This document shows positions 1-64,000 of a stretch of DNA of 64,000 nt, piece after piece (the first letter of the stretch is position 1; the number at the start of each line of letters is the position of its first letter). Source of the stretch: Macrostomum lignano. Taxonomy: Eukaryota. The stretch lies in NCBI GenBank assembly GCA_002269645.1, contig NIVC01001570.1:1-64000 (forward strand). The letters are read 5' to 3'. Under the pieces are notes generated by a model. It ran no database searches, was not told the origin of the DNA, and saw only the letters and a list, made by a program, of their open reading frames with translations. A program made the position numbers and the translations under genes.

Positions 1-1942
1 CGAAGTCTATGTTCCGCCACGAACGCGTACCGTTTTTTGGGCTACATTATCAACGAACAAGGGCGTATAGAGTCTGACCCGGGAAGCTAGCTGCGATAAA
101 CAACACGCCAGTGCCCAAGAACGTAACCGAACTGCGCTCATTCCTAGGTCTGATCAACTACCACTCGAATTTCGTCCCAGACCTTGCGACTGTAACTGAG
201 CCACTAAGAAGGCTAACGAGACAAAACCAACGATTCGCCTGGACAAACGATCAACAAGGAGCGTTTGACGAGACAAAAAATTGCTGCAAGAACAGCTAGA
301 ACTCGCAATTTTCGACCCGAACCTGGTTACAATCCTAACCACCGATGCTTCCGACGTGGGAATCGGAGCGGTGCTGGCACAGCGGCAGCCGGATGGTGCA
401 GAAGTTCCGATCGCATTCGCCTCCCATACCCTATCCGAACGGGAGCGCAACTACGCTGTCAACGAGCGCGAAGCCCTTGCGTGTGTCTGGGCATGCGAGC
501 ACTTTGCCAAGTATCTAATTGGTCGACACTTCATACTACAAACAGACCACTCAGCACTAACAAGTTTGCTGCAGCACCACAGCAACAAAACGAAGTCTGC
601 AAAATTTACCCGGTGGCTAGTACGACTATCTGAGTTCGACTATGCGATTGAGTACAAACCAGGAAGCACGAACCGAGTGGCTGACGCACTCTCACGACTA
701 CCAGTTGACGATGGGGCGAAGTGCGTCGACATCGAAGACGAGCTGACGATCAAAAGAATTCTGGCCTCAAATTCGAATAACATTTGTGCAAGAAGTCTCC
801 AGGAGCTCACGAAAACCGACGAAACACTCCAGAAGGTCGCGGAGGCGATAAAGAGCTCTAGGACCATTGACAAAACGCAACCAGAGCTCAGGCCATTTGC
901 ACAGGTCCAACACGAACTGACAACTGCAAACGGAATTTTGTTTCGAGCTGAGAAAATCATTCCACCGAACAAACTGAGACAACAAATTCTAAGGCGTGCC
1001 CACGAAGGTCACCCTGGAATAGTACAAATGAAGCGATTGCTACGACCAGCTTACTGGTGGCCTGGCATGGACGATGCAATCACAAACCATGTAAAATTCT
1101 GCCTACCCTGTCAGGACAGCGCCAAAGCACACAAGACCATCGTACCGGACGGCGGACCAATCGACAAACCTGACCGACCTTGGTCAAAGCTGGCGATCGA
1201 CATCACCGGCCCTTTTGCGACCGCCCCTCACAATCAGCGGTTCATTGTCGTACTAATAGATTATTTTTCATCATACCCAGAAGTCCTGCTAACTGGAGAG
1301 ACGAGCTCGCCCAGGATAATCAAGTGGCCAACTGAGGTGTTCGATAGGTTCGGAAATCCTGATACGCTTGTTTCGGACAACGGAAGCAGTTTCGTGTCCA
1401 AGGAGATGAAGGAATTTCTGGCCACCCGAGACATACGGCAAGAATGCGTCCCACTTTACGAGCCGCGAAGAAACGGGAAAGTGGAGGTATTCAACAGAAC
1501 ACTGAAACATGCTGCTCAGACGTTTGAAGCAGACAAGAAAAGCTTCGAGAACGGAATACAGCAAACGCTATTTAGCTACCGCGCTACACCAAACGAAAAA
1601 AGGGACTCCCCAGCAAAACTTTTGCTCGGCAGGAACATCCGAACAAACTTTCAACCCCGACAATCTATGGACAAGCCGGGTACAATACCAGATTTCATGG
1701 CCAATCGAGGACACCACACGACTTTCCGGAAGCATTTCAAAGTCGGCGACCTACATGTAGTACGCATACGATTGCTCCACGTACCAAAGGGCAAGTCGCC
1801 ATTCACCTCCACCTTCCGCATCGACAAAGTCGTTGGAAACTTCACCTACCGGCTGGACAACGGGAAGATTTGGACAGCCCGAAACCTGGTTCCGTTCAGG
1901 CACCCACCACCGGCAGCAGTGGAGGTAAGCGGACATGCCTAG
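1..1942 (+). mobile_element. Ty3/gypsy LTR retrotransposon pol remnant (RT C-terminus, RNase H, integrase), frameshifted
   Basis: RT thumb LRSFLGLINY (ORF 111-299), RNase H TDASDVGIGAVL and TDHSAL, integrase HHCC (HEGH...CLPC) and DDE (IDITG, SDNG) in RT-RH-IN order. Frame change near the A-run at ~275-281. Confidence 0.95.
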
Positions 1943-2043
1943 TAGTATACAGCAGCAGCCTCAGCGCCGGTCGGAACGTCGGAACAAAGGCATCCCAGCC
2001 GAACGATGGATCTGTCAAATCTGAACTGTAACGCGAGCTTTTT

Positions 2044-2058
2044 GAGGGAAGGGGAAGA
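2044..2058 (+). other. Polypurine tract of the gypsy element
   Basis: GAGGGAAGGGGAAGA immediately precedes the TG start of the LTR. Confidence 0.8.
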
Positions 2059-2613
2059 TGATGTGTGGCTGTGAGCAGCCACGTATCAGTTTATGGGTAA
2101 ACGCTTGGCTTACAGGCCCTCAATTGATAAAATGCGTACGAGCGGCAAGATAGATAGAAACAAAGAGTATTGAGGTCGCCTAGTATAGAGTGCCAATAAG
2201 GATGAAAATCTGAAGCCGGTTTTTAGAATCCACCCACCCCCTCCGGTCACCAAGCTTTTTAGTCTATGGCACAAGTTGTGTATCGACGACGGCAACTGAG
2301 TCTGAGCGATGTTGTCTTGCTTATTTGATACATGCATTTTCTAAGTGTGAAATGTCTTATATTTCTGAGCATCGGCTTTGTACACTATTCTAGCCACAAC
2401 TTGTGCCATAGACTAAAAAGCTTGGTGACCGGAGGGGGTGGGTGGATTCTAAAAATAGGCTTCAGATTTTCTTCCTTATTGGCACTCTATACTAGGCGAC
2501 CTCAATACTCTTTGGATAGGAACAAGCACGAAACGATTGACGAGCTCTTGCTTTATTTCAACAAATATACGAGTAACGAACCAACGATTTAAACACGACT
2601 CCCAAACACATCA
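2059..2613 (+). mobile_element. 3' LTR of the gypsy element, interrupted by a MITE
   Basis: Starts TGATGTGT right after the PPT and ends ACACATCA (perfect 8-bp terminal inverted repeat). Confidence 0.8.
2161..2514. mobile_element. MITE (hAT-like), 354 bp with ~120-bp terminal inverted repeats
   Basis: 2161-2280 and 2395-2514 are near-perfect inverted repeats (CAAAGAG...CTCTTTG). Flanks GATAGAAA/GATAGGAA form an 8-bp TSD with one mismatch. Confidence 0.8.
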
Positions 2614-3387
2614 GCTATGTCTGAGATTTTGAGGTTTCGTTATTCTAAGGTAAAGTTTTGATGGCTAATATAAAATAAAGTATAGATCGGTATATGAAAA
2701 AACATGCACCCCACATGGCTCCAAAAATATAGCGGAGCAACATGTAACAACAAGAACAACAAAGTCTTTGAGCTGTATTGGTGATGACTCATCGTCTCCT
2801 CAACCATGCTACAGAAAAAGACAGCAGAGATCGTGTCGCTTGGACCAGATCGAGCGACTTCTGGCTTTAATTTTTCAGAGATACGTCATAGAATATAATT
2901 ACAACGCTGGTGAAAGGATTATACTTAATATTTATACCACTATGAAATGAATAACGCATAAACAATTAAATTAAATCCTACAGGAGCAAACAGTTCGTCT
3001 AGCAGATATTTATTCTTGACTGTCAACTCTTAACGGCTTTAAACGCACTATTAAAACACAATCAGTTACCTAATGTGTAATTGGAGCAATTTTAGGAGAA
3101 AAACGGAGAGTATTATTTTTACAAGCGTAATTAATTTTTGTTTATTTTAGAATATCAACAACACATATTGTGTTACTATTTTATTTTAAATATCGTCAAC
3201 GTCAGCTTCAATTTAAATAATTTCGTCGAATACAGTCAGCTGCGCGTACTGCCAAACAGAACGAAGACTCCAAGATCGTTTAGTATAGCTTTTATAAGAG
3301 AAGTAATCTTTATTCCATTGTTTTTTGTTGGTGCTTAAGTTGTTAAGTGTTTACCAATATATTTCAAGCAATTAACTTTCGTCAGAG

Positions 3388-3486
3388 ATGGCAGACACAC
3401 ATGAGATCGACCCTCTTTTTGAAGTAAAAAATAATTTTTATCTTGGAAATTATCAGCAGTGCATAAATGAATGCCAGAAAGTCAAG
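3388..3486 (+). CDS. COPE: Coatomer subunit epsilon, exon 1
   Basis: [33 protein letters not shown] followed by a GTATG donor; typical epsilon-COP N-terminus. Confidence 0.92.
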
Positions 3487-3913
3487 GTATGAAAAATGAC
3501 GTTGAAACTGTATACTAAACTATTTTTATTTCTCATTGTCTTTGTGCTTAAAAAGTCATTGTTAAATTTAAGCATGCAATTTTACAATTTGATGTTGTCT
3601 ATTCAAAATTTTGTGGTATTACATGAGTCAAAATATTATTTTTTATATATCTTTGTTGGTCGAGGTAGCAAGTGGAATTAAAGATTGAAAGGATATTTCT
3701 GCAATAAAATAGTATCTACCTCTTATATAGGCCTAATCATTTCTTTTTTGTAGAAAATTGAAATTTTGATATTGTTTAAATTAAATCAATATTAGGTGCA
3801 ATTTTGTATAGGTTTTATACTCTAAAAGATGTTATTCACACTAGAGTAGAATTTTCCTATGTGCATTAGGTTCTAGCAAAAATTCTAGTGAGCATTCAAC
3901 ATAATCTAGAGTA

Positions 3914-4489
3914 CCAGGTTGCGGATGGTATGCATGTACGCCGGAACTTTTCCGGCGTACAAAACGGCCACCCTAAGTCCTTGGCGTACACAATCGGCGT
4001 ACACAACCCCTAGCGCACTTTGTTGGCGTAGACTATTGGCGTACACAAGTAACACAGCCACGTATACTTTTTTGGCATACAAATTTTGGTGAATAAATTC
4101 ATGCCATGCATGAAAATTGTAATATAAATTAACATTTTTAAGTAAAGTAAAGGAAAATTAATATCGTCAGTGATAAACTTTTAGCTTCTTTTAAATTAAT
4201 AATAAATAAAATTAGTGTAATTTTTTGCTAAGAGTATTAATTTTGCATCATCTTTTTTGTAGGTATAATTTAGCTTTGTTTAAATTGAAAATATTCGTAA
4301 TATTTTAAAAACACTTTTCATATGAAAGCCTTTCTTAGAAAACTCTACTCGTGAAAACCAAATGACCTTTTTTAGGAATTTTTGGTGTACATTTTAGTGC
4401 AACTTTTTGTTTTTGGCGTACACTGGCGTACAAAGTCCTTGACACCCGAATTTTTTCCGGCGTACACGGGTACATGATCCGCACACTGG
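3914..4489. mobile_element. Non-autonomous DNA transposon/MITE in COPE intron 1
   Basis: Imperfect TIRs CCAGGTTGCGGAT / ATCCGCACACTGG, exact 8-bp TSD CTAGAGTA (3906-3913, 4490-4497) and subterminal GGCGTACA motifs at both ends. Confidence 0.8.
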
Positions 4490-4939
4490 CTAGAGTAGGG
4501 CCTTGCCTTAGGGTTTGGTTAGGCTAAATTTAAATGTGCAATTATTTAGGTAAACTGTAGTATTAAATTTTTATTTCAACTAATATATTAATATAAAATA
4601 CTACTAATTGCATATTACTATAAAGAATTCATTAATGGTATCTTATTATGCTTAAAAATGTATCACCTTTGCAGCCTAGAATATAGATTTCAAAGATAGA
4701 TTTAAAATATATAAAAGACCAATGATGAAATTTTTGTACAAAATCATAGATATATAAGAGGCATTACAAAAGTTTTTAGCTACATCTAAATAGAAGCAGC
4801 TATGAAGTTGAAATTTTCATTGCTTCTCAAAGTGAGCAGACACTAGTATTCTAGGCTGCAGTCACCATGCACTGATCTAGCAACCACACAGTCGCAATGT
4901 GCCTAAGCGACAGAAAAAAGTCGCGACCATTTGCTTGCT

Positions 4940-5240
4940 GGTGCTCCTGTGTAACTAGTCAGCTTGCATAAGCCGATGTGATTGTGAAGGATTTTGGCAA
5001 TTGCCAGCAAATGGATGCCCAGGGATGTCTCAATCTCCTTGTAGGTTATCTGCCTATCAGCTTCAACTAGCTGGCAGACACGAGAAACTGTTTCTGGTAT
5101 TATGACAGTTGAAGGTAGGCCTGTACACTCCTCAACTTCCAATGAGTCTTGGCCACAACAAAACTTGTAGAACCATTTGCTGATGGTCACAAGCAATGGA
5201 TCAGCTTTTGTGACATTGGTGGCAATCAAGGCTGCTGCAA
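4940..5240 (-). pseudogene. Mariner transposase relic (N-terminal HTH region)
   Basis: KWFYKF..GQDSLE.EECTGLPSTVIIPETVSRVCQLVEADRQITYKEIETSLGI...ILHNHIGLCKL matches the mariner N-terminal pattern; no DD34D domain seen. Confidence 0.7.
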
Positions 5241-6914
5241 TAATCACAAAAGATCATAGCACAAAAGTGCTTGCAAGTCTAAGGTTTAATGTACACTGGG
5301 TTTAATGCCAGAAAAAATGACAAGACCTCATTTGTGAGCTAGGTTTGTGCACCAATACAAAAAATTATGATTTGACACAATATATACATGTTATATATGC
5401 TGGGATATACCCTAATACATATTAAAAAATGGTTAGACCCTTGTTGTATGTTGGGAAATCCCAATGTATGCCAATCCTAGGAAATCCCAGCAGTTGTGTT
5501 GCCTTCTGAACTATGGCTTGGCTTGGCATATAGCTTGGCATACAAAGATTGCTAAGATAGCAAGTGGAACCAAGTTCCGAGTCCCTAGTCATTTTTTGTC
5601 TAGTTAGTGTACAAAAATAACTAAGTTTAATTTTAGCATAGCCTCTGTATGCATAGTTCAAGTAGCTAAATTTTGGTCTAAAAAGAATATTTTGATCTAA
5701 AAAAGAATATCTCCTAGAAATGAATAAAAAACTGAATTTAAAAATGTGAACTCAACTTTTAAAAAAATGTAAAGCTAAAACAAAAACATTTAAAATAAAC
5801 TAGTTGTTTACAGTTCAATAGAATAGTAGTAAGTTTCTATTTACCTATTTTTGCAAAGATAAAAAAATCACAAACTTCAAAATATAGTTTTTAATGTTTT
5901 GTTTTTGTCTTGGCATATTTTTATGTGTGATATAAGTCCTTTAGCATACATAGGCATATAGGGGCTAGGAAAGCAAATTTTGTTCTGGCATACATAGGTA
6001 CATGATCCTGAAACTTGGTGGTGAGGTCCCTTGTTGGATTTGATGGTAGCAGTGCCATTATTGCTAGCCACAAGGAGGGAGGAGCACAGTCTCCCCCCCC
6101 CCCCTTAAATTTGCCCTTGGTGCATTGTGCATGAAGATAATTACAAATTTGTATGCCAAGGTCTACATTCAAATTGTCAAATATATAGCTAGACTACAAT
6201 GCCAATAGGCCCTAACATTAGAAAATCTAATAAAATACAAAATAACACAAAGCTCAAAATAGCAGCTAAATACTTGAAGTTTATATATGAGCTATATATG
6301 CATTTTTTAAATTATGTTTTATTTTAGGTTATATAAAAAATTGCATAATTAAAACTAGTGGAAACTTTATAGAAAAGCAGTGGCAAATCTAGAATTTAAT
6401 TTTTGGGGGATAGTCCAAGTTTTGGGCACCAACATAAGTATGAAGGGTGCCAATTTTTAAGCTAAGGGGCACAAATATGCATGTTTGGAGCAAAAAATCA
6501 AGTTTAGAGGCCAAAAAATGTGTGTAAAGAGTGAAAAATCAAGTTTAAAGGGCACAGATTTAGATTTTTAGGGAGCACAATATGTTCTATCAAAGTATTT
6601 TGGTTGGGGGGGGGGAGGCAACCATCTAAAATTTTACATGCTGCATATATCAATGATACACTTTGTGATACAATTACATCAATTTCCAATTCATGTTGCC
6701 GAGAGATCATTTAAAATGTTGACACCTCAATCTTTGCATGCTTTATTTTTATCAATTTTCATTAAATAACGATTTAATAAAAGTTGACATTTTGTACTTT
6801 AAAAATTCTGAATTGCATCTAAAGTGCTAACAATAGAATTTGCGACTCTAGTGACGTGATGGCAACTTAGTGGTACAAATTCACCTGTGGATGACTCAAA
6901 TTCCAATTCCATAG

Positions 6915-7181
6915 ACAGCCGACAGTCAGCTGACCACTCAGCGCGATGCATTTCTTTACCGAGCCTACATTGGCCAGCGCAAATACGCTGTAGTGCTGGA
7001 CGCTGTGAACCGGAGCTCAGCAGCTGAGCTGCAGTCTGTCCGGCTGCTGGCCGACTATTTGGCTTCGCCGGACAAGCGGCCGTCGATTCTCGCCAGCCTG
7101 AATGAGAAAATGAGCGGCAGTCTGGGCGAGAATGATTATATCAGTCTGCTCATGGCGGCCACCGTGTTCCTCTATGAGAAT
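6915..7181 (+). CDS. COPE: Coatomer subunit epsilon, exon 2
   Basis: ATAG acceptor; TADSQLTTQRDAFLYRAYIGQRKYAVVLDAVNRSSAAELQSVRLLADYL...FLYEN; GTGAGA donor; phase 0. Confidence 0.93.
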
Positions 7182-7194
7182 GTGAGACATGGGA

Positions 7195-7600
7195 ACAGCT
7201 CCCAGATCCTCAGTTGCTGGGCCAGCCTCCCAGATCCTCAGTTGTTGGGCTACCAGCCTCCCAGATCCTCAGTTGCTGGGCCAGCCTCCCAGAACTCAGT
7301 TGTTGGGCTACCAGCCTCCCAGATCCTCAGTTGCTGGGCCAGCCTCCCAGATCCTCAGTTGTTGGGCTACAAGCCTCGCAGATCATCAGTTGTTGGGCCA
7401 GCCTCTCAGATCCTCAGTTGCTGGGCCAGCCTCCCAGATCCTCAGTTACTGGGCCAGCCTCCCAGATCCTCAGTTACTGGGCCAGCCTCCCAGATCCTCA
7501 GTTACTGGGCCAGCCTCCCAGATCCTCAGTTACTGGGTCAGCCTCCCAGATCCTCAGTTACTGGGCCAGCCTCCCAGATCCTCAGTTGCTGGGCCAGCCT
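7195..7600 (+). repeat. 28-bp minisatellite (GGGCCAGCCTCCCAGATCCTCAGTTGCT) in COPE intron 2
   Basis: Tandem units visible; they generate spurious repetitive ORFs. Confidence 0.9.
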
Positions 7601-7686
7601 TCAACATCTTTAGTTCCTCGCTATTTCTTAGATACAGCTCATAAAAATAACAATGTAAAAATATTTTCCCAAACCCCCTTTCCAAG

Positions 7687-7812
7687 GACTCCGACTCTGC
7701 GCTGCGCCTGCTGCACCAGACTGAGCACATCGAGTGCCTGGCCCTGGCCATCCAGACTCTGCTCTCCATCGATCGGCCGGACGTGGCCCGCAAAGAGCTG
7801 GCCAGAATGCAG
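7687..7812 (+). CDS. COPE: Coatomer subunit epsilon, exon 3
   Basis: DSDSALRLLHQTEHIECLALAIQTLLSIDRPDVARKELARMQ between CCAAG acceptor and GTTGG donor; phase 0. Confidence 0.92.
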
Positions 7813-8220
7813 GTTGGCTAGCGAATTTTTTTTAATAATTACATATTAAATTAATCACTGCATGTACTCGGACTTACTATTAGTAGCTTAGTAGTACTAT
7901 TTGCCGATTTTTTTGCATAAAAACTGTCAATTTCCTGTTTATAAAGTTTGTATAATATTTAGTATTATTAGTATCGAATATATTAATTTCTTTTGACTAT
8001 ACTATAAACTTTAGGCTTTCTCGGAGGTACGTATTTTAATTTTAGTCTAACTGGTTTAATATTTATTTGTTTATAGTTAAATGTTGCATAAAATTGCTGT
8101 AATTTATCGTTGGGGTCTCAGTTGAACTAGTTAATGTTGATTTTTATTGCTACTAACAAATCAGTAGCATAGCGAATATTTATGTATCGAATTCTAAAAG
8201 AAAGTATCAAAACACAACAG

Positions 8221-8583
8221 GCAGTAGACGAGGACTCCACGCTGACCCAGCTAGCCACTGCTCAAGTTGGCATTCACTCTGGAGGCGGTGAGAAACTACA
8301 GGACGCATTTTACGCCTATCAAGAGTTGATTGACAAGTATGGCAGCACCAGTTCTCTGCTCAATGGCAAGGCTTCAGCTCTCATGTGTCTTGGCCGCTGG
8401 GAGGAGGCCGAGCCCGTGCTGCAGGAGGCTCTGGACAAAGACTGCAATCACCCGGACACGCTTGTTAATATGATTGTGCTGTCGCAGCATCTGGGCAAGG
8501 AGGCCGACGTGTGCGGTCGGTATGTGTCTCAGTTGAAGGACTCGTACCGGTCGCATCCCTGGGTGCAGGACTTCATTGCCAAG
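8221..8583 (+). CDS. COPE: Coatomer subunit epsilon, exon 4
   Basis: AVDEDSTLTQLATA...GGEKLQDAFYAYQEL...LQEALDKD.NHPDTLVNMIVLSQHLGK...SHPWVQDFIAK; canonical splice sites. Confidence 0.96.
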
Positions 8584-8594
8584 GTATGAGTGTA

Positions 8595-9660
8595 GCTGCT
8601 TGTTTCTGTCTGTGTTTGTGTCTGTTTCTGTCTGTGTTTGTGTCTGTTTCTGTCTGTATTTGTGTCTGTTTCTGTCTGTGTTTGTTATCTGTTTCTGGCT
8701 GTTTTGTTATCTGTTTCTGTCTGTGTTTGTTATTAGTTTCTATCTGTATTGGTGTCTGTTTCTGTCTGTATTGGTGTCTGTTTCTGTCTGTATTTGTGTC
8801 TGTTTCTGTCTGTATTGGTGTCTGTTTCTGTCTGTATTGGTGTCTGTTTCTGTCTATATTTGTGTCTGTTTCTGTCTGTGTTTGTTTCTGTTTCTGTCTG
8901 TATTTGTGTCTGTTTCTGTCTGTATTTGTGTCTGTTTCTGTCTGTATTAGTGTCTGTTTCTGTCTGTGTTTGTTATCTGTTTCTGGCTGTTTTGTTATCT
9001 GTTTCTGTCTGTGTTTGTTATTAGTTTCTATCTGTATTGGTGTCTGTTTCTGTCTGTATTGGTGTCTGTTTCTGTCTGTATTTGTGTCTGTTTCTGTCTG
9101 TATTTGTGTCTGTTTCTGTCTGTATTGGTGTCTGTTTCTGTCTGTGTTTGTTATCTGTTTCTGGCTGTTTTGTTATCTGTTTCTGTCTGTGTTTGTTATT
9201 AGTTTCTGTCTGCATTGGTGTCTGTTTCTGTCTGTATTTGTGTCTGTTTCTGTCTGTATTTGTGTCTGTTTCTGTCTGTATTGGTGTCTGTTTCTGTCTG
9301 TATTGGTGTCTGTTTCTGTCTATATTTGTGTCTGTTTCTGTCTGTATTTGTGTCTGTTTCTGTCTGTATTAGTGTCTGTTTCTGTCTGTGTTTGTTTCTG
9401 TTTCTGTCTGTATTTGTGTCTGTTTCTGTCTGTATTTGTGTCTGTTTCTGTCTGTATTAGTGTCTGTTTCTGTCTGTTTGTTATCTGTTTCTGGCTGTTT
9501 TGTTATCTGTTTCTGTCTGTGTTTGTTATTAGTTTCTGTCTGCATTGGTGTCTGTTTCTGTCTGTCTGTATTTGTCTGTATTATTGTCTGTTTCTGTCTG
9601 TCTGTATTTGTCTGTATTATTGTCTGTTTCTGTCTGTCCGTATTTCTATCTGTTTCTGCT
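8595..9660 (+). repeat. Compound TGTCTGTTTC/TGTATT minisatellite filling COPE intron 4
   Basis: ~1.05 kb of T/G-rich tandem variants with internal higher-order duplications. Confidence 0.9.
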
Positions 9661-9702
9661 AATCCTTCCTTACTATTTCTGTTCGGCAACTTCGCATTTC
9701 AG

Positions 9703-9759
9703 GAAGCGGAGTTCGATAAGATCAGTTCGAACTACCGGGAGTCGGTGGCCAGCAACTAG
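9703..9759 (+). CDS. COPE: Coatomer subunit epsilon, exon 5 (terminal)
   Basis: TTTCAG acceptor; EAEFDKISSNYRESVASN*; completes a 303-aa ORF. Confidence 0.88.
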   Translation, partial: EAEFDKISSNYRESVASN

Positions 9760-10889
9760 GTGCCATGGCGAGTGGTAAAATAGTTTTGAAAAAAAGACAT
9801 GCAAGACTCAAATTATTCCTTATTTGGTGACCCTTACCCGAAATCTTGTACGAGTTTGTGTGTTGAGTTTGTCTTCGTCATTATTCATATGCAACTTGGA
9901 CACTGTTGACTTTGACTACAATATAGATGTACTAATATGTACTAATACAATAGTATGTATTCAGTTAGAGCAAAGTCTTTTCTCGATAATTTGTTTGTCT
10001 GTTTATTATATCTGTTGGATCAAATATAAAAATTAGTGATGTTATTAAAATCAATGCCTAGCTAATAACTATATTCATGTTTTAGTGGTTACTGGGTCGA
10101 GTAAAACTATTGCTGTTTGTGACTTTGACATTGATTTTTTATATTTGACATTAAATGTCCTTCTGAAGAATAGTGTGTTGTCGCTAGTGACGGTTTCGGA
10201 ATGAGCGTTGCGAGGCACAACTAAAGGCTGCGTACGGCTGTTCAGTCCAAGGACTGGGGGGGGGGTCGCCACACACCCTCAATTACCTCAGCTAATGCTG
10301 GCACCCATTGTACAGCTGGGTGAACTGGTCCTACGCTCTAGCCACTAGGCTGCAAACCCCTACAACTGTGGAGCGAGTGCAAATTACTTGTGACGTCACG
10401 GGCTTTGTCCGAAGTCGTGATGATTTCATTGCTTTGAATTGATTCTCCGGGCCTGTGCTTTAGACGAAAGTAAACATCAATCTCGTATGTTTACTTATTA
10501 CATTGACTAACATTGAGAGGCAACTCGGAAAGCATAAATAGCTGTGCATTGATTAAGGAAGCAACGTTGACCTGCTAGCATTAAAGAGAGTCCCAAGATG
10601 CACATTACATGAAGGACGAGGTGGAGGGAGACAGCTGGGAAGGGAAGAAACATTAGAGCAGGGATCGAGGTGAATACTAGCTGCTTTCATTCTTTTTATG
10701 CTTATCAGAAAAGATTCTCTGATGAAGCTGGTTTTGATGGAGTCTGTCCGATCATGCATGTTGGCAGTAATACAGATAACAATTACAAAGAATTTGCAAT
10801 GAAGAATGAAGAATTTTACATCTTCTTGGCCTTAAATTTGTTTGTACTATCTCAACTGTCTTTCATAGGCACTTGCATGTAGGTCAACA

Positions 10890-10972
10890 CTCTCCCAGAT
10901 CCCCAGTTGCTGTTCCAGCCTCCTAGATCCCCAGTTGCTGGGTCAGCCTCCCAGATCCTCAGTTGCTGCTAA
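10890..10972 (+). repeat. Short array of the 28-bp CCCAGATCCTCAGTTGCT family
   Basis: About three degenerate units matching the 7195-7600 array. Confidence 0.7.
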
Positions 10973-11571
10973 GCGACCTGCTCGCCTGCACTTTTAAGAC
11001 TCAATTAACACTATAAGCCGGTAAATGTCTCTGTAATCTAGCTAACTTCTTTCTCAAGGTTCAGAGCAGTTCAGCGCATCTGACTCTCGCGGCGCGACCT
11101 TGTCTGCAGGCGATTCACAGCCCTGAGAGCCAACCTCCAAGGCACACAGAGTGTACATGCCTGACGATCTCGTAGAAGGTCAAAGGGACGCTGTTCACCG
11201 TGTGTGAGCGTGTGTGTAATGAGTGTGCAGTGCCTGCATACAGTATTGTCGCGCTTGTTTGTGCTCAGGATCAGTCAGCTGAATGGGCAGAATGGCCTGA
11301 TTGAACCCTATTGTAATTATCATTTTCCTCTTCCCAACGATTGTGTTGATAGTCAATATGTCGATGTGAAATTCAGTTCTCAAGATTCGAAGTATAAATG
11401 GAATGGTTACGCTCGTGTTAAAAATGCCATCCAATAAGGACGCAGGGCTACCCCCCCCCACCTCATCCTGTTCCTCTGGTTCATACTAGGGCATGCAGGA
11501 TTCAATCAGAACAGAGTGCTATCCACGGTGTTCCATTCGCAAGTCCATGCACAAGCACAGCCGCGACTGCA

Positions 11572-15290
<3,719 letters not shown>

Positions 15291-15499
15291 CTAACAGAAC
15301 CCGAATGCTCGTATATTGGATGCGTTCTTATTATCATAGATTAAAGATTGGCTAATATTGAAATCATAAATTTCTATTTACAATAGTTTAACTATCAATA
15401 GCTATTGTCGAAATTTTGCTGCAAGTTCATTGAAAGTCAAAATCTTTGAGCAATATCCTTAAAATATTTCATCTCTGTATTTCTATTTTTAGCTGCGAC

Positions 15500-16166
15500 G
15501 CATTTGTCGAAATTCCCTCAAAATTTCTGTCGAAAGTGAGTCGAAATTTCCGTCGAAAGTATGTCGAAATTTATGTTAAAAGTGTGTCGAAATTTCTTCC
15601 GAAAGTGAGTCGAAATTTCTGTCGAAAGAGTGTCGAAATTTCTGTCGAAAGAGTGTCGAAATTTCTGTCGAAAGAGTGTCGAAATTTCTGTCGAAAGAGT
15701 GTCGAAATTTCCGTCAAAAGTATGTCGAAATTCCTGTCGAAAGAGTGTCGAAATTTCCGTCAAAAGTATGTCGAAATTCCTGTCGAAAGAGTGTCGAAAT
15801 TTCCGTCAAAAGTATGTCGAAATTTCTGTCGAAAGTGTGTCGAAATTCCTGTCGAAAGTGTGTCGAAATTTCTGTCGAAAGAGTGTCGAAATTTCTGTCG
15901 AAAGAGTGTCGAAATTTCTGTCAAAAGAGTGTCGAAATTTCTGTCGAAAGTGTGTCGAAATTCCTGTCGAAAGTGTGTCGAAATTCCTGTCGAAAGTCTG
16001 TCGAAATTCCTGTCGAAAGTCTGTCGAAATTCCTGTCGAAAGAGTGTCAAAATTTCTGTCGAAAGAGTGTCGAAGTTTCTGTCGAAAGAGTGTCGAAATT
16101 TCTGTCAAAAGTGTGTCGAAATTCCTGTCGAAAGTGTGTCGAAATTCCTGTCGAAAGTGTCGAAAT
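15500..16166 (+). repeat. TGTCGAAA-based 11/12-bp satellite with ~23-bp dimeric period
   Basis: Alternating TGTCGAAATTT(C) and TGTCGAAAGAG units between two convergent gene ends. Confidence 0.9.
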
Positions 16167-16343
16167 TTAAGAAATTCATGTTTTAAGTTAAAACGAAAAT
16201 TGAAAATATTAAAATACATGTCGTGCTGGGCAGAACACAATATAAATAGCAAAAACTTTCAGAAACACTAAAGTTTGCATTTTTATTTTACCGATTGTTC
16301 ATTAATTTTTAAATTGTCCAGCAACAGGAAGAGGTCAAAAACT

Positions 16344-16448
16344 TCAGCTGGGATTTTCTAGCACCTGCTGTAGCCGCATCTCCAGGTGATCGATCTGTTC
16401 GGTCAGTGACGCCACCTGAGGGAAATCGTTGACATATCCTCGGTGTGT
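16344..16448 (-). CDS. VARS: Valyl-tRNA synthetase, terminal exon (coiled-coil arm)
   Basis: TATAG acceptor; THRGYVNDFPQVASLTEQIDHLEMRLQQVLENPS*; phase-compatible with the upstream exon. Confidence 0.7.
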   Translation of the reverse strand, partial: THRGYVNDFPQVASLTEQIDHLEMRLQQVLENPS

Positions 16449-16538
16449 CTATACACATTTTCCCATAGACATGCTTTCTCATACCTGACATCTCTTCACC
16501 ATCTCCTTTCCCTCCCTGGCTCACATAGAGACACTCAC

Positions 16539-16703
16539 TTTGGTTCTTTGCGCCTCGGTGCCACCCGTCGAGGAAGCCAGCAGATCGTCTCGGCGCTGCC
16601 GCTGTTTCGCCAGCCTGGCGCGCAGCTGCGAAGCCGCTTCGTCGATTTGCAGCGACTTGAAAATGGCAAGGATGGGCAGAGGCTGCTGCACTGCGGCTGG
16701 GTG
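16539..16703 (-). CDS. VARS: Valyl-tRNA synthetase exon (start of C-terminal coiled coil)
   Basis: [42 protein letters not shown]...QRTK; CCCAG acceptor, GTGAGT donor, phase 0/0. Confidence 0.7.
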
Positions 16704-16709
16704 CTGGGA

Positions 16710-16732
16710 GACAGACAGGCAGACAGACAGGC

Positions 16733-16805
<73 letters not shown>

Positions 16806-16808
16806 GGT

Positions 16809-16851
<43 letters not shown>

Positions 16852-16853
16852 CA

Positions 16854-16906
<53 letters not shown>

Positions 16907-16953
16907 GGCAGACAGGCAGACAGTTAGTCAGTCAGACAGACAGACAGACAGAC

Positions 16954-17012
<59 letters not shown>

Positions 17013-17128
17013 GAGACAGACAGACTGGCAGACAGTTAGTCAGTCAGCCAGACAGACAGACAGACAGAGAGACAGACAGACAGACAGACAGACACAAGAC
17101 AGACAGACAGACAGACAGACAGACAGGT

Positions 17129-17195
<67 letters not shown>

Positions 17196-17197
17196 CA

Positions 17198-17234
<37 letters not shown>

Positions 17235-17281
17235 GGCAGACAGGCAGACAGTTAGTCAGTCAGACAGACAGACAGACAGAC

Positions 17282-17322
<41 letters not shown>

Positions 17323-17365
17323 GTTAGTCAGTCAGCCAGACAGACAGACAGACAGACAGACAGGT

Positions 17366-17406
<41 letters not shown>

Positions 17407-17450
17407 GAGACAGACAGTTAGTTAGTCAGTCGGACAGACACAGGCAGACA
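16710..17450 (+). repeat. (AGAC)n microsatellite with internal higher-order duplications
   Basis: Direct inspection. Confidence 0.95.
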
Positions 17451-17694
17451 GAAGTGAAGCATAACAAACAAGAAACCTGATAAGTTCGGCACCGGATATG
17501 CGCCGAAGAAAAAACAATTTTCTCAACGATTTTCAGAAACATAATCCGTGATGCTGCTCAGAATTGAAACGAGTTTAGTAGCAGAAAAATCAGTTGTTGA
17601 GACTCGGTTTTTATCAGCCAGGGGAATTGCATGGATGTTGCTCTAGAGTGAGTCGAATTAGGGAGAGCGGGATCCTGTCGCTCCGCATATCAAA

Positions 17695-17865
17695 TGCTCA
17701 CTCTCCCATTCTCACTCCCTCCCTCCCATTCTCACTCCATCCCTCCCATTCTCACTCCCTCCCTCCCATTCTCACTCCCTCCCTCCCATTCTCACTCCCT
17801 CCCTCCCATTCTCACTCCCTCCCTCCCATTCTCACTCCCTCCCTCCCACTCTCACTCTCTCTCTC
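17695..17865 (+). repeat. 20-bp minisatellite CTCCCATTCTCACTCCCTCC
   Basis: Tandem units visible. Confidence 0.85.
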
Positions 17866-18374
17866 TCCTTATCACTTCCTACTCACTACTGCTGATTATT
17901 ATATATTTATTCTTCAATTTGGCACGGAGATGAACTGCCCCACACTCGGTCAGCATCCGATGTTACTTTGCCAGCTTAAGGGAGAGAGAGAGAGTGGGAA
18001 TGGCCCTAATTTGTACTATTATTCTATACGCACTAAGACCGAGTTTACACCCTTACTCAATCAAGTCACGTGTGCTAGTAGACAAGTGGATAATTTGGAT
18101 CAATGTCGGACACACGGACAGATCGAATGCAGCAACAGGATAAGAGATAAGTAAGGAGCGGACACGGATCGAACTCGAGAGACGGCGGGTAACTCACTTA
18201 GGCAAGAGATGCAGTGAGGGAGCATTAGGAGGATCTGCACAAAAGGAAGCTACTTCCTTTTTTGCTGCAGAGCTCACGTTGATTAGATAGAGACATGTAC
18301 AACTTAGGAAATAGGCTGAATACTTGTGCGATCCATGCCTATCTGAATCTTTATCTAATCTCCTTCAGATATTC

Positions 18375-19295
18375 AGATAGACATGGATAGAGATTCATAT
18401 AGACATGGATAGAGATTCAGATAGGCATGGATAGAGATTCAGATAGACATGGATAGAGATTCAGATAGACATGGATAGAGATTCAGATAGACATGGATAG
18501 AGATTCAGATAGACATGGATAGAGATTCAGATAGACATGGATAGAGATTCAGATAGACATGGATAGAGATTCAGATAGACATGGATAGAGATTCAGATAG
18601 ACATGGATAGAGATTCAAATAGACATGGGTATCGAGATTCATATAGACATGGATAGAGATTCAGATAGGCATGGATAGAGATTCAGATAGACATGGATAG
18701 AGATTCAGATAGACATGGGTATCGAGATTCATATAGACATGGATAGAGATTCAGATAGGCATGGATAGAGATTCAGATAGACATGGATAGAGATTCAGAT
18801 AGACATGGATAGAGATTCAGATAGACATGGATAGAGATTCAGATAGACATGGATAGAGATTTAGATAGACATGGATAGAGATTTAGATAGACATGGATAG
18901 AGATTCAGATAGACATGGATAGAGATTCAGATAGACATGGATAGAGGTTCAGATAGACATGGATAGAGATTCAGATAGACATGGATAGAGATTCAGATAG
19001 ACATGGATAGAGATTCAGATAGACATGGATAGAGATTCAGATAGACATGGATAGAGATTTAGATAGACATGGATAGAGATTCAGATAGACATGGATAGAG
19101 ATTCAGATAGACATGGATAGAGATTCAGATAGACATGGATAGAGATTCAGATAGACATGGATAGAGATTCAGATAGACATGGATAGAGATTTAGATAGAC
19201 ATGGATAGAGATTCAGATAGACATGGATAGAGATTCAGATAGACATGGATAGAGATTCAGATAGACATGGATAGAGATTCAGATAGACATGGATA
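18375..19295 (+). repeat. 22-bp satellite ATAGACATGGATAGAGATTCAG
   Basis: About 40 highly homogeneous tandem units. Confidence 0.95.
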
Positions 19296-19489
19296 CAGAT
19301 ACATGAAGACAGCAATCAAAAGTGACATTCTGAGAGAGTCAGAGAGAAATAGAGTCGAAGAAATTCAGTAAAAGACAATCATGAACAACCCCAAGAGACT
19401 CGAGAGAGTCTTGAAGCTCATGTGCAATGCATCGCATGCAAGCAATTAAGGAAAAATATTTAAAATATTAATATAGAAAACCTAATTAC

Positions 19490-19668
19490 CGCTCTAGGCG
19501 CTGCAAAATATAGACCGGGGCACAGTTCCAGTCGCAGCAGATGGTCTCGCGGCTGGGCACCCTCATCGAATGCAGCAGCCTGGCACCGAGTGCGGCCCAG
19601 TTGGCTGATGAGGCGGCTGTACAGGGTGGCGTCTATGGGGCATTGGGCTGAATTGTACAGCAGAATGC
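19490..19668 (-). CDS. VARS: Valyl-tRNA synthetase exon
   Basis: CCGCAG acceptor (phase 1), ILLYNSAQCPIDATLYSRLISQLGRTRC...PGLYFAAPRA, GTAATT donor (phase 0); links the flanking exons in frame. Confidence 0.72.
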
Positions 19669-19729
19669 CTGCGGGAAGGGGGCGGAGGTGGCACAGCAAC
19701 TGACGATCTGAGATCTGGATTGGTGCCCC

Positions 19730-20440
19730 AGCCACTGAGGATCTAGGAGGCTGGCCCAGCCACTGAGGATCTGGGAGATTTGCCTAGCAACTGAGAATTT
19801 GGGAGAGTTGCCTAGAACTGAGGATTTGGGAGAGTTGCCTAGAATTAAGGATCTGGGAGAGTTGCCTAGCAACTGAGGATTTGGGAGGCTGGCCCAGCAA
19901 CTGAGGATCTGGGAGGCTGGCCCAGCAACTGAGGATCTGGGAGAGTTGCCTAGAACTGAGGATCTGGGAGGCTGGTCCAGCAACTGAGAATCTGGGAAAG
20001 TTGCCTAGAACTGAGGATCTGGGAGGCTGGCCCAGCAACTGAGAATCTGGGAGAGTTGCCTAGAACTGGGAATCTGGGAGGCTGGCCCAGCAACTGAGAA
20101 TCTGGGAGAGTTGCCTAGCAACTGAGGATCTGGGAGGCTGGCCAAGCAACTGACACTCTGGGAGGCTGGCCCAGCAACTGACACTCTGGGAGGCTGGCCC
20201 AGCAACTGACACTCTCGGAGGCTGGCCCAGCAACTGACACTCTGGGAGGCTGGCCCAGCAACTGACACTCTGGGAGGCTGGCCCAGCAACTGACACTCTC
20301 GGAGGCTGGCCCAGCAACTGACACTCTGGGAGGCTGGCCCAGCAACTGAGGATCTGGGAGAGTTGCCTAGCAACTGAGGATCTGGGAGAGTTGCCTAGCA
20401 ACTGATGATCTGGGAGGCTGGCCCAGCAACTGAGGATCTA
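19730..20440 (-). repeat. 28-bp minisatellite, same family as 7195-7600, opposite strand
   Basis: CTGGGAGGCTGGCCCAGCAACTGAGGAT units. Confidence 0.9.
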
Positions 20441-20631
20441 ATATGGCTAACTTAGCAACTAAAGACCAAAGATGATGTTGGCATACACTTATATTAACCT
20501 ACAAAGCCTACAGTCTATAAAAAGCCTCAGCCATAGACATATTGTAGCGACTATCTGTCAGGCAGAGCTGCTAGGCTTATTCAACTCAGCTGGAATAGCC
20601 TAGCCAGTGAGTAATACAAGCACTGATCACC

Positions 20632-21266
20632 ATGGCAACAGCTCCGCCAACTCAGCCATCGCCATCAGCGGCAGCAGCGGCGCCTTCCTTGCCAGACGCC
20701 GGCGGCAGCGCGCAGCGTTTCCCGGAGCTGCTGCTGAAATTGCGCGGCCACCGCAACACGGACATTCGCGACGGCAAATGCCGGATAGTGTACCGATCTG
20801 AGCTCGACCCTCGCTGGACTGAACCGCAAGTTATCGACGAATCCGTTGTGATAGAACGGAATCGACTCGAGTCGCTTAATTTGCAGCGAATTAATCCAGA
20901 CGTCAAAGAACGAACTCATGTTAAGTGCATCTGCACTAGACTGCTCAACCTCAGAGAGGATTGGTACGCCCATCTATATGACGGAACTATAATATGCAAC
21001 GCTTGCGCCAGGTGCTTCCGGTGCAGGACACTATGCTTCACTGCCGCCAAGAAACTAAACAGCATTGACGGATTCGTTCTGTGCAACACCTGCATGCTTA
21101 GTTATGGCAGGTACAAGGAGCCAAAGATTAAAATCCGATTGCAACCGCTGCCAAAGTCACTGGGCGACATGGAAACTGAGGCGGCTAAGCAGCAGAGTAC
21201 GCCAGTTCAGGAGTCCCACATGACAACCGAGAGTATTCAGGCTAACAACGCTAACAGCAGCAACGG
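20632..21266 (+). CDS. Nested gene exon 1: Cys-rich protein with GATA-like zinc-finger motifs
   Basis: ATG in ACCATGG context; ...DGTIICNACARCFRCRTLCFTAAKKLNSIDGFVLCNTCMLSYGRYK; GTGAGA donor at 21267 (phase 2). Confidence 0.65.
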
Positions 21267-21289
21267 GTGAGACAGCCTATTGTTGTCAT

Positions 21290-21910
21290 TAGCAACTGAG
21301 GATCTGGGGATGGTTGCTTAGCAACTAAGGATCTGGGGATAGTTGCTTAGCAACTGAGGATCTGGGGATGGTTGCTTAGCAACTAAGGATCTGGGATGGT
21401 TGCTTAGCAACTGAGGATCTGGGATGGTTGCTTAGCAACTGAGGATCTGGGGATGGTTGCTTAGCAACTAAGGATCTGGGATGGTTGCTTAGCAACTGAG
21501 GATCTGGGGATGGTTGCTTAGCAACTAAGGATCTGGGATGGTTGCTTAGCAACTGAGGATCTGGGGATGGTTGCTTAGCGACTGAGGATCTGGGGATGGT
21601 TGCTTAGCAACTGAGGATCTGGGGATGGTTGCTTAGCAACTAAGGATCTGGGGATGGTTGCTCAGCAACTGAGGATCTGGGGATAGTTGCTTAGCAACAG
21701 AGAATCTGGAGAGATTTGCTTAGCAACAGAGAATCTGGAGAGATTTGCTTAGCAACAGAGAATCTGGATAGATTTGCTTAGCAACAGAGAATCTGGAGAG
21801 ATTTGCTTAGCAACAGAGAATCTGGATAGATTTGCTTAGCAACAGAGAATCTGGAGAGATTTGCTTAGCAACAGAGAATCTGGAGAGATTTGCTTAGCAA
21901 CTGAGGATTT
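21290..21910 (+). repeat. ~29-bp minisatellite AGCAACTGAGGATCTGGGGATGGTTGCTT grading into AGCAACAGAGAATCTGGAGAGATTTGCTT
   Basis: Variant of the 28-bp family; two sequential subtypes. Confidence 0.88.
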
Positions 21911-22059
21911 TCAATTGAGGCGACCTCCAGTATTGGAGTCATGGGAGTCTAGATTAAATGAGTCAAGGGGTCACAGGGAGGTCAAGAGAAGGCAAGCTGG
22001 CTTAGAAACTCAACTTTGGTGCTGCGATTGAGGGTCAAAAATGCCGAAGGAGATCAATG

Positions 22060-22395
22060 GGGGAAAGTCAAATAGGCTCAACAACTTAGAGGAGGTCAAG
22101 GAGCTCAAAAGAGCTTAAAGGTCAAAAGAGGGTCAAAAGGAGGTGAAGGAGGTCAAAAGGGGTCAAAAGGGGTCAAAAGGGGAGTGAAGGAGGTCAAGAA
22201 GGTCAGAAGGGGGTTAAGAAGGTTAAAAGGGAGTCAAGGAGGTCAAAAGGGGTCAAAGAGGGCAAAAGAGGGTCAAAAAGGGGTGAAGGAGGTCAAAAGG
22301 GGGTCAAAAAGGGGTGAAGGAGGTCAAAAGGGAGTTAAAAGGGGGTGAAGGAGATCAAAGGGGGTTAAGGTCAAAAGGGAGTCAGGGAGGTCAAT
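22060..22395 (+). repeat. Degenerate purine-rich GGTCAAAAGGGG repeats
   Basis: Direct inspection. Confidence 0.7.
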
Positions 22396-22424
22396 AGAAG
22401 GGAAATGGACCATTCCATTCAAAG

Positions 22425-22998
22425 GGACACCTTCTCCTTCTCGTTGCCAACACGCAGAACGGGCGCAGCCGAAGGCGGAGGCGGAGTAACCATCGAAGTC
22501 TTAACCGAGCCGCGTTTTCGCAAAGAAGGCCGCCGCCCGTTGCGTCAGATCCTGTACCCGGACCCGAGAAAACCCAATCACAATCGGCCGGATTATCGAT
22601 TCGAGCCGCCGCCCTATCTGGCGGTTGACAGGAACATAGGGCCGCAGGCGTGTCCGTCATGCCAACAGCAGGCTCTGTCCCAGGCGCTGGTGGTCCCTGG
22701 CATAGCCAGAGTCTACCACGAGAGAGCCTTCCAGTGCGCGGCCTGTCAGAAGCCGATGCACTCCGGCTACCAGCTACCGGATGTACAGTTTGAAGGCTGC
22801 AGCTGTCCAACCAAGCCGATGGTGTGGTGCACCAAGGTGGCCTGTCGGCAGGCCAGACTGCTGCACCACACCGAGGCCAACTGCCAGCTGGAGCCGCTGC
22901 ATCCTGGCGGCCGGCCGAAACGGGACGTGCCAGGAATCCTGCCCAGATTTGATCCCAAAGATTTGAAGAAATATCACAAGGAGAGGCACGCTGCCTGA
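22425..22998 (+). CDS. Nested gene exon 2: degenerate LIM-like domain
   Basis: TTCAAAG acceptor (phase 2, matches exon 1, giving 402 aa); CPSC-x17-HERAFQCAACQKPM resembles a LIM first finger with one Cys replaced by Ala. Confidence 0.62.
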
Positions 22999-23154
22999 AC
23001 GCTTGAGATTGCAATTTTTTTATTCATTTTAGCCCGTGCAGATGGAGCGATACAAGAATTCAGTGACGAAATAAACCGTTGAGTTTCTTTGTTTTTTTAG
23101 AGCGAGTGTATAGTGTTGAGTTTATTTTTTACTTAGGTATCAACCTCCCAAAAG

Positions 23155-25035
23155 TGGATTAGCAATCCATTCGAATAAAGATGTAATAGCAGTTAGGCTA
23201 GACTAGCAATCTATTCTAATTATAAATGGTAGATAGACTAGACTAGCAATCCATTCTAATTATAAATGGTAGATAGACTAGACTAGCAATCCATTCTAAT
23301 TATAATAGCAGCTAGGCTAGACTAGCAATCCATTCTAATTATAAATGGTAGATAGACTAGACTAGCAATCCATTCTAATTATAATAGTAGATAGACTAGA
23401 CTAGCAATCCATTCTAATTATAATAGTTAGGCTAAACAAGCAATCCATTCTAATTATAATAGTAGATAGACTAGACTAGCAATCCATTCTAATTATAATA
23501 GTTAGGCTAAACAAGCAATCCATTCTAATTATAATAGTAGATAGACTAGACTAGCAATCCATTCTAATTATAATAGCAGCTAGGCTAGACTAGCAATCCA
23601 TTCTAATTATAAATGGTAGATAGACTAGACTAGCAATCCATTCTAATTATAATAGTAGATAGACTAGACTAGCAATCCATTCTAATTATAATAGTTAGGC
23701 TAAACAAGCAATCCATTCTAATTATAATAGTAGATAGACTAGACTAGCAATCCATTCTAATTATAATAGCAGCTAGGCTAGACTAGCAATCCATTCTAAT
23801 TATAATAGTTAGGCTAAACAAGCAATCCATTCTAATTATAATAGTAGATAGACTAGACTAGCAATCCATTCTAATTATAATAGCAGCTAGGCTAGACTAG
23901 CAATCCATTCTAATGAAGATCTAATAGCAGCTAGGCTAGACTAGCAATCCATTCTTATGAAGATCTAATAGCAGCTAGGCTAGACTAGCAATCCATTCTA
24001 ATGAAGATCTAATAGCAGCTAGGCTAGACTAGCAATCCATTCTAATGAAGATATAATAGCAGCTAGGCTAGACTAGCAATCCATTCTAATGAAGATCTAA
24101 TAGCAGCTAGGCTAGACTAGCAATCCATTCTAATGAAGATATAATAGCAGCTAGGCTAGACTAGCAATCCATTCTAATGAAGATATAATAGCAGCTAGGC
24201 TAGACTAGCAATCCATTCTAATGAAGATATAATAGCAGCTAGGCTAGACTAGCAATCCATTCTAATGAAGATATAATAGCAGCTAGGCTAGACTAGCAAT
24301 CCATTCTAATGAAGATATAATAGCAGCTAGGCTAGACTAGCAATCCATTCTAATGAAGATATAATAGCAGCTAGGCTAGACTAGCAATCCATTCTAATGA
24401 AGATATAATAGCAGCTAGGCTAGACTAGCAATCCATTCTAATGAAGATCTAATAGCAGCTAGGCTAGACTAGCAATCCATTCTAATGAAGATATAATAGC
24501 AGCTAGGCTAGACTAGCAATCCATTCTAATGAAGATCTAATAGCAGCTAGGCTAGACTAGCAATCCATTCTAATGAAGATATAATAGCAGCTAGGCTAGA
24601 CTAGCAATCCATTCTAATGAAGATATAATAGCAGCTAGGCTAGACTAGCAATCCATTCTAATGAAGATATAATAGCAGCTAGGCTAGACTAGCAATCCAT
24701 TCTAATGAAGATCTAATAGCAGCTAGGCTAGACTAGCAATCCATTCTAATGAAGATATAATAGCAGCTAGGCTAGACTAGCAATCCATTCTAATGAAGAT
24801 ATAATAGCAGCTAGGCTAGACTAGCAATCCATTCTAATGAAGATCTAATAGCAGCTAGGCTAGACTAGCAATCCATTCTAATGAAGATATAATAGCAGCT
24901 AGGCTAGACTAGCAATCCATTCTAATGAAGATATAATAGCAGCTAGGCTAGACTAGCAATCCATTCTAATGAAGATATAATAGCAGCTAGGCTAGACTAG
25001 CAATCCATTCTAATGAAGATATAATAGCAGCTAGG
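23155..25035 (+). repeat. ~44-bp satellite TAGCAGCTAGGCTAGACTAGCAATCCATTCTAATGAAGATATAA
   Basis: About 1.9 kb of tandem units ending ~10 bp from a splice donor. Confidence 0.93.
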
Positions 25036-25046
25036 CAGGCACTCAC

Positions 25047-25485
25047 ATTCGCTGGAATCCTTCGGCCGCAGCAGAGTCCGCCAGTCTCTAAATCTTGCCA
25101 GCAGGTCCATCACAAAGCCGGTTACTTCTTCGCAGCCCCGATTTTTCCAGGCCAACAGTCGTTTAGTCGCGGACTCACTGGTTGCCAATAGCAACGCGGG
25201 CTCAGAGACATCGCAGTGCGCAGCCAGCCACAGCAGCTGGCAGATGTGCGGGCAGAACGGCGCTAGACGGGTCAGGAAAGTCAAGCTGGCCACACAGGCA
25301 ACTCGCAGGGAGGCCTGACCAGCTAGCGGCGACTTCAGACACTCGACGGCGACATCGCAGAAGTCGGCGAGCCAAAATTCGCGCAGTCGATTAGCCGCCT
25401 CCTGAAGCTGCAGACTGTTGGCCGAGCAGCTGGAGTCGCACACCTCCACCAGGCCAGCTAGGCGGCTCATAAGCCAGGAGTCTAC
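25047..25485 (-). CDS. VARS: Valyl-tRNA synthetase exon (anticodon-binding domain)
   Basis: VDSWLMSRLAGLVEVC...LREFWLADFCDVAVECLK...LTRLAPFCPHICQLLW matches the ValRS D.WI.SRL / FW...CD.Y.E..K / L.P..P....LW motifs; ACCAG acceptor (phase 0), GTGAGT donor (phase 1). Confidence 0.88.
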
Positions 25486-25589
25486 CTGGTTTGTGTTGTA
25501 AAGTACATTGTGTACTTTCTAATTCTATCCAATGCAAGCCAAGATTAGAAAATTTATTAGTAATCCACTATATATTTATATCGTATTCT

Positions 25590-25747
<158 letters not shown>

Positions 25748-25801
25748 GTATTTTGTACGTGCGGTTCACTCTATTTGTGCACTGTTTTTTATTTTGCATT
25801 T

Positions 25802-28800
25802 TCCTATATACTAAAAATGAGTTGTCTGTATATGGGTATGCGATTGATTTCAGAAAAATTGGCTCAACCGATTTTCTTCAAACTTGCAGCATTCGATCAG
25901 AAATTTTCCTGGGACGGTACATGCATCTTGGCTAAGAAATTGCTCAATGTTAAAGGGATTAAATATTCGAAAAACATGCTTTTTTGCAAAGGTCAAGCCA
26001 AATTTTTGACTTGAATTGCATTGTAAGAATGCTAGAGAAAAAACTGACTGACTGAATTCCGATTGTGATAAAGATTGCATCACAACAAGGTGAAAACAGT
26101 GCCACAGAAACGCACACAAGACTTGATTGAAATTGCGTAACCATATTGCTAACTTAAATTGAGACTGATACTGGCTGACTGAGAAATTGATTATGTCATA
26201 AATTTTTACTCTAACCGACTTGCTATAAGTATTGAATTATAAGGGCCACAGTTCATGTGCTCCAATTGAAAAGAGATAGCCGGATGCAAACAGACTGGAA
26301 TGCTAATGTAGCGACCTTGGTTCGAATCTTAGTAGTGAAAAATGTTTTTTTTATTAAAACACCTTAAAAACACAAAATGCTAAACATTAAAGAGCCACCA
26401 TGTCAAACATAAAACAGCCACCATGTCAAACATTAAAGAGCCACAATGTCAAACATTAAAGAGCCACCATTTCAAACCTAAAAGCGCCACCATGTCGAAC
26501 ATTAAAGAGCCACCATGTCGAACATTAAAGAGCCACCATATCAAACATAAAAGAGTTACCATGTCAAACATTAAAGAGCCACCATGTCAAACATTAAAGA
26601 GCCACCATGTCAAACATAAAACAGCCAACATTTCGAAAATTAAAGAGCCACCATGTCAAACATTAAAGAGCCACCATGTCGAACATTAAAGAGCTACCAT
26701 GTCAAACATAAAACAGACACCATTAAGAACATTAAAGAGCCACCATGTCGAACATTAAAGAGCCACCATGTCAAACATAAAACAGAGCCACAATTTCGAC
26801 AATTAAAGAGCCACCATGTCAAACATTAAAGAGCCACCATGTCGAACATTAAAGAGCCACCATGTCAAACATAAAACAGCCACCATTTCAAAAATTAAAG
26901 AGCCACCATTTCAAACATTAAAGAGCCACCATGTCAAACATTAAAGAGCCATCATGTCGAACATTAAAGAGCCACCATGTCAAACATTAAAGAGCCACCT
27001 TATCAAACATTAAAGAGCCACCATGTAAAACATTAAAGAGCCACCATGTCGAACATAAAAGAGGTACCATGTCAAACATTAAAGACCCACCAGGAAAAAT
27101 ATGAAAGTGCCACCATATCAAATATTAAAAAGCCACCATGTCAAGCATTAAAGAGCCACCAGGTCAAACATGAAAGTGCCACCATGTAAAACATTAAAGA
27201 GCCACCATGTCAAAAATTAAAGAGCCACCAGGTCAAACATATACATGACTCCATGTCAAACATTGAAGAGCCACAATGTCGAACATAAAAGGGCCACCAT
27301 GTCAAATATTAAAGAGTCACCATGTCAAACATTAAAGAGCCAACAGGTCAAACATGAAAGTGCCACCATGTAAAACATTAAAGAGCCACCATGTCGAACA
27401 TTTAAGAACCACCATGTCAAACATAAAATAGCCACCATGTGAAACATATATGTGACTCCATGTAAAACATTAAAGAGCTACCATATCAGACATATACATG
27501 ACTCCATGTCAAACATATACGTGACTCCATGTTAGACATTAAAGAGTCACCATGTCGAACATTAAAGAGCCAACATGTTAAAAATACAAGAGCCACCATG
27601 TCAAACATATACATGACTCCATGTCAAACATTGAAGAGACACCATGTCGAACATAAAAGAGCCACTATGCAAAACATAAAAGAGCCACCATGTCTAACAC
27701 TAAAGAGCCACCATGTCAAAAATAAAAGAGCCACCATGTCAAATATTAAAGAGCCACCATGTCAAACATTAAAGAGCCACCAGGTCAAACATGAAAGTGC
27801 CACCATGTAAAACATTAAAGAGCCACCATGTCAAACATATACGTAACTCCATGTCAAACATTGAAGAGACCCCATGTCAAACATTAAAGAGCCACAATGT
27901 CGAACATAAAAGAGCCACCATGTAAAACATATACGTAACTTCATGTCAAACATTGAAGCGACACCATGTCGAACATAAAAGAGCCACCATGTCGAACATT
28001 AAAGAGCCACCATGTCGAACATAAAAGAGCTACCATGTCAAACATTAAAGAGCCACCATGTCAAACATAGAAGAGCCACCATGTCAGACATTAAAAAGCC
28101 ACCGTATCAAACATAAAAGAGTTACCGTGTAGAACAAAAAACAGCCACCATGTCGAACATAAAAGAGCCACCATGTAGAATATTAAAGAGACACCATTTC
28201 AAACAGTAAAGAGCCACCATGTCAAACATTTAAGAGCCACCATGTCAAACATTAAAAAGCCACTTTGTCGAACATTAAAGAGCCACCGTGTCAAACATAG
28301 AAGAGCCACCATGTCAAACATAAAAGAGCCACCATGTCAGACATAAAAAGCCACCGTATCAAACAAAAAAGAGTTACCATGTAGAACAAAAAACAGCCAC
28401 TATGTCGAACATAAAAGAGCCACTATGTAGAATATTAAAGAGCCACCATGAAAAACATTAAAGAGCCACCATGTCAAACATTTAAGAGCCACCATGTCAG
28501 ACATTAAAAAGCCACCGTATCAAACATAAAAGAGTTACCATGTAGAACATTAAAGAGCCACCATTTCAAACAGTAAAGAGCCACCATGTCAAACAGTAAA
28601 GAGCCACCATGTCAAACATAAAAGAGCCACCATGTCAACATAAAAGAGCCACCATGTCAAAAATTAAAGAGCCACCATGTCAAACATAAAAGATACACAA
28701 TTTCAAACGTAAAAGTAAGTGAATTTTAAAGGAGCCGCTATAATGCTAAGGAAATTGTCGCACTAGCTACTTATTGTCTGGTGGATGCTTGCTATTTGGG

Positions 28801-29191
28801 GATGCTATCTATGTGGGGGGATGCTTGCTCTCTGGAAGATGCTTGCTATCTGGGGGAAGCTTGCTATCTTGGGGATGCTTGCTATCTGGGGGATCCTTGC
28901 TATCTGGGGGTGCTTGCTATCTGGGGATGCTATCCTTCTGGGGGATGCGTGCTATCTGGGGGGATGCTTGCTATCTTTGGGATGCTTGCTATCTGGGGGA
29001 TGCTTGCTATCCGGGGGATGCTTGCAATCTGGGGGATGCTTGCTATCTGGGGGATGCTTGCTGTCTTGGGATGATTTCTTTTTGCATTGCACTTCATTTA
29101 AGTATTTTGTCTGTTTTCTTTTTCTTTTTGTTACTTGTAGAGAGCGGAGATTCTATACAGATGTCCCCCAACGGGGGGCGAAGATTGCTAG
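25802..29191 (+). mobile_element. Non-autonomous Helitron-like element H1 carrying 23-bp and 18-bp satellites
   Basis: 5' TCCTATATACTAAAAATG, 3' hairpin CCCCCAACGGGGGG then CTAG. The ~500-bp head is shared with copies at 29192, 45657 and 48562. Arrays: AAAGAGCCACCATGTCAAACATT (~26380-28700) and GGGGGATGCTTGCTATCT (~28775-29070). Confidence 0.8.
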
Positions 29192-32159
29192 TCTTCTAAT
29201 ATACTAAAAATGGTCTGTTTGTGTGTGCGTGTGTGTGTGTGTGATCGATTTTAGCAAAAACGGCTGAACCGATTTTCTTCGAACCTGCACTGTTCGATCA
29301 GAAATTATTCCGTGACGGTACATGCATCGTGGCTAAGAAATTGCTCGATGCTAAAGGGATTAAATATTCGAAAAACATGCTTTTTTGCAAAGGTCAAGCA
29401 AACTTTTCGACTTGAAATGCATTGTAAGAATGCTAGAGAAAAAACTGACTGGTTGAATTCTGATTCTGAAATAGATTGCATCACAATACACTTTATTTAT
29501 CGTCTGTGTACTGGCTGAATTTGACACTCAATTGAATTGCGTCACAGCTTTGAGTGTGAAAGCATAGTGCAGTACTGAATTTATATTACGTAACCATATT
29601 GTAAACTTTCATAGACACTGGTACTGACTTGCCTAAGAAATTGATTATGTCATAACTGCTTCGTAAGACTTTTTACTCTACCTGACTTGGTGTGAGTGTT
29701 GAATTATATAAGTGGTACAACATCACTGATAACTTCGATGAGAGCTAGCCTAGAGCTGAACAGACCAGACTGCTAATGCAGCGACCTAGGTTCAAATCTA
29801 AGTAGTTTAAAAGTAGTAGTGTAAAATTTTTTATTAAAAGGTTTTATTAAAGGACTAAATAAAAACACTTAGATTACTGCACTCGATAAGCCAAGGATTA
29901 TTGCTATTAATAAACCAAGGACTACTGCACTCGATAAACCAAGGACTATTGCTCTTAGCAAACCAAGGATTACTGCACTCAAGAAGCCAAGGATTATTGC
30001 TATTAATAAACCAAGGATTACTGCACTTGGAAAACCAAGGATTACTGCACTCGATAAACCAAGGACTATTGCTCTTGGCAAACCAAGGATTACTGCACTC
30101 AAGAAGCCAAGGATTATTGCACTTGGAAAACCAAGGATTACTGCACTCGATAAACCAAGGACTATTGCACTTGATAAACCAAGGATTATTGCACTTGATA
30201 GGCCAAGGATTACTGCACTTGATAAACCAAGGATTATTGCACTTGATAAACCAAGGATTACTGCACTCGATAAACCAAGGACTATTGCACTTGATAAACC
30301 AAGGATTATTGCACTTGATAGGCCAAAGATTACTGCGCTTGATAAACCAAGGATTATTGCACTTGATAAACCAAGGATTACTGCACTTGATAAGCCAAGG
30401 ATTACTGCGCTTGATAAACCAAGGATTATTGCACTTGATAAACAAAGGATTATTGCACTTGATAAACCAAGGATTACAGCGCTTGATAAGCCAAGGATTA
30501 CAGCGCTTGATAAGCCAAGGATTAATGCACTGGATTATTCAAGGATTATTGCTATTAATAAACCAAGGACTACTGCACTCGATAAGCCAAGGATTATTGC
30601 TCTTAATAAACCAAGGATTACTGCACTTGGAAAACTAAGGATTACTGCACTCGATAAACCAAGGATTATTGCTCTTGGCAAACCAAGGATTACTGCACTC
30701 GATAAGCCAAGGATTATTGCTATTAATAAACCAAGGATTACTGCACTTGATAAACCAAGGATTATTGCACTTGATAAACCAAGGACTATTGCACTTGATA
30801 GGCCAAGGATTACTGCACTTGATAAACCAAGGATTATTGCACTTGATAGGCCAAAGATTACTGCGCTTGATAAACCAAGGATTATTGCACTTGATAAACC
30901 AAGGATTACTGCACTTGATAAGCCAAGGATTATTGCTATTAATAAACCAAGGATTATTGCACTTGATAAACCAAGGATTATTGCACTTGATAAACCAAGG
31001 ATTATTGCACTTGATAAGCCAAGGATTACTGCGCTAGATAAACCAAGGATTATTGCACTTGATAAACCAAGGATTATTGCACTTGATAAACCAAGGATTA
31101 TTGCACTTGATAAACAAATATTGCACTTGATAAACCAAGGATTATTGCACCTGATAAGCCAAGGATTACTGCGCTAGATAAACCAAGGATTATTGCACTT
31201 GATAAACCAAGGATTATTGCACTTAATAAACCAAGGATTATTGCACTTGATAAACCAAGGATTATTGCACTTGATAAACAAAGGATTATTGCACTTGATA
31301 AACCAAGGATTATTGCACTTGATAAGCCAAAGATTACTGCACTTGATAAACCAAGGATTATTGCACTTGATAAACCAAGGATTATTGCACTTGATTAATC
31401 AAGGATTATTGCTATTAATAAACCAAGGATTATTGCACTAGCTGAGAAGCTGATTACTGCGCTGTCTAAAAAAGAGATTATTGCGCTCGCTGAGACGTGG
31501 ATTGTTGCACAACCTGAGAAAGCGATTATTGCATTAGCGGAAGTAACATTTGCACTAGCTACTTGCTGTCTCGTGGATGCTTGCTCTCGAGGGGGGATAC
31601 TTGCTATTTGGGAGAGGGGGTACTGGCTACATGCATGGGATTCTTTCTATCCAGGGATGCTTGCTAATTAGGGATTCTTGCTATCTGCAGGATGCTTGCT
31701 ATTTAGGGATTCTTGCTATCTGCAGGATGCTTGCTATCTGGGTGGATGTTTCTATAATATCTGGGGGGTGCTTGCTATCTGCAGGATGCTTCTATAATAT
31801 CTGGGGGGTGCTTGCTAATCTGCAGATGCTTGCTATCTGTGGTGATTCTTGCTATGAGCATTAGAGGATGCTTGCTATCTGCGATTGTTGACTTTTGGAG
31901 GGGGTTGCTTGCTGTCTTGGGAATATTTTCTATTTAGGGAAACGATATTTTGTTGACTGTTTGTTAATTTTAGAGAAAAAGTGATTTTTTAATTTTGCAA
32001 ACATCTTAGTCCGTGACAATTTTACACGAATAAGGTGATTTTTAAAATGTGAAGAAGGAATTAGTGTTTAAGAAAATGTGTTTTTTTATTGTTTTCCATG
32101 AACTATTTTTGCTCCTTTCTTATTGGGCGCCCCGAAGGGGGGCCGCACTAGATTGCTAG
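29192..32159 (+). mobile_element. Non-autonomous Helitron-like element H2 carrying a 24-bp satellite
   Basis: Starts TC directly after H1's CTAG; ends GCCCCGAAGGGGGGC...GATTGCTAG; array AAACCAAGGATTATTGCACTTGAT at ~29870-31440. Confidence 0.78.
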
Positions 32160-32294
32160 TTCAACTCTAATAGTGTTTTATCGACTCACACCAAGTGTAC
32201 ATACCGTACGCTCTCTTTCTACCTGTCTACTCTCTCTCCCCTCTAACCCGCCTATTTAATAACTTTTACAACACCACTTGTCGCTACTTTTCAC

Positions 32295-32335
32295 TTGCCC
32301 TGACGAAGAATTTACCTAATTCGAAATATCGGCAA
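32295..32335 (+). ncRNA. Minimal type I hammerhead ribozyme
   Basis: TTGCC-CTGACGA-A-GAATT-TACCT-AATTC-GAAA-TA-TC-GGCAA: conserved core, 5-bp stem I, 5-bp stem II and a palindromic minimal stem III. Predicted cleavage after C32330. Confidence 0.72.
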
Positions 32336-32402
32336 CTTAAATCAACTTGACTTGTTTGTCCTTTTTACTTGTACCGCGTCCGTGCCTGAGATTGGAGGCG
32401 CC

Positions 32403-32544
<142 letters not shown>

Positions 32545-34394
32545 GTATTTTGTAAGGGAACTGAAGACGAGCTCAACCTCTTCCATCGATTTTTTTGGAC
32601 ACGACTGTTCAAAAACACATTCTTCCAAGTCTGATAACCTGGCCGCCAAGTTTAGTTGTTTTATCTCGTCTCATTTTTAAAAGGTCGCTGTGACCTACGC
32701 GCGCTGTTCGCTGCATCCTGCATTTTAGAGTCTACGACTCATTCGGTTTTACATAGCGTGATGTAACCGCCCTTGTCGCCTGTCCGCTCCGTAGAGAGAC
32801 GAACGCATGACTAGAGGGGGCAATGACCGTAGGCTGCCTATGACCGGGCAATGACCTGACGGACCTCCAGCACCAGACTGTCCCGCCCACATGATTAGTA
32901 GCTTTGGTAGCGCTTCGTGACCAGAGGGCCAAGGACCCACATGGACCCCACCTGTAGCCAAGGTGCAATAGTTGGTCACTCGGTCATAGTATGACCGAGT
33001 GGCTGCCACCACTCTATGTGACCTGGCGCACCTGGATCTTTCTACCAGACCTCTCGAGGCTAGAGCCCCGCCTGGATTGGTTACCAGGGGATTTAGGCTA
33101 ACAGGGGAGACGCATGCAGCCGAGTACAGGGACTCTGCTTGGGGCATGATCGGGAACTCTGGGCTCAATCCTGGAGGATTTCTCAGCAGGGGATCCTTTG
33201 TGGCTGTGAGCGAGGCTGACTTGCGACTTTGATTACTAAGAGTAGTATGAGGCGAACATGTACTGTCTACAGTTTAGATTGCTCAGGGCGAAGGGACGCG
33301 TTAGCATGGGGTTGCAACCTTCCTACTGCCATTCTGTGCCAAGACTCGCTAATCCCTCTACTGCACGCACACGCGGCCCGCAGCACGCACTCACAGGCGG
33401 GCTGTGCACGGGGAGAGGCCATTAGCTTACCCAAACTTCCTTATGCTTTGCCACCCCGGGAGAAAGGCTTAGCAAGCCATGAGTGAAATGATGGTGAAAG
33501 ATTGAATAATGATGAAGTTAGTTAATAGTTAATAATTAGGCCCTTAGGCAAATAAGCAGGCAATTAGGCGGCTTCACTATTGAGTAAAATACAGCAAAAG
33601 ATACGGTATCACAATTGGCTCAGCTCTCTAATCAGACAATGGAAAATAGGCAAACCCCGGATAAGCAAAGGCAATTAGAGCACAAATTAGTAGTAGGAAC
33701 TTACCGGCAGCTGCACAGAGAGAGAGAGAGGCGGAGTGACCGAGGGCGGCTGTAGGCTGCAGTCAGGCAGACGGTGAAGCGGTGATGCGCTGGAGCGACG
33801 AGGCGCTGATGTAGATCAGGCGATGCTGATGATGCTGGGCGGTATCAGACCGCTGGCCGATAGGCGAGCTCACTTGGGGAGCTAAGGATAACTTGGCGGT
33901 AACAGACCGCGGACCGGCAGGGATTCGTCTTATAGACGAATGGGTCAGAACTCAATCTGACAGCAAGTCCAAAGAAGGACGAGGAGAGGAACAGAGATAA
34001 CCTCAGTTGAGTATTCTCATGCCGAAATCGCTTCCTTTTATAGACCTCACAGCCGCCTCCTCAAGGTCGTTACCATGGCTCCCTCTCTCTGATTGGCTGC
34101 CGGCAGAATGACGTCAGAATGAGTCATGATGAGAAGCATGAGACCGGCATAGCAACATGAGAAATCGGGAAATTGCGCAATCCGGAGGTGGGGTGGGGGG
34201 ATAATTGGCGCAGCGGGTGGTCGCGAAAGTGTTGCGCAAGCAAACATTGAGAACAATAGGGCTGGGGTCATACATGCGCAACCTCCAAAATTTGGTCGGC
34301 CGTGCGACTTAGTTTTAACAAAAATGCGACGTAGTTTTCGGCCAAAAATGCGACTTACATGAAAAAAACCTGAAAGCAAAATTAATGCAACTTT

Positions 34395-34452
34395 GGGTAA
34401 ACGGCAGGAGTAACTATAACTGTCTTTATTAAGGCAAAATGCTTCGTCAGCT
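34395..34452 (+). other. Degenerate 28S rRNA-derived fragment (R2 / I-PpoI target region)
   Basis: GGGTAAACGGCAGGAGTAACTATAACTGTCTT...AAATGCTTCGTCA versus 28S GGGTAAACGGCGGGAGTAACTATGACTCTCTT...AAATGCCTCGTCA (recalled; 3 mismatches in the first 32 nt). Confidence 0.7.
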
Positions 34453-34999
34453 ACTTAATACTACTTTGGTATTTATTTGGGTGGGCATTTTTGCAACTTA
34501 CCTTGGTTGGCCGCCAAATCAGTCGTCCATATCGGCCAACTATTGTGCATGTATGGTTTTGACTCTTGTCATTCCTAATCGTATTTGTACCCCATGTGGC
34601 ACTAGAACAGTACACTTGACACGGAGTGTTTTAGGCATGATTGTACAGTGTAAGGTTGCAAAAGTGGGGAGTGGCAGAGATACATATGTATATATAGCTG
34701 TATGAGTATGATGGCACAAGCTAAGGCTAAGTCAATGCATGCAGCGATAAAAGCAGTCTGTAAAGCCAAATAGTGAAAGTTAACCTTAACTTATAGCACC
34801 TTGGCAGCCTATGCTGTCTGCCTGCATCTGATACGAGCATATAACTAAACTACCAAGGCAATTGGTTGTATTTACACTTACTTTCTGTACATGAATTGGT
34901 AAAGGTAAGGGCTTTTAAATGTTTTATTTATATAGTAATACTCATAAATCAATTTTATTTTATCACCAAAATCATATACTCGACTTAATCTTTCACAGA

Positions 35000-37900
35000 A
35001 TGATGTACAGCCTTAGTTGTCTTTGCCTACTGATTCTAAGTGGCATCCTAGCTATCAATGGTATTCTAGCTGAGAGTGAGTGCTCAATTGTTATAAATGA
35101 GTTAAATACTGATGAGCCTAATATTGGATCTCAAGAATTTTCAGAGTTCATTGAGCTGAAGAAAGTTTGTTCCACAACTGCAATGCTATTAGGATCAGTG
35201 CCAGTGAGACTCCGTGATTTTCTTCTGATTGGAGTTCAAGAATATAGCGGCGATTTTAGACGACCTGTGGTTTCATTTTCTGCTGACTTCTATCGGTCCT
35301 CGGGCTTCAAAACGGACAGCAGTTTCTTTGTTATTGCATCAAAAGAGAAGCAGGAAGCAGCAGATATGTTTTTTACCGATACATCTATTGGGTATCAGGG
35401 AAAAACTAGACATGGGCTGCCAAGTTCCGCTCCTAGTGGATCATCGCAGTCATCCATCATTGATTTTTTCAAGTCTGCTAGTAAGACAATTCCAACAGAA
35501 CCAAATGCATTAAAGAATGGGAATGGTAAAAGTGCTATGGCCATTATTCTCTTGTATCAACGAGACTTTTCTAGATCAGAATCGGACAGTTCAAGTTCCA
35601 CAACTGCCAGTAGCATTGGAAAACTGCGACTAGCTAAAATGCATGCAACACAAAGAAGACCTGTTTATGAAGATAAAATTATCATTGATAACTCATTAGC
35701 TGAAATTATTAGGAACAATGTGCATGACATGATCATCTATGCACGAAGTACACAAAATAACAGGTGCACATTTTTTTAGTTTATTTATCGTAGGCTAAGA
35801 GACAAGCCCAACTACATCTTAAAGCCAGCAAGAGAATGGGATGAACTTGGTCATGAGGACTATTCAATAAACCGGTGCCCTGAATCCAGCAGTGAGTTAC
35901 GAAAGCCTTTGCTTTTTACAAGGTGGAAACTTGGACAGTTGACTCCAGGTAGAGAAAATGACTGCTCAGGTGCTCATTGGATTTTAGAGGACAATATTGA
36001 AGCCATCATAAATACACCTTCAAGAGAAGCAGGTACATTGGCAGACTCAGCATTAGCATCTGCTTCATCAGCAACAGAAAGAATCGAAATGCGACTAGCT
36101 CCTGCTCCAGCTCCATGTTCTGAAAGCTCACACCGTAGTGAATTGGCCAGGTCCTATGAATTTTCAGAGCAAATAGCAGCTAATCGAGATCATGCTGTTC
36201 AAACTGCTGCTGCAGAAACTTCTAATTTTTGCTCTGCTGCAAATGTACAGGAAAGAAGAGAGTTGTTGGAGAATGACCAGCAAACAAGCAAACTACAAGT
36301 GGAAATTATTAGGCAAGTAAATATTCAAAGACAATCAACGAAACGATCACTTTGCCAAAGTCCTATTGTTGATTTAGATTCGAGCGACTCAAGGGGTTCA
36401 GGTGATGTTGAAATAGTACAAGTAAATACTGCAGAAGCAGGGCCATCGCAAAAAAAAATACCATGCATAAGCACATCTGCAGACGCATGTCTAGCCACTT
36501 CAGCATCAAAGCCCTCGTCTTCCTCTATGATGGGCGAAAATATTGAAGTTTTCCCTAAAAAGGACTGGGAGGATACATCTGGTTTTCGAGAGGAGTGGTT
36601 ACATTCTTTGGAGATGCACCAGTCACAGTAAGTAAATGGAAACTGACGAACTGTAAATTAATGTATAGTGTATTGTGTATTGCACTTATTAGCATATTGC
36701 TTTTAGATACTCACAAATAGTCCAAATCCCAAAATATTCTCTAATTTGACCATTGCAGATCATTTTCAAGAAAATTTGTGTCACAAGAAATGAAGACATG
36801 GTTTCAATATGTTCAAAACACCGAAGATCTATCAAGATCTGGAATACAATGTCGGATCTGCAGAAAATTTTTGAATGCACATAAGAAAAAGGAGACAAAT
36901 CTAGAGAGCCAACGTAAGTTAACTTTTGCAACAGAACAAGGCTACATTCCCAAAGGTCATGCAAAAGATAGCGTACGAAGAAAACTACAGGAACATTCAT
37001 CAAATACACTTCAGTGACGCCATAAAGTGGATGAAGGAAAAACATACTTCAGTTCTTGCAAAGCAACTCAAACAGATGAATGAGGCCGCTAGACTAGCTA
37101 AAACTAAACGAGATGAAATAACAGCCCGAGTTTTGACAACAGTTTATGCCGAAGTCAAATCTAATATTCCATTCAGTGCTCATCCAAATATGATTGATTT
37201 ACAAGTAAAAAATGGGTTGGATATGGGGAGCCATCATAAGCATCGCAAAAGTGCCGCAGCAATGGTGGAATCAATCAGTAATACAATGCATCGGACATTT
37301 GTGAATTACATTAAAAGTGCTGACAATCTTCCAATTTCTATTGTACTAGATACAACGTCTGATATTCATTCAAACAGCTACGTCATGATATACTTCAGAG
37401 TTCTTGAAAACAGCCAACATTTGATGTTTTTTATCGGTTTAAACGTCTGACTGAAGTAGAGACTGGACGAAGCATTTATGAACTTCTCATCCGTTTATTT
37501 TCGGATGACAAGCTAGAAGATGAAATCAAACGAAGGCTATTGGGGGTGACAACTGATGGTGCATCCGTAATGACAGGAAGTCGAGTGGGATTAATAAGTC
37601 AACTGAGGCCTTGGGCTAGCAAACAATTTTTTCAGCACCATTGTGCAGCGCATAAGTTAGAACTTTCAATCTATCATGCCTTTGAAATCTTCCCATTTAT
37701 GCAACATCTCGATAAGAATATAAATTCTCTACACAAATTTTATATGAGCCACGCTGTTAAACGTAAGGCATCTTTGGCACAAACTTCGGAAGCACTCAAC
37801 TTGGTTTTCTATGAATTAAAAAGAATATATCGCATCAGGTGGGTTGCATCGGAAGTGTCTGCTCTTGATGTGATTCGAAAGTCGTACTACTTGCTTCTGA

Positions 37901-38781
37901 CAAATTTAGAAAATATCAAATCACCTTCCTCAGGCTTTGATGACGAAAGTAAAGCAACTGCCTCTGGATTATTGAAAACATTGCAAAATGTCCGGTATTA
38001 TTCATTACATCTATTTCTCATGGACATTCTAAAATTACTGGAATTTGAGTCCTTGCAGTTTCAAAGAGCCAAGGGTACATTTATTGGCTTGAAAGAACGC
38101 CACACTAACCTTATCCATTCACTAGAAACCTTAAAAACGAACAATGGTCCTCGCATTGTGGACTTTTTGGCTTCCTGCAAGTGTCGTCGAGTTTTGGGAA
38201 CTGCAGATGGATATCCGCAGCTGGAATACCATTCAGGATGTCACACAAGAGACCTATCTTATTCTAACTTTGCTTGTCCTTCCGGCCCTGGAAGCAGCGA
38301 TCCAACAGAGAGGTTTGAGTTGAAGCAACCAGGTTCTGCTGCAGACAGATCTCTAAGAAATAGATTATTTGATGCTAGTGGACGTGGCAGTGTTGTTGAC
38401 ATGGGAGCTTATCCAGCACTGGATGAGATTCGCAGTCGAATCATTGATAGCATAATTGATCAGCTGCGTAATTATTTTCCTGAGGATGACTACTCAATAT
38501 TTAATGTGCTCAACCCAGTGTTATTGCCTAATGCTGAAACATTACATACTGTCTTTACATACAGTTCGAGAATCATACCTCTTGCTAGACGGTTTGGAAT
38601 GGAAGATGACAGCTCTGAATCTGAAACAGAGGACCATCTTTCTGATTCAGACTCTAGAGATGCAGATGCTTCAGAACGCGCTACAGAAAGGACAATCTCT
38701 GGTCAGACTACAGTTCTTCTAAGTTCATATATAAGACCGTTAGAATCTTGCAGTTTTAATTTGCTAATTAAATATTATTAA
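35000..38781 (+). pseudogene. Disrupted hAT transposase gene with an N-terminal signal-peptide/lamin-tail-like extension
   Basis: ORF from ATG 35000 with one in-frame TAG (35777); phase-2 intron ending at 36758; CRIC zinc finger; SIVLDTTSD, TTDGASVM, HCAAHKLEL and RW hAT motifs; frameshifts near 37000 and 37440; C-terminal dimerisation domain not seen. Confidence 0.85.
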
Positions 38782-38984
38782 AAGTATGATTTGCAATTGT
38801 AATAGGGCTGAAAAATTACTGCTTATAAGTTATTCTATCCCTATTTCTATTCCTTAGCCATTTCTGGCTTCGTAATTCTTAATTTTTCAAATTGATGCGT
38901 TAATGCACACGTAGCCTACACCCTAGTAAGTGATACATTAAATTCATCCTAAACTAATCCTATCCTAATAATCCTAAAGATGCT

Positions 38985-40545
38985 CTGCGACTTAACTCAG
39001 TCCTGCTGCGACTTACCTCGGCCCTGCTGCGACTTACTCGGTCCTGCTGCGACTTAGCTCGCCCTCAGTGCGACTTAGCTCTCGCTCGGTGCGACTTAGC
39101 TCGCCCTCGGTGCGACTTAGCTCGCCCTCGGTGCGACTTAGCTCGGTCCTGCTGCGACTTAGTGCGACTTAGCTCTCGCTCGGTGCGACTTATTTTGCCC
39201 TCGGTGCGACTTAGCTCGCCCTTAGTGCGACTTAGCTCGGTCCTGCTGCGACATAGCTCGCCCTCAGTGCGACTTAGCTCTCGCTCGGTGCGACTTAGTT
39301 CGCCCTCGATGCGACTTAGCTCAGTCCTGCTGCGACTTAGCTCGCCCTCGGTGCGACTTAGCTCTCGCTCGGTGCGACTTAGCTCGCCCTCGGTGCGACT
39401 TAGCTCGGTCCTGCTGCGACTTAGTGCGACTTAGCTCGGTCCTGCTGCGACTTAGTGCGACTTAGCTCTCGCTCGGTGCGACTTAGTTCGCCCTCGGTGC
39501 GACTTAGCTCGGTCCTGCTGCGACTTAGCTCGCCCTCGGTGCGACTTAGCTCTCGCTCGGTGCGACTTAGCTCGCCCTCGGTGCGACTTAGCTCGGTCCT
39601 GCTGCGACTTAGTGCGACTTAGCTCTCGCTCGGTGCGACTTATTTTGCCCTCGGTGCGACTTAGCTCGCCCTTAGTGCGACTTAGCTCGGTCCTGCTGCG
39701 ACTTAGCTCGCCCTCAGTGCGACTTAGCTCTCGCTCGGTGCGACTTAGTTCGCCCTCGGTGCAACTTAGCTCGGTCCTGCTGCAACTTAGCTCGCCCTCG
39801 GTGCGACTTAGCTCGGTCCTGCTGCGACTTAGTGCGACTTAGCTCTCGCTCGGTGCGACTTATTTTGCCCTCGGTGCGACTTAGCTCGCCCTTAGTGCGA
39901 CTTAGCTCGGTCCTGCTGCGACATAGCTCGCCCTCAGTGCGACTTAGCTCTCGCTTGGTGCGACTTAGTTCGCCCTCGGTGCAACTTAGCTCGGTCCTGC
40001 TGCAACTTAGCTCGCCCTCGGTGCGACTTAGCTTGGTCCTGCTGCGACTTAGTGCGACTTAGCTCTCGCTCGGTGCGACTTAGTTCGCCCTCGGTGCGAC
40101 TTAGCTCGGTCCTGCTGCGACTTAGCTCGCCCTCAGTGCGACTTAGCTCTCGCTCGGTGCGACTTAGTTCGCCCTCGGTGCGACTTAGCTCGGTCCTGCT
40201 GCAACTTAGCTCGCCCTCGGTGCGACTTAGCTTGGTCCTGCTGCGACTTAGTGCGACTTAGCTCTCGCTCGGTGCGACTTAGTTCGCCCTCGGTGCGACT
40301 TAGCTCGGTCCTGCTGCGACTTAGCTCGCCCTCGGTGCGACTTAGCTCGGTCCTGCTGCGACTTAGTGCGACTTAGCTCTCGCTCGGTGCGACTTATTTT
40401 GCCCTCGGTGCGACTTAGCTCGCCCTCGGTGCGACTTAGCTCTCGCTCGGTGCGACTTAGTTCGCCCTCGATGCGACTTAGCTCGGTCCTGCTGCGACTT
40501 AGCTTGCCCTCGGTGCGACTTAGCTTGCCCTCGGTGCGACTTACC
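38985..40545 (+). repeat. GCGACTTAGCTC-based 10-20-bp satellite inside the right end of the hAT
   Basis: Mixed units (GTGCGACTTAGCTCGCCCTCG etc.) with ~220-bp higher-order repeats. Confidence 0.92.
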
Positions 40546-42079
40546 TTGTCTTCAGTGCTGCAACTTACAGCACTTACAACTCTTTTTGTGTTTTTCTCTT
40601 TCTCTTTGCTCCCTTTTTCTCATTTTTTCCTTTTCCTTTCCCCTTTTTCGTCTTTTGTTTTTTCGTTTTTTTGGCAGTTAATCAATTTTGCGACTTACTT
40701 GGTTGGCCGCCAAATCGGTCGGCCGGATCGGCCGACTCGGCCGACTGTTGCGCATGTATGGCTGGGGTCGAGAACAAAGGAATTGGAAATCGGGGATAAT
40801 TGGGGAAAACTGAGAACAATGGAAAAGTAAACATTGGAGAAAAGGTGATAATTAGGTGCGAAAACGAGAACAAAAGAAAGAGAAAATCGGAGAAAATGTG
40901 ATAATTGGTGGGGGTCGAGAGAACAAAAGAAGCAAAAACGAGAACAATAGAAGCGGAGGTGGGGTGGGTGTCACATGAGAAATTTGGGAAGGAGAACAAT
41001 AGCGTGAGAAAAGGTTGCGCAAGAGAGGGGGGTGAGTCATCGATGAGTCACCGAGGGGGAGAAGGGGTCACACGACTTGCGTCACCGTTTGGGAGTTTGA
41101 GAGGGGATGGGGAGACGGTGAGCACACAAAGTACTGTAAGTAGACACAGGGAAAGAGGGGACAGCGCAGGAAAAGAGTGCAGAGGGAGACAAAAAAAAGG
41201 AGGAGGTAGAGAAAGTACAGGAAGAATAGGGCGGGAGCAGAAGAGATAGGGTAGAGGGGGAGGTACAGAAAGGGGTAGGGGCTCCGGAAAGGCAGGTGTG
41301 GCGGCAGGAGAGACGGGACCAAGGCAGCAGGAGAGGTGCAGCAGAGCGGGAGTCTCCAGGCCCGGTCGGAGACCTGGCCGAGTCTCGACAGCTCTGTGCA
41401 GAGGGTGCACGGGATAGGAGGCACTTTCGAAAAAGTTCCCATGCCCTATCCCGCGACCAGGGCGTGGTTACTTCACACCCCCACTGCCTTTTGTGACGGA
41501 ACTGGTTCCGTCATCATCGCTGCCCAACATGGAACCACACAGACGGGAGCGGGATCTCAACCGAACGTGAAATCACAGAATTAACAAACCGCGAGCGGGA
41601 ATGGAAAAAGGCGATAAAATAGAGGGGATAGCAATAAATTCACAAAACGAGATACATAGGTTGGAGTGCAATACAGAATTTCAAAAATTTCAACTGTTGC
41701 TGTGGCTAAAGTGGGAGGGTGGAAACACAGACAGCGCAATAGTAGGGAGAAAAATAGCGAATTGTCAACAATAAATTATCATAATTGGATAGAAGCGCAG
41801 CTGGGAAAGAGAGGAAACGGGGAAGGGTGAGGGAAGTGGGGAAAAAGAAGGGGGAAGGGTTGCTAGCACACAGCCAAGGGCAGAGCCTCGGGGAGAATGA
41901 CGATTACACAGGGGAAAAATACTAATGCAGCGCAGTAAATTAATAAGCTAATTTCGCCGGGAGTTCAACCGCACGGAGGCCTAGCGTCCTTGAAGGCTCG
42001 GACCCCGCTTCAGCCAGTCAGAGGGCTTCGGGGCGATCGGTTGTAGGCTGGGAGGCGCCGCGCCCTGCGCTGGCCACTG

Positions 42080-42186
42080 TATAAAAGGCGCCACTGATAA
42101 CGGGAGCCGGCTGCCTGCAACCTACACGGAGTCGCAGTTTCCAACCAAGGCACTCAGCGCGATTTTCCAAACTATACAACTACTCG
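42080..42186 (+). promoter_or_regulatory. Candidate antisense promoter (TATAAAA 42080-42086) and non-coding first exon ending at a GTAAGT donor (42187)
   Basis: Canonical TATA about 100 bp upstream of a perfect donor; no ATG in between. Confidence 0.55.
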
Positions 42187-42534
42187 GTAAGTCCCATCAC
42201 CAACCTGATTTCCTTTCGCCTATACGTTAAACGAAATCTACCCACTCGCCATGCCTTTCGTTTTAAACTGAGCCAATTGCAGTAATAATATATGGCCTTT
42301 CTTACGGTAAAAGTAGTGAGCAGCCAACACAGAGCCATTTTTAGGAATTTTTAGGATAATGACACAACAATGACTCGTATATTGGTTATTAAAGTTTAAA
42401 AATGAATATTATGGAAGAACCGAATATTAATAGGATAATTTCACACACACACACACGACAAACACACAACGCAAGGGGGCGGAAAGGCGGGTCGGACCGG
42501 CCGGCGGACGTCGCTCAGCAGGTAGTCAGCATCC

Positions 42535-43884
42535 TTACTCGAAATGGGCCTCTTGATTTAGCTGGTACGGGCCATATGCCGCCACCTGAGCCATGGCACT
42601 TGCCCATGCTTCCACATAACGTTGGGCTGCCGCGGCCGTGAGCACCACTCGGTGCCATCGGCTAGGCAAGATGTCGTTGCGCAGCACGCCCCTCAACTGC
42701 GGCAGAGTCGGGATGCCCAGGGCTTGGCATTGGACGACGAAGGCCGCATTCCGTACTTGTTGCAGCCGTGTCAGAGTTGGTGCAGACAGGGGCGGCTGCG
42801 CGATTGCAAAATGCTGCAAAGTGCCACGGGGCACCTCGGCCAGGCCCGCGTAGCCGGGCTCAACGTCGCCCAGGGCCGCCAACACCCACCCACAGCGGCG
42901 ATTGAACCGTTGCGAGAGAGTGGCGGCCCAGGCCACTGTGGCAAACGGCGCATAGAGGAGGGGCGCAGAGGCCGGCGCGGAGGCCGCAAGAATGCCGTCG
43001 TGGATGACGAGAGCCTCTTCCCATTCGGCGCCCTCGCTCAGGAAGCCCCAGAGCAGCCCTGGCAGGTCCGCAGGAAGCATGCCCCAGCGGCTGGCCAAGC
43101 TGGCCAGGCCAATCAATAGCCGGGCTCTCTGGGTTGGTGTCAGTTGTCTAGTCATCTGAGAGGAGGCTGCGCAGCTGATGATCACCTTCTTGTAGACCGG
43201 CCGATCGCAGGTGCTGAAGATTGCTGTGATGGGGGCACAGGACGGCGGCCGGGCTGTCAGGTGCGATGGTTCCTCATCCACAACCTTGCGGAGGAACTTG
43301 GCGGCCTGCCGGACTAGGTCGCCGAGGGCGTATTTGTAGGCGCTCTGGGCCGCTGCCTCGATGTACATTAACAGCGTATTGTCAACCAATCCCAGCAGGG
43401 CCGCTTTTGACAGGATGAGCAGACAGGGCCGGTCCAGGTTGTCGCGAAGTTGGCGCTCTAGAGTCGCATGCCTGTCCTCGGCCTGGAGTGGGCCATGATA
43501 GGACTCAGGCCCGACCCAGTGCACCAGATCCATAGCTGTCGCCGAAGGTTCGCCAGCCACCTGACCCCAATCGACTTCTTCTCTTTGCAGGGCGATGTCC
43601 ACACTTCGGCGGCTGTTGGGCAGAACATCACGCAGGCGGCGGGCCGCCTCGCCGAATTCGGCCGCCAGGTCCGAAATGTCCGCGGTGTCGCCCCCAGCAT
43701 TGGCCGGGTCGATTGTCTCGTCACCTTCTTCGACCCTGGCGGAGGCCGCCGCTGGCGGCTCGGGGCCGTCCTCCGCCTCTTGGATGGCGTCACGGGGCCG
43801 CTTTCGGCTAACTGGGCTGGCAGGACGCTCAGACGGTAAGCTGGAGCATAGCTGAATTCGATTGATGGTAGGCTTCGTGTCCAT
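42535..43884 (-). CDS. 449-aa orphan accessory ORF of the LTR element (env position)
   Basis: Intact non-repetitive ORF; acidic/Pro-rich N-terminus with RKRPR; no recognisable RT, IN or env motifs. Confidence 0.72.
   Translation of the reverse strand: MDTKPTINRIQLCSSLPSERPASPVSRKRPRDAIQEAEDGPEPPAAASARVEEGDETIDPANAGGDTADISDLAAEFGEAARRLRDVLPNSRRSVDIALQREEVDWGQVAGEPSATAMDLVHWVGPESYHGPLQAEDRHATLERQLRDNLDRPCLLILSKAALLGLVDNTLLMYIEAAAQSAYKYALGDLVRQAAKFLRKVVDEEPSHLTARPPSCAPITAIFSTCDRPVYKKVIISCAASSQMTRQLTPTQRARLLIGLASLASRWGMLPADLPGLLWGFLSEGAEWEEALVIHDGILAASAPASAPLLYAPFATVAWAATLSQRFNRRCGWVLAALGDVEPGYAGLAEVPRGTLQHFAIAQPPLSAPTLTRLQQVRNAAFVVQCQALGIPTLPQLRGVLRNDILPSRWHRVVLTAAAAQRYVEAWASAMAQVAAYGPYQLNQEAHFE
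43591..43835 (+). CDS. Antisense gene exon 2 (ATG 43595; MSTLRRLLGRTSRRRRAAS...)
   Basis: CTGAC branch-like motif, CTTCTTCTCTTTGCAG acceptor and GTAAGC donor (phase 1); overlaps the 449-aa ORF on the opposite strand. Confidence 0.55.
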
Positions 43885-43976
43885 GTCAAGCTGGATAGTT
43901 CAGAGAATGCTTCAGCGATTGAAGGACAGAATGATTTCTCTGATTGATGATTTCCAGCTCTGGCAGGCGTGGGTCT

Positions 43977-44094
43977 TCTTATAGTGCCGGGGCTGGCTTC
44001 CCATTGGTTGAGCACATTGGGAGGCACACCTGCTGCGGCCGGGGTCGCCGTTGGCTTGGGACCGCTCGCTCTAGTCTCCGTGCGCTCTGATTGG
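43977..44094 (-). promoter_or_regulatory. Candidate internal promoter for the 449-aa ORF
   Basis: TATAAGA (43983-43977) plus three CCAAT boxes (44003-07, 44016-20, 44090-94) on the minus strand, ~95 bp upstream of ATG 43884. Confidence 0.5.
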
Positions 44095-44889
44095 CTGGTT
44101 CCGCCGCTTCCTGTTTCCTCACCTGTGAGAAGGGGCCAGACCCGAGACCACCTCCGGTCGCGCCCGCGGCAGATCCGTACTCCAGCCGACAGAGATCGCA
44201 CTCCCACCTCACATGCACACATTCAGATCAGGCACACAAATTAATTTGATTAATATGAATAGAAGAGGGATTTGGGAGATTAGACTCCGGAGGATAAATG
44301 ATGATGCGGCCCAACTCCCTTCGATTTCTTCCTTCAACGCCACGCGCACGCAGTTCTCATCCATGCCTCCGAGACCCTCATAAACTTAACAGCCGAAAGA
44401 ATTCGAAAGAGGAATTAATCATTAATTTGACTGCCACCAGTTTGATGTACTATTATAAAAGAGAAAGGGGAACCTACCACCATCTTGGCGCATTACCAAA
44501 GAAAAGAAAAGGAGGATCAGCCACCATTTTGAGAGAGGTTGCTAGGGAAAACTGCCACCAATTGTACATTAACAGGGAAGAGAAAGAGGGAACCCGTCAC
44601 CACTTAGAGTGGATTGCCCGGGGAAACTGCCACCATTTGCCCTTCTACCAGAGGAGAGGAAGACGAAAAACTGCCATCACTTAGAGGTGTATCATTAAAA
44701 GAAGGCGGGGAAGAAGGCTACCACTACTTGATCACCTAGAGCTCAAGGGGAGGAGAGGGAATGAAGAAAGGAAGAAACCCCCAGGAAGGCCACTACCACA
44801 CGCCATAAAGTTAAAATCCCCATCTATCTACATCCTAATACCCGGCTAGTTCCCTACTTCTATTTTATCCCTTAAATTCTCATTTTCAG

Positions 44890-45296
44890 GATTCCGGCCG
44901 CTAGTAGCCGAGCCCATCCTTGAAGAGGAGTCCGACTACGAAGCGCCCGAAGACAGCCATTCAGAGCCGGACGCCCCCTCTGATTCTGGGCCGGCTGCGC
45001 CATCTGGTGGCATAGGCGCCGCGGCTCCCGGGCCATGCGACCGCCGGGCCGCCAGCGAACCAGCGTCCGGGGCCGGTTGGCATCCGGTACCACCGCCGTT
45101 GTCAGCCCGAGCGCACGCTCCGCCGCCGGTCGCCGCGGTGACGCCCGTGGCTGCCGCTCCACAGCCCTTGCCAACCCCTGTGGTGGAGGCCGACGGCTCC
45201 TGGCATTTGGTCGTGCTGTCGACGGCCCTAATAGCCGGTCTCACAATGCACTGGCTACTGCTCTTGGAGCTATTTCTGCGGCTTCCCAACTGCTGA
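44890..45296 (+). CDS. Antisense gene exon 3, Pro/Ala-rich with C-terminal hydrophobic helix
   Basis: CATTTTCAG acceptor (phase 1, in frame); FRPLVAEPILEEESDYE...HLVVLSTALIAGLTMHWLLLLELFLRLPNC*; ATTAAA at ~45480. Confidence 0.55.
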
Positions 45297-45656
45297 TGCT
45301 GGTGGTTCTTAATGCTTACTTACTATTTCTGAACTATCTGTCCCCATAACTTGACTTTAATTACTTACCTGACTTTACATTGACTAAACCACTGGCCTAC
45401 TCTAAACTAATTGCTGCCCCATTTGCCTGATAAACTTAATTACATTGAAGGCCCCCCCCCCTATTGCCTCATCGAAACCAATTAAAAGTTTCCCAAAATC
45501 GGACTTTCACAAAGTGTGAACAAACACACGAAATCAGACCTAAAGGTGCTAATTTCCTACGGTCCCAGACTTCCATTGTTCCCAGAAAATCTTGAACAGC
45601 GGGGCAGGACCTCCTGTGGAGCAGACCCATAGAAATTTTACTAGTTTCCAAGTTAA

Positions 45657-48561
45657 TCCTATATATAATACTAAAAATGAAAATCTTGCTTGCTTGCTTG
45701 TAATCGATTAGAGAAAAAGTGGTTTAACCGATTTTCATGAGACTTGCACTGTTCAATCAGAAATTTTCCCGGGACGGTACATGTATCTTGGCTAAGAAAT
45801 TGCTAAATTCTAAAGGGATTAAATATTCGAAAAACATACTTTTTTGCAAAGGTCAAGCAAACTTTTCGACTTGAAATGCATTGTAAGAATGCTAGAGAAA
45901 AAACTGACGACTGGTTGAATTCTGATTCTGAAATAGATTGCATCATAACTGAAATGTAACTCCGACTTGAATTGCGTCACAGTATTGAAAATGCAGTGTG
46001 GAAGCGTAGCACCAGACTTGATTTAGATTGCGTAACCATATTCTCAACTTTAATTGAGACTGACACTGACTTGCCTGGGAAATTGATTATGTCATAACTG
46101 CTTCGTGAGTGAGTGTTGAATTATATAAGTGCTACAATTTCATTTATAAATTCGATAAGATCTAGCCTAGATGTGAACAGACTGGACTGCTAATGCAGCG
46201 ACCTGGGTTCGAATCTTAGTAGTGAAAATTTTTTTATTAAAAGCTTTTATTAAAAAAATAATAAAGGACTAAAGGCGTCATGCAAAAAATCAGAGAAGCG
46301 TCATGTAAACAATCATAGAAGCGTCATGTAAACAATCATAGAAGCGTCATGTAAAAATCATAGAAGCGTCATGTAAACAATCATAGAAGCGTCATGTAAA
46401 AATCATAGAAGCGTCATGTAAAAATCATAAAAGCGTCATGTAAACAATCTTAGAAGCGTCATGTAAACAATCTTAGAAGCGTCATGTAAACATCATAGAA
46501 GCGTCATGTAAAAATCATAAAAGCGTCATGTAAGCAATCATACAAGCGTCATGTAAAAAATCATAGAAGCGTCATGTAAACATCATAGAAGCGTCATGTA
46601 AACATCATAGAAGCGTCATGTAAAAATCATAGAAGCGCATCCTGCAAAAATCGTAGAAGCGTCATGTAAACAATCATAGAAGCGTCATGTAAAAATCATA
46701 GAAGCGCATCCTGCAAAAATCGTAGAAGCGTCATGTAAATAATCATAGAAGCGTCATGTAAAAATCATAGTGAGTAGAAGCGTCATGTAAAAAGTCATAG
46801 AAGCGTCATGTAAACAATATTAGAAGCGTCATGTAAAAATCATAGAAGCGTCATGTAAAAATCATAAAAGCGTCATGTAAACAATCTTAGAAGCGTCATG
46901 TAAACAATCATAGAAGCGTCATGTAAAAAGTCATAGAAGCGTCATGTAAACAATATTAGAAGCGTCATGTAAAAATCATAGAAGCGTCATGTAAAAATCA
47001 TAAAAGCGTCATGTAAACAATCTTAGAAGCGTCATGTAAACAATCATAGAAGCGTCATGTAAAAAATCATAGAAGCGTCATGTAAACAATCATACAAGCG
47101 TCATGTAAAAAATCATAGAAGCGTCATGAAACAATCATAGAAGCGTCATGTAAACAATCATAGAAGCGTCATGTAAACAATCATAGAAGCATCCTGCAAA
47201 AATCGTAGAAGCGTCATGAAAAAAATCATCGAAGCGTCATGTAAAAATCATAGAAGCGTCATGTAAAAATCATAGAAGCGTCATGTAAAAAATCATAGAA
47301 GCGTCATGAAAAAATCATAGAAGCATCATGTAAAAAATCAAAGGAGCGTCATGAAAAAATCATAGAAGCCTCATTTTAAAACTAATGAAAGTGTCATTTA
47401 AAAAATTAAGAGGCATCATAGTAGAATAAAAGAAGCGTCATGTCAGACATGAAGGGTGTCATGTAAAAATTAAATGAAGCTATAGTGCTGTGCTGGGGAG
47501 AAAAACTGTGACGTCAAGGCTCACAGAGAATAACTGAGATTACGGGGGGGGTTCTGAGATGTCAAAGCAAAAGTCAGATGCTACTTCAAAGTTCATGTAC
47601 TTTACTCCATTTTTTATTACATTCTTTGTTGGCTCGCCACGGGGGGTGCTGATAGAAGAAGAGTCATGTAAAAAATAAAAGTAGCACTATGTATACATAA
47701 AAGAAAAGTCATGTCGAAGTTAAAAGATTCATTTGGGAATGGCTACGATGTCAAAGCTTGGTGGAAATCGTTATAGTGCTGTGATTCTTAAAGAAGGAAT
47801 CACTAAAATGTCAAGGCTTAGGGGAGAAGAATTGCTGAGATTTCAAGGCTTTAGGTTGGGTTAAAGTTAGGTTTAGGTCAGGTGTGGGTTGAGGGTTATA
47901 TTTTATCGGGTTTCAAGGTTAACAGGGGATTTTTTAGATTTCAAGGTTTATGGGGGCCATCGCCGACATGTCAAGGCTTACGGGGTGAATAGCTGAGATG
48001 TCAGGGCTCACGGGGGTATAAATGAGATTTCAAGGCTAAAGTCAGAAGCTACATGTAGTTTATTGAAAACTTTTTATTCCGATATTTGATGCCTCCTCAG
48101 GGGAGGGATTGCTGATAAAAAAAGCGTAATGTAGAAAATAAAAGAAGCTTCATGTCGAAGTTAAGAGATTCATTTGGGAATCCCTACGATGTCGAGGCTT
48201 GCAGGGAATCGCTATAATGCTGTAGTAGTGCTATAATGACTCTTAGAGAGAATTACTGAAATGTCAATGCTTCAGGGTTAGGTTAGGGTTAGGGTTAGGG
48301 TTAGGGTTAGGGTTAGGCTAGGGTTAGGGTTAGGGTTAGAAGGTTGACAGATATTTTTAGATTTCCAAGGCTTATTGGGGGCATTGCTGAGATGTCAAGG
48401 GGGGAAGTTGATATGTTAAAGCTTGTGGGGGGGAATTACTGACATGTCAAGGCTTACAAGGTTTGACAGGAGATTTTTTAAGATTTCAAGGATACATGTA
48501 GCTTATTAAAAAAACATGTATTGCATTTTTTGGCTCCCCAACGGGGGGCGTAGATTGCTAG
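45657..48561 (+). mobile_element. Non-autonomous Helitron-like element H3 with a 22-bp satellite and telomeric repeats
   Basis: A|TCCTATATA start, shared head, AGAAGCGTCATGTAAAAATCAT array (~46270-47400), CCCCAACGGGGGG hairpin and CTAG end. Confidence 0.8.
48274..48339 (+). repeat. Interstitial (TTAGGG)n telomeric repeat
   Basis: About 10 units within H3. Confidence 0.9.
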
Positions 48562-51500
48562 TCCTATATACTAAAATGAGTTGTCTGTATGTGGGTAGGT
48601 ATGCGATAGATTTTAGAAAAAATGGCTCAACTGATTTTCTTCAAACTTGCACCATTCGATCAGAAATTTTCCTGGGACGGTACATGCATCTTGGCTAAGA
48701 AATTGCTCAATATTAAAGGGATTAAATATTCGAAAAACATGCTTTTTTACAAAGGTCAAGCAGCTCTTTCGACCTGAAATGCATTGTAAGAATGCTAGAG
48801 AAAAAACTGACTGACTGAATTTCAATTCTGATAAAGATTGCATCACAACAAGTTGAAAACAGTGCCGAAGAAATGCACACACAACTTGATTTAAATTGCG
48901 TAACAATATTGCTAACTTAAATTGACACTGATACTGGCTGACTGAGAAATTGATTATGTCATAACTTTTTACTCTAACCGATTTGCTCTAACCGAATTGC
49001 GAAGAACCGGTTCGAATCTTAGTAGTGCAAAAAGATTTTTTTATTCAAAAACCTTAAAAACACAAAATGCTAAACACAAAAAAGCACAATGTCAAACATC
49101 AAAGAGCCACCATGTCGAAGATTAAAGAGCCATCATGTCTAACATTAAAGAGCCACCATGTCTAACATTAAAGAGCCACCATGTCGAACATTAAAGAGCC
49201 ACCATGTCAAGCATAAAAGGACCACCATGTCGAACATTAAAGAGCTACCATGTCAAAAATTAAAGAGCCACCATGTCTAACATTATAGAGCCACCATGTC
49301 GAACATTAAAGAGCCATCATTACATTAAGGTGCCACTAGGTCAAACATGAAAGAGCCACCATGTCTAACATTTACGAGTCACCATGTCTAACATTTTCGA
49401 GTCACCATGTCAATTATTAAAGAGCCATCATGTCAAACATTAAAGAGCCATCATGTCAAACATTAAAGAGCCACCATGTCAAACATTAAAGAGCCACCAT
49501 GTCAAACATTAAAGAGCCATCATGTCAAACATTAAAGGACCACCATGTCAAACATTAAAGAGCCATCATGTCAAACATTAAAGGACCACCATGTCAAACA
49601 TTAAAGAGGCACCATGTCGAACATTAAAAAGCCACCATGCTGAACATTAAAGAGCCACCATGTAAAAATTAAACAGCCACCATGTCTAACATTAAAGAGC
49701 CACCATGTGGAACATTAAAGATCCACCATGTCGAACATTATAGAGCCACCATGTTGAACATTAAAGAGCCACCATGTCAAACATTAAAGAGCCAGCATGT
49801 CAAATATTAAAGAGCCACCATTTCAAACATTAAAGAGCCATCATTACAGACATTAAGGTGCCACCAGGTCAAACATTAAAGAGCCACCATGTCTAACATT
49901 AACGAGTCACCATGTCAAGTATATTCGTGACTCCATGTCAAACATCAAATAGCCATCATACCAAACATTAAAGAGCCACCATGTCGAAAATAAAAAATCC
50001 ACCATGTAGAACATTAAAGAGCCATCATGTCAAACATAAAAGATACACAATTTCAAACCTAAAAGTAAGCGTCATGCCAATTTTAAAAGAGCCACTATAG
50101 AGCTAAGGAAATTGTTGCACTAGCTACTTATTGTCTGGTGGATGCTTACTACTTGGGGATGCTTACTATCTGGGGGATGCTTGCTATCCGGGAGGGGGGA
50201 TGCTTCCTATCTGGGGGATGCTTGCTATCAGGGGGATGCTTGCTATCTGGGGGATGCTTGCTATCTGGGAGAATATTAAAGAGCCACTATGTCGAACATT
50301 AAAGAGCTACCATGTCTAACATAAAAGAGGCACCATGCCAAACATAAAAGAGCCACCCTGTCGAACATTAAAGAGCTACCATGCCAAACGTAAAAGAGCC
50401 ACTATGTAGAACATAAAAGAGCCACCATGTCAAACATTAAAGAGCCACAATGTCAAACATTAAAGAGCCACCATGTCGAACATTAAAGAATCATCATGTC
50501 AAACATAAAAGAGCCACCATGTCAAACGTTAAAGAGACACCATGTCAGACATTAAAAAAAACCGAATCAAACATAAAAGAGCTACCATGTAGAACATAAA
50601 AGAGCCAAAAGAGCCACAAACATAAAAGAGCCACCATCTCAAACATATATGTGACTCCATGTCAAACATAAAAGAGCCATCATGTCAAACATTAAAGAGC
50701 CACCATGTCGAACATTAAAGAACCATCATGTCTAACATTAAAGAGCTACCTTGTCAAACACTAAAGAGCCACCATGTCGAACATCAAAGAGCCACCATGT
50801 CAAACATAAAAGAGACACCATTTCGAAAATTAAAGAGCAACCATGTCAAACATTAATGAGACACCATGTCAGACATTAAAAAAACCCCGATTCAAACATA
50901 AAAGAGCCACCATGTAGAACATAAAAGAGTCACCATGTCAAACATTAAAGAGCCAACATGTCAAACATAAAAGATACACAATTTCAAACCTAAAAGTAAG
51001 CGTCATGCCAATTTTAAAGGAGCCACTATAGAGCTAAGGAAATTGTTGCACTAGCTACTTATTGTCTGGTGGATGCTTACTATTTGGGGATGCTTGCTAT
51101 CTGGGGGATGCTTGCTATCTGGGAGGGGGGATGCTTCCTATCTGGGGGATGCTTGCTATCTGGGGGATGCTTGCTATCTGGGAGGGGGGATGCTTCCTAT
51201 CTGGGGGATGCTTGCTATCTGGGAGGGCGGATGCTTCCTATTTGAGGGATGCTTGCTATCTGGGGGATGCTTGCTATCTGGGGGAATATTAAAGAGCCAC
51301 TATGTCGAACATTAAAGAGCCACCATGTCAACCATAGAAGAGCCACCATGTCGAACATAAAAGAGCCGCCATGTCGAACATAAAAGAGCCACCATGTCGA
51401 ACATAAAAGAGCCACCATGCCAAGCATAAAAGAGCCACCATGTCAAACATAAAAGAGCCACCATGTCAAACATAAAAGAGCCACCATGCCAAACATGAAA

Positions 51501-51860
51501 GAGCCACCCTGTCGAACATAAAATGCTTGCTATCTGGGGGATGCTTGCTATCTGGGGGATGGTTTGCTATTTGGGGGATGCTTGCTATCTGGGGGATGCT
51601 TGCTATCTGGGGGATGCTTGCTATCTGGGGGATGCTTGCTATCTGGGGGATGCTTGCTATTTGGGGGATGCTTGCAATCTGGGGGATGCTTGCTATCTGG
51701 GGGATGCTTGCTGTCTTGGGATGATTTATTTTTGCATTGCACTTTATTTGAGCAGTTTGTCTGTTGTCTTTGAGAAGGCTTTATCTGGCTGTCTTTTTGT
51801 TACCTGTAGAGAGCAGAGATTCTATCCACATGTCCCCCAACGGGGGGCGAAGATTGCTAG
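48562..51860 (+). mobile_element. Non-autonomous Helitron-like element H4 (same subfamily as H1)
   Basis: TC start directly after H3's CTAG; 23-bp and 18-bp arrays with a duplicated linker; hairpin plus CTAG|T end. Confidence 0.8.
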
Positions 51861-52090
51861 TATTTACTGATAGGGAATTAACGCCTACTGTACGGGCCTA
51901 ATTTTCGAGCTAAAATCTTAGATATTTAAACAACACCAACGAGCACGAGGTCACAACATAAATTCGAGTAATAGAGGGCATACGTAAATACGCGAAAAGC
52001 GGTCCCCAACGGGGCAACACGAGCAAAATTTCGACACGCGAATCGGGGGGGGGGAATTAAGCAATCACTGGCTAGCTACCGATCTGTTAC

Positions 52091-52615
52091 TCAGCGGGGG
52101 TCGAATGGGAGACTCACACCTAGCAAGTAAACCTTTTCTGTTCGATAGTCTATGATAGCATGCGTACTGGCTAGAAAAGCACTACCCAGGAGGGAAACTG
52201 CTGCTGAATTGCCAACGACCAGAAAGAGGATTCTCACCTCTTCTAGCCCAATAACTGCTGTGAGGGTGGCCTGGCCTAGCATCTCTAATTCATTGCCCGT
52301 GTAGGACACGGCCTTCACACATGGGGGCTCCAGGGCCTCCACACTCTGTCCGGTAATTTTAGTAAAGTCTTTGACTGTTAGCAAAGACAGCGCACTGCCC
52401 CCATCTGCCAGGAGGCGGGTGGGAACATTCTCAATTGGCAACTCTACAACAATATCTCTCCCGCGTTGTCCTCTAGCTGGTCTTGGCTGATAGAAATCGG
52501 GCACCTTCTCAAATCTAAACTTCTTGCTGGGCGGACGTGGCAGGTTAAGCTGGGCCCTAGAGAGGGAACGGGGCTGAGTTCGGGCCGGGCCATTCAGCCC
52601 TCCCACGGGTTTCCC
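52091..52615 (-). CDS. Retropepsin-like protease, reached by -1 frameshift from gag
   Basis: IENVPTRLLADGGSALSLL...SYTGNELEMLG...LLGSAFL; frame is -1 relative to gag; followed by a stop with no RT. Confidence 0.75.
   Translation of the reverse strand, partial: GKPVGGLNGPARTQPRSLSRAQLNLPRPPSKKFRFEKVPDFYQPRPARGQRGRDIVVELPIENVPTRLLADGGSALSLLTVKDFTKITGQSVEALEPPCVKAVSYTGNELEMLGQATLTAVIGLEEVRILFLVVGNSAAVSLLGSAFLASTHAIIDYRTEKVYLLGVSLPFDPR
52553..52615 (-). promoter_or_regulatory. -1 programmed ribosomal frameshift signal (G GGA AAC plus stem-loop/pseudoknot)
   Basis: Heptamer 52615-52609 is correctly phased in gag; 8-nt spacer; stem GGGCTGA/TCAGCCC; loop GGCCC can pair with downstream GGGCC. Confidence 0.75.
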
Positions 52616-54039
52616 GAACCCGGGGGCTCTTCAGGCGTGGGAGGAGGAGGCATCAGAGCTTGCGCGCGCAGCTGGGCGAGCCTCTCCTGCCTCTCCCTGG
52701 TAGCCTCGTCTAACATATCTCTGCCCCAATCCTCTAAATCTTGCCTATGGCGATCGGGTGGCGCACGAAGCTGCAATTGCTGCTGCTGCACACCCGGCGC
52801 CGGCGGCGTGGGCGCCTCCTGAATTGCAAGCGGCGGGGGCTGGGATTGGCGCCAGTTCCTACTGTTATTAGAGCCGCCCTGCCCCTGCCTCCAGTTCCTG
52901 TTGGGAGTGGCGGGGCGAGGGGGCCTCATCTGCTGGGGCAGCTGGGCAACAGACTCTGCTGTCGCCTTCATAGTTTCATTGAGCTGCACCAGCTGGTTGC
53001 GCAGATCCTTTTGCGTTTGCTCTAGCGCGCCCAACCTCTCTTGCATCTCTGATAGGCCGTCACTGTCCTCCTCCGTCTCGTCAGCTTCCTGGTTCACCAT
53101 CCTGACCCACTTGCGAGGGGGCCTGGGTGGCTGCTGAGGTTGCAGACGGACTTCGGTGCGGGACTCAGACCTGGGCGGGCCACTACTGTCCCATTTCCCG
53201 GCTAAGTCTGCGGCTTCTAACAGGGCTTGCTGCTGTTCTAACACCTGCTCAATTGTCTGCCAGCGACGGCTCAACAGATCTTGTCTGACCTGGCGGGGGA
53301 GCTTAGCGTGTTCCAAGTAGGTGTACACGATTTCTTGTTCTCTCTGCTCACCCTGAATCTGAGGAAACATGGCCGTTATCTGAGATCTTATCATAGCAGC
53401 AAAAGCACTATGTGATTGGCCGGGTTTCTGGCTCAGATTCTTCAGCTTATTTCTCTTAGCCAGATCAGTGTTGGCCTCGCCCAACTGCTCTCCTAATCTA
53501 GATACGAACTGCTCAAAGGGCAATTGCCCGTCCAATCCTAAGGCTAAGTTCTGAAATTCACCTGGGAGGTGCGAGATGAGCACCTGCTTCCTAGCCTGAT
53601 CTCCTACAGTTCTCTCCGCGTCCAGCTTGTAGATCATTCTCTCTACCCATTGCACAAAACAGTGTTCGCCGGGAGAGAACTTCTCTACGTAGATTTTCGG
53701 CCTCTGAGCTTCTTGGCCCATGTTTAGCTGGTTAAACGCATTGGCTATAGCAGCAACTAAGTCTCCTAGCTGCGGGACTGCCTGAGGAGGATTCTGGGCT
53801 GCGTCCGGGGGAGCAGCGGCGGCTGCTGCGTCACCCTGATTGGGAGCGGGAGCTGCTACTCCTTCATCTGGTTCCTCAACTACTACTGCTTCTGGAGGCT
53901 GAGGGACCTGGTTACCAGCGGCTGCGGCCATTGCGGCTGCGGGGGCGGCAACTGCTGGGGTGTCAGCGGCCGAGGGTGGTTGACCAGGGGCGTCTGCGCA
54001 CACAGCTTCTACGACCCTATCTCCACGCGCCCGTGACAT
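52594..54039 (-). CDS. Gag (481 aa from ATG 54039)
   Basis: Gypsy-type capsid pattern (KFS..EHCFVQWVERM...LKNLSQKPGQSHSAFAAMI), coiled coil and Pro/Gln-rich tail; no CCHC knuckle. Confidence 0.85.
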   Translation of the reverse strand: MSRARGDRVVEAVCADAPGQPPSAADTPAVAAPAAAMAAAAGNQVPQPPEAVVVEEPDEGVAAPAPNQGDAAAAAAPPDAAQNPPQAVPQLGDLVAAIANAFNQLNMGQEAQRPKIYVEKFSPGEHCFVQWVERMIYKLDAERTVGDQARKQVLISHLPGEFQNLALGLDGQLPFEQFVSRLGEQLGEANTDLAKRNKLKNLSQKPGQSHSAFAAMIRSQITAMFPQIQGEQREQEIVYTYLEHAKLPRQVRQDLLSRRWQTIEQVLEQQQALLEAADLAGKWDSSGPPRSESRTEVRLQPQQPPRPPRKWVRMVNQEADETEEDSDGLSEMQERLGALEQTQKDLRNQLVQLNETMKATAESVAQLPQQMRPPRPATPNRNWRQGQGGSNNSRNWRQSQPPPLAIQEAPTPPAPGVQQQQLQLRAPPDRHRQDLEDWGRDMLDEATRERQERLAQLRAQALMPPPPTPEEPPGSGNPWEG

Positions 54040-56391
54040 GTGAATGCCGGATAGCTGGGGGAGTACCCACCACCGGGAAGGAAAAGAAAAGAAAACCGGG
54101 GCAACTACAGGTAAAGACCGAAAAGTTGATCCGAAACACACAAACACACTCACACACACACAAACACAGACAAAACCCACATACTTGCGGCGTCGAAGAA
54201 AACAAATTGAAAAACGGGTGGCTCCACATAATTCCATTTAGGCAGTCCTAACGGCTTCACTCGGCAAAGCACACTGACTCAAACTGCGGCTACCACTACC
54301 AGTTGTCTATGGCACATCCTGACAGGGAAAAATTGGCTATTCAGAGAGACTTGACCTTCATTTTGCGGCCATGCTAGGGAACCCAAATGCCGACCGTAAA
54401 CGGACTTACGGCACCTGTACAAATTCTCCCCTAGGGTTGCGCGCCGGACCCCATTTCCTTAAGAAAGCTACTACGAAGAAGCGTTGGCGCCTGGACCCAA
54501 AAACCCAAGTGGCGGGAGCAATCCCCATGGAGGTCCTCCCACTTTACTGCCCTTGCACAGCCGGAAAACCGTCGGAGTCCAGTGGGGCTTCCACCTCAGG
54601 ACTACCAATCTTGTACACGCAGCTTCACAAAAGGCGGGAATCCAGCTCCCCTACGTCTAGCAGAATCCACAAAAACCAAGACCTCCCCCTTCTGTTCAGA
54701 GCGAAGGCGCGCAGCGGGAGTCCAGACTAAACTGTCCCCGAAGTTTTCAGGTTAGGCGGATTACAAGCCTGAAACTCTCGCCCGCTTTCCTAGGATAAAC
54801 AGACCTAAGTGAGTATCTTCCTGAAATGCTTGCCCCTCCGATACTCCACCTTTGCTGCAGCTCGAAATAGCATACTTGGGACCTTTATCTGATGGCGGAG
54901 AAAGTCCTACAGTTGTCAGCCTCTCCACTTTACTGTACTTGAACGCCCGGTTCTACCAGGAGACAGCGGTACCTCCATCTAGGTTATTCCAAGTTGCCAG
55001 AGACGTCAACCCGTCTTATTGACCTTGCGGGGCACTGGGGTGGCACTCTATGTACCGGGGCTTTACATTAGGGGACTGCATGCAACCCTGCGTCTAAGCG
55101 CTTAGTGGGCTGCAGTGGCCAGAGGGGAAAAGAGTTGCGCAATAGCGCCTTCCTGGGCCAGGCTGACAAGTCGGGCAGGAGCGCCGTTCTACCGGGTCGG
55201 GCTGATTGGCACACCCACCTCCCCTATCAGACTGACAGCAGGGGGGAGGAATTACTAAAGGAGGAGAATGCAGCAGGAAACATTACGAGATCACTGGGGG
55301 CCACCAGACTTCCAGTACACCATTCCAATACTCACTGAACTCCACTATCAATAGGATACTATGGGATCTACTATTTCCAGCCACTGCACCAGCCCAAATG
55401 CAACCAAAGCAGTTACTACCGGGTCTGCAATACAGTGGGGAGAGTCAGCAGACACGTTGGGATCGAATCCCAGCCATGAAGGCACCAGGGGTTACCGCAG
55501 AATTCAGGTCCGGGCTGATCGCAGGTATTCCATAGGAGGTGACACTTTTTTTAGCCCGAGATTTTTGAGTCACACTGATACCCTACAGAGATACAATCAC
55601 ACCGCTATTCCCATTCCTGCGAGACTTTGGTATCCCCCAATGTTTCCAAGGCCATGACTACTGCTTCCCTTACTATGCATATATAGCGAGTTCCCCATAG
55701 CCCTTGATAGCTGTTCATTCTAATGGACAAACAAAACACGCTCCGGTCTCTACGCATTTCTAGGATTAACTGAGCGATCAGGGAGAGCGACTGTTACACT
55801 CCCCCGAGTAAAAGAAAGAGGTAGGACAAAGGAAAGAAATGCTTCGCTTCCAGCTTCCCTGTGCTTGCGTGATGAGGCTTCCGTACCTGGCTGGCTGTCC
55901 ACCTCAACACTCACACAGTTCTGCTGTAGGCTAGGCGAGAGAAAGAAAGGGAGGGGAAATAAAGCATATTACCATGAAATAGAAAGTGAGTCCGGAAAAT
56001 TCACTTTCGCAGTTCTTCACACACTCCGTTACCAGGTAGCTATTCTGATTGTAATCAAATCCGCTCGTCTACCACTTCACACTTTCTAGCGCTGAAACTG
56101 ATCGGCTAAATTAATTTTAAATTGAATCAGGGGCTTTTGGCGAATGAATGAATTTGGAAATTTCGAATGAATTGAACGAATTCGCAGCCCGAAAAATTTG
56201 AAAAGTTACATTAATATTTTTGGATTTTGTTGCCTCACGCCATGGGAGAAGAGAATGACGATTGGCGATTTTTACGATTGGTAGATTTAGACATGGCACT
56301 CTTTGCGCTTCGGCCACCATTCTGAGGGATGCCACAGGTGCGCTTGTCACATCTAAACCACCAGTCCGAAACTCAGCGCTGTTTGCACCAG

Positions 56392-56409
56392 ATCCCACCG
56401 CTGCCACCA
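56392..56409 (-). other. Primer binding site, tRNA-Leu
   Basis: TGGTGGCAGCGGTGGGAT lies 3 nt inside the 5' LTR and is complementary to the ...ATCCCACCGCTGCCA(CCA) 3' end of eukaryotic tRNA-Leu(AAG). Confidence 0.88.
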
Positions 56410-56412
56410 TTT

Positions 56413-58626
56413 TGATGTAACCGCCCTTGTCGCCTGTCCGCTCCGTAGAGAGACGAACGCATGACTAGAGGGGCAATGACCGTAGGCTGCCTATGACCGG
56501 GCAATGACCTGACGGACCTCCAGCACCAGACTGTCCCGCCCACATGATTAGTAGCTTTGGTAGCGCTTCGTGACCAGAGGGCCAAGGACCCACATGGACC
56601 CCACCTGTAGCCAAGGTGCAATAGTTGGTCACTCGGTCATAGTATGACCGAGTGGCTGCCACCACTCTATGTGACCTGGCGCACCTGGATCTTTCTACCA
56701 GACCTCTCGAGGCTAGAGCCCCGCCTGGATTGGTTACCAGGGGATTTAGGCTAACAGGGGAGACGCATGCAGCCGAGTACAGGGACTCTGCTTGGGGCAT
56801 GATCGGGAACTCTGGGCTCAATCCTGGAGGATTTCTCAGCAGGGGATCCTTTGTGGCTGTGAGCGAGGCTGACTTGCGACTTTGATTACTAAGAGTAGTA
56901 TGAGGCGAACATGTACTGTCTACAGTTTAGATTGCTCAGGGCGAAGGGACGCGTTAGCATGGGGTTGCAACCTTCCTACTGCCATTCTGTGCCAAGACTC
57001 GCTAATCCCTCTACTGCACGCACACGCGGCCCCGCAGCACGCACTCACAGGCGGGCTTGCACGGGGAGAGGCCATTAGCTTACCCAAACTTCCTTATGCT
57101 TTGCCACCCCGGGAGAAAGGCTTAGCAAGCCATGAGTGAAATGATGGTGAAAGATTGAATAATGATGAAGTTAGTTAATAGTTAATAATTAGGCCCTTAG
57201 GCAAATAAGCAGGCAATTAGGCGGCTTCACTATTGAGTAAAATACAGCAAAAGATACGGTATCACAATTGGCTCAGCTCTCTAATCAGACAATGGAAAAT
57301 AGGCAAACCCCGGATAAGCAAAGGCAATTAGAGCACAAATTAGTAGTAGGAACTTACCGGCAGCTGCACAGAGAGAGAGAGAGGCGGAGTGACCGAGGGC
57401 GGCTGTAGGCTGCAGTCAGGCAGACGGTGAAGCGGCGATGCGCTGGAGCGACGAGGCGCTGATGTAGATCAGGCGATGCTGATGATGCTGGGCGGTATCA
57501 GACCGCTGGCCGATAGGCGAGCTCACTTGGGGAGCTAAGGATAACTTGGCGGTAACAGACCGCGGACCGGCAGGGATTCGTCTTATAGACGAATGGGTCA
57601 GAACTCAATCTGACAGCAAGTCCAAAGAAGGACGAGGAGAGGAACAGAGATAACTCAGTTGAGTATTCTCATGCCGAAATCGCTTCCTTTTATAGACCTC
57701 ACAGCCGCCTCCTCAAGGTCGTTACCATGGCTCCCTCTCTCTGATTGGCTGCCGGCAGAATGACGTCAGAATGAGTCATGATGAGAAGCATGAGACCGGC
57801 ATAGCAACATGAGAAATCGGGAAATTGCGCAATCCGGAGGTGGGGTGGGGGGATAATTGGCGCAGCGGGTGGTCGCGAAAGTGTTGCGCAAGCAAACATT
57901 GAGAACAATAGGGCTGGGGTCGAGAACAAAGGAATTGGAAATCGGGGATAATTGGGGAAAACTGAGAACAATGGAAAAGTAAACATTGGAGAAAAGGTGA
58001 TAATTAGGTGCGAAAACGAGAACAAAAGAAAGAGAAAATCGGAGAAAATGTGATAATTGGTGGGGGTCGAGAGAACAAAAGAAGCAAAAACGAGAACAAT
58101 AGAAGCGGAGGTGGGGTGGGTGTCACATGAGAAATTTGGGAAGGAGAACAATAGCGTGAGAAAAGGTTGCGCAAGAGAGGGGGATGAGTCATCGATGAGT
58201 CACCGAGGGGGAGAAGGGGTCACACGACTTGCGTCACCGTTTGGGAGTTTGAGAGGGGATGGGGAGACGGTGAGCACACAAAGTACTGTAAGTAGACACA
58301 GGGAAAGAGGGGACAGCGCAGGAAAAGAGTGCAGAGGGAGACAAAAAAAGGAGGAGGTAGAGAAAGTACAGGAAGAATAGGGCGGGAACAGAAGAGATAG
58401 GGTAGAGGGGGAGGTACAGAAAGGGGTAGGGGCTCCGGAAAGGCAGGTGTGGCGGCAGGAGAGACGGGACCAAGGCAGCAGGAGAGGTGCAGCAGAGCGG
58501 GAGTCTCCAGGCCCGGTCGGAGACCTGGCCGAGTCTCGACAGCTCTGTGCAGAGGGTGCACGGGATAGGAGGCACTTTCGAAAAAGTTCCCATGCCCTAT
58601 CCCGCGACCAGAGCGTGGTTACATCA
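56413..58626 (-). repeat. 5' LTR (2214 bp)
   Basis: TG...CA termini with a 10-bp inverted repeat; uninterrupted copy. Confidence 0.95.
57352..57778 (-). promoter_or_regulatory. LTR promoter (TATAAAA 57694-57688, CCAAT 57748-57744, TGACGTCA 57761, TGAGTCA 57772) and GTAAGT donor (57357)
   Basis: Consensus motifs in promoter-like spacing; same set in the 3' LTR (TATA 34036-34042, donor 33704). Confidence 0.6.
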
Positions 58627-58864
58627 AGCGTCTGTTTTAAATGGAGAGTACCTTTTTATTTTACATTTGCGCGCACGCTCATGACTCATCTATGTTCTGC
58701 CTCTCACTTCTCTCGCCTGGCTTAAAAATATCTGCGTTTATAATAATAGGCTTAAGGAAGAACATACAATGTGAACTCGAAATATCGGCACTTAGCTTTA
58801 ATATCAGCGTTACCATGTCAGTGCTTTGGGTTTGAGCACTGTTCCCTCTCCCCCTTCCCCCTCT

Positions 58865-59370
58865 CTCCGTTTATCTCTCATAGTTTGTTGGATAGATTAG
58901 CAATCCATTATCTCTCATAGTCATAGTTTGTTGGATAGATTAGCAATCCATTATCTCTCATAGTCATAGTTTGTTTGATAGATTAGCAACCCACTATCTC
59001 TCATAGTTTGTTTCATAGATTAGCAACCCACTATCTCTCATAGTTTATTGGATAGATTAGCAACCCACTATCTCTCATAGTTTATTGGATAGATTAGCAA
59101 CCCACTATCTCTCATAGTTTATTGGATAGATTAGCAACCCACTATCTCTCATAGTTTATTGGATAGATTAGCAACCCACTATCTCTCATAGTTTATTGGA
59201 TAGATTAGCAACCCACTATCTCTCATAGTTTATTGGATAGATTAGCAACCCACTATCTCTCATAGTTTGTTGGATAGATTAGCAACCCACTATCTCTCAT
59301 AGTTTGTTGGATAGATTAGCAATCCATTCTCTATCTTTCTTTTATCTCTCATAGTTTGTTGGATAGACTA
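58865..59370 (+). repeat. 37-bp minisatellite TCTCTCATAGTTTATTGGATAGATTAGCAACCCACTA
   Basis: About 12 tandem units. Confidence 0.9.
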
Positions 59371-59824
59371 GCAATCCATAATATTTCTATGGTACGCATT
59401 TGAATTGGCTCATTTAGAAGTCAGAATTTGATCGCGGCAGAACACCAGCACAGAGCAGCTACAGTGTATCAGCAATCGCACACAGAGCAGAGCCTTCTGG
59501 AGTTTCACGCTCGGATTAATAAAATCTAGAGCTCAAGTAAATTCAATTTCAAGTCTAGAACTGAAAATTGCTGATTGCAAAGAGGGAAAAGTGCAACCGC
59601 TGGTTTTCAAGCTGGTTTTTACTGATAACACAGCATTTCTTCCAGCTTGTAATTATATCAGCCGAAACAAACTGGTTAGTTAACATCTGGCAAGACAGGC
59701 ATACAGGACAAGCCTTAAACTTTATTCATATCAACCAACTGGTGGCACCAGTAACTATGATTTTTTTACATAATTTGAAATTTCAAAGCCAGATACCAGT
59801 TAATACAAGCTAACCCACATTGAC

Positions 59825-60740
59825 TCTCAGCCAATAAGAATCGCGCCCACTCCAACTCCCCTCTCTCTCTCTCAGCCAATGAGAATTCATTCATTCTCAT
59901 TTCAACCCCATCAACCCCAACAATTCATTCACCCACCTCAGCGATCCCTCCTTTAGCCAATGAGAATCGCACTCATTCCAACCCCCCTCCTCTCAGCTAA
60001 TTGAGAAAAGAATCGCACCCACCCTAACTCCCCCTCGGGGGGGGGGGCGTAGCCCAGCGGTCTAGCGCAGGCTCTGGTGTGCCAGCGACCCAGGCTCGAT
60101 TCCAAGTGCAGTCACATTCATTTGGGGCTGAATTGGAATCTCGGTTTGGCTCTGCTCGTGCAATTAACGGCCTTGAGAGCCAACCCCCAAGGCGCAGTGA
60201 AGTGTACATCCCTAACGATAAAATAAAGTTAGGGCCGCTGTACACTCCTGTGTGAGTGTGTGCCTGCGTACGTATCCGCGCGCTTGTGTGCCTGCTCAGA
60301 GGAGTCGGCGGAATGGGCAGTAATGCCTCTTGCCGGTTGTGTGCCTATGTCGCTTAAAGTGCGCCAGGGTGCACACAACCCCCCTGCCTCTAATAAAAAA
60401 AACTCCCCCTCTCCCCAGCCAATGAGAATCGCACCCACCCTAACTCCCCTCTCTCCCCCAGCCAATGAGAATGGCACCCACCCTAACTCCCCTCTCTCCC
60501 CCAGCCAATGAGAATCGCATCCACCCTAACTCCCCTCTCTCCCCCAGCCAATGGGAATCGCACCCACCCTAACTCCCCTCTCTCCCCCAGCCAATGAGAA
60601 TCGCATCCACCCTAACTCCCCTCTCCCCCAGCCAATGAGAATCGCACCCAACCTAACTCCCCTCTGTCCCCCAGCCAATGAGAATCGCACCTACCCTAAC
60701 TCCCCTCTCTCCCCCAGCCAATGAGAATCGCACCCACCTC
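59825..60740 (+). repeat. ~43-bp minisatellite AGCCAATGAGAATCGCACCCACCCTAACTCCCCTCTCTCCCCC
   Basis: Tandem units interrupted by a SINE. Confidence 0.85.
60037..60400 (+). mobile_element. tRNA-derived SINE
   Basis: Head GGGGCGTAGCCCAGCGGTCTAG (A box) ... GGCTCGATTCC (B box), A-rich tail, 11-bp TSD AACTCCCCCTC (60026-60036, 60401-60411). Confidence 0.75.
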
Positions 60741-60828
60741 AACTATTACAATACCTCCATTAGCCAATAAGCAACAATATCTATCTAAAGTGACCAATCA
60801 GAACCCTTTTAATCAGAGGGCCACCAAC

Positions 60829-61467
60829 CTTATCAAGCTGGCCGGCAGCAGCTTCAATCTCGTCCAACAGCTGGTCAGGATCGGCTCTGCCAAGCAGGCC
60901 AGCCTCGCTAAGCCGAGGCCTCAAATACCGGTGCGACTGCCACAGCTTGTTAATTAGCCTTGAGCAGGTGTCAACTAGCTGAGGATCGAAGGCCACCCGG
61001 TCCAACTGGAACCGGTGACTGCACAGGGCCAAACGCAGAGCGTCCGGCCCACCCTGGCCAACCAGTCCAATCGGGTCGATCACGTTGCCGCGACTTTTGC
61101 TCATTTTTCTGCGTCGCGAATCGCACACTAATCCGTTTAATAATACCCTGCGGAATGGCAGCTGGCCGCCCGTCAGCTGCTGGGTCAGCATGACCATCCT
61201 GGCAGCCCAGAAGAACAGTATATCGTGCCCGGTCTCCAGCAGGCTGAGCGGGAATCGACTAGGATTAGGCGGATCCAAGTCCGGCCAATCGGCCAGGGAC
61301 AGAGGCAGCAGGCCGGAGGAGAACCAGGTGTCGAGAACGTCAGAATCGCGGCGAAGGGTAAATGAAGACGACGATGTCGATTGAAACTTCTGACGGGCAG
61401 CCTGGGCAGCCTCTGACTCGGAGCGGGCGGCCAACCAGCCCAGACTGGAGCCGTTCGAGTCCAGCAC
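60829..61467 (-). CDS. VARS: Valyl-tRNA synthetase exon with KMSKS motif
   Basis: DVLDTWFSSGLLP, LLETGHDILFFW, RKMSKSRGNVIDP; GGCAG acceptor, GTTGGT donor, phase 0. Confidence 0.96.
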
Positions 61468-61589
61468 CTGCCGTGCGGGGGAATTAAGGAGCTGTTTTTG
61501 ATGGGGAGGCTATGAAATTTTATAGGGGAATTGGAAGAAGTTTTATTATACAGGCGTTGGGGGATTACGATAATCGAGTAATTACTCTA

Positions 61590-62010
61590 GCGCGGGGAGA
61601 GGGTAAAGCGGGTGGCAGGGGACAGCAGAAGAGAGGGGAAAGCTGAGGGGAAAGCTGGGGGAGAGGGGAAAGCGGAGGGGAAAGCTGGGGGAGAGGGGAA
61701 AGCGGAAGGAGAGGGGAAAACGGGAGGAGAGGGGAAAGCGGGATAAGAGGGGAAAGCGGGAGGAGAGGGGAAGCGGGAGGAGAGGGGAAGCGGGAGGAGA
61801 GGGGAAAGCGGAGAGGGTAAAGCCGGAGGAGAGGGTAAAGCGGGGGAGAGGGGAAAGCTGGGGAAGAGGGGAAAGCGGGAGGAGAGGGAAAGCGGGAGAA
61901 GAGGGTAAAGCCGGAAGAGAGGGGAAAGCGGGAGGAGAGGGGAAAGCTGGGGAAGAGGTGAAGCGGAAGGAGAGGGGAAAGCGGAGAGGGTAAAGCCGGA
62001 GGAGAGGGGA
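61590..62010 (+). repeat. Purine-rich ~18-bp minisatellite GGAGGAGAGGGGAAAGCG
   Basis: Direct inspection. Confidence 0.85.
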
Positions 62011-62048
62011 AAGCGGGTAAAAAACGGTAAATTGTGAAGCGCAACCAC

Positions 62049-62318
62049 CTCGTACGCCGGCACCCGGTGGCCCCACCAGATCTGGCGGGAGATGCACCAG
62101 TCTCCGGTGCGCCTCATCCACTCCAACCAGTCGGCCGCGTAGCCTTCCGGCTGGATGCTCAACTGTCCGGATCGGACAGCCTCTCCGGCCAGACTGGCCG
62201 GGCCGCCGCTAGAATTCGAAGAGGAATTGTCCGAGCTGCCCCGACAGCGGACAAACCATTGGCTTTTGAGTTGTTGTTCGACTATGTCACCGCTGCGACT
62301 GCAGATTGGCAGCGTCAT
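62049..62318 (-). CDS. VARS: Valyl-tRNA synthetase exon
   Basis: LPICSRSGDIVE...QWFV...DWCISRQIWWGHRVPAY; canonical splice sites. Confidence 0.96.
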
Positions 62319-62411
62319 CTGCGAGAGGATGAGGCTGGATTTGGTTGACTACTGAGCTCAGATGAGGCAGATAATCCCGAAGGCGCTTCTATTAGGCAGA
62401 GGGTGACAAAC

Positions 62412-62925
62412 ATTAGGAGATGGCGGTCATTAGGAGATGGCGGTCATTAGAGAATGGCAATCATTAGAGGATGGCAATCATTAGAGGATGGCAATCATTA
62501 GAGGATGGCAATCATTAGAGGATGGCAATCATTAGAGGATGGCGGTCATTAGAGGATGGCAATCATTAGAGGATGGCAATCATTAGAGGATGGCAATCAT
62601 TAGAGGATGGCAATCATTAGAGGATGGCAATCATTAGAGGATGGCAATCATTAGAGGATGGCAATCATTAGAGGATGGCAATCATTAGAGGATGGCGGTC
62701 ATTAGAGGATGGCAATCATTAGAGGATGGCAATCATTAGAGGATGGCGGTCATTAGAGGATGGCAATCATTAGAGGATGGCAATCATTAGAGGATGGCAA
62801 TCATTAGAGGATGGCGGTCATTAGAGGATGGCAATCATTAGAGGATGGCGGTCATTAGAGGATGGCAATCATTAGAGGATGGCGGTCATTAGAGGATGGC
62901 GGTCATTAGAGGATGGCGGTCCTTA
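62412..62925 (+). repeat. 17-bp minisatellite TCATTAGAGGATGGCAA
   Basis: About 30 tandem units filling the intron. Confidence 0.93.
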
Positions 62926-62978
62926 GAGGATGGAGCTCATCAGAGGATGAGGCTACAGTTGCGCACCAGCTGCCTTAC

Positions 62979-63515
62979 TGAGTGTTTTTCAGCGCCCCGA
63001 TACAAGCCCAGCTCGATCAGCCGCTGCAGAATCCGATCGCGAGCTTCAAATCTGGGCAGCCCAACCAGTTCAGCCGGAGCCCCGCAGTCGGCGCCAACCA
63101 CGCCAGCCTCGGTGAACACTGTCAGGGGAGGCGTCTCCGACAATGCTGGCGTCTCAGCGACAATGTCGAAGTCGGCCCGACTGTGCCCAGGCGTCAGCTT
63201 GACGGCACCGCTGCCGAAGTTCGGATCAACGCTGGCGTGCCCGACGATTGGCAGCAGGCGTCCCGTAGGAGACAGCGGATGTCGGAGCTGTCGACGGCCG
63301 ATCAGCGAAGCATAGCGCGCATCGTCGGGATGCACAGCCACGGCAGTGTCACCCAGCATCGTCTCCGGGCGCGTGGTGGCAACGACGACGCCATCATCGT
63401 CGCCTTTGGCGTCGGCGAACGGGTAGAGAAACCGGTGGAGCCGGCCGAATTCAACGGGGCGAGAATGGCCGGGCACCGGGAGCCGGGTGGGACCGGAGAT
63501 TTCCCGGGTTTCTAC
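62979..63515 (-). CDS. VARS: Valyl-tRNA synthetase exon (editing domain); upstream exons lie outside the window
   Basis: VATTRPETMLGDTAVAVHPDD.RY, GSGAVKLTPGHSRADF; TAACAG acceptor, GTAAGG donor. Confidence 0.96.
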
Positions 63516-63544
63516 CTGTTAAAAGTTGGTCATGCGAGTCACGC

Positions 63545-63870
63545 AACTTATATTAACGCTGCATCTGGTCACGTGACTTATATTAACGCTGCATCTGGTC
63601 ACGTGACTTATATTATCGCTGCATCTGGTCACGTGACTTATATTAACGCTGCATCTGGTCACGTGACTTATTATTGCAGTATCTGGTCACGTGACTTATT
63701 ATCGCGGTATCTGGTCACGCGACTTATATTATCGCTGCATCTGGTCACGTGACTTATTATTGCAGTATCTGGTCAAGTGACTTATTATCGCGGTATCTGG
63801 TCACGCGATTTATATTATCGCTGCATCTGGTCACGTGACTTATATTGTCGCTGTATCAGGTCACGTGACT
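63545..63870 (+). repeat. ~30-bp minisatellite containing the palindrome GTCACGTGAC
   Basis: GCATCTGGTCACGTGACTTATATTAACGCT units. Confidence 0.88.
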
Positions 63871-64000
63871 TTGACTATCCACGTATATAGTCAGACGCAG
63901 GGACAAGTAAAACACTCGTGGTCCCTGGTCCCTGCATGGTCAGACGTGTAGTCACATGATTTATAGACCGTCTAATTAAAGTGGTCACGTGATTTAATGC

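Follow-up and report, generated by a model that had tools for sequence, protein, structure and literature searches.

HBZ of HTLV-1 and APH-2 of HTLV-2 are proteins of ~200 amino acids. Both come from spliced antisense retroelement mRNAs; the HBZ mRNA begins in the 3′ LTR, carries its start codon in exon 1, and encodes a bZIP factor (parts of PMC3185765). The plant antisense additional ORFs (Grande gene23, RIRE2, and Retand) are located after the coding region and before the 3′ LTR, have their own upstream promoter and no database homologue, and are proposed to be accessory; the same review asked for a search for spliced antisense transcripts (parts of PMC7264820). Among animal gypsy elements, Cer1 makes a spliced accessory protein, CERV, which is encoded in sense, shares exons with gag, and is structured and nuclear (parts of PMC10309623), and the env-less MDG1 encodes a small, single-helix, FAST-like protein, sORF2 (parts of 10.1101/2025.03.14.642691). 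In the pairs RLG_Sabrina_SA/Wilma and RLG_Quinta/Cereba, one element has Gag or Gag-protease but no RT or integrase; its LTR and PBS are those of a partner that carries RT, and it may supply Gag. Dependence there is one-way, since Cereba has a protease of its own and Wilma is described as autonomous (parts of PMC9744471 and PMC11302176). Putative bipartite florendoviruses likewise divide a reverse-transcribing genome into complementary A and B components, but these are plant caulimovirids, known from endogenous fragments, without LTRs or integrase (parts of PMC10377300).

The window analysed here, 64,000 nucleotides of Macrostomum lignano contig NIVC01001570.1, holds a 13.15-kb Ty3/gypsy LTR element (element B) encoding gag, protease, a 449-aa orphan protein (ORF449), and an antisense gene, and lacking RT, RNase H (RH), and integrase (IN) (Table 1). 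The antisense gene shares all the listed features of the plant antisense ORFs, but differs from them in i) its animal host; ii) three exons with RNA-supported junctions; iii) overlap with a second accessory gene; and iv) residence in a pol-less element. The parallel with HBZ drawn by the initial annotation of this DNA holds for the spliced antisense transcript, but is otherwise loose: the promoter, as placed by its TATA box, is internal (~600 bp outside the LTR, which ends at 41475), exon 1 carries no coding sequence, and the protein has no leucine zipper.

Element B has the cis features of Ty3/gypsy elements: LTRs, primer-binding site, polypurine tract, and a target-site duplication (AGCG at the outer ends of the window copy; 4-bp duplications in 8/10 copies). 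Its 3′ LTR is interrupted by a 6.5-kb insertion (34270-40756). The protease ORF, matched by an HMM built from other elements' proteases, stops where the domain ends, with no RT after it, and a search for RT, RH, and IN gave no match in 10/10 B copies, only the gag part of the polyprotein of its partner, element A, being matched. With all three enzymes absent, B is not an autonomous LTR retrotransposon; it is of the semi-autonomous Gag-protease type, with an intact Gag-protease, no RT or IN, and cis signals in common with an RT-bearing partner.

Table 1. Features of element B and its antisense gene in the window
Feature	Position	Strand	Basis or remark
3′ LTR, piece one	32759..34269	-	99.7% to 56413-57921; LTR ~2.2 kb, ends TGATGTAACC...GGTTACATCA
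3′ LTR, piece two	40757..41475	-	99.2% to 57909-58626
Polypurine tract	41476..41488	-	Sequence adjoining LTR
TATA box (TATAAAA), antisense gene	42080..42086	+	Sequence; also kept in element A
Antisense exon 1, non-coding	42105..42187	+	Donor used in RNA contigs; 5′ end estimated from TATA box
Intron 1, GT..AG	42188..43590	+	Junction 42187/43591 in X1 and X10 contigs
ORF449, orphan gene, gag sense	42535..43884	-	dN/dS 0.11 vs C100
Antisense exon 2	43591..43835	+	ATG at 43595; Arg-rich N-terminus; antisense overlap with ORF449
Intron 2, phase 1	43836..44889	+	Junction in X2 and X10; spans candidate ORF449 promoter
Candidate internal ORF449 promoter	43978..44098	-	Two CCAAT boxes and TATAAGA, sequence only
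Antisense exon 3, coding part	44890..45296	+	Acidic patch, Pro/Ala linker, hydrophobic helix; dN/dS
C-terminal hydrophobic helix	45207..45278	+	Residues 187-210, then 5 residues; predicted tail anchor
Candidate poly(A) signal ATTAAA	45481..45486	+	In 33/33 copies aligning there, of 38 examined
Aspartic protease ORF	52091..52630	-	DGG motif; HMM E 1e-5; dN/dS 0.19 vs C513
gag	52594..54039	-	27-28% to gags of pol-bearing gypsy elements; dN/dS 0.09 vs C100
Candidate -1 slippery heptamer GGGAAAC	52609..52615	-	Gag-protease junction, downstream hairpin; putative frameshift site
Primer-binding site	56394..56409	-	Sequence; tRNA-Leu type; same site in 9/9 A copies
5′ LTR	56413..58626	-	LTR comparison

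The initial annotation had read the three-exon structure from sequence, and its TATA box, GTAAGT donor, acceptor with an ATG 4 nt on, phase-1 donor and phase-1 acceptor of intron 2, open frame, and ATTAAA are all where it placed them, except that the first junction lies one base beyond the 42186 it gave. Exon 1 is ATG-free, and a TGA at 45294-45296 closes a joined frame of 215 codons. The splice motifs alone are not beyond chance, since shuffles of the region yield ~3.1 acceptors and 6.8 donors of such quality; the acceptor ending at 44889 fails the strict pyrimidine filter used in that test. Splicing beyond chance is confirmed by four observations, which together remove chance as an explanation: i) in contigs from runs X1, X2, X4, and X10 aligned to another copy, L048 (99.4% identical), intron 1 is skipped exactly in 2/4 runs (X1 and X10) and intron 2 in 2/4 (X2 and X10), both as GT..AG on the + strand, with neither skipped in X4; ii) X1, X2, and X10 behave as RNA, since they cover only 3, 11, and 1 of the 30 bins of a multicopy sister element, all 30 of which X17 covers; iii) 0/35 scored genomic copies of exon 2 are intronless; and iv) the exon 2/3 junction recurs in the public models P0002 and P0004. 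The junction contigs are unstranded, with short sides of 26-28 letters and the strand taken from GT..AG; RNA status is read from coverage; no run is labelled RNA in its record; and expression is shown at the level of the family rather than of the window copy.

Both the splice sites and exon 3 are under purifying selection. The splice sites, whose conservation the initial annotation had proposed as a check, are kept in diverged copies, where they vary yet remain consensus (the second donor reads GTAAGC in the window, GTGAGT in both C100 and C201, and GTAAGT in C513). Exon 3, free of overlap with any other known gene, has a dN/dS of 0.23 (p 4e-6) against C100 and 0.32 (p 3e-6) against C616, and 0.64 (not significant) against C513; values in its other frames are 0.74-1.77, apart from the mirror frame, which has the same third positions. 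The + frame is favoured by the last 39 codons, where the window and C616 differ at 5, 0, and 7 first, second, and third positions. Exon 2 lies inside ORF449 (codons ~17-98), overlapping it on the opposite strand rather than abutting it back-to-back as first described. The two frames have third positions in common, so that selection on exon 2 is confounded; third positions changed at 38/81 codons there vs 183/352 outside the overlap, which is not clearly lower. Antisense residues 1-15 are identical across three lineages, the overlapping ORF449 frame differing at 3 positions in C201. Only 11/27 close copies have an intact 215-aa frame, and as 19/54 indel positions fall in runs of >=3 bases, assembly error and decay look alike in the broken copies.

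The gene might instead be a by-product, its frame held open by ORF449 and spliced cryptically, for exon 2 is in frame with wobble positions shared with ORF449 and splice-like motifs are frequent by chance. This is largely refuted, and we give it next to no weight, because selection is seen on exon 3, outside ORF449, the junctions occur in RNA, and a sister family has the same layout. We are highly confident that the antisense gene is real and protein-coding.

What a reader of the sequence alone could not see is that B belongs to a pol-less family whose partner lacks protease. Element A (12.3 kb, 10 loci) encodes gag-RT-RH-IN, with Pfam RVT_1, RT_RNaseH, and rve in that order, and is ~99% like B in its LTRs, leader, 3′ region, and antisense exon 1. 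A protease motif upstream of RT was found in 0/12 A loci vs 16/18 of the nearest RT relatives, and the protease HMM found no match in 9/9 A copies or in 3 whole A elements (control, 7e-29). Having no aspartic protease by searches that detect the controls, A is not an autonomous LTR retrotransposon, nor the fully autonomous partner of a Sabrina_SA-type pair. The LTR pairs of both parts are 99.0-99.8% alike, and both are recently inserted. A sister pair (gag 39% identical) is split in the same way between gag-protease and RT: the leader of sister B is 97% identical to that of its own pol-bearing partner, its protease dN/dS is 0.05-0.08, its antisense gene has the same three-exon layout as read from sequence, with an exon 3 dN/dS of 0.20-0.22, and the two A families form one clade (support 100/100 among 7 rows). 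The sister family shows almost no expression in the runs tried, and its splice junctions are uncovered there.

Complementary gene sets on two units with common cis signals, one mark of a bipartite reverse-transcribing element, are found in two families. The A/B pairs differ from the Sabrina_SA/Wilma and Quinta/Cereba pairs in that the RT partner is protease-less in every copy examined, and from florendoviruses in being recently inserted LTR elements. Obligate dependence of A and B on each other is probable, although the B protease may be selected only for processing the Gag of B itself, and A could use the protease of another family or the host. Our literature search, which covered few subscription papers, found neither this antisense gene nor a protease-less RT partner described; the family alignments of PMC12801592 may include element A.

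A keeps the TATA box, exon 1, and donor without a coding exon in 8/9 copies, as does sister A, and exon 2 is complementary to the beginning of the ORF449 message. Such retention would be expected if the antisense transcript were the main regulator (for copy-number control or as a small-RNA source), or if the protein blunted host silencing, the promoter mattering more than the peptide. We regard this as distinctly unlikely, given selection on exon 3 at the amino acid level in both families; the retention by A may follow from recombination of the common 3′ region.

The antisense gene is a spliced, selected gene of the pol-less gag-protease LTR retrotransposon B, and we propose, tentatively, that its 215-aa product is a trans-acting accessory adaptor for what is likely a two-part element; of the roles suggested in the initial annotation, the regulatory one is supported, at the level of a regulatory or accessory class. 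B would make Gag and, by -1 frameshifting, Gag-protease; A would make one Gag-RT-RH-IN polyprotein, needing B's protease; A and B RNAs would be in the same particles, where template switching would keep the cis regions alike. The antisense protein would be anchored in an intracellular membrane through the C-terminal helix, with its disordered part in the cytosol, and its Arg-rich end would tether capsid subunits or element RNA, which would bring the assembly of the two partners to one place. Membrane insertion and tethering are the weakest step, and this particular protein mechanism is offered with some reserve. Deletion derivatives lack both exon 2 and ORF449 (4/4 fetched; LTRs 99.7% alike in the 2 checked), so that this part is not needed in cis, as would be the case for a factor acting in trans. 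On balance we lean slightly toward a naturally bipartite Macrostomum LTR lineage of at least two families, in which gag-pol is divided at the protease between two integrating elements that obligately complement each other. The gag-protease half would then be a complex accessory segment carrying the orphan gene of 449 aa and the antisense gene with its three exons, the product of the latter helping to bring both RNAs into one particle.

Tail-anchored membrane proteins have a single hydrophobic helix close to the C-terminus, and the antisense product, otherwise disordered and mostly low-complexity, is predicted from its sequence to be one, with an Arg-rich, putatively RNA-binding end. The position of the helix fits; its hydrophobicity is marginal, with a Kyte-Doolittle 19-mer value of 2.02 (2.21 in distant fragments, which keep the helix), a biological-hydrophobicity sum of ~0 kcal/mol, and a conserved His and Glu within it. 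The membrane anchor first claimed is plausible but marginal, and it is not common to both genes, since the RG-rich sister antisense protein has a non-hydrophobic C-terminal helix (Kyte-Doolittle 0.36 and 0.94) and no alignable similarity to the window's (best E 2.7). No Pfam family matched either antisense coding exon, P0002, or P0003; neither a leucine heptad nor a bZIP was found in the antisense protein; an ESM Atlas search gave no usable match; and a protein search gave 7 matches, all Macrostomum lignano.

The same helix might be an export or oligomerisation signal rather than an anchor, in a Rev/CERV-like nuclear regulator whose Arg-rich end binds element RNA and which aids nuclear exit of the long, unspliced RNAs of A and B. 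An Arg-rich motif is present, and a leucine-rich export pattern (from parts of PMC10309623) fits the stretch LLLLELFLRL and also occurs in the C2918 fragment, but is missing from sister exon 3, and any Leu-rich stretch can match it. The RG-rich sister protein with its non-hydrophobic helix would fit a common soluble role, and plant antisense ORF products can be nuclear; however, a hydrophobic run of 24 residues exceeds the length required of an export signal; splicing on the sense strand is not listed from the RNA contigs, so that an export problem is not evident; and CERV is a sense, structured protein. We consider such a regulator somewhat unlikely. Retroviral accessory proteins of mitochondrial type exist (HTLV-1 p13), and residues 1-27, with 8 Arg/Lys, 1 acidic residue, and an invariant first 15, could be a presequence followed by the helix as a stop-transfer anchor; on visual inspection the N-terminus of the sister protein does not resemble a presequence, and we doubt this reading strongly. 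The envelope substitute suggested initially, or a FAST-like fusogen carrying particles between cells, would have a precedent in the small single-helix sORF2 of Drosophila MDG1, an env-less gypsy element (parts of 10.1101/2025.03.14.642691), but is very improbable: there is no N-myristoylation motif (MGxxxS/T); 186 residues precede the helix in place of a 10-50 aa ectodomain; only 5 follow (RLPNC, one Arg), with no polybasic patch (<3 K/R within 15 residues); and the sister protein has no such helix.

The helper/dependent LTR pairs known so far are one-way; if our preferred two-part reading is true, an RT-bearing member without protease and a pol-less member supplying it would make a segmented retrotransposon, through which the reasons for genome division could be studied in a transgenic-capable, regenerating animal with both parts young and the B family transcribed. 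RT-seeded annotation, as used for Macrostomum lignano (parts of PMC12801592), cannot detect the half with the accessory genes. The antisense gene, multi-exon, selected, and supported by RNA, adds to invertebrate gypsy elements a case of gene complexity like that of retroviruses.

ORF449 itself has no Pfam family and no match in a PDB sequence search or the Atlas; two word-seeded protein searches were blank, which carries little weight as relatives do exist. Two AlphaFold models are of low confidence (mean pLDDT 46 and 54), and Foldseek searches against viral and PDB libraries gave no match at E<=0.001. C201 has only ORF449 and exon 2, and a pol-like ORF close by is a LINE. A profile search retrieved 2 proteins among 1.84 billion, and homologues of ORF449 occur in the sister family and in two Logan clusters.

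Inside B, a Ty3/gypsy LTR element, lies a real antisense gene that is both spliced and under selection. The motifs read there by the initial annotation are all present within one base, and the spliced frame has the expected 215 codons; such splice-like motifs are frequent by chance, and the argument therefore depends on RNA and conservation. Contigs from four sequencing runs of four studies were aligned to L048, a copy of B 99.4% identical to the window. Specifically, i) intron 1 is absent from contigs of runs X1 and X10, and intron 2 from contigs of X2 and X10, each bounded by GT..AG on the plus strand, and X4 contigs skip neither; ii) X1, X2, and X10, which carry no RNA label on record, are not genomic DNA, since of the 30 bins into which a multicopy sister element was divided they reach only 3, 11, and 1, respectively (X17 covers it in full); iii) none of 35 genomic copies of exon 2, all scored, is intronless, the flanking introns always being present; and iv) the exon 2/3 junction is identical in Macrostomum lignano UniRef models. 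Both predicted junctions are thus found, but in unstranded contigs whose strand comes from GT..AG and which speak for the family, not the interrupted window copy.

Features of the window
Feature	Position	Strand	Remark
B element	32759-58626	-	LTR element with antisense gene inside
TATA box TATAAAA	42080	+	antisense gene
Exon 1	end 42187	+	non-coding
Acceptor; ATG	43590; 43595	+	antisense gene
Phase-1 donor; phase-1 acceptor	43836; 44889	+	antisense gene
Stop	45294-45296	+	antisense gene
ATTAAA	45481	+	antisense gene
Insertion in 3' LTR	34270-40756		6.5 kb
Transposase-like ORF set	34919-38781		in 6.5-kb insertion; no Pfam match
21-bp tandem array	38985-40543		in 6.5-kb insertion
Insertion between exon 3 and protease	45658-51857		6.2 kb
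(TTAGGG)n-like run	48274-48339		in 6.2-kb insertion
Protease motif DGG	52360-52410		in B
RNase H-integrase portion	269-1942		different gypsy element
Host-gene exons	60781-63518	-	motifs read by eye

The splice sites, whose conservation had been proposed as a check, and the other sites of the antisense gene are kept wherever 38 copies can be aligned to the window, save for two copies whose donor 2 is GC and a TATA box that reads TATAAGA in one copy and is deleted in C513; donor 2 of diverged copies is GTGAGT or GTAAGT. For exon 3, which overlaps no other known gene, comparison with the copy on C100 gives a dN/dS of 0.23 and comparison with C616 one of 0.32 (p about 3e-6); with C513 the value is 0.64 (n.s.). 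The frame is intact in only 11 of 27 close copies in the present assembly, where assembly error and decay are not separable. With the exception of the mirror frame, control frames of exon 3 give values close to 1; the codon-position pattern of change favours the plus frame. Exon 2 values (0.23-0.40) are confounded because third positions are shared with ORF449, a strongly conserved orphan gene in gag sense (dN/dS 0.11); residues 1-15, encoded by exon 2, are identical in three lineages, and the ORF449 frame there differs at three positions. That the antisense frame is a by-product is barely credible.

Uninterrupted B copies (13.15 kb) comprise, in order, 2.2-kb LTRs, PBS, long leader, gag, slippery heptamer and hairpin, protease, exon 3, ORF449, and exon 1. 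The protease frame closes with a stop, and no RT, RNase H, or integrase was found in any of 10 copies tested. DGG replaces D[ST]G in the protease of the window copy and of all 3 diverged copies checked (DSG in the sister). Relatives of ORF449 occur in the sister family (25%) and in two Logan clusters; P0010 is the longest, and its full-length identity to the Macrostomum lignano genome reaches 33-34% at most; structure models and fold searches gave no assignable fold.

A gag search led to a 12.3-kb partner, A (C936), which matches B at 99% identity in its LTRs, in the leader together with the first ~50 gag codons, and in the 3' region up to and including antisense exon 1. The sequence in between holds one 1553-aa ORF that encodes RT, RNase H, integrase, and a gag different from that of B. 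Ten A loci were recognized (14/14 candidates scored), and nine of nine copies lack ORF449, exon 2, exon 3, and any protease hit. A protease motif precedes RT in 16 of the 18 nearest RT relatives vs none of 12 A-type loci (one with only 310 bp upstream of RT); a protease HMM built from those relatives matched B proteases and nothing in A, and the beta-rich domain directly following protease in the relatives follows gag and a short linker in A. The gene sets of A and B thus complement each other while the cis signals are common to both, and judged from sequence the arrangement is likely bipartite: B would supply bulk Gag and protease, A would supply RT and integrase, and the two would be packaged together. 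This likely arrangement is more surprising than the antisense gene. At L123 (3893-4795), a 301-aa open frame lies antisense to the A integrase tail, just downstream of retained exon 1, with no strong upstream acceptor by the filter used.

A sister family repeats the pair. Sister B (gag 39%, protease 40% identical to B) is pol-less and has a strongly selected protease (dN/dS 0.05-0.08). Two pol-bearing elements without protease carry the sister leader at 97% identity; the two A families group at 100/100 (tree of 7 rows, midpoint root). The antisense layout predicted from the sister B sequence matches that of B: exon 1 is non-coding, exon 2 lies over the beginning of the ORF449 homologue, and a phase-1 intron leads to the terminal exon (exon 3 dN/dS 0.20-0.22). 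The predicted protein is RG-rich, unalignable to that of B, and without the hydrophobic tail. In sister A (L125-L126, C3095), the pol stop is immediately followed by the final ~25 codons of an ORF449 homologue, which points to recombination with B or to a longer ancestral element. A third, degraded relative (L129-L131, C251) has a sister-like leader, pol pieces, and a nearby protease fragment in opposite orientation.

As first described, the antisense protein of B opens with an Arg-rich N-terminus (residues 1-27), continues through an acidic patch (11 of 35) and a Pro/Ala linker, and has a C-terminal hydrophobic segment, predicted to form a 24-residue helix (187-210) with five residues beyond; Ser/Ala/Gly-rich sequence lies between the Arg-rich end and the acidic patch. 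The pattern of this helix, the proposed membrane anchor, persists in distant fragments, internal His and Glu included; its hydrophobicity is moderate. The protein has no family match and, among hits, no homologue outside Macrostomum lignano. It lacks the hallmarks of HTLV-1 HBZ, the parallel originally drawn, and falls outside the sORF2/FAST criteria, so that an envelope substitute, also suggested originally, is very improbable. Derivatives that have lost exon 2 and ORF449 by deletion have spread, from which we infer that the product acts in trans. Our leading, still tentative, reading is a membrane-tethered adaptor that would hold RNA or capsid at the membrane in trans; a Rev/CERV-like factor is a lesser possibility, an RNA-level or anti-silencing role is unlikely, and a mitochondrial protein somewhat more so.

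Both the gene and the A/B pair vary on known kinds. Published work describes antisense accessory ORFs in plant gypsy elements (PMC7264820), spliced antisense genes in HTLV (PMC3185765), proposed bipartite genomes in florendoviruses (PMC10377300), and Gag or Gag-protease helpers in wheat, whose partner is autonomous (PMC9744471, PMC11302176), unlike protease-less A. Neither this antisense gene nor an RT-bearing partner lacking protease is described in the literature searched, whose coverage excludes most subscription papers; published Macrostomum lignano element mining is seeded with RT, and protease, non-autonomous elements, and antisense genes go unmentioned in the main text of that study (PMC12801592).

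An amplified B derivative (L054, L056, L058-L059, and L060 on C2291, C3228, C181, and C598, plus C4958) has a 1.95-kb deletion removing ORF449 and exon 2; exon 1 is retained, as is exon 3 with its frame open. The C616 copy pairs a recent ORF449 with an old exon 3 (73% aa), and is thus a recombinant between subfamilies; an integrase-bearing insertion (L062:5954-8077) lies within its candidate ORF449 promoter region. Two insertions interrupt the window copy: one with terminal repeats, a repeated target site, and ORFs that look hAT-like by eye, the other made of satellite arrays and missing from other full B copies. The host-gene exons near the window's end belong to what we take to be a valyl-tRNA-synthetase-like gene.
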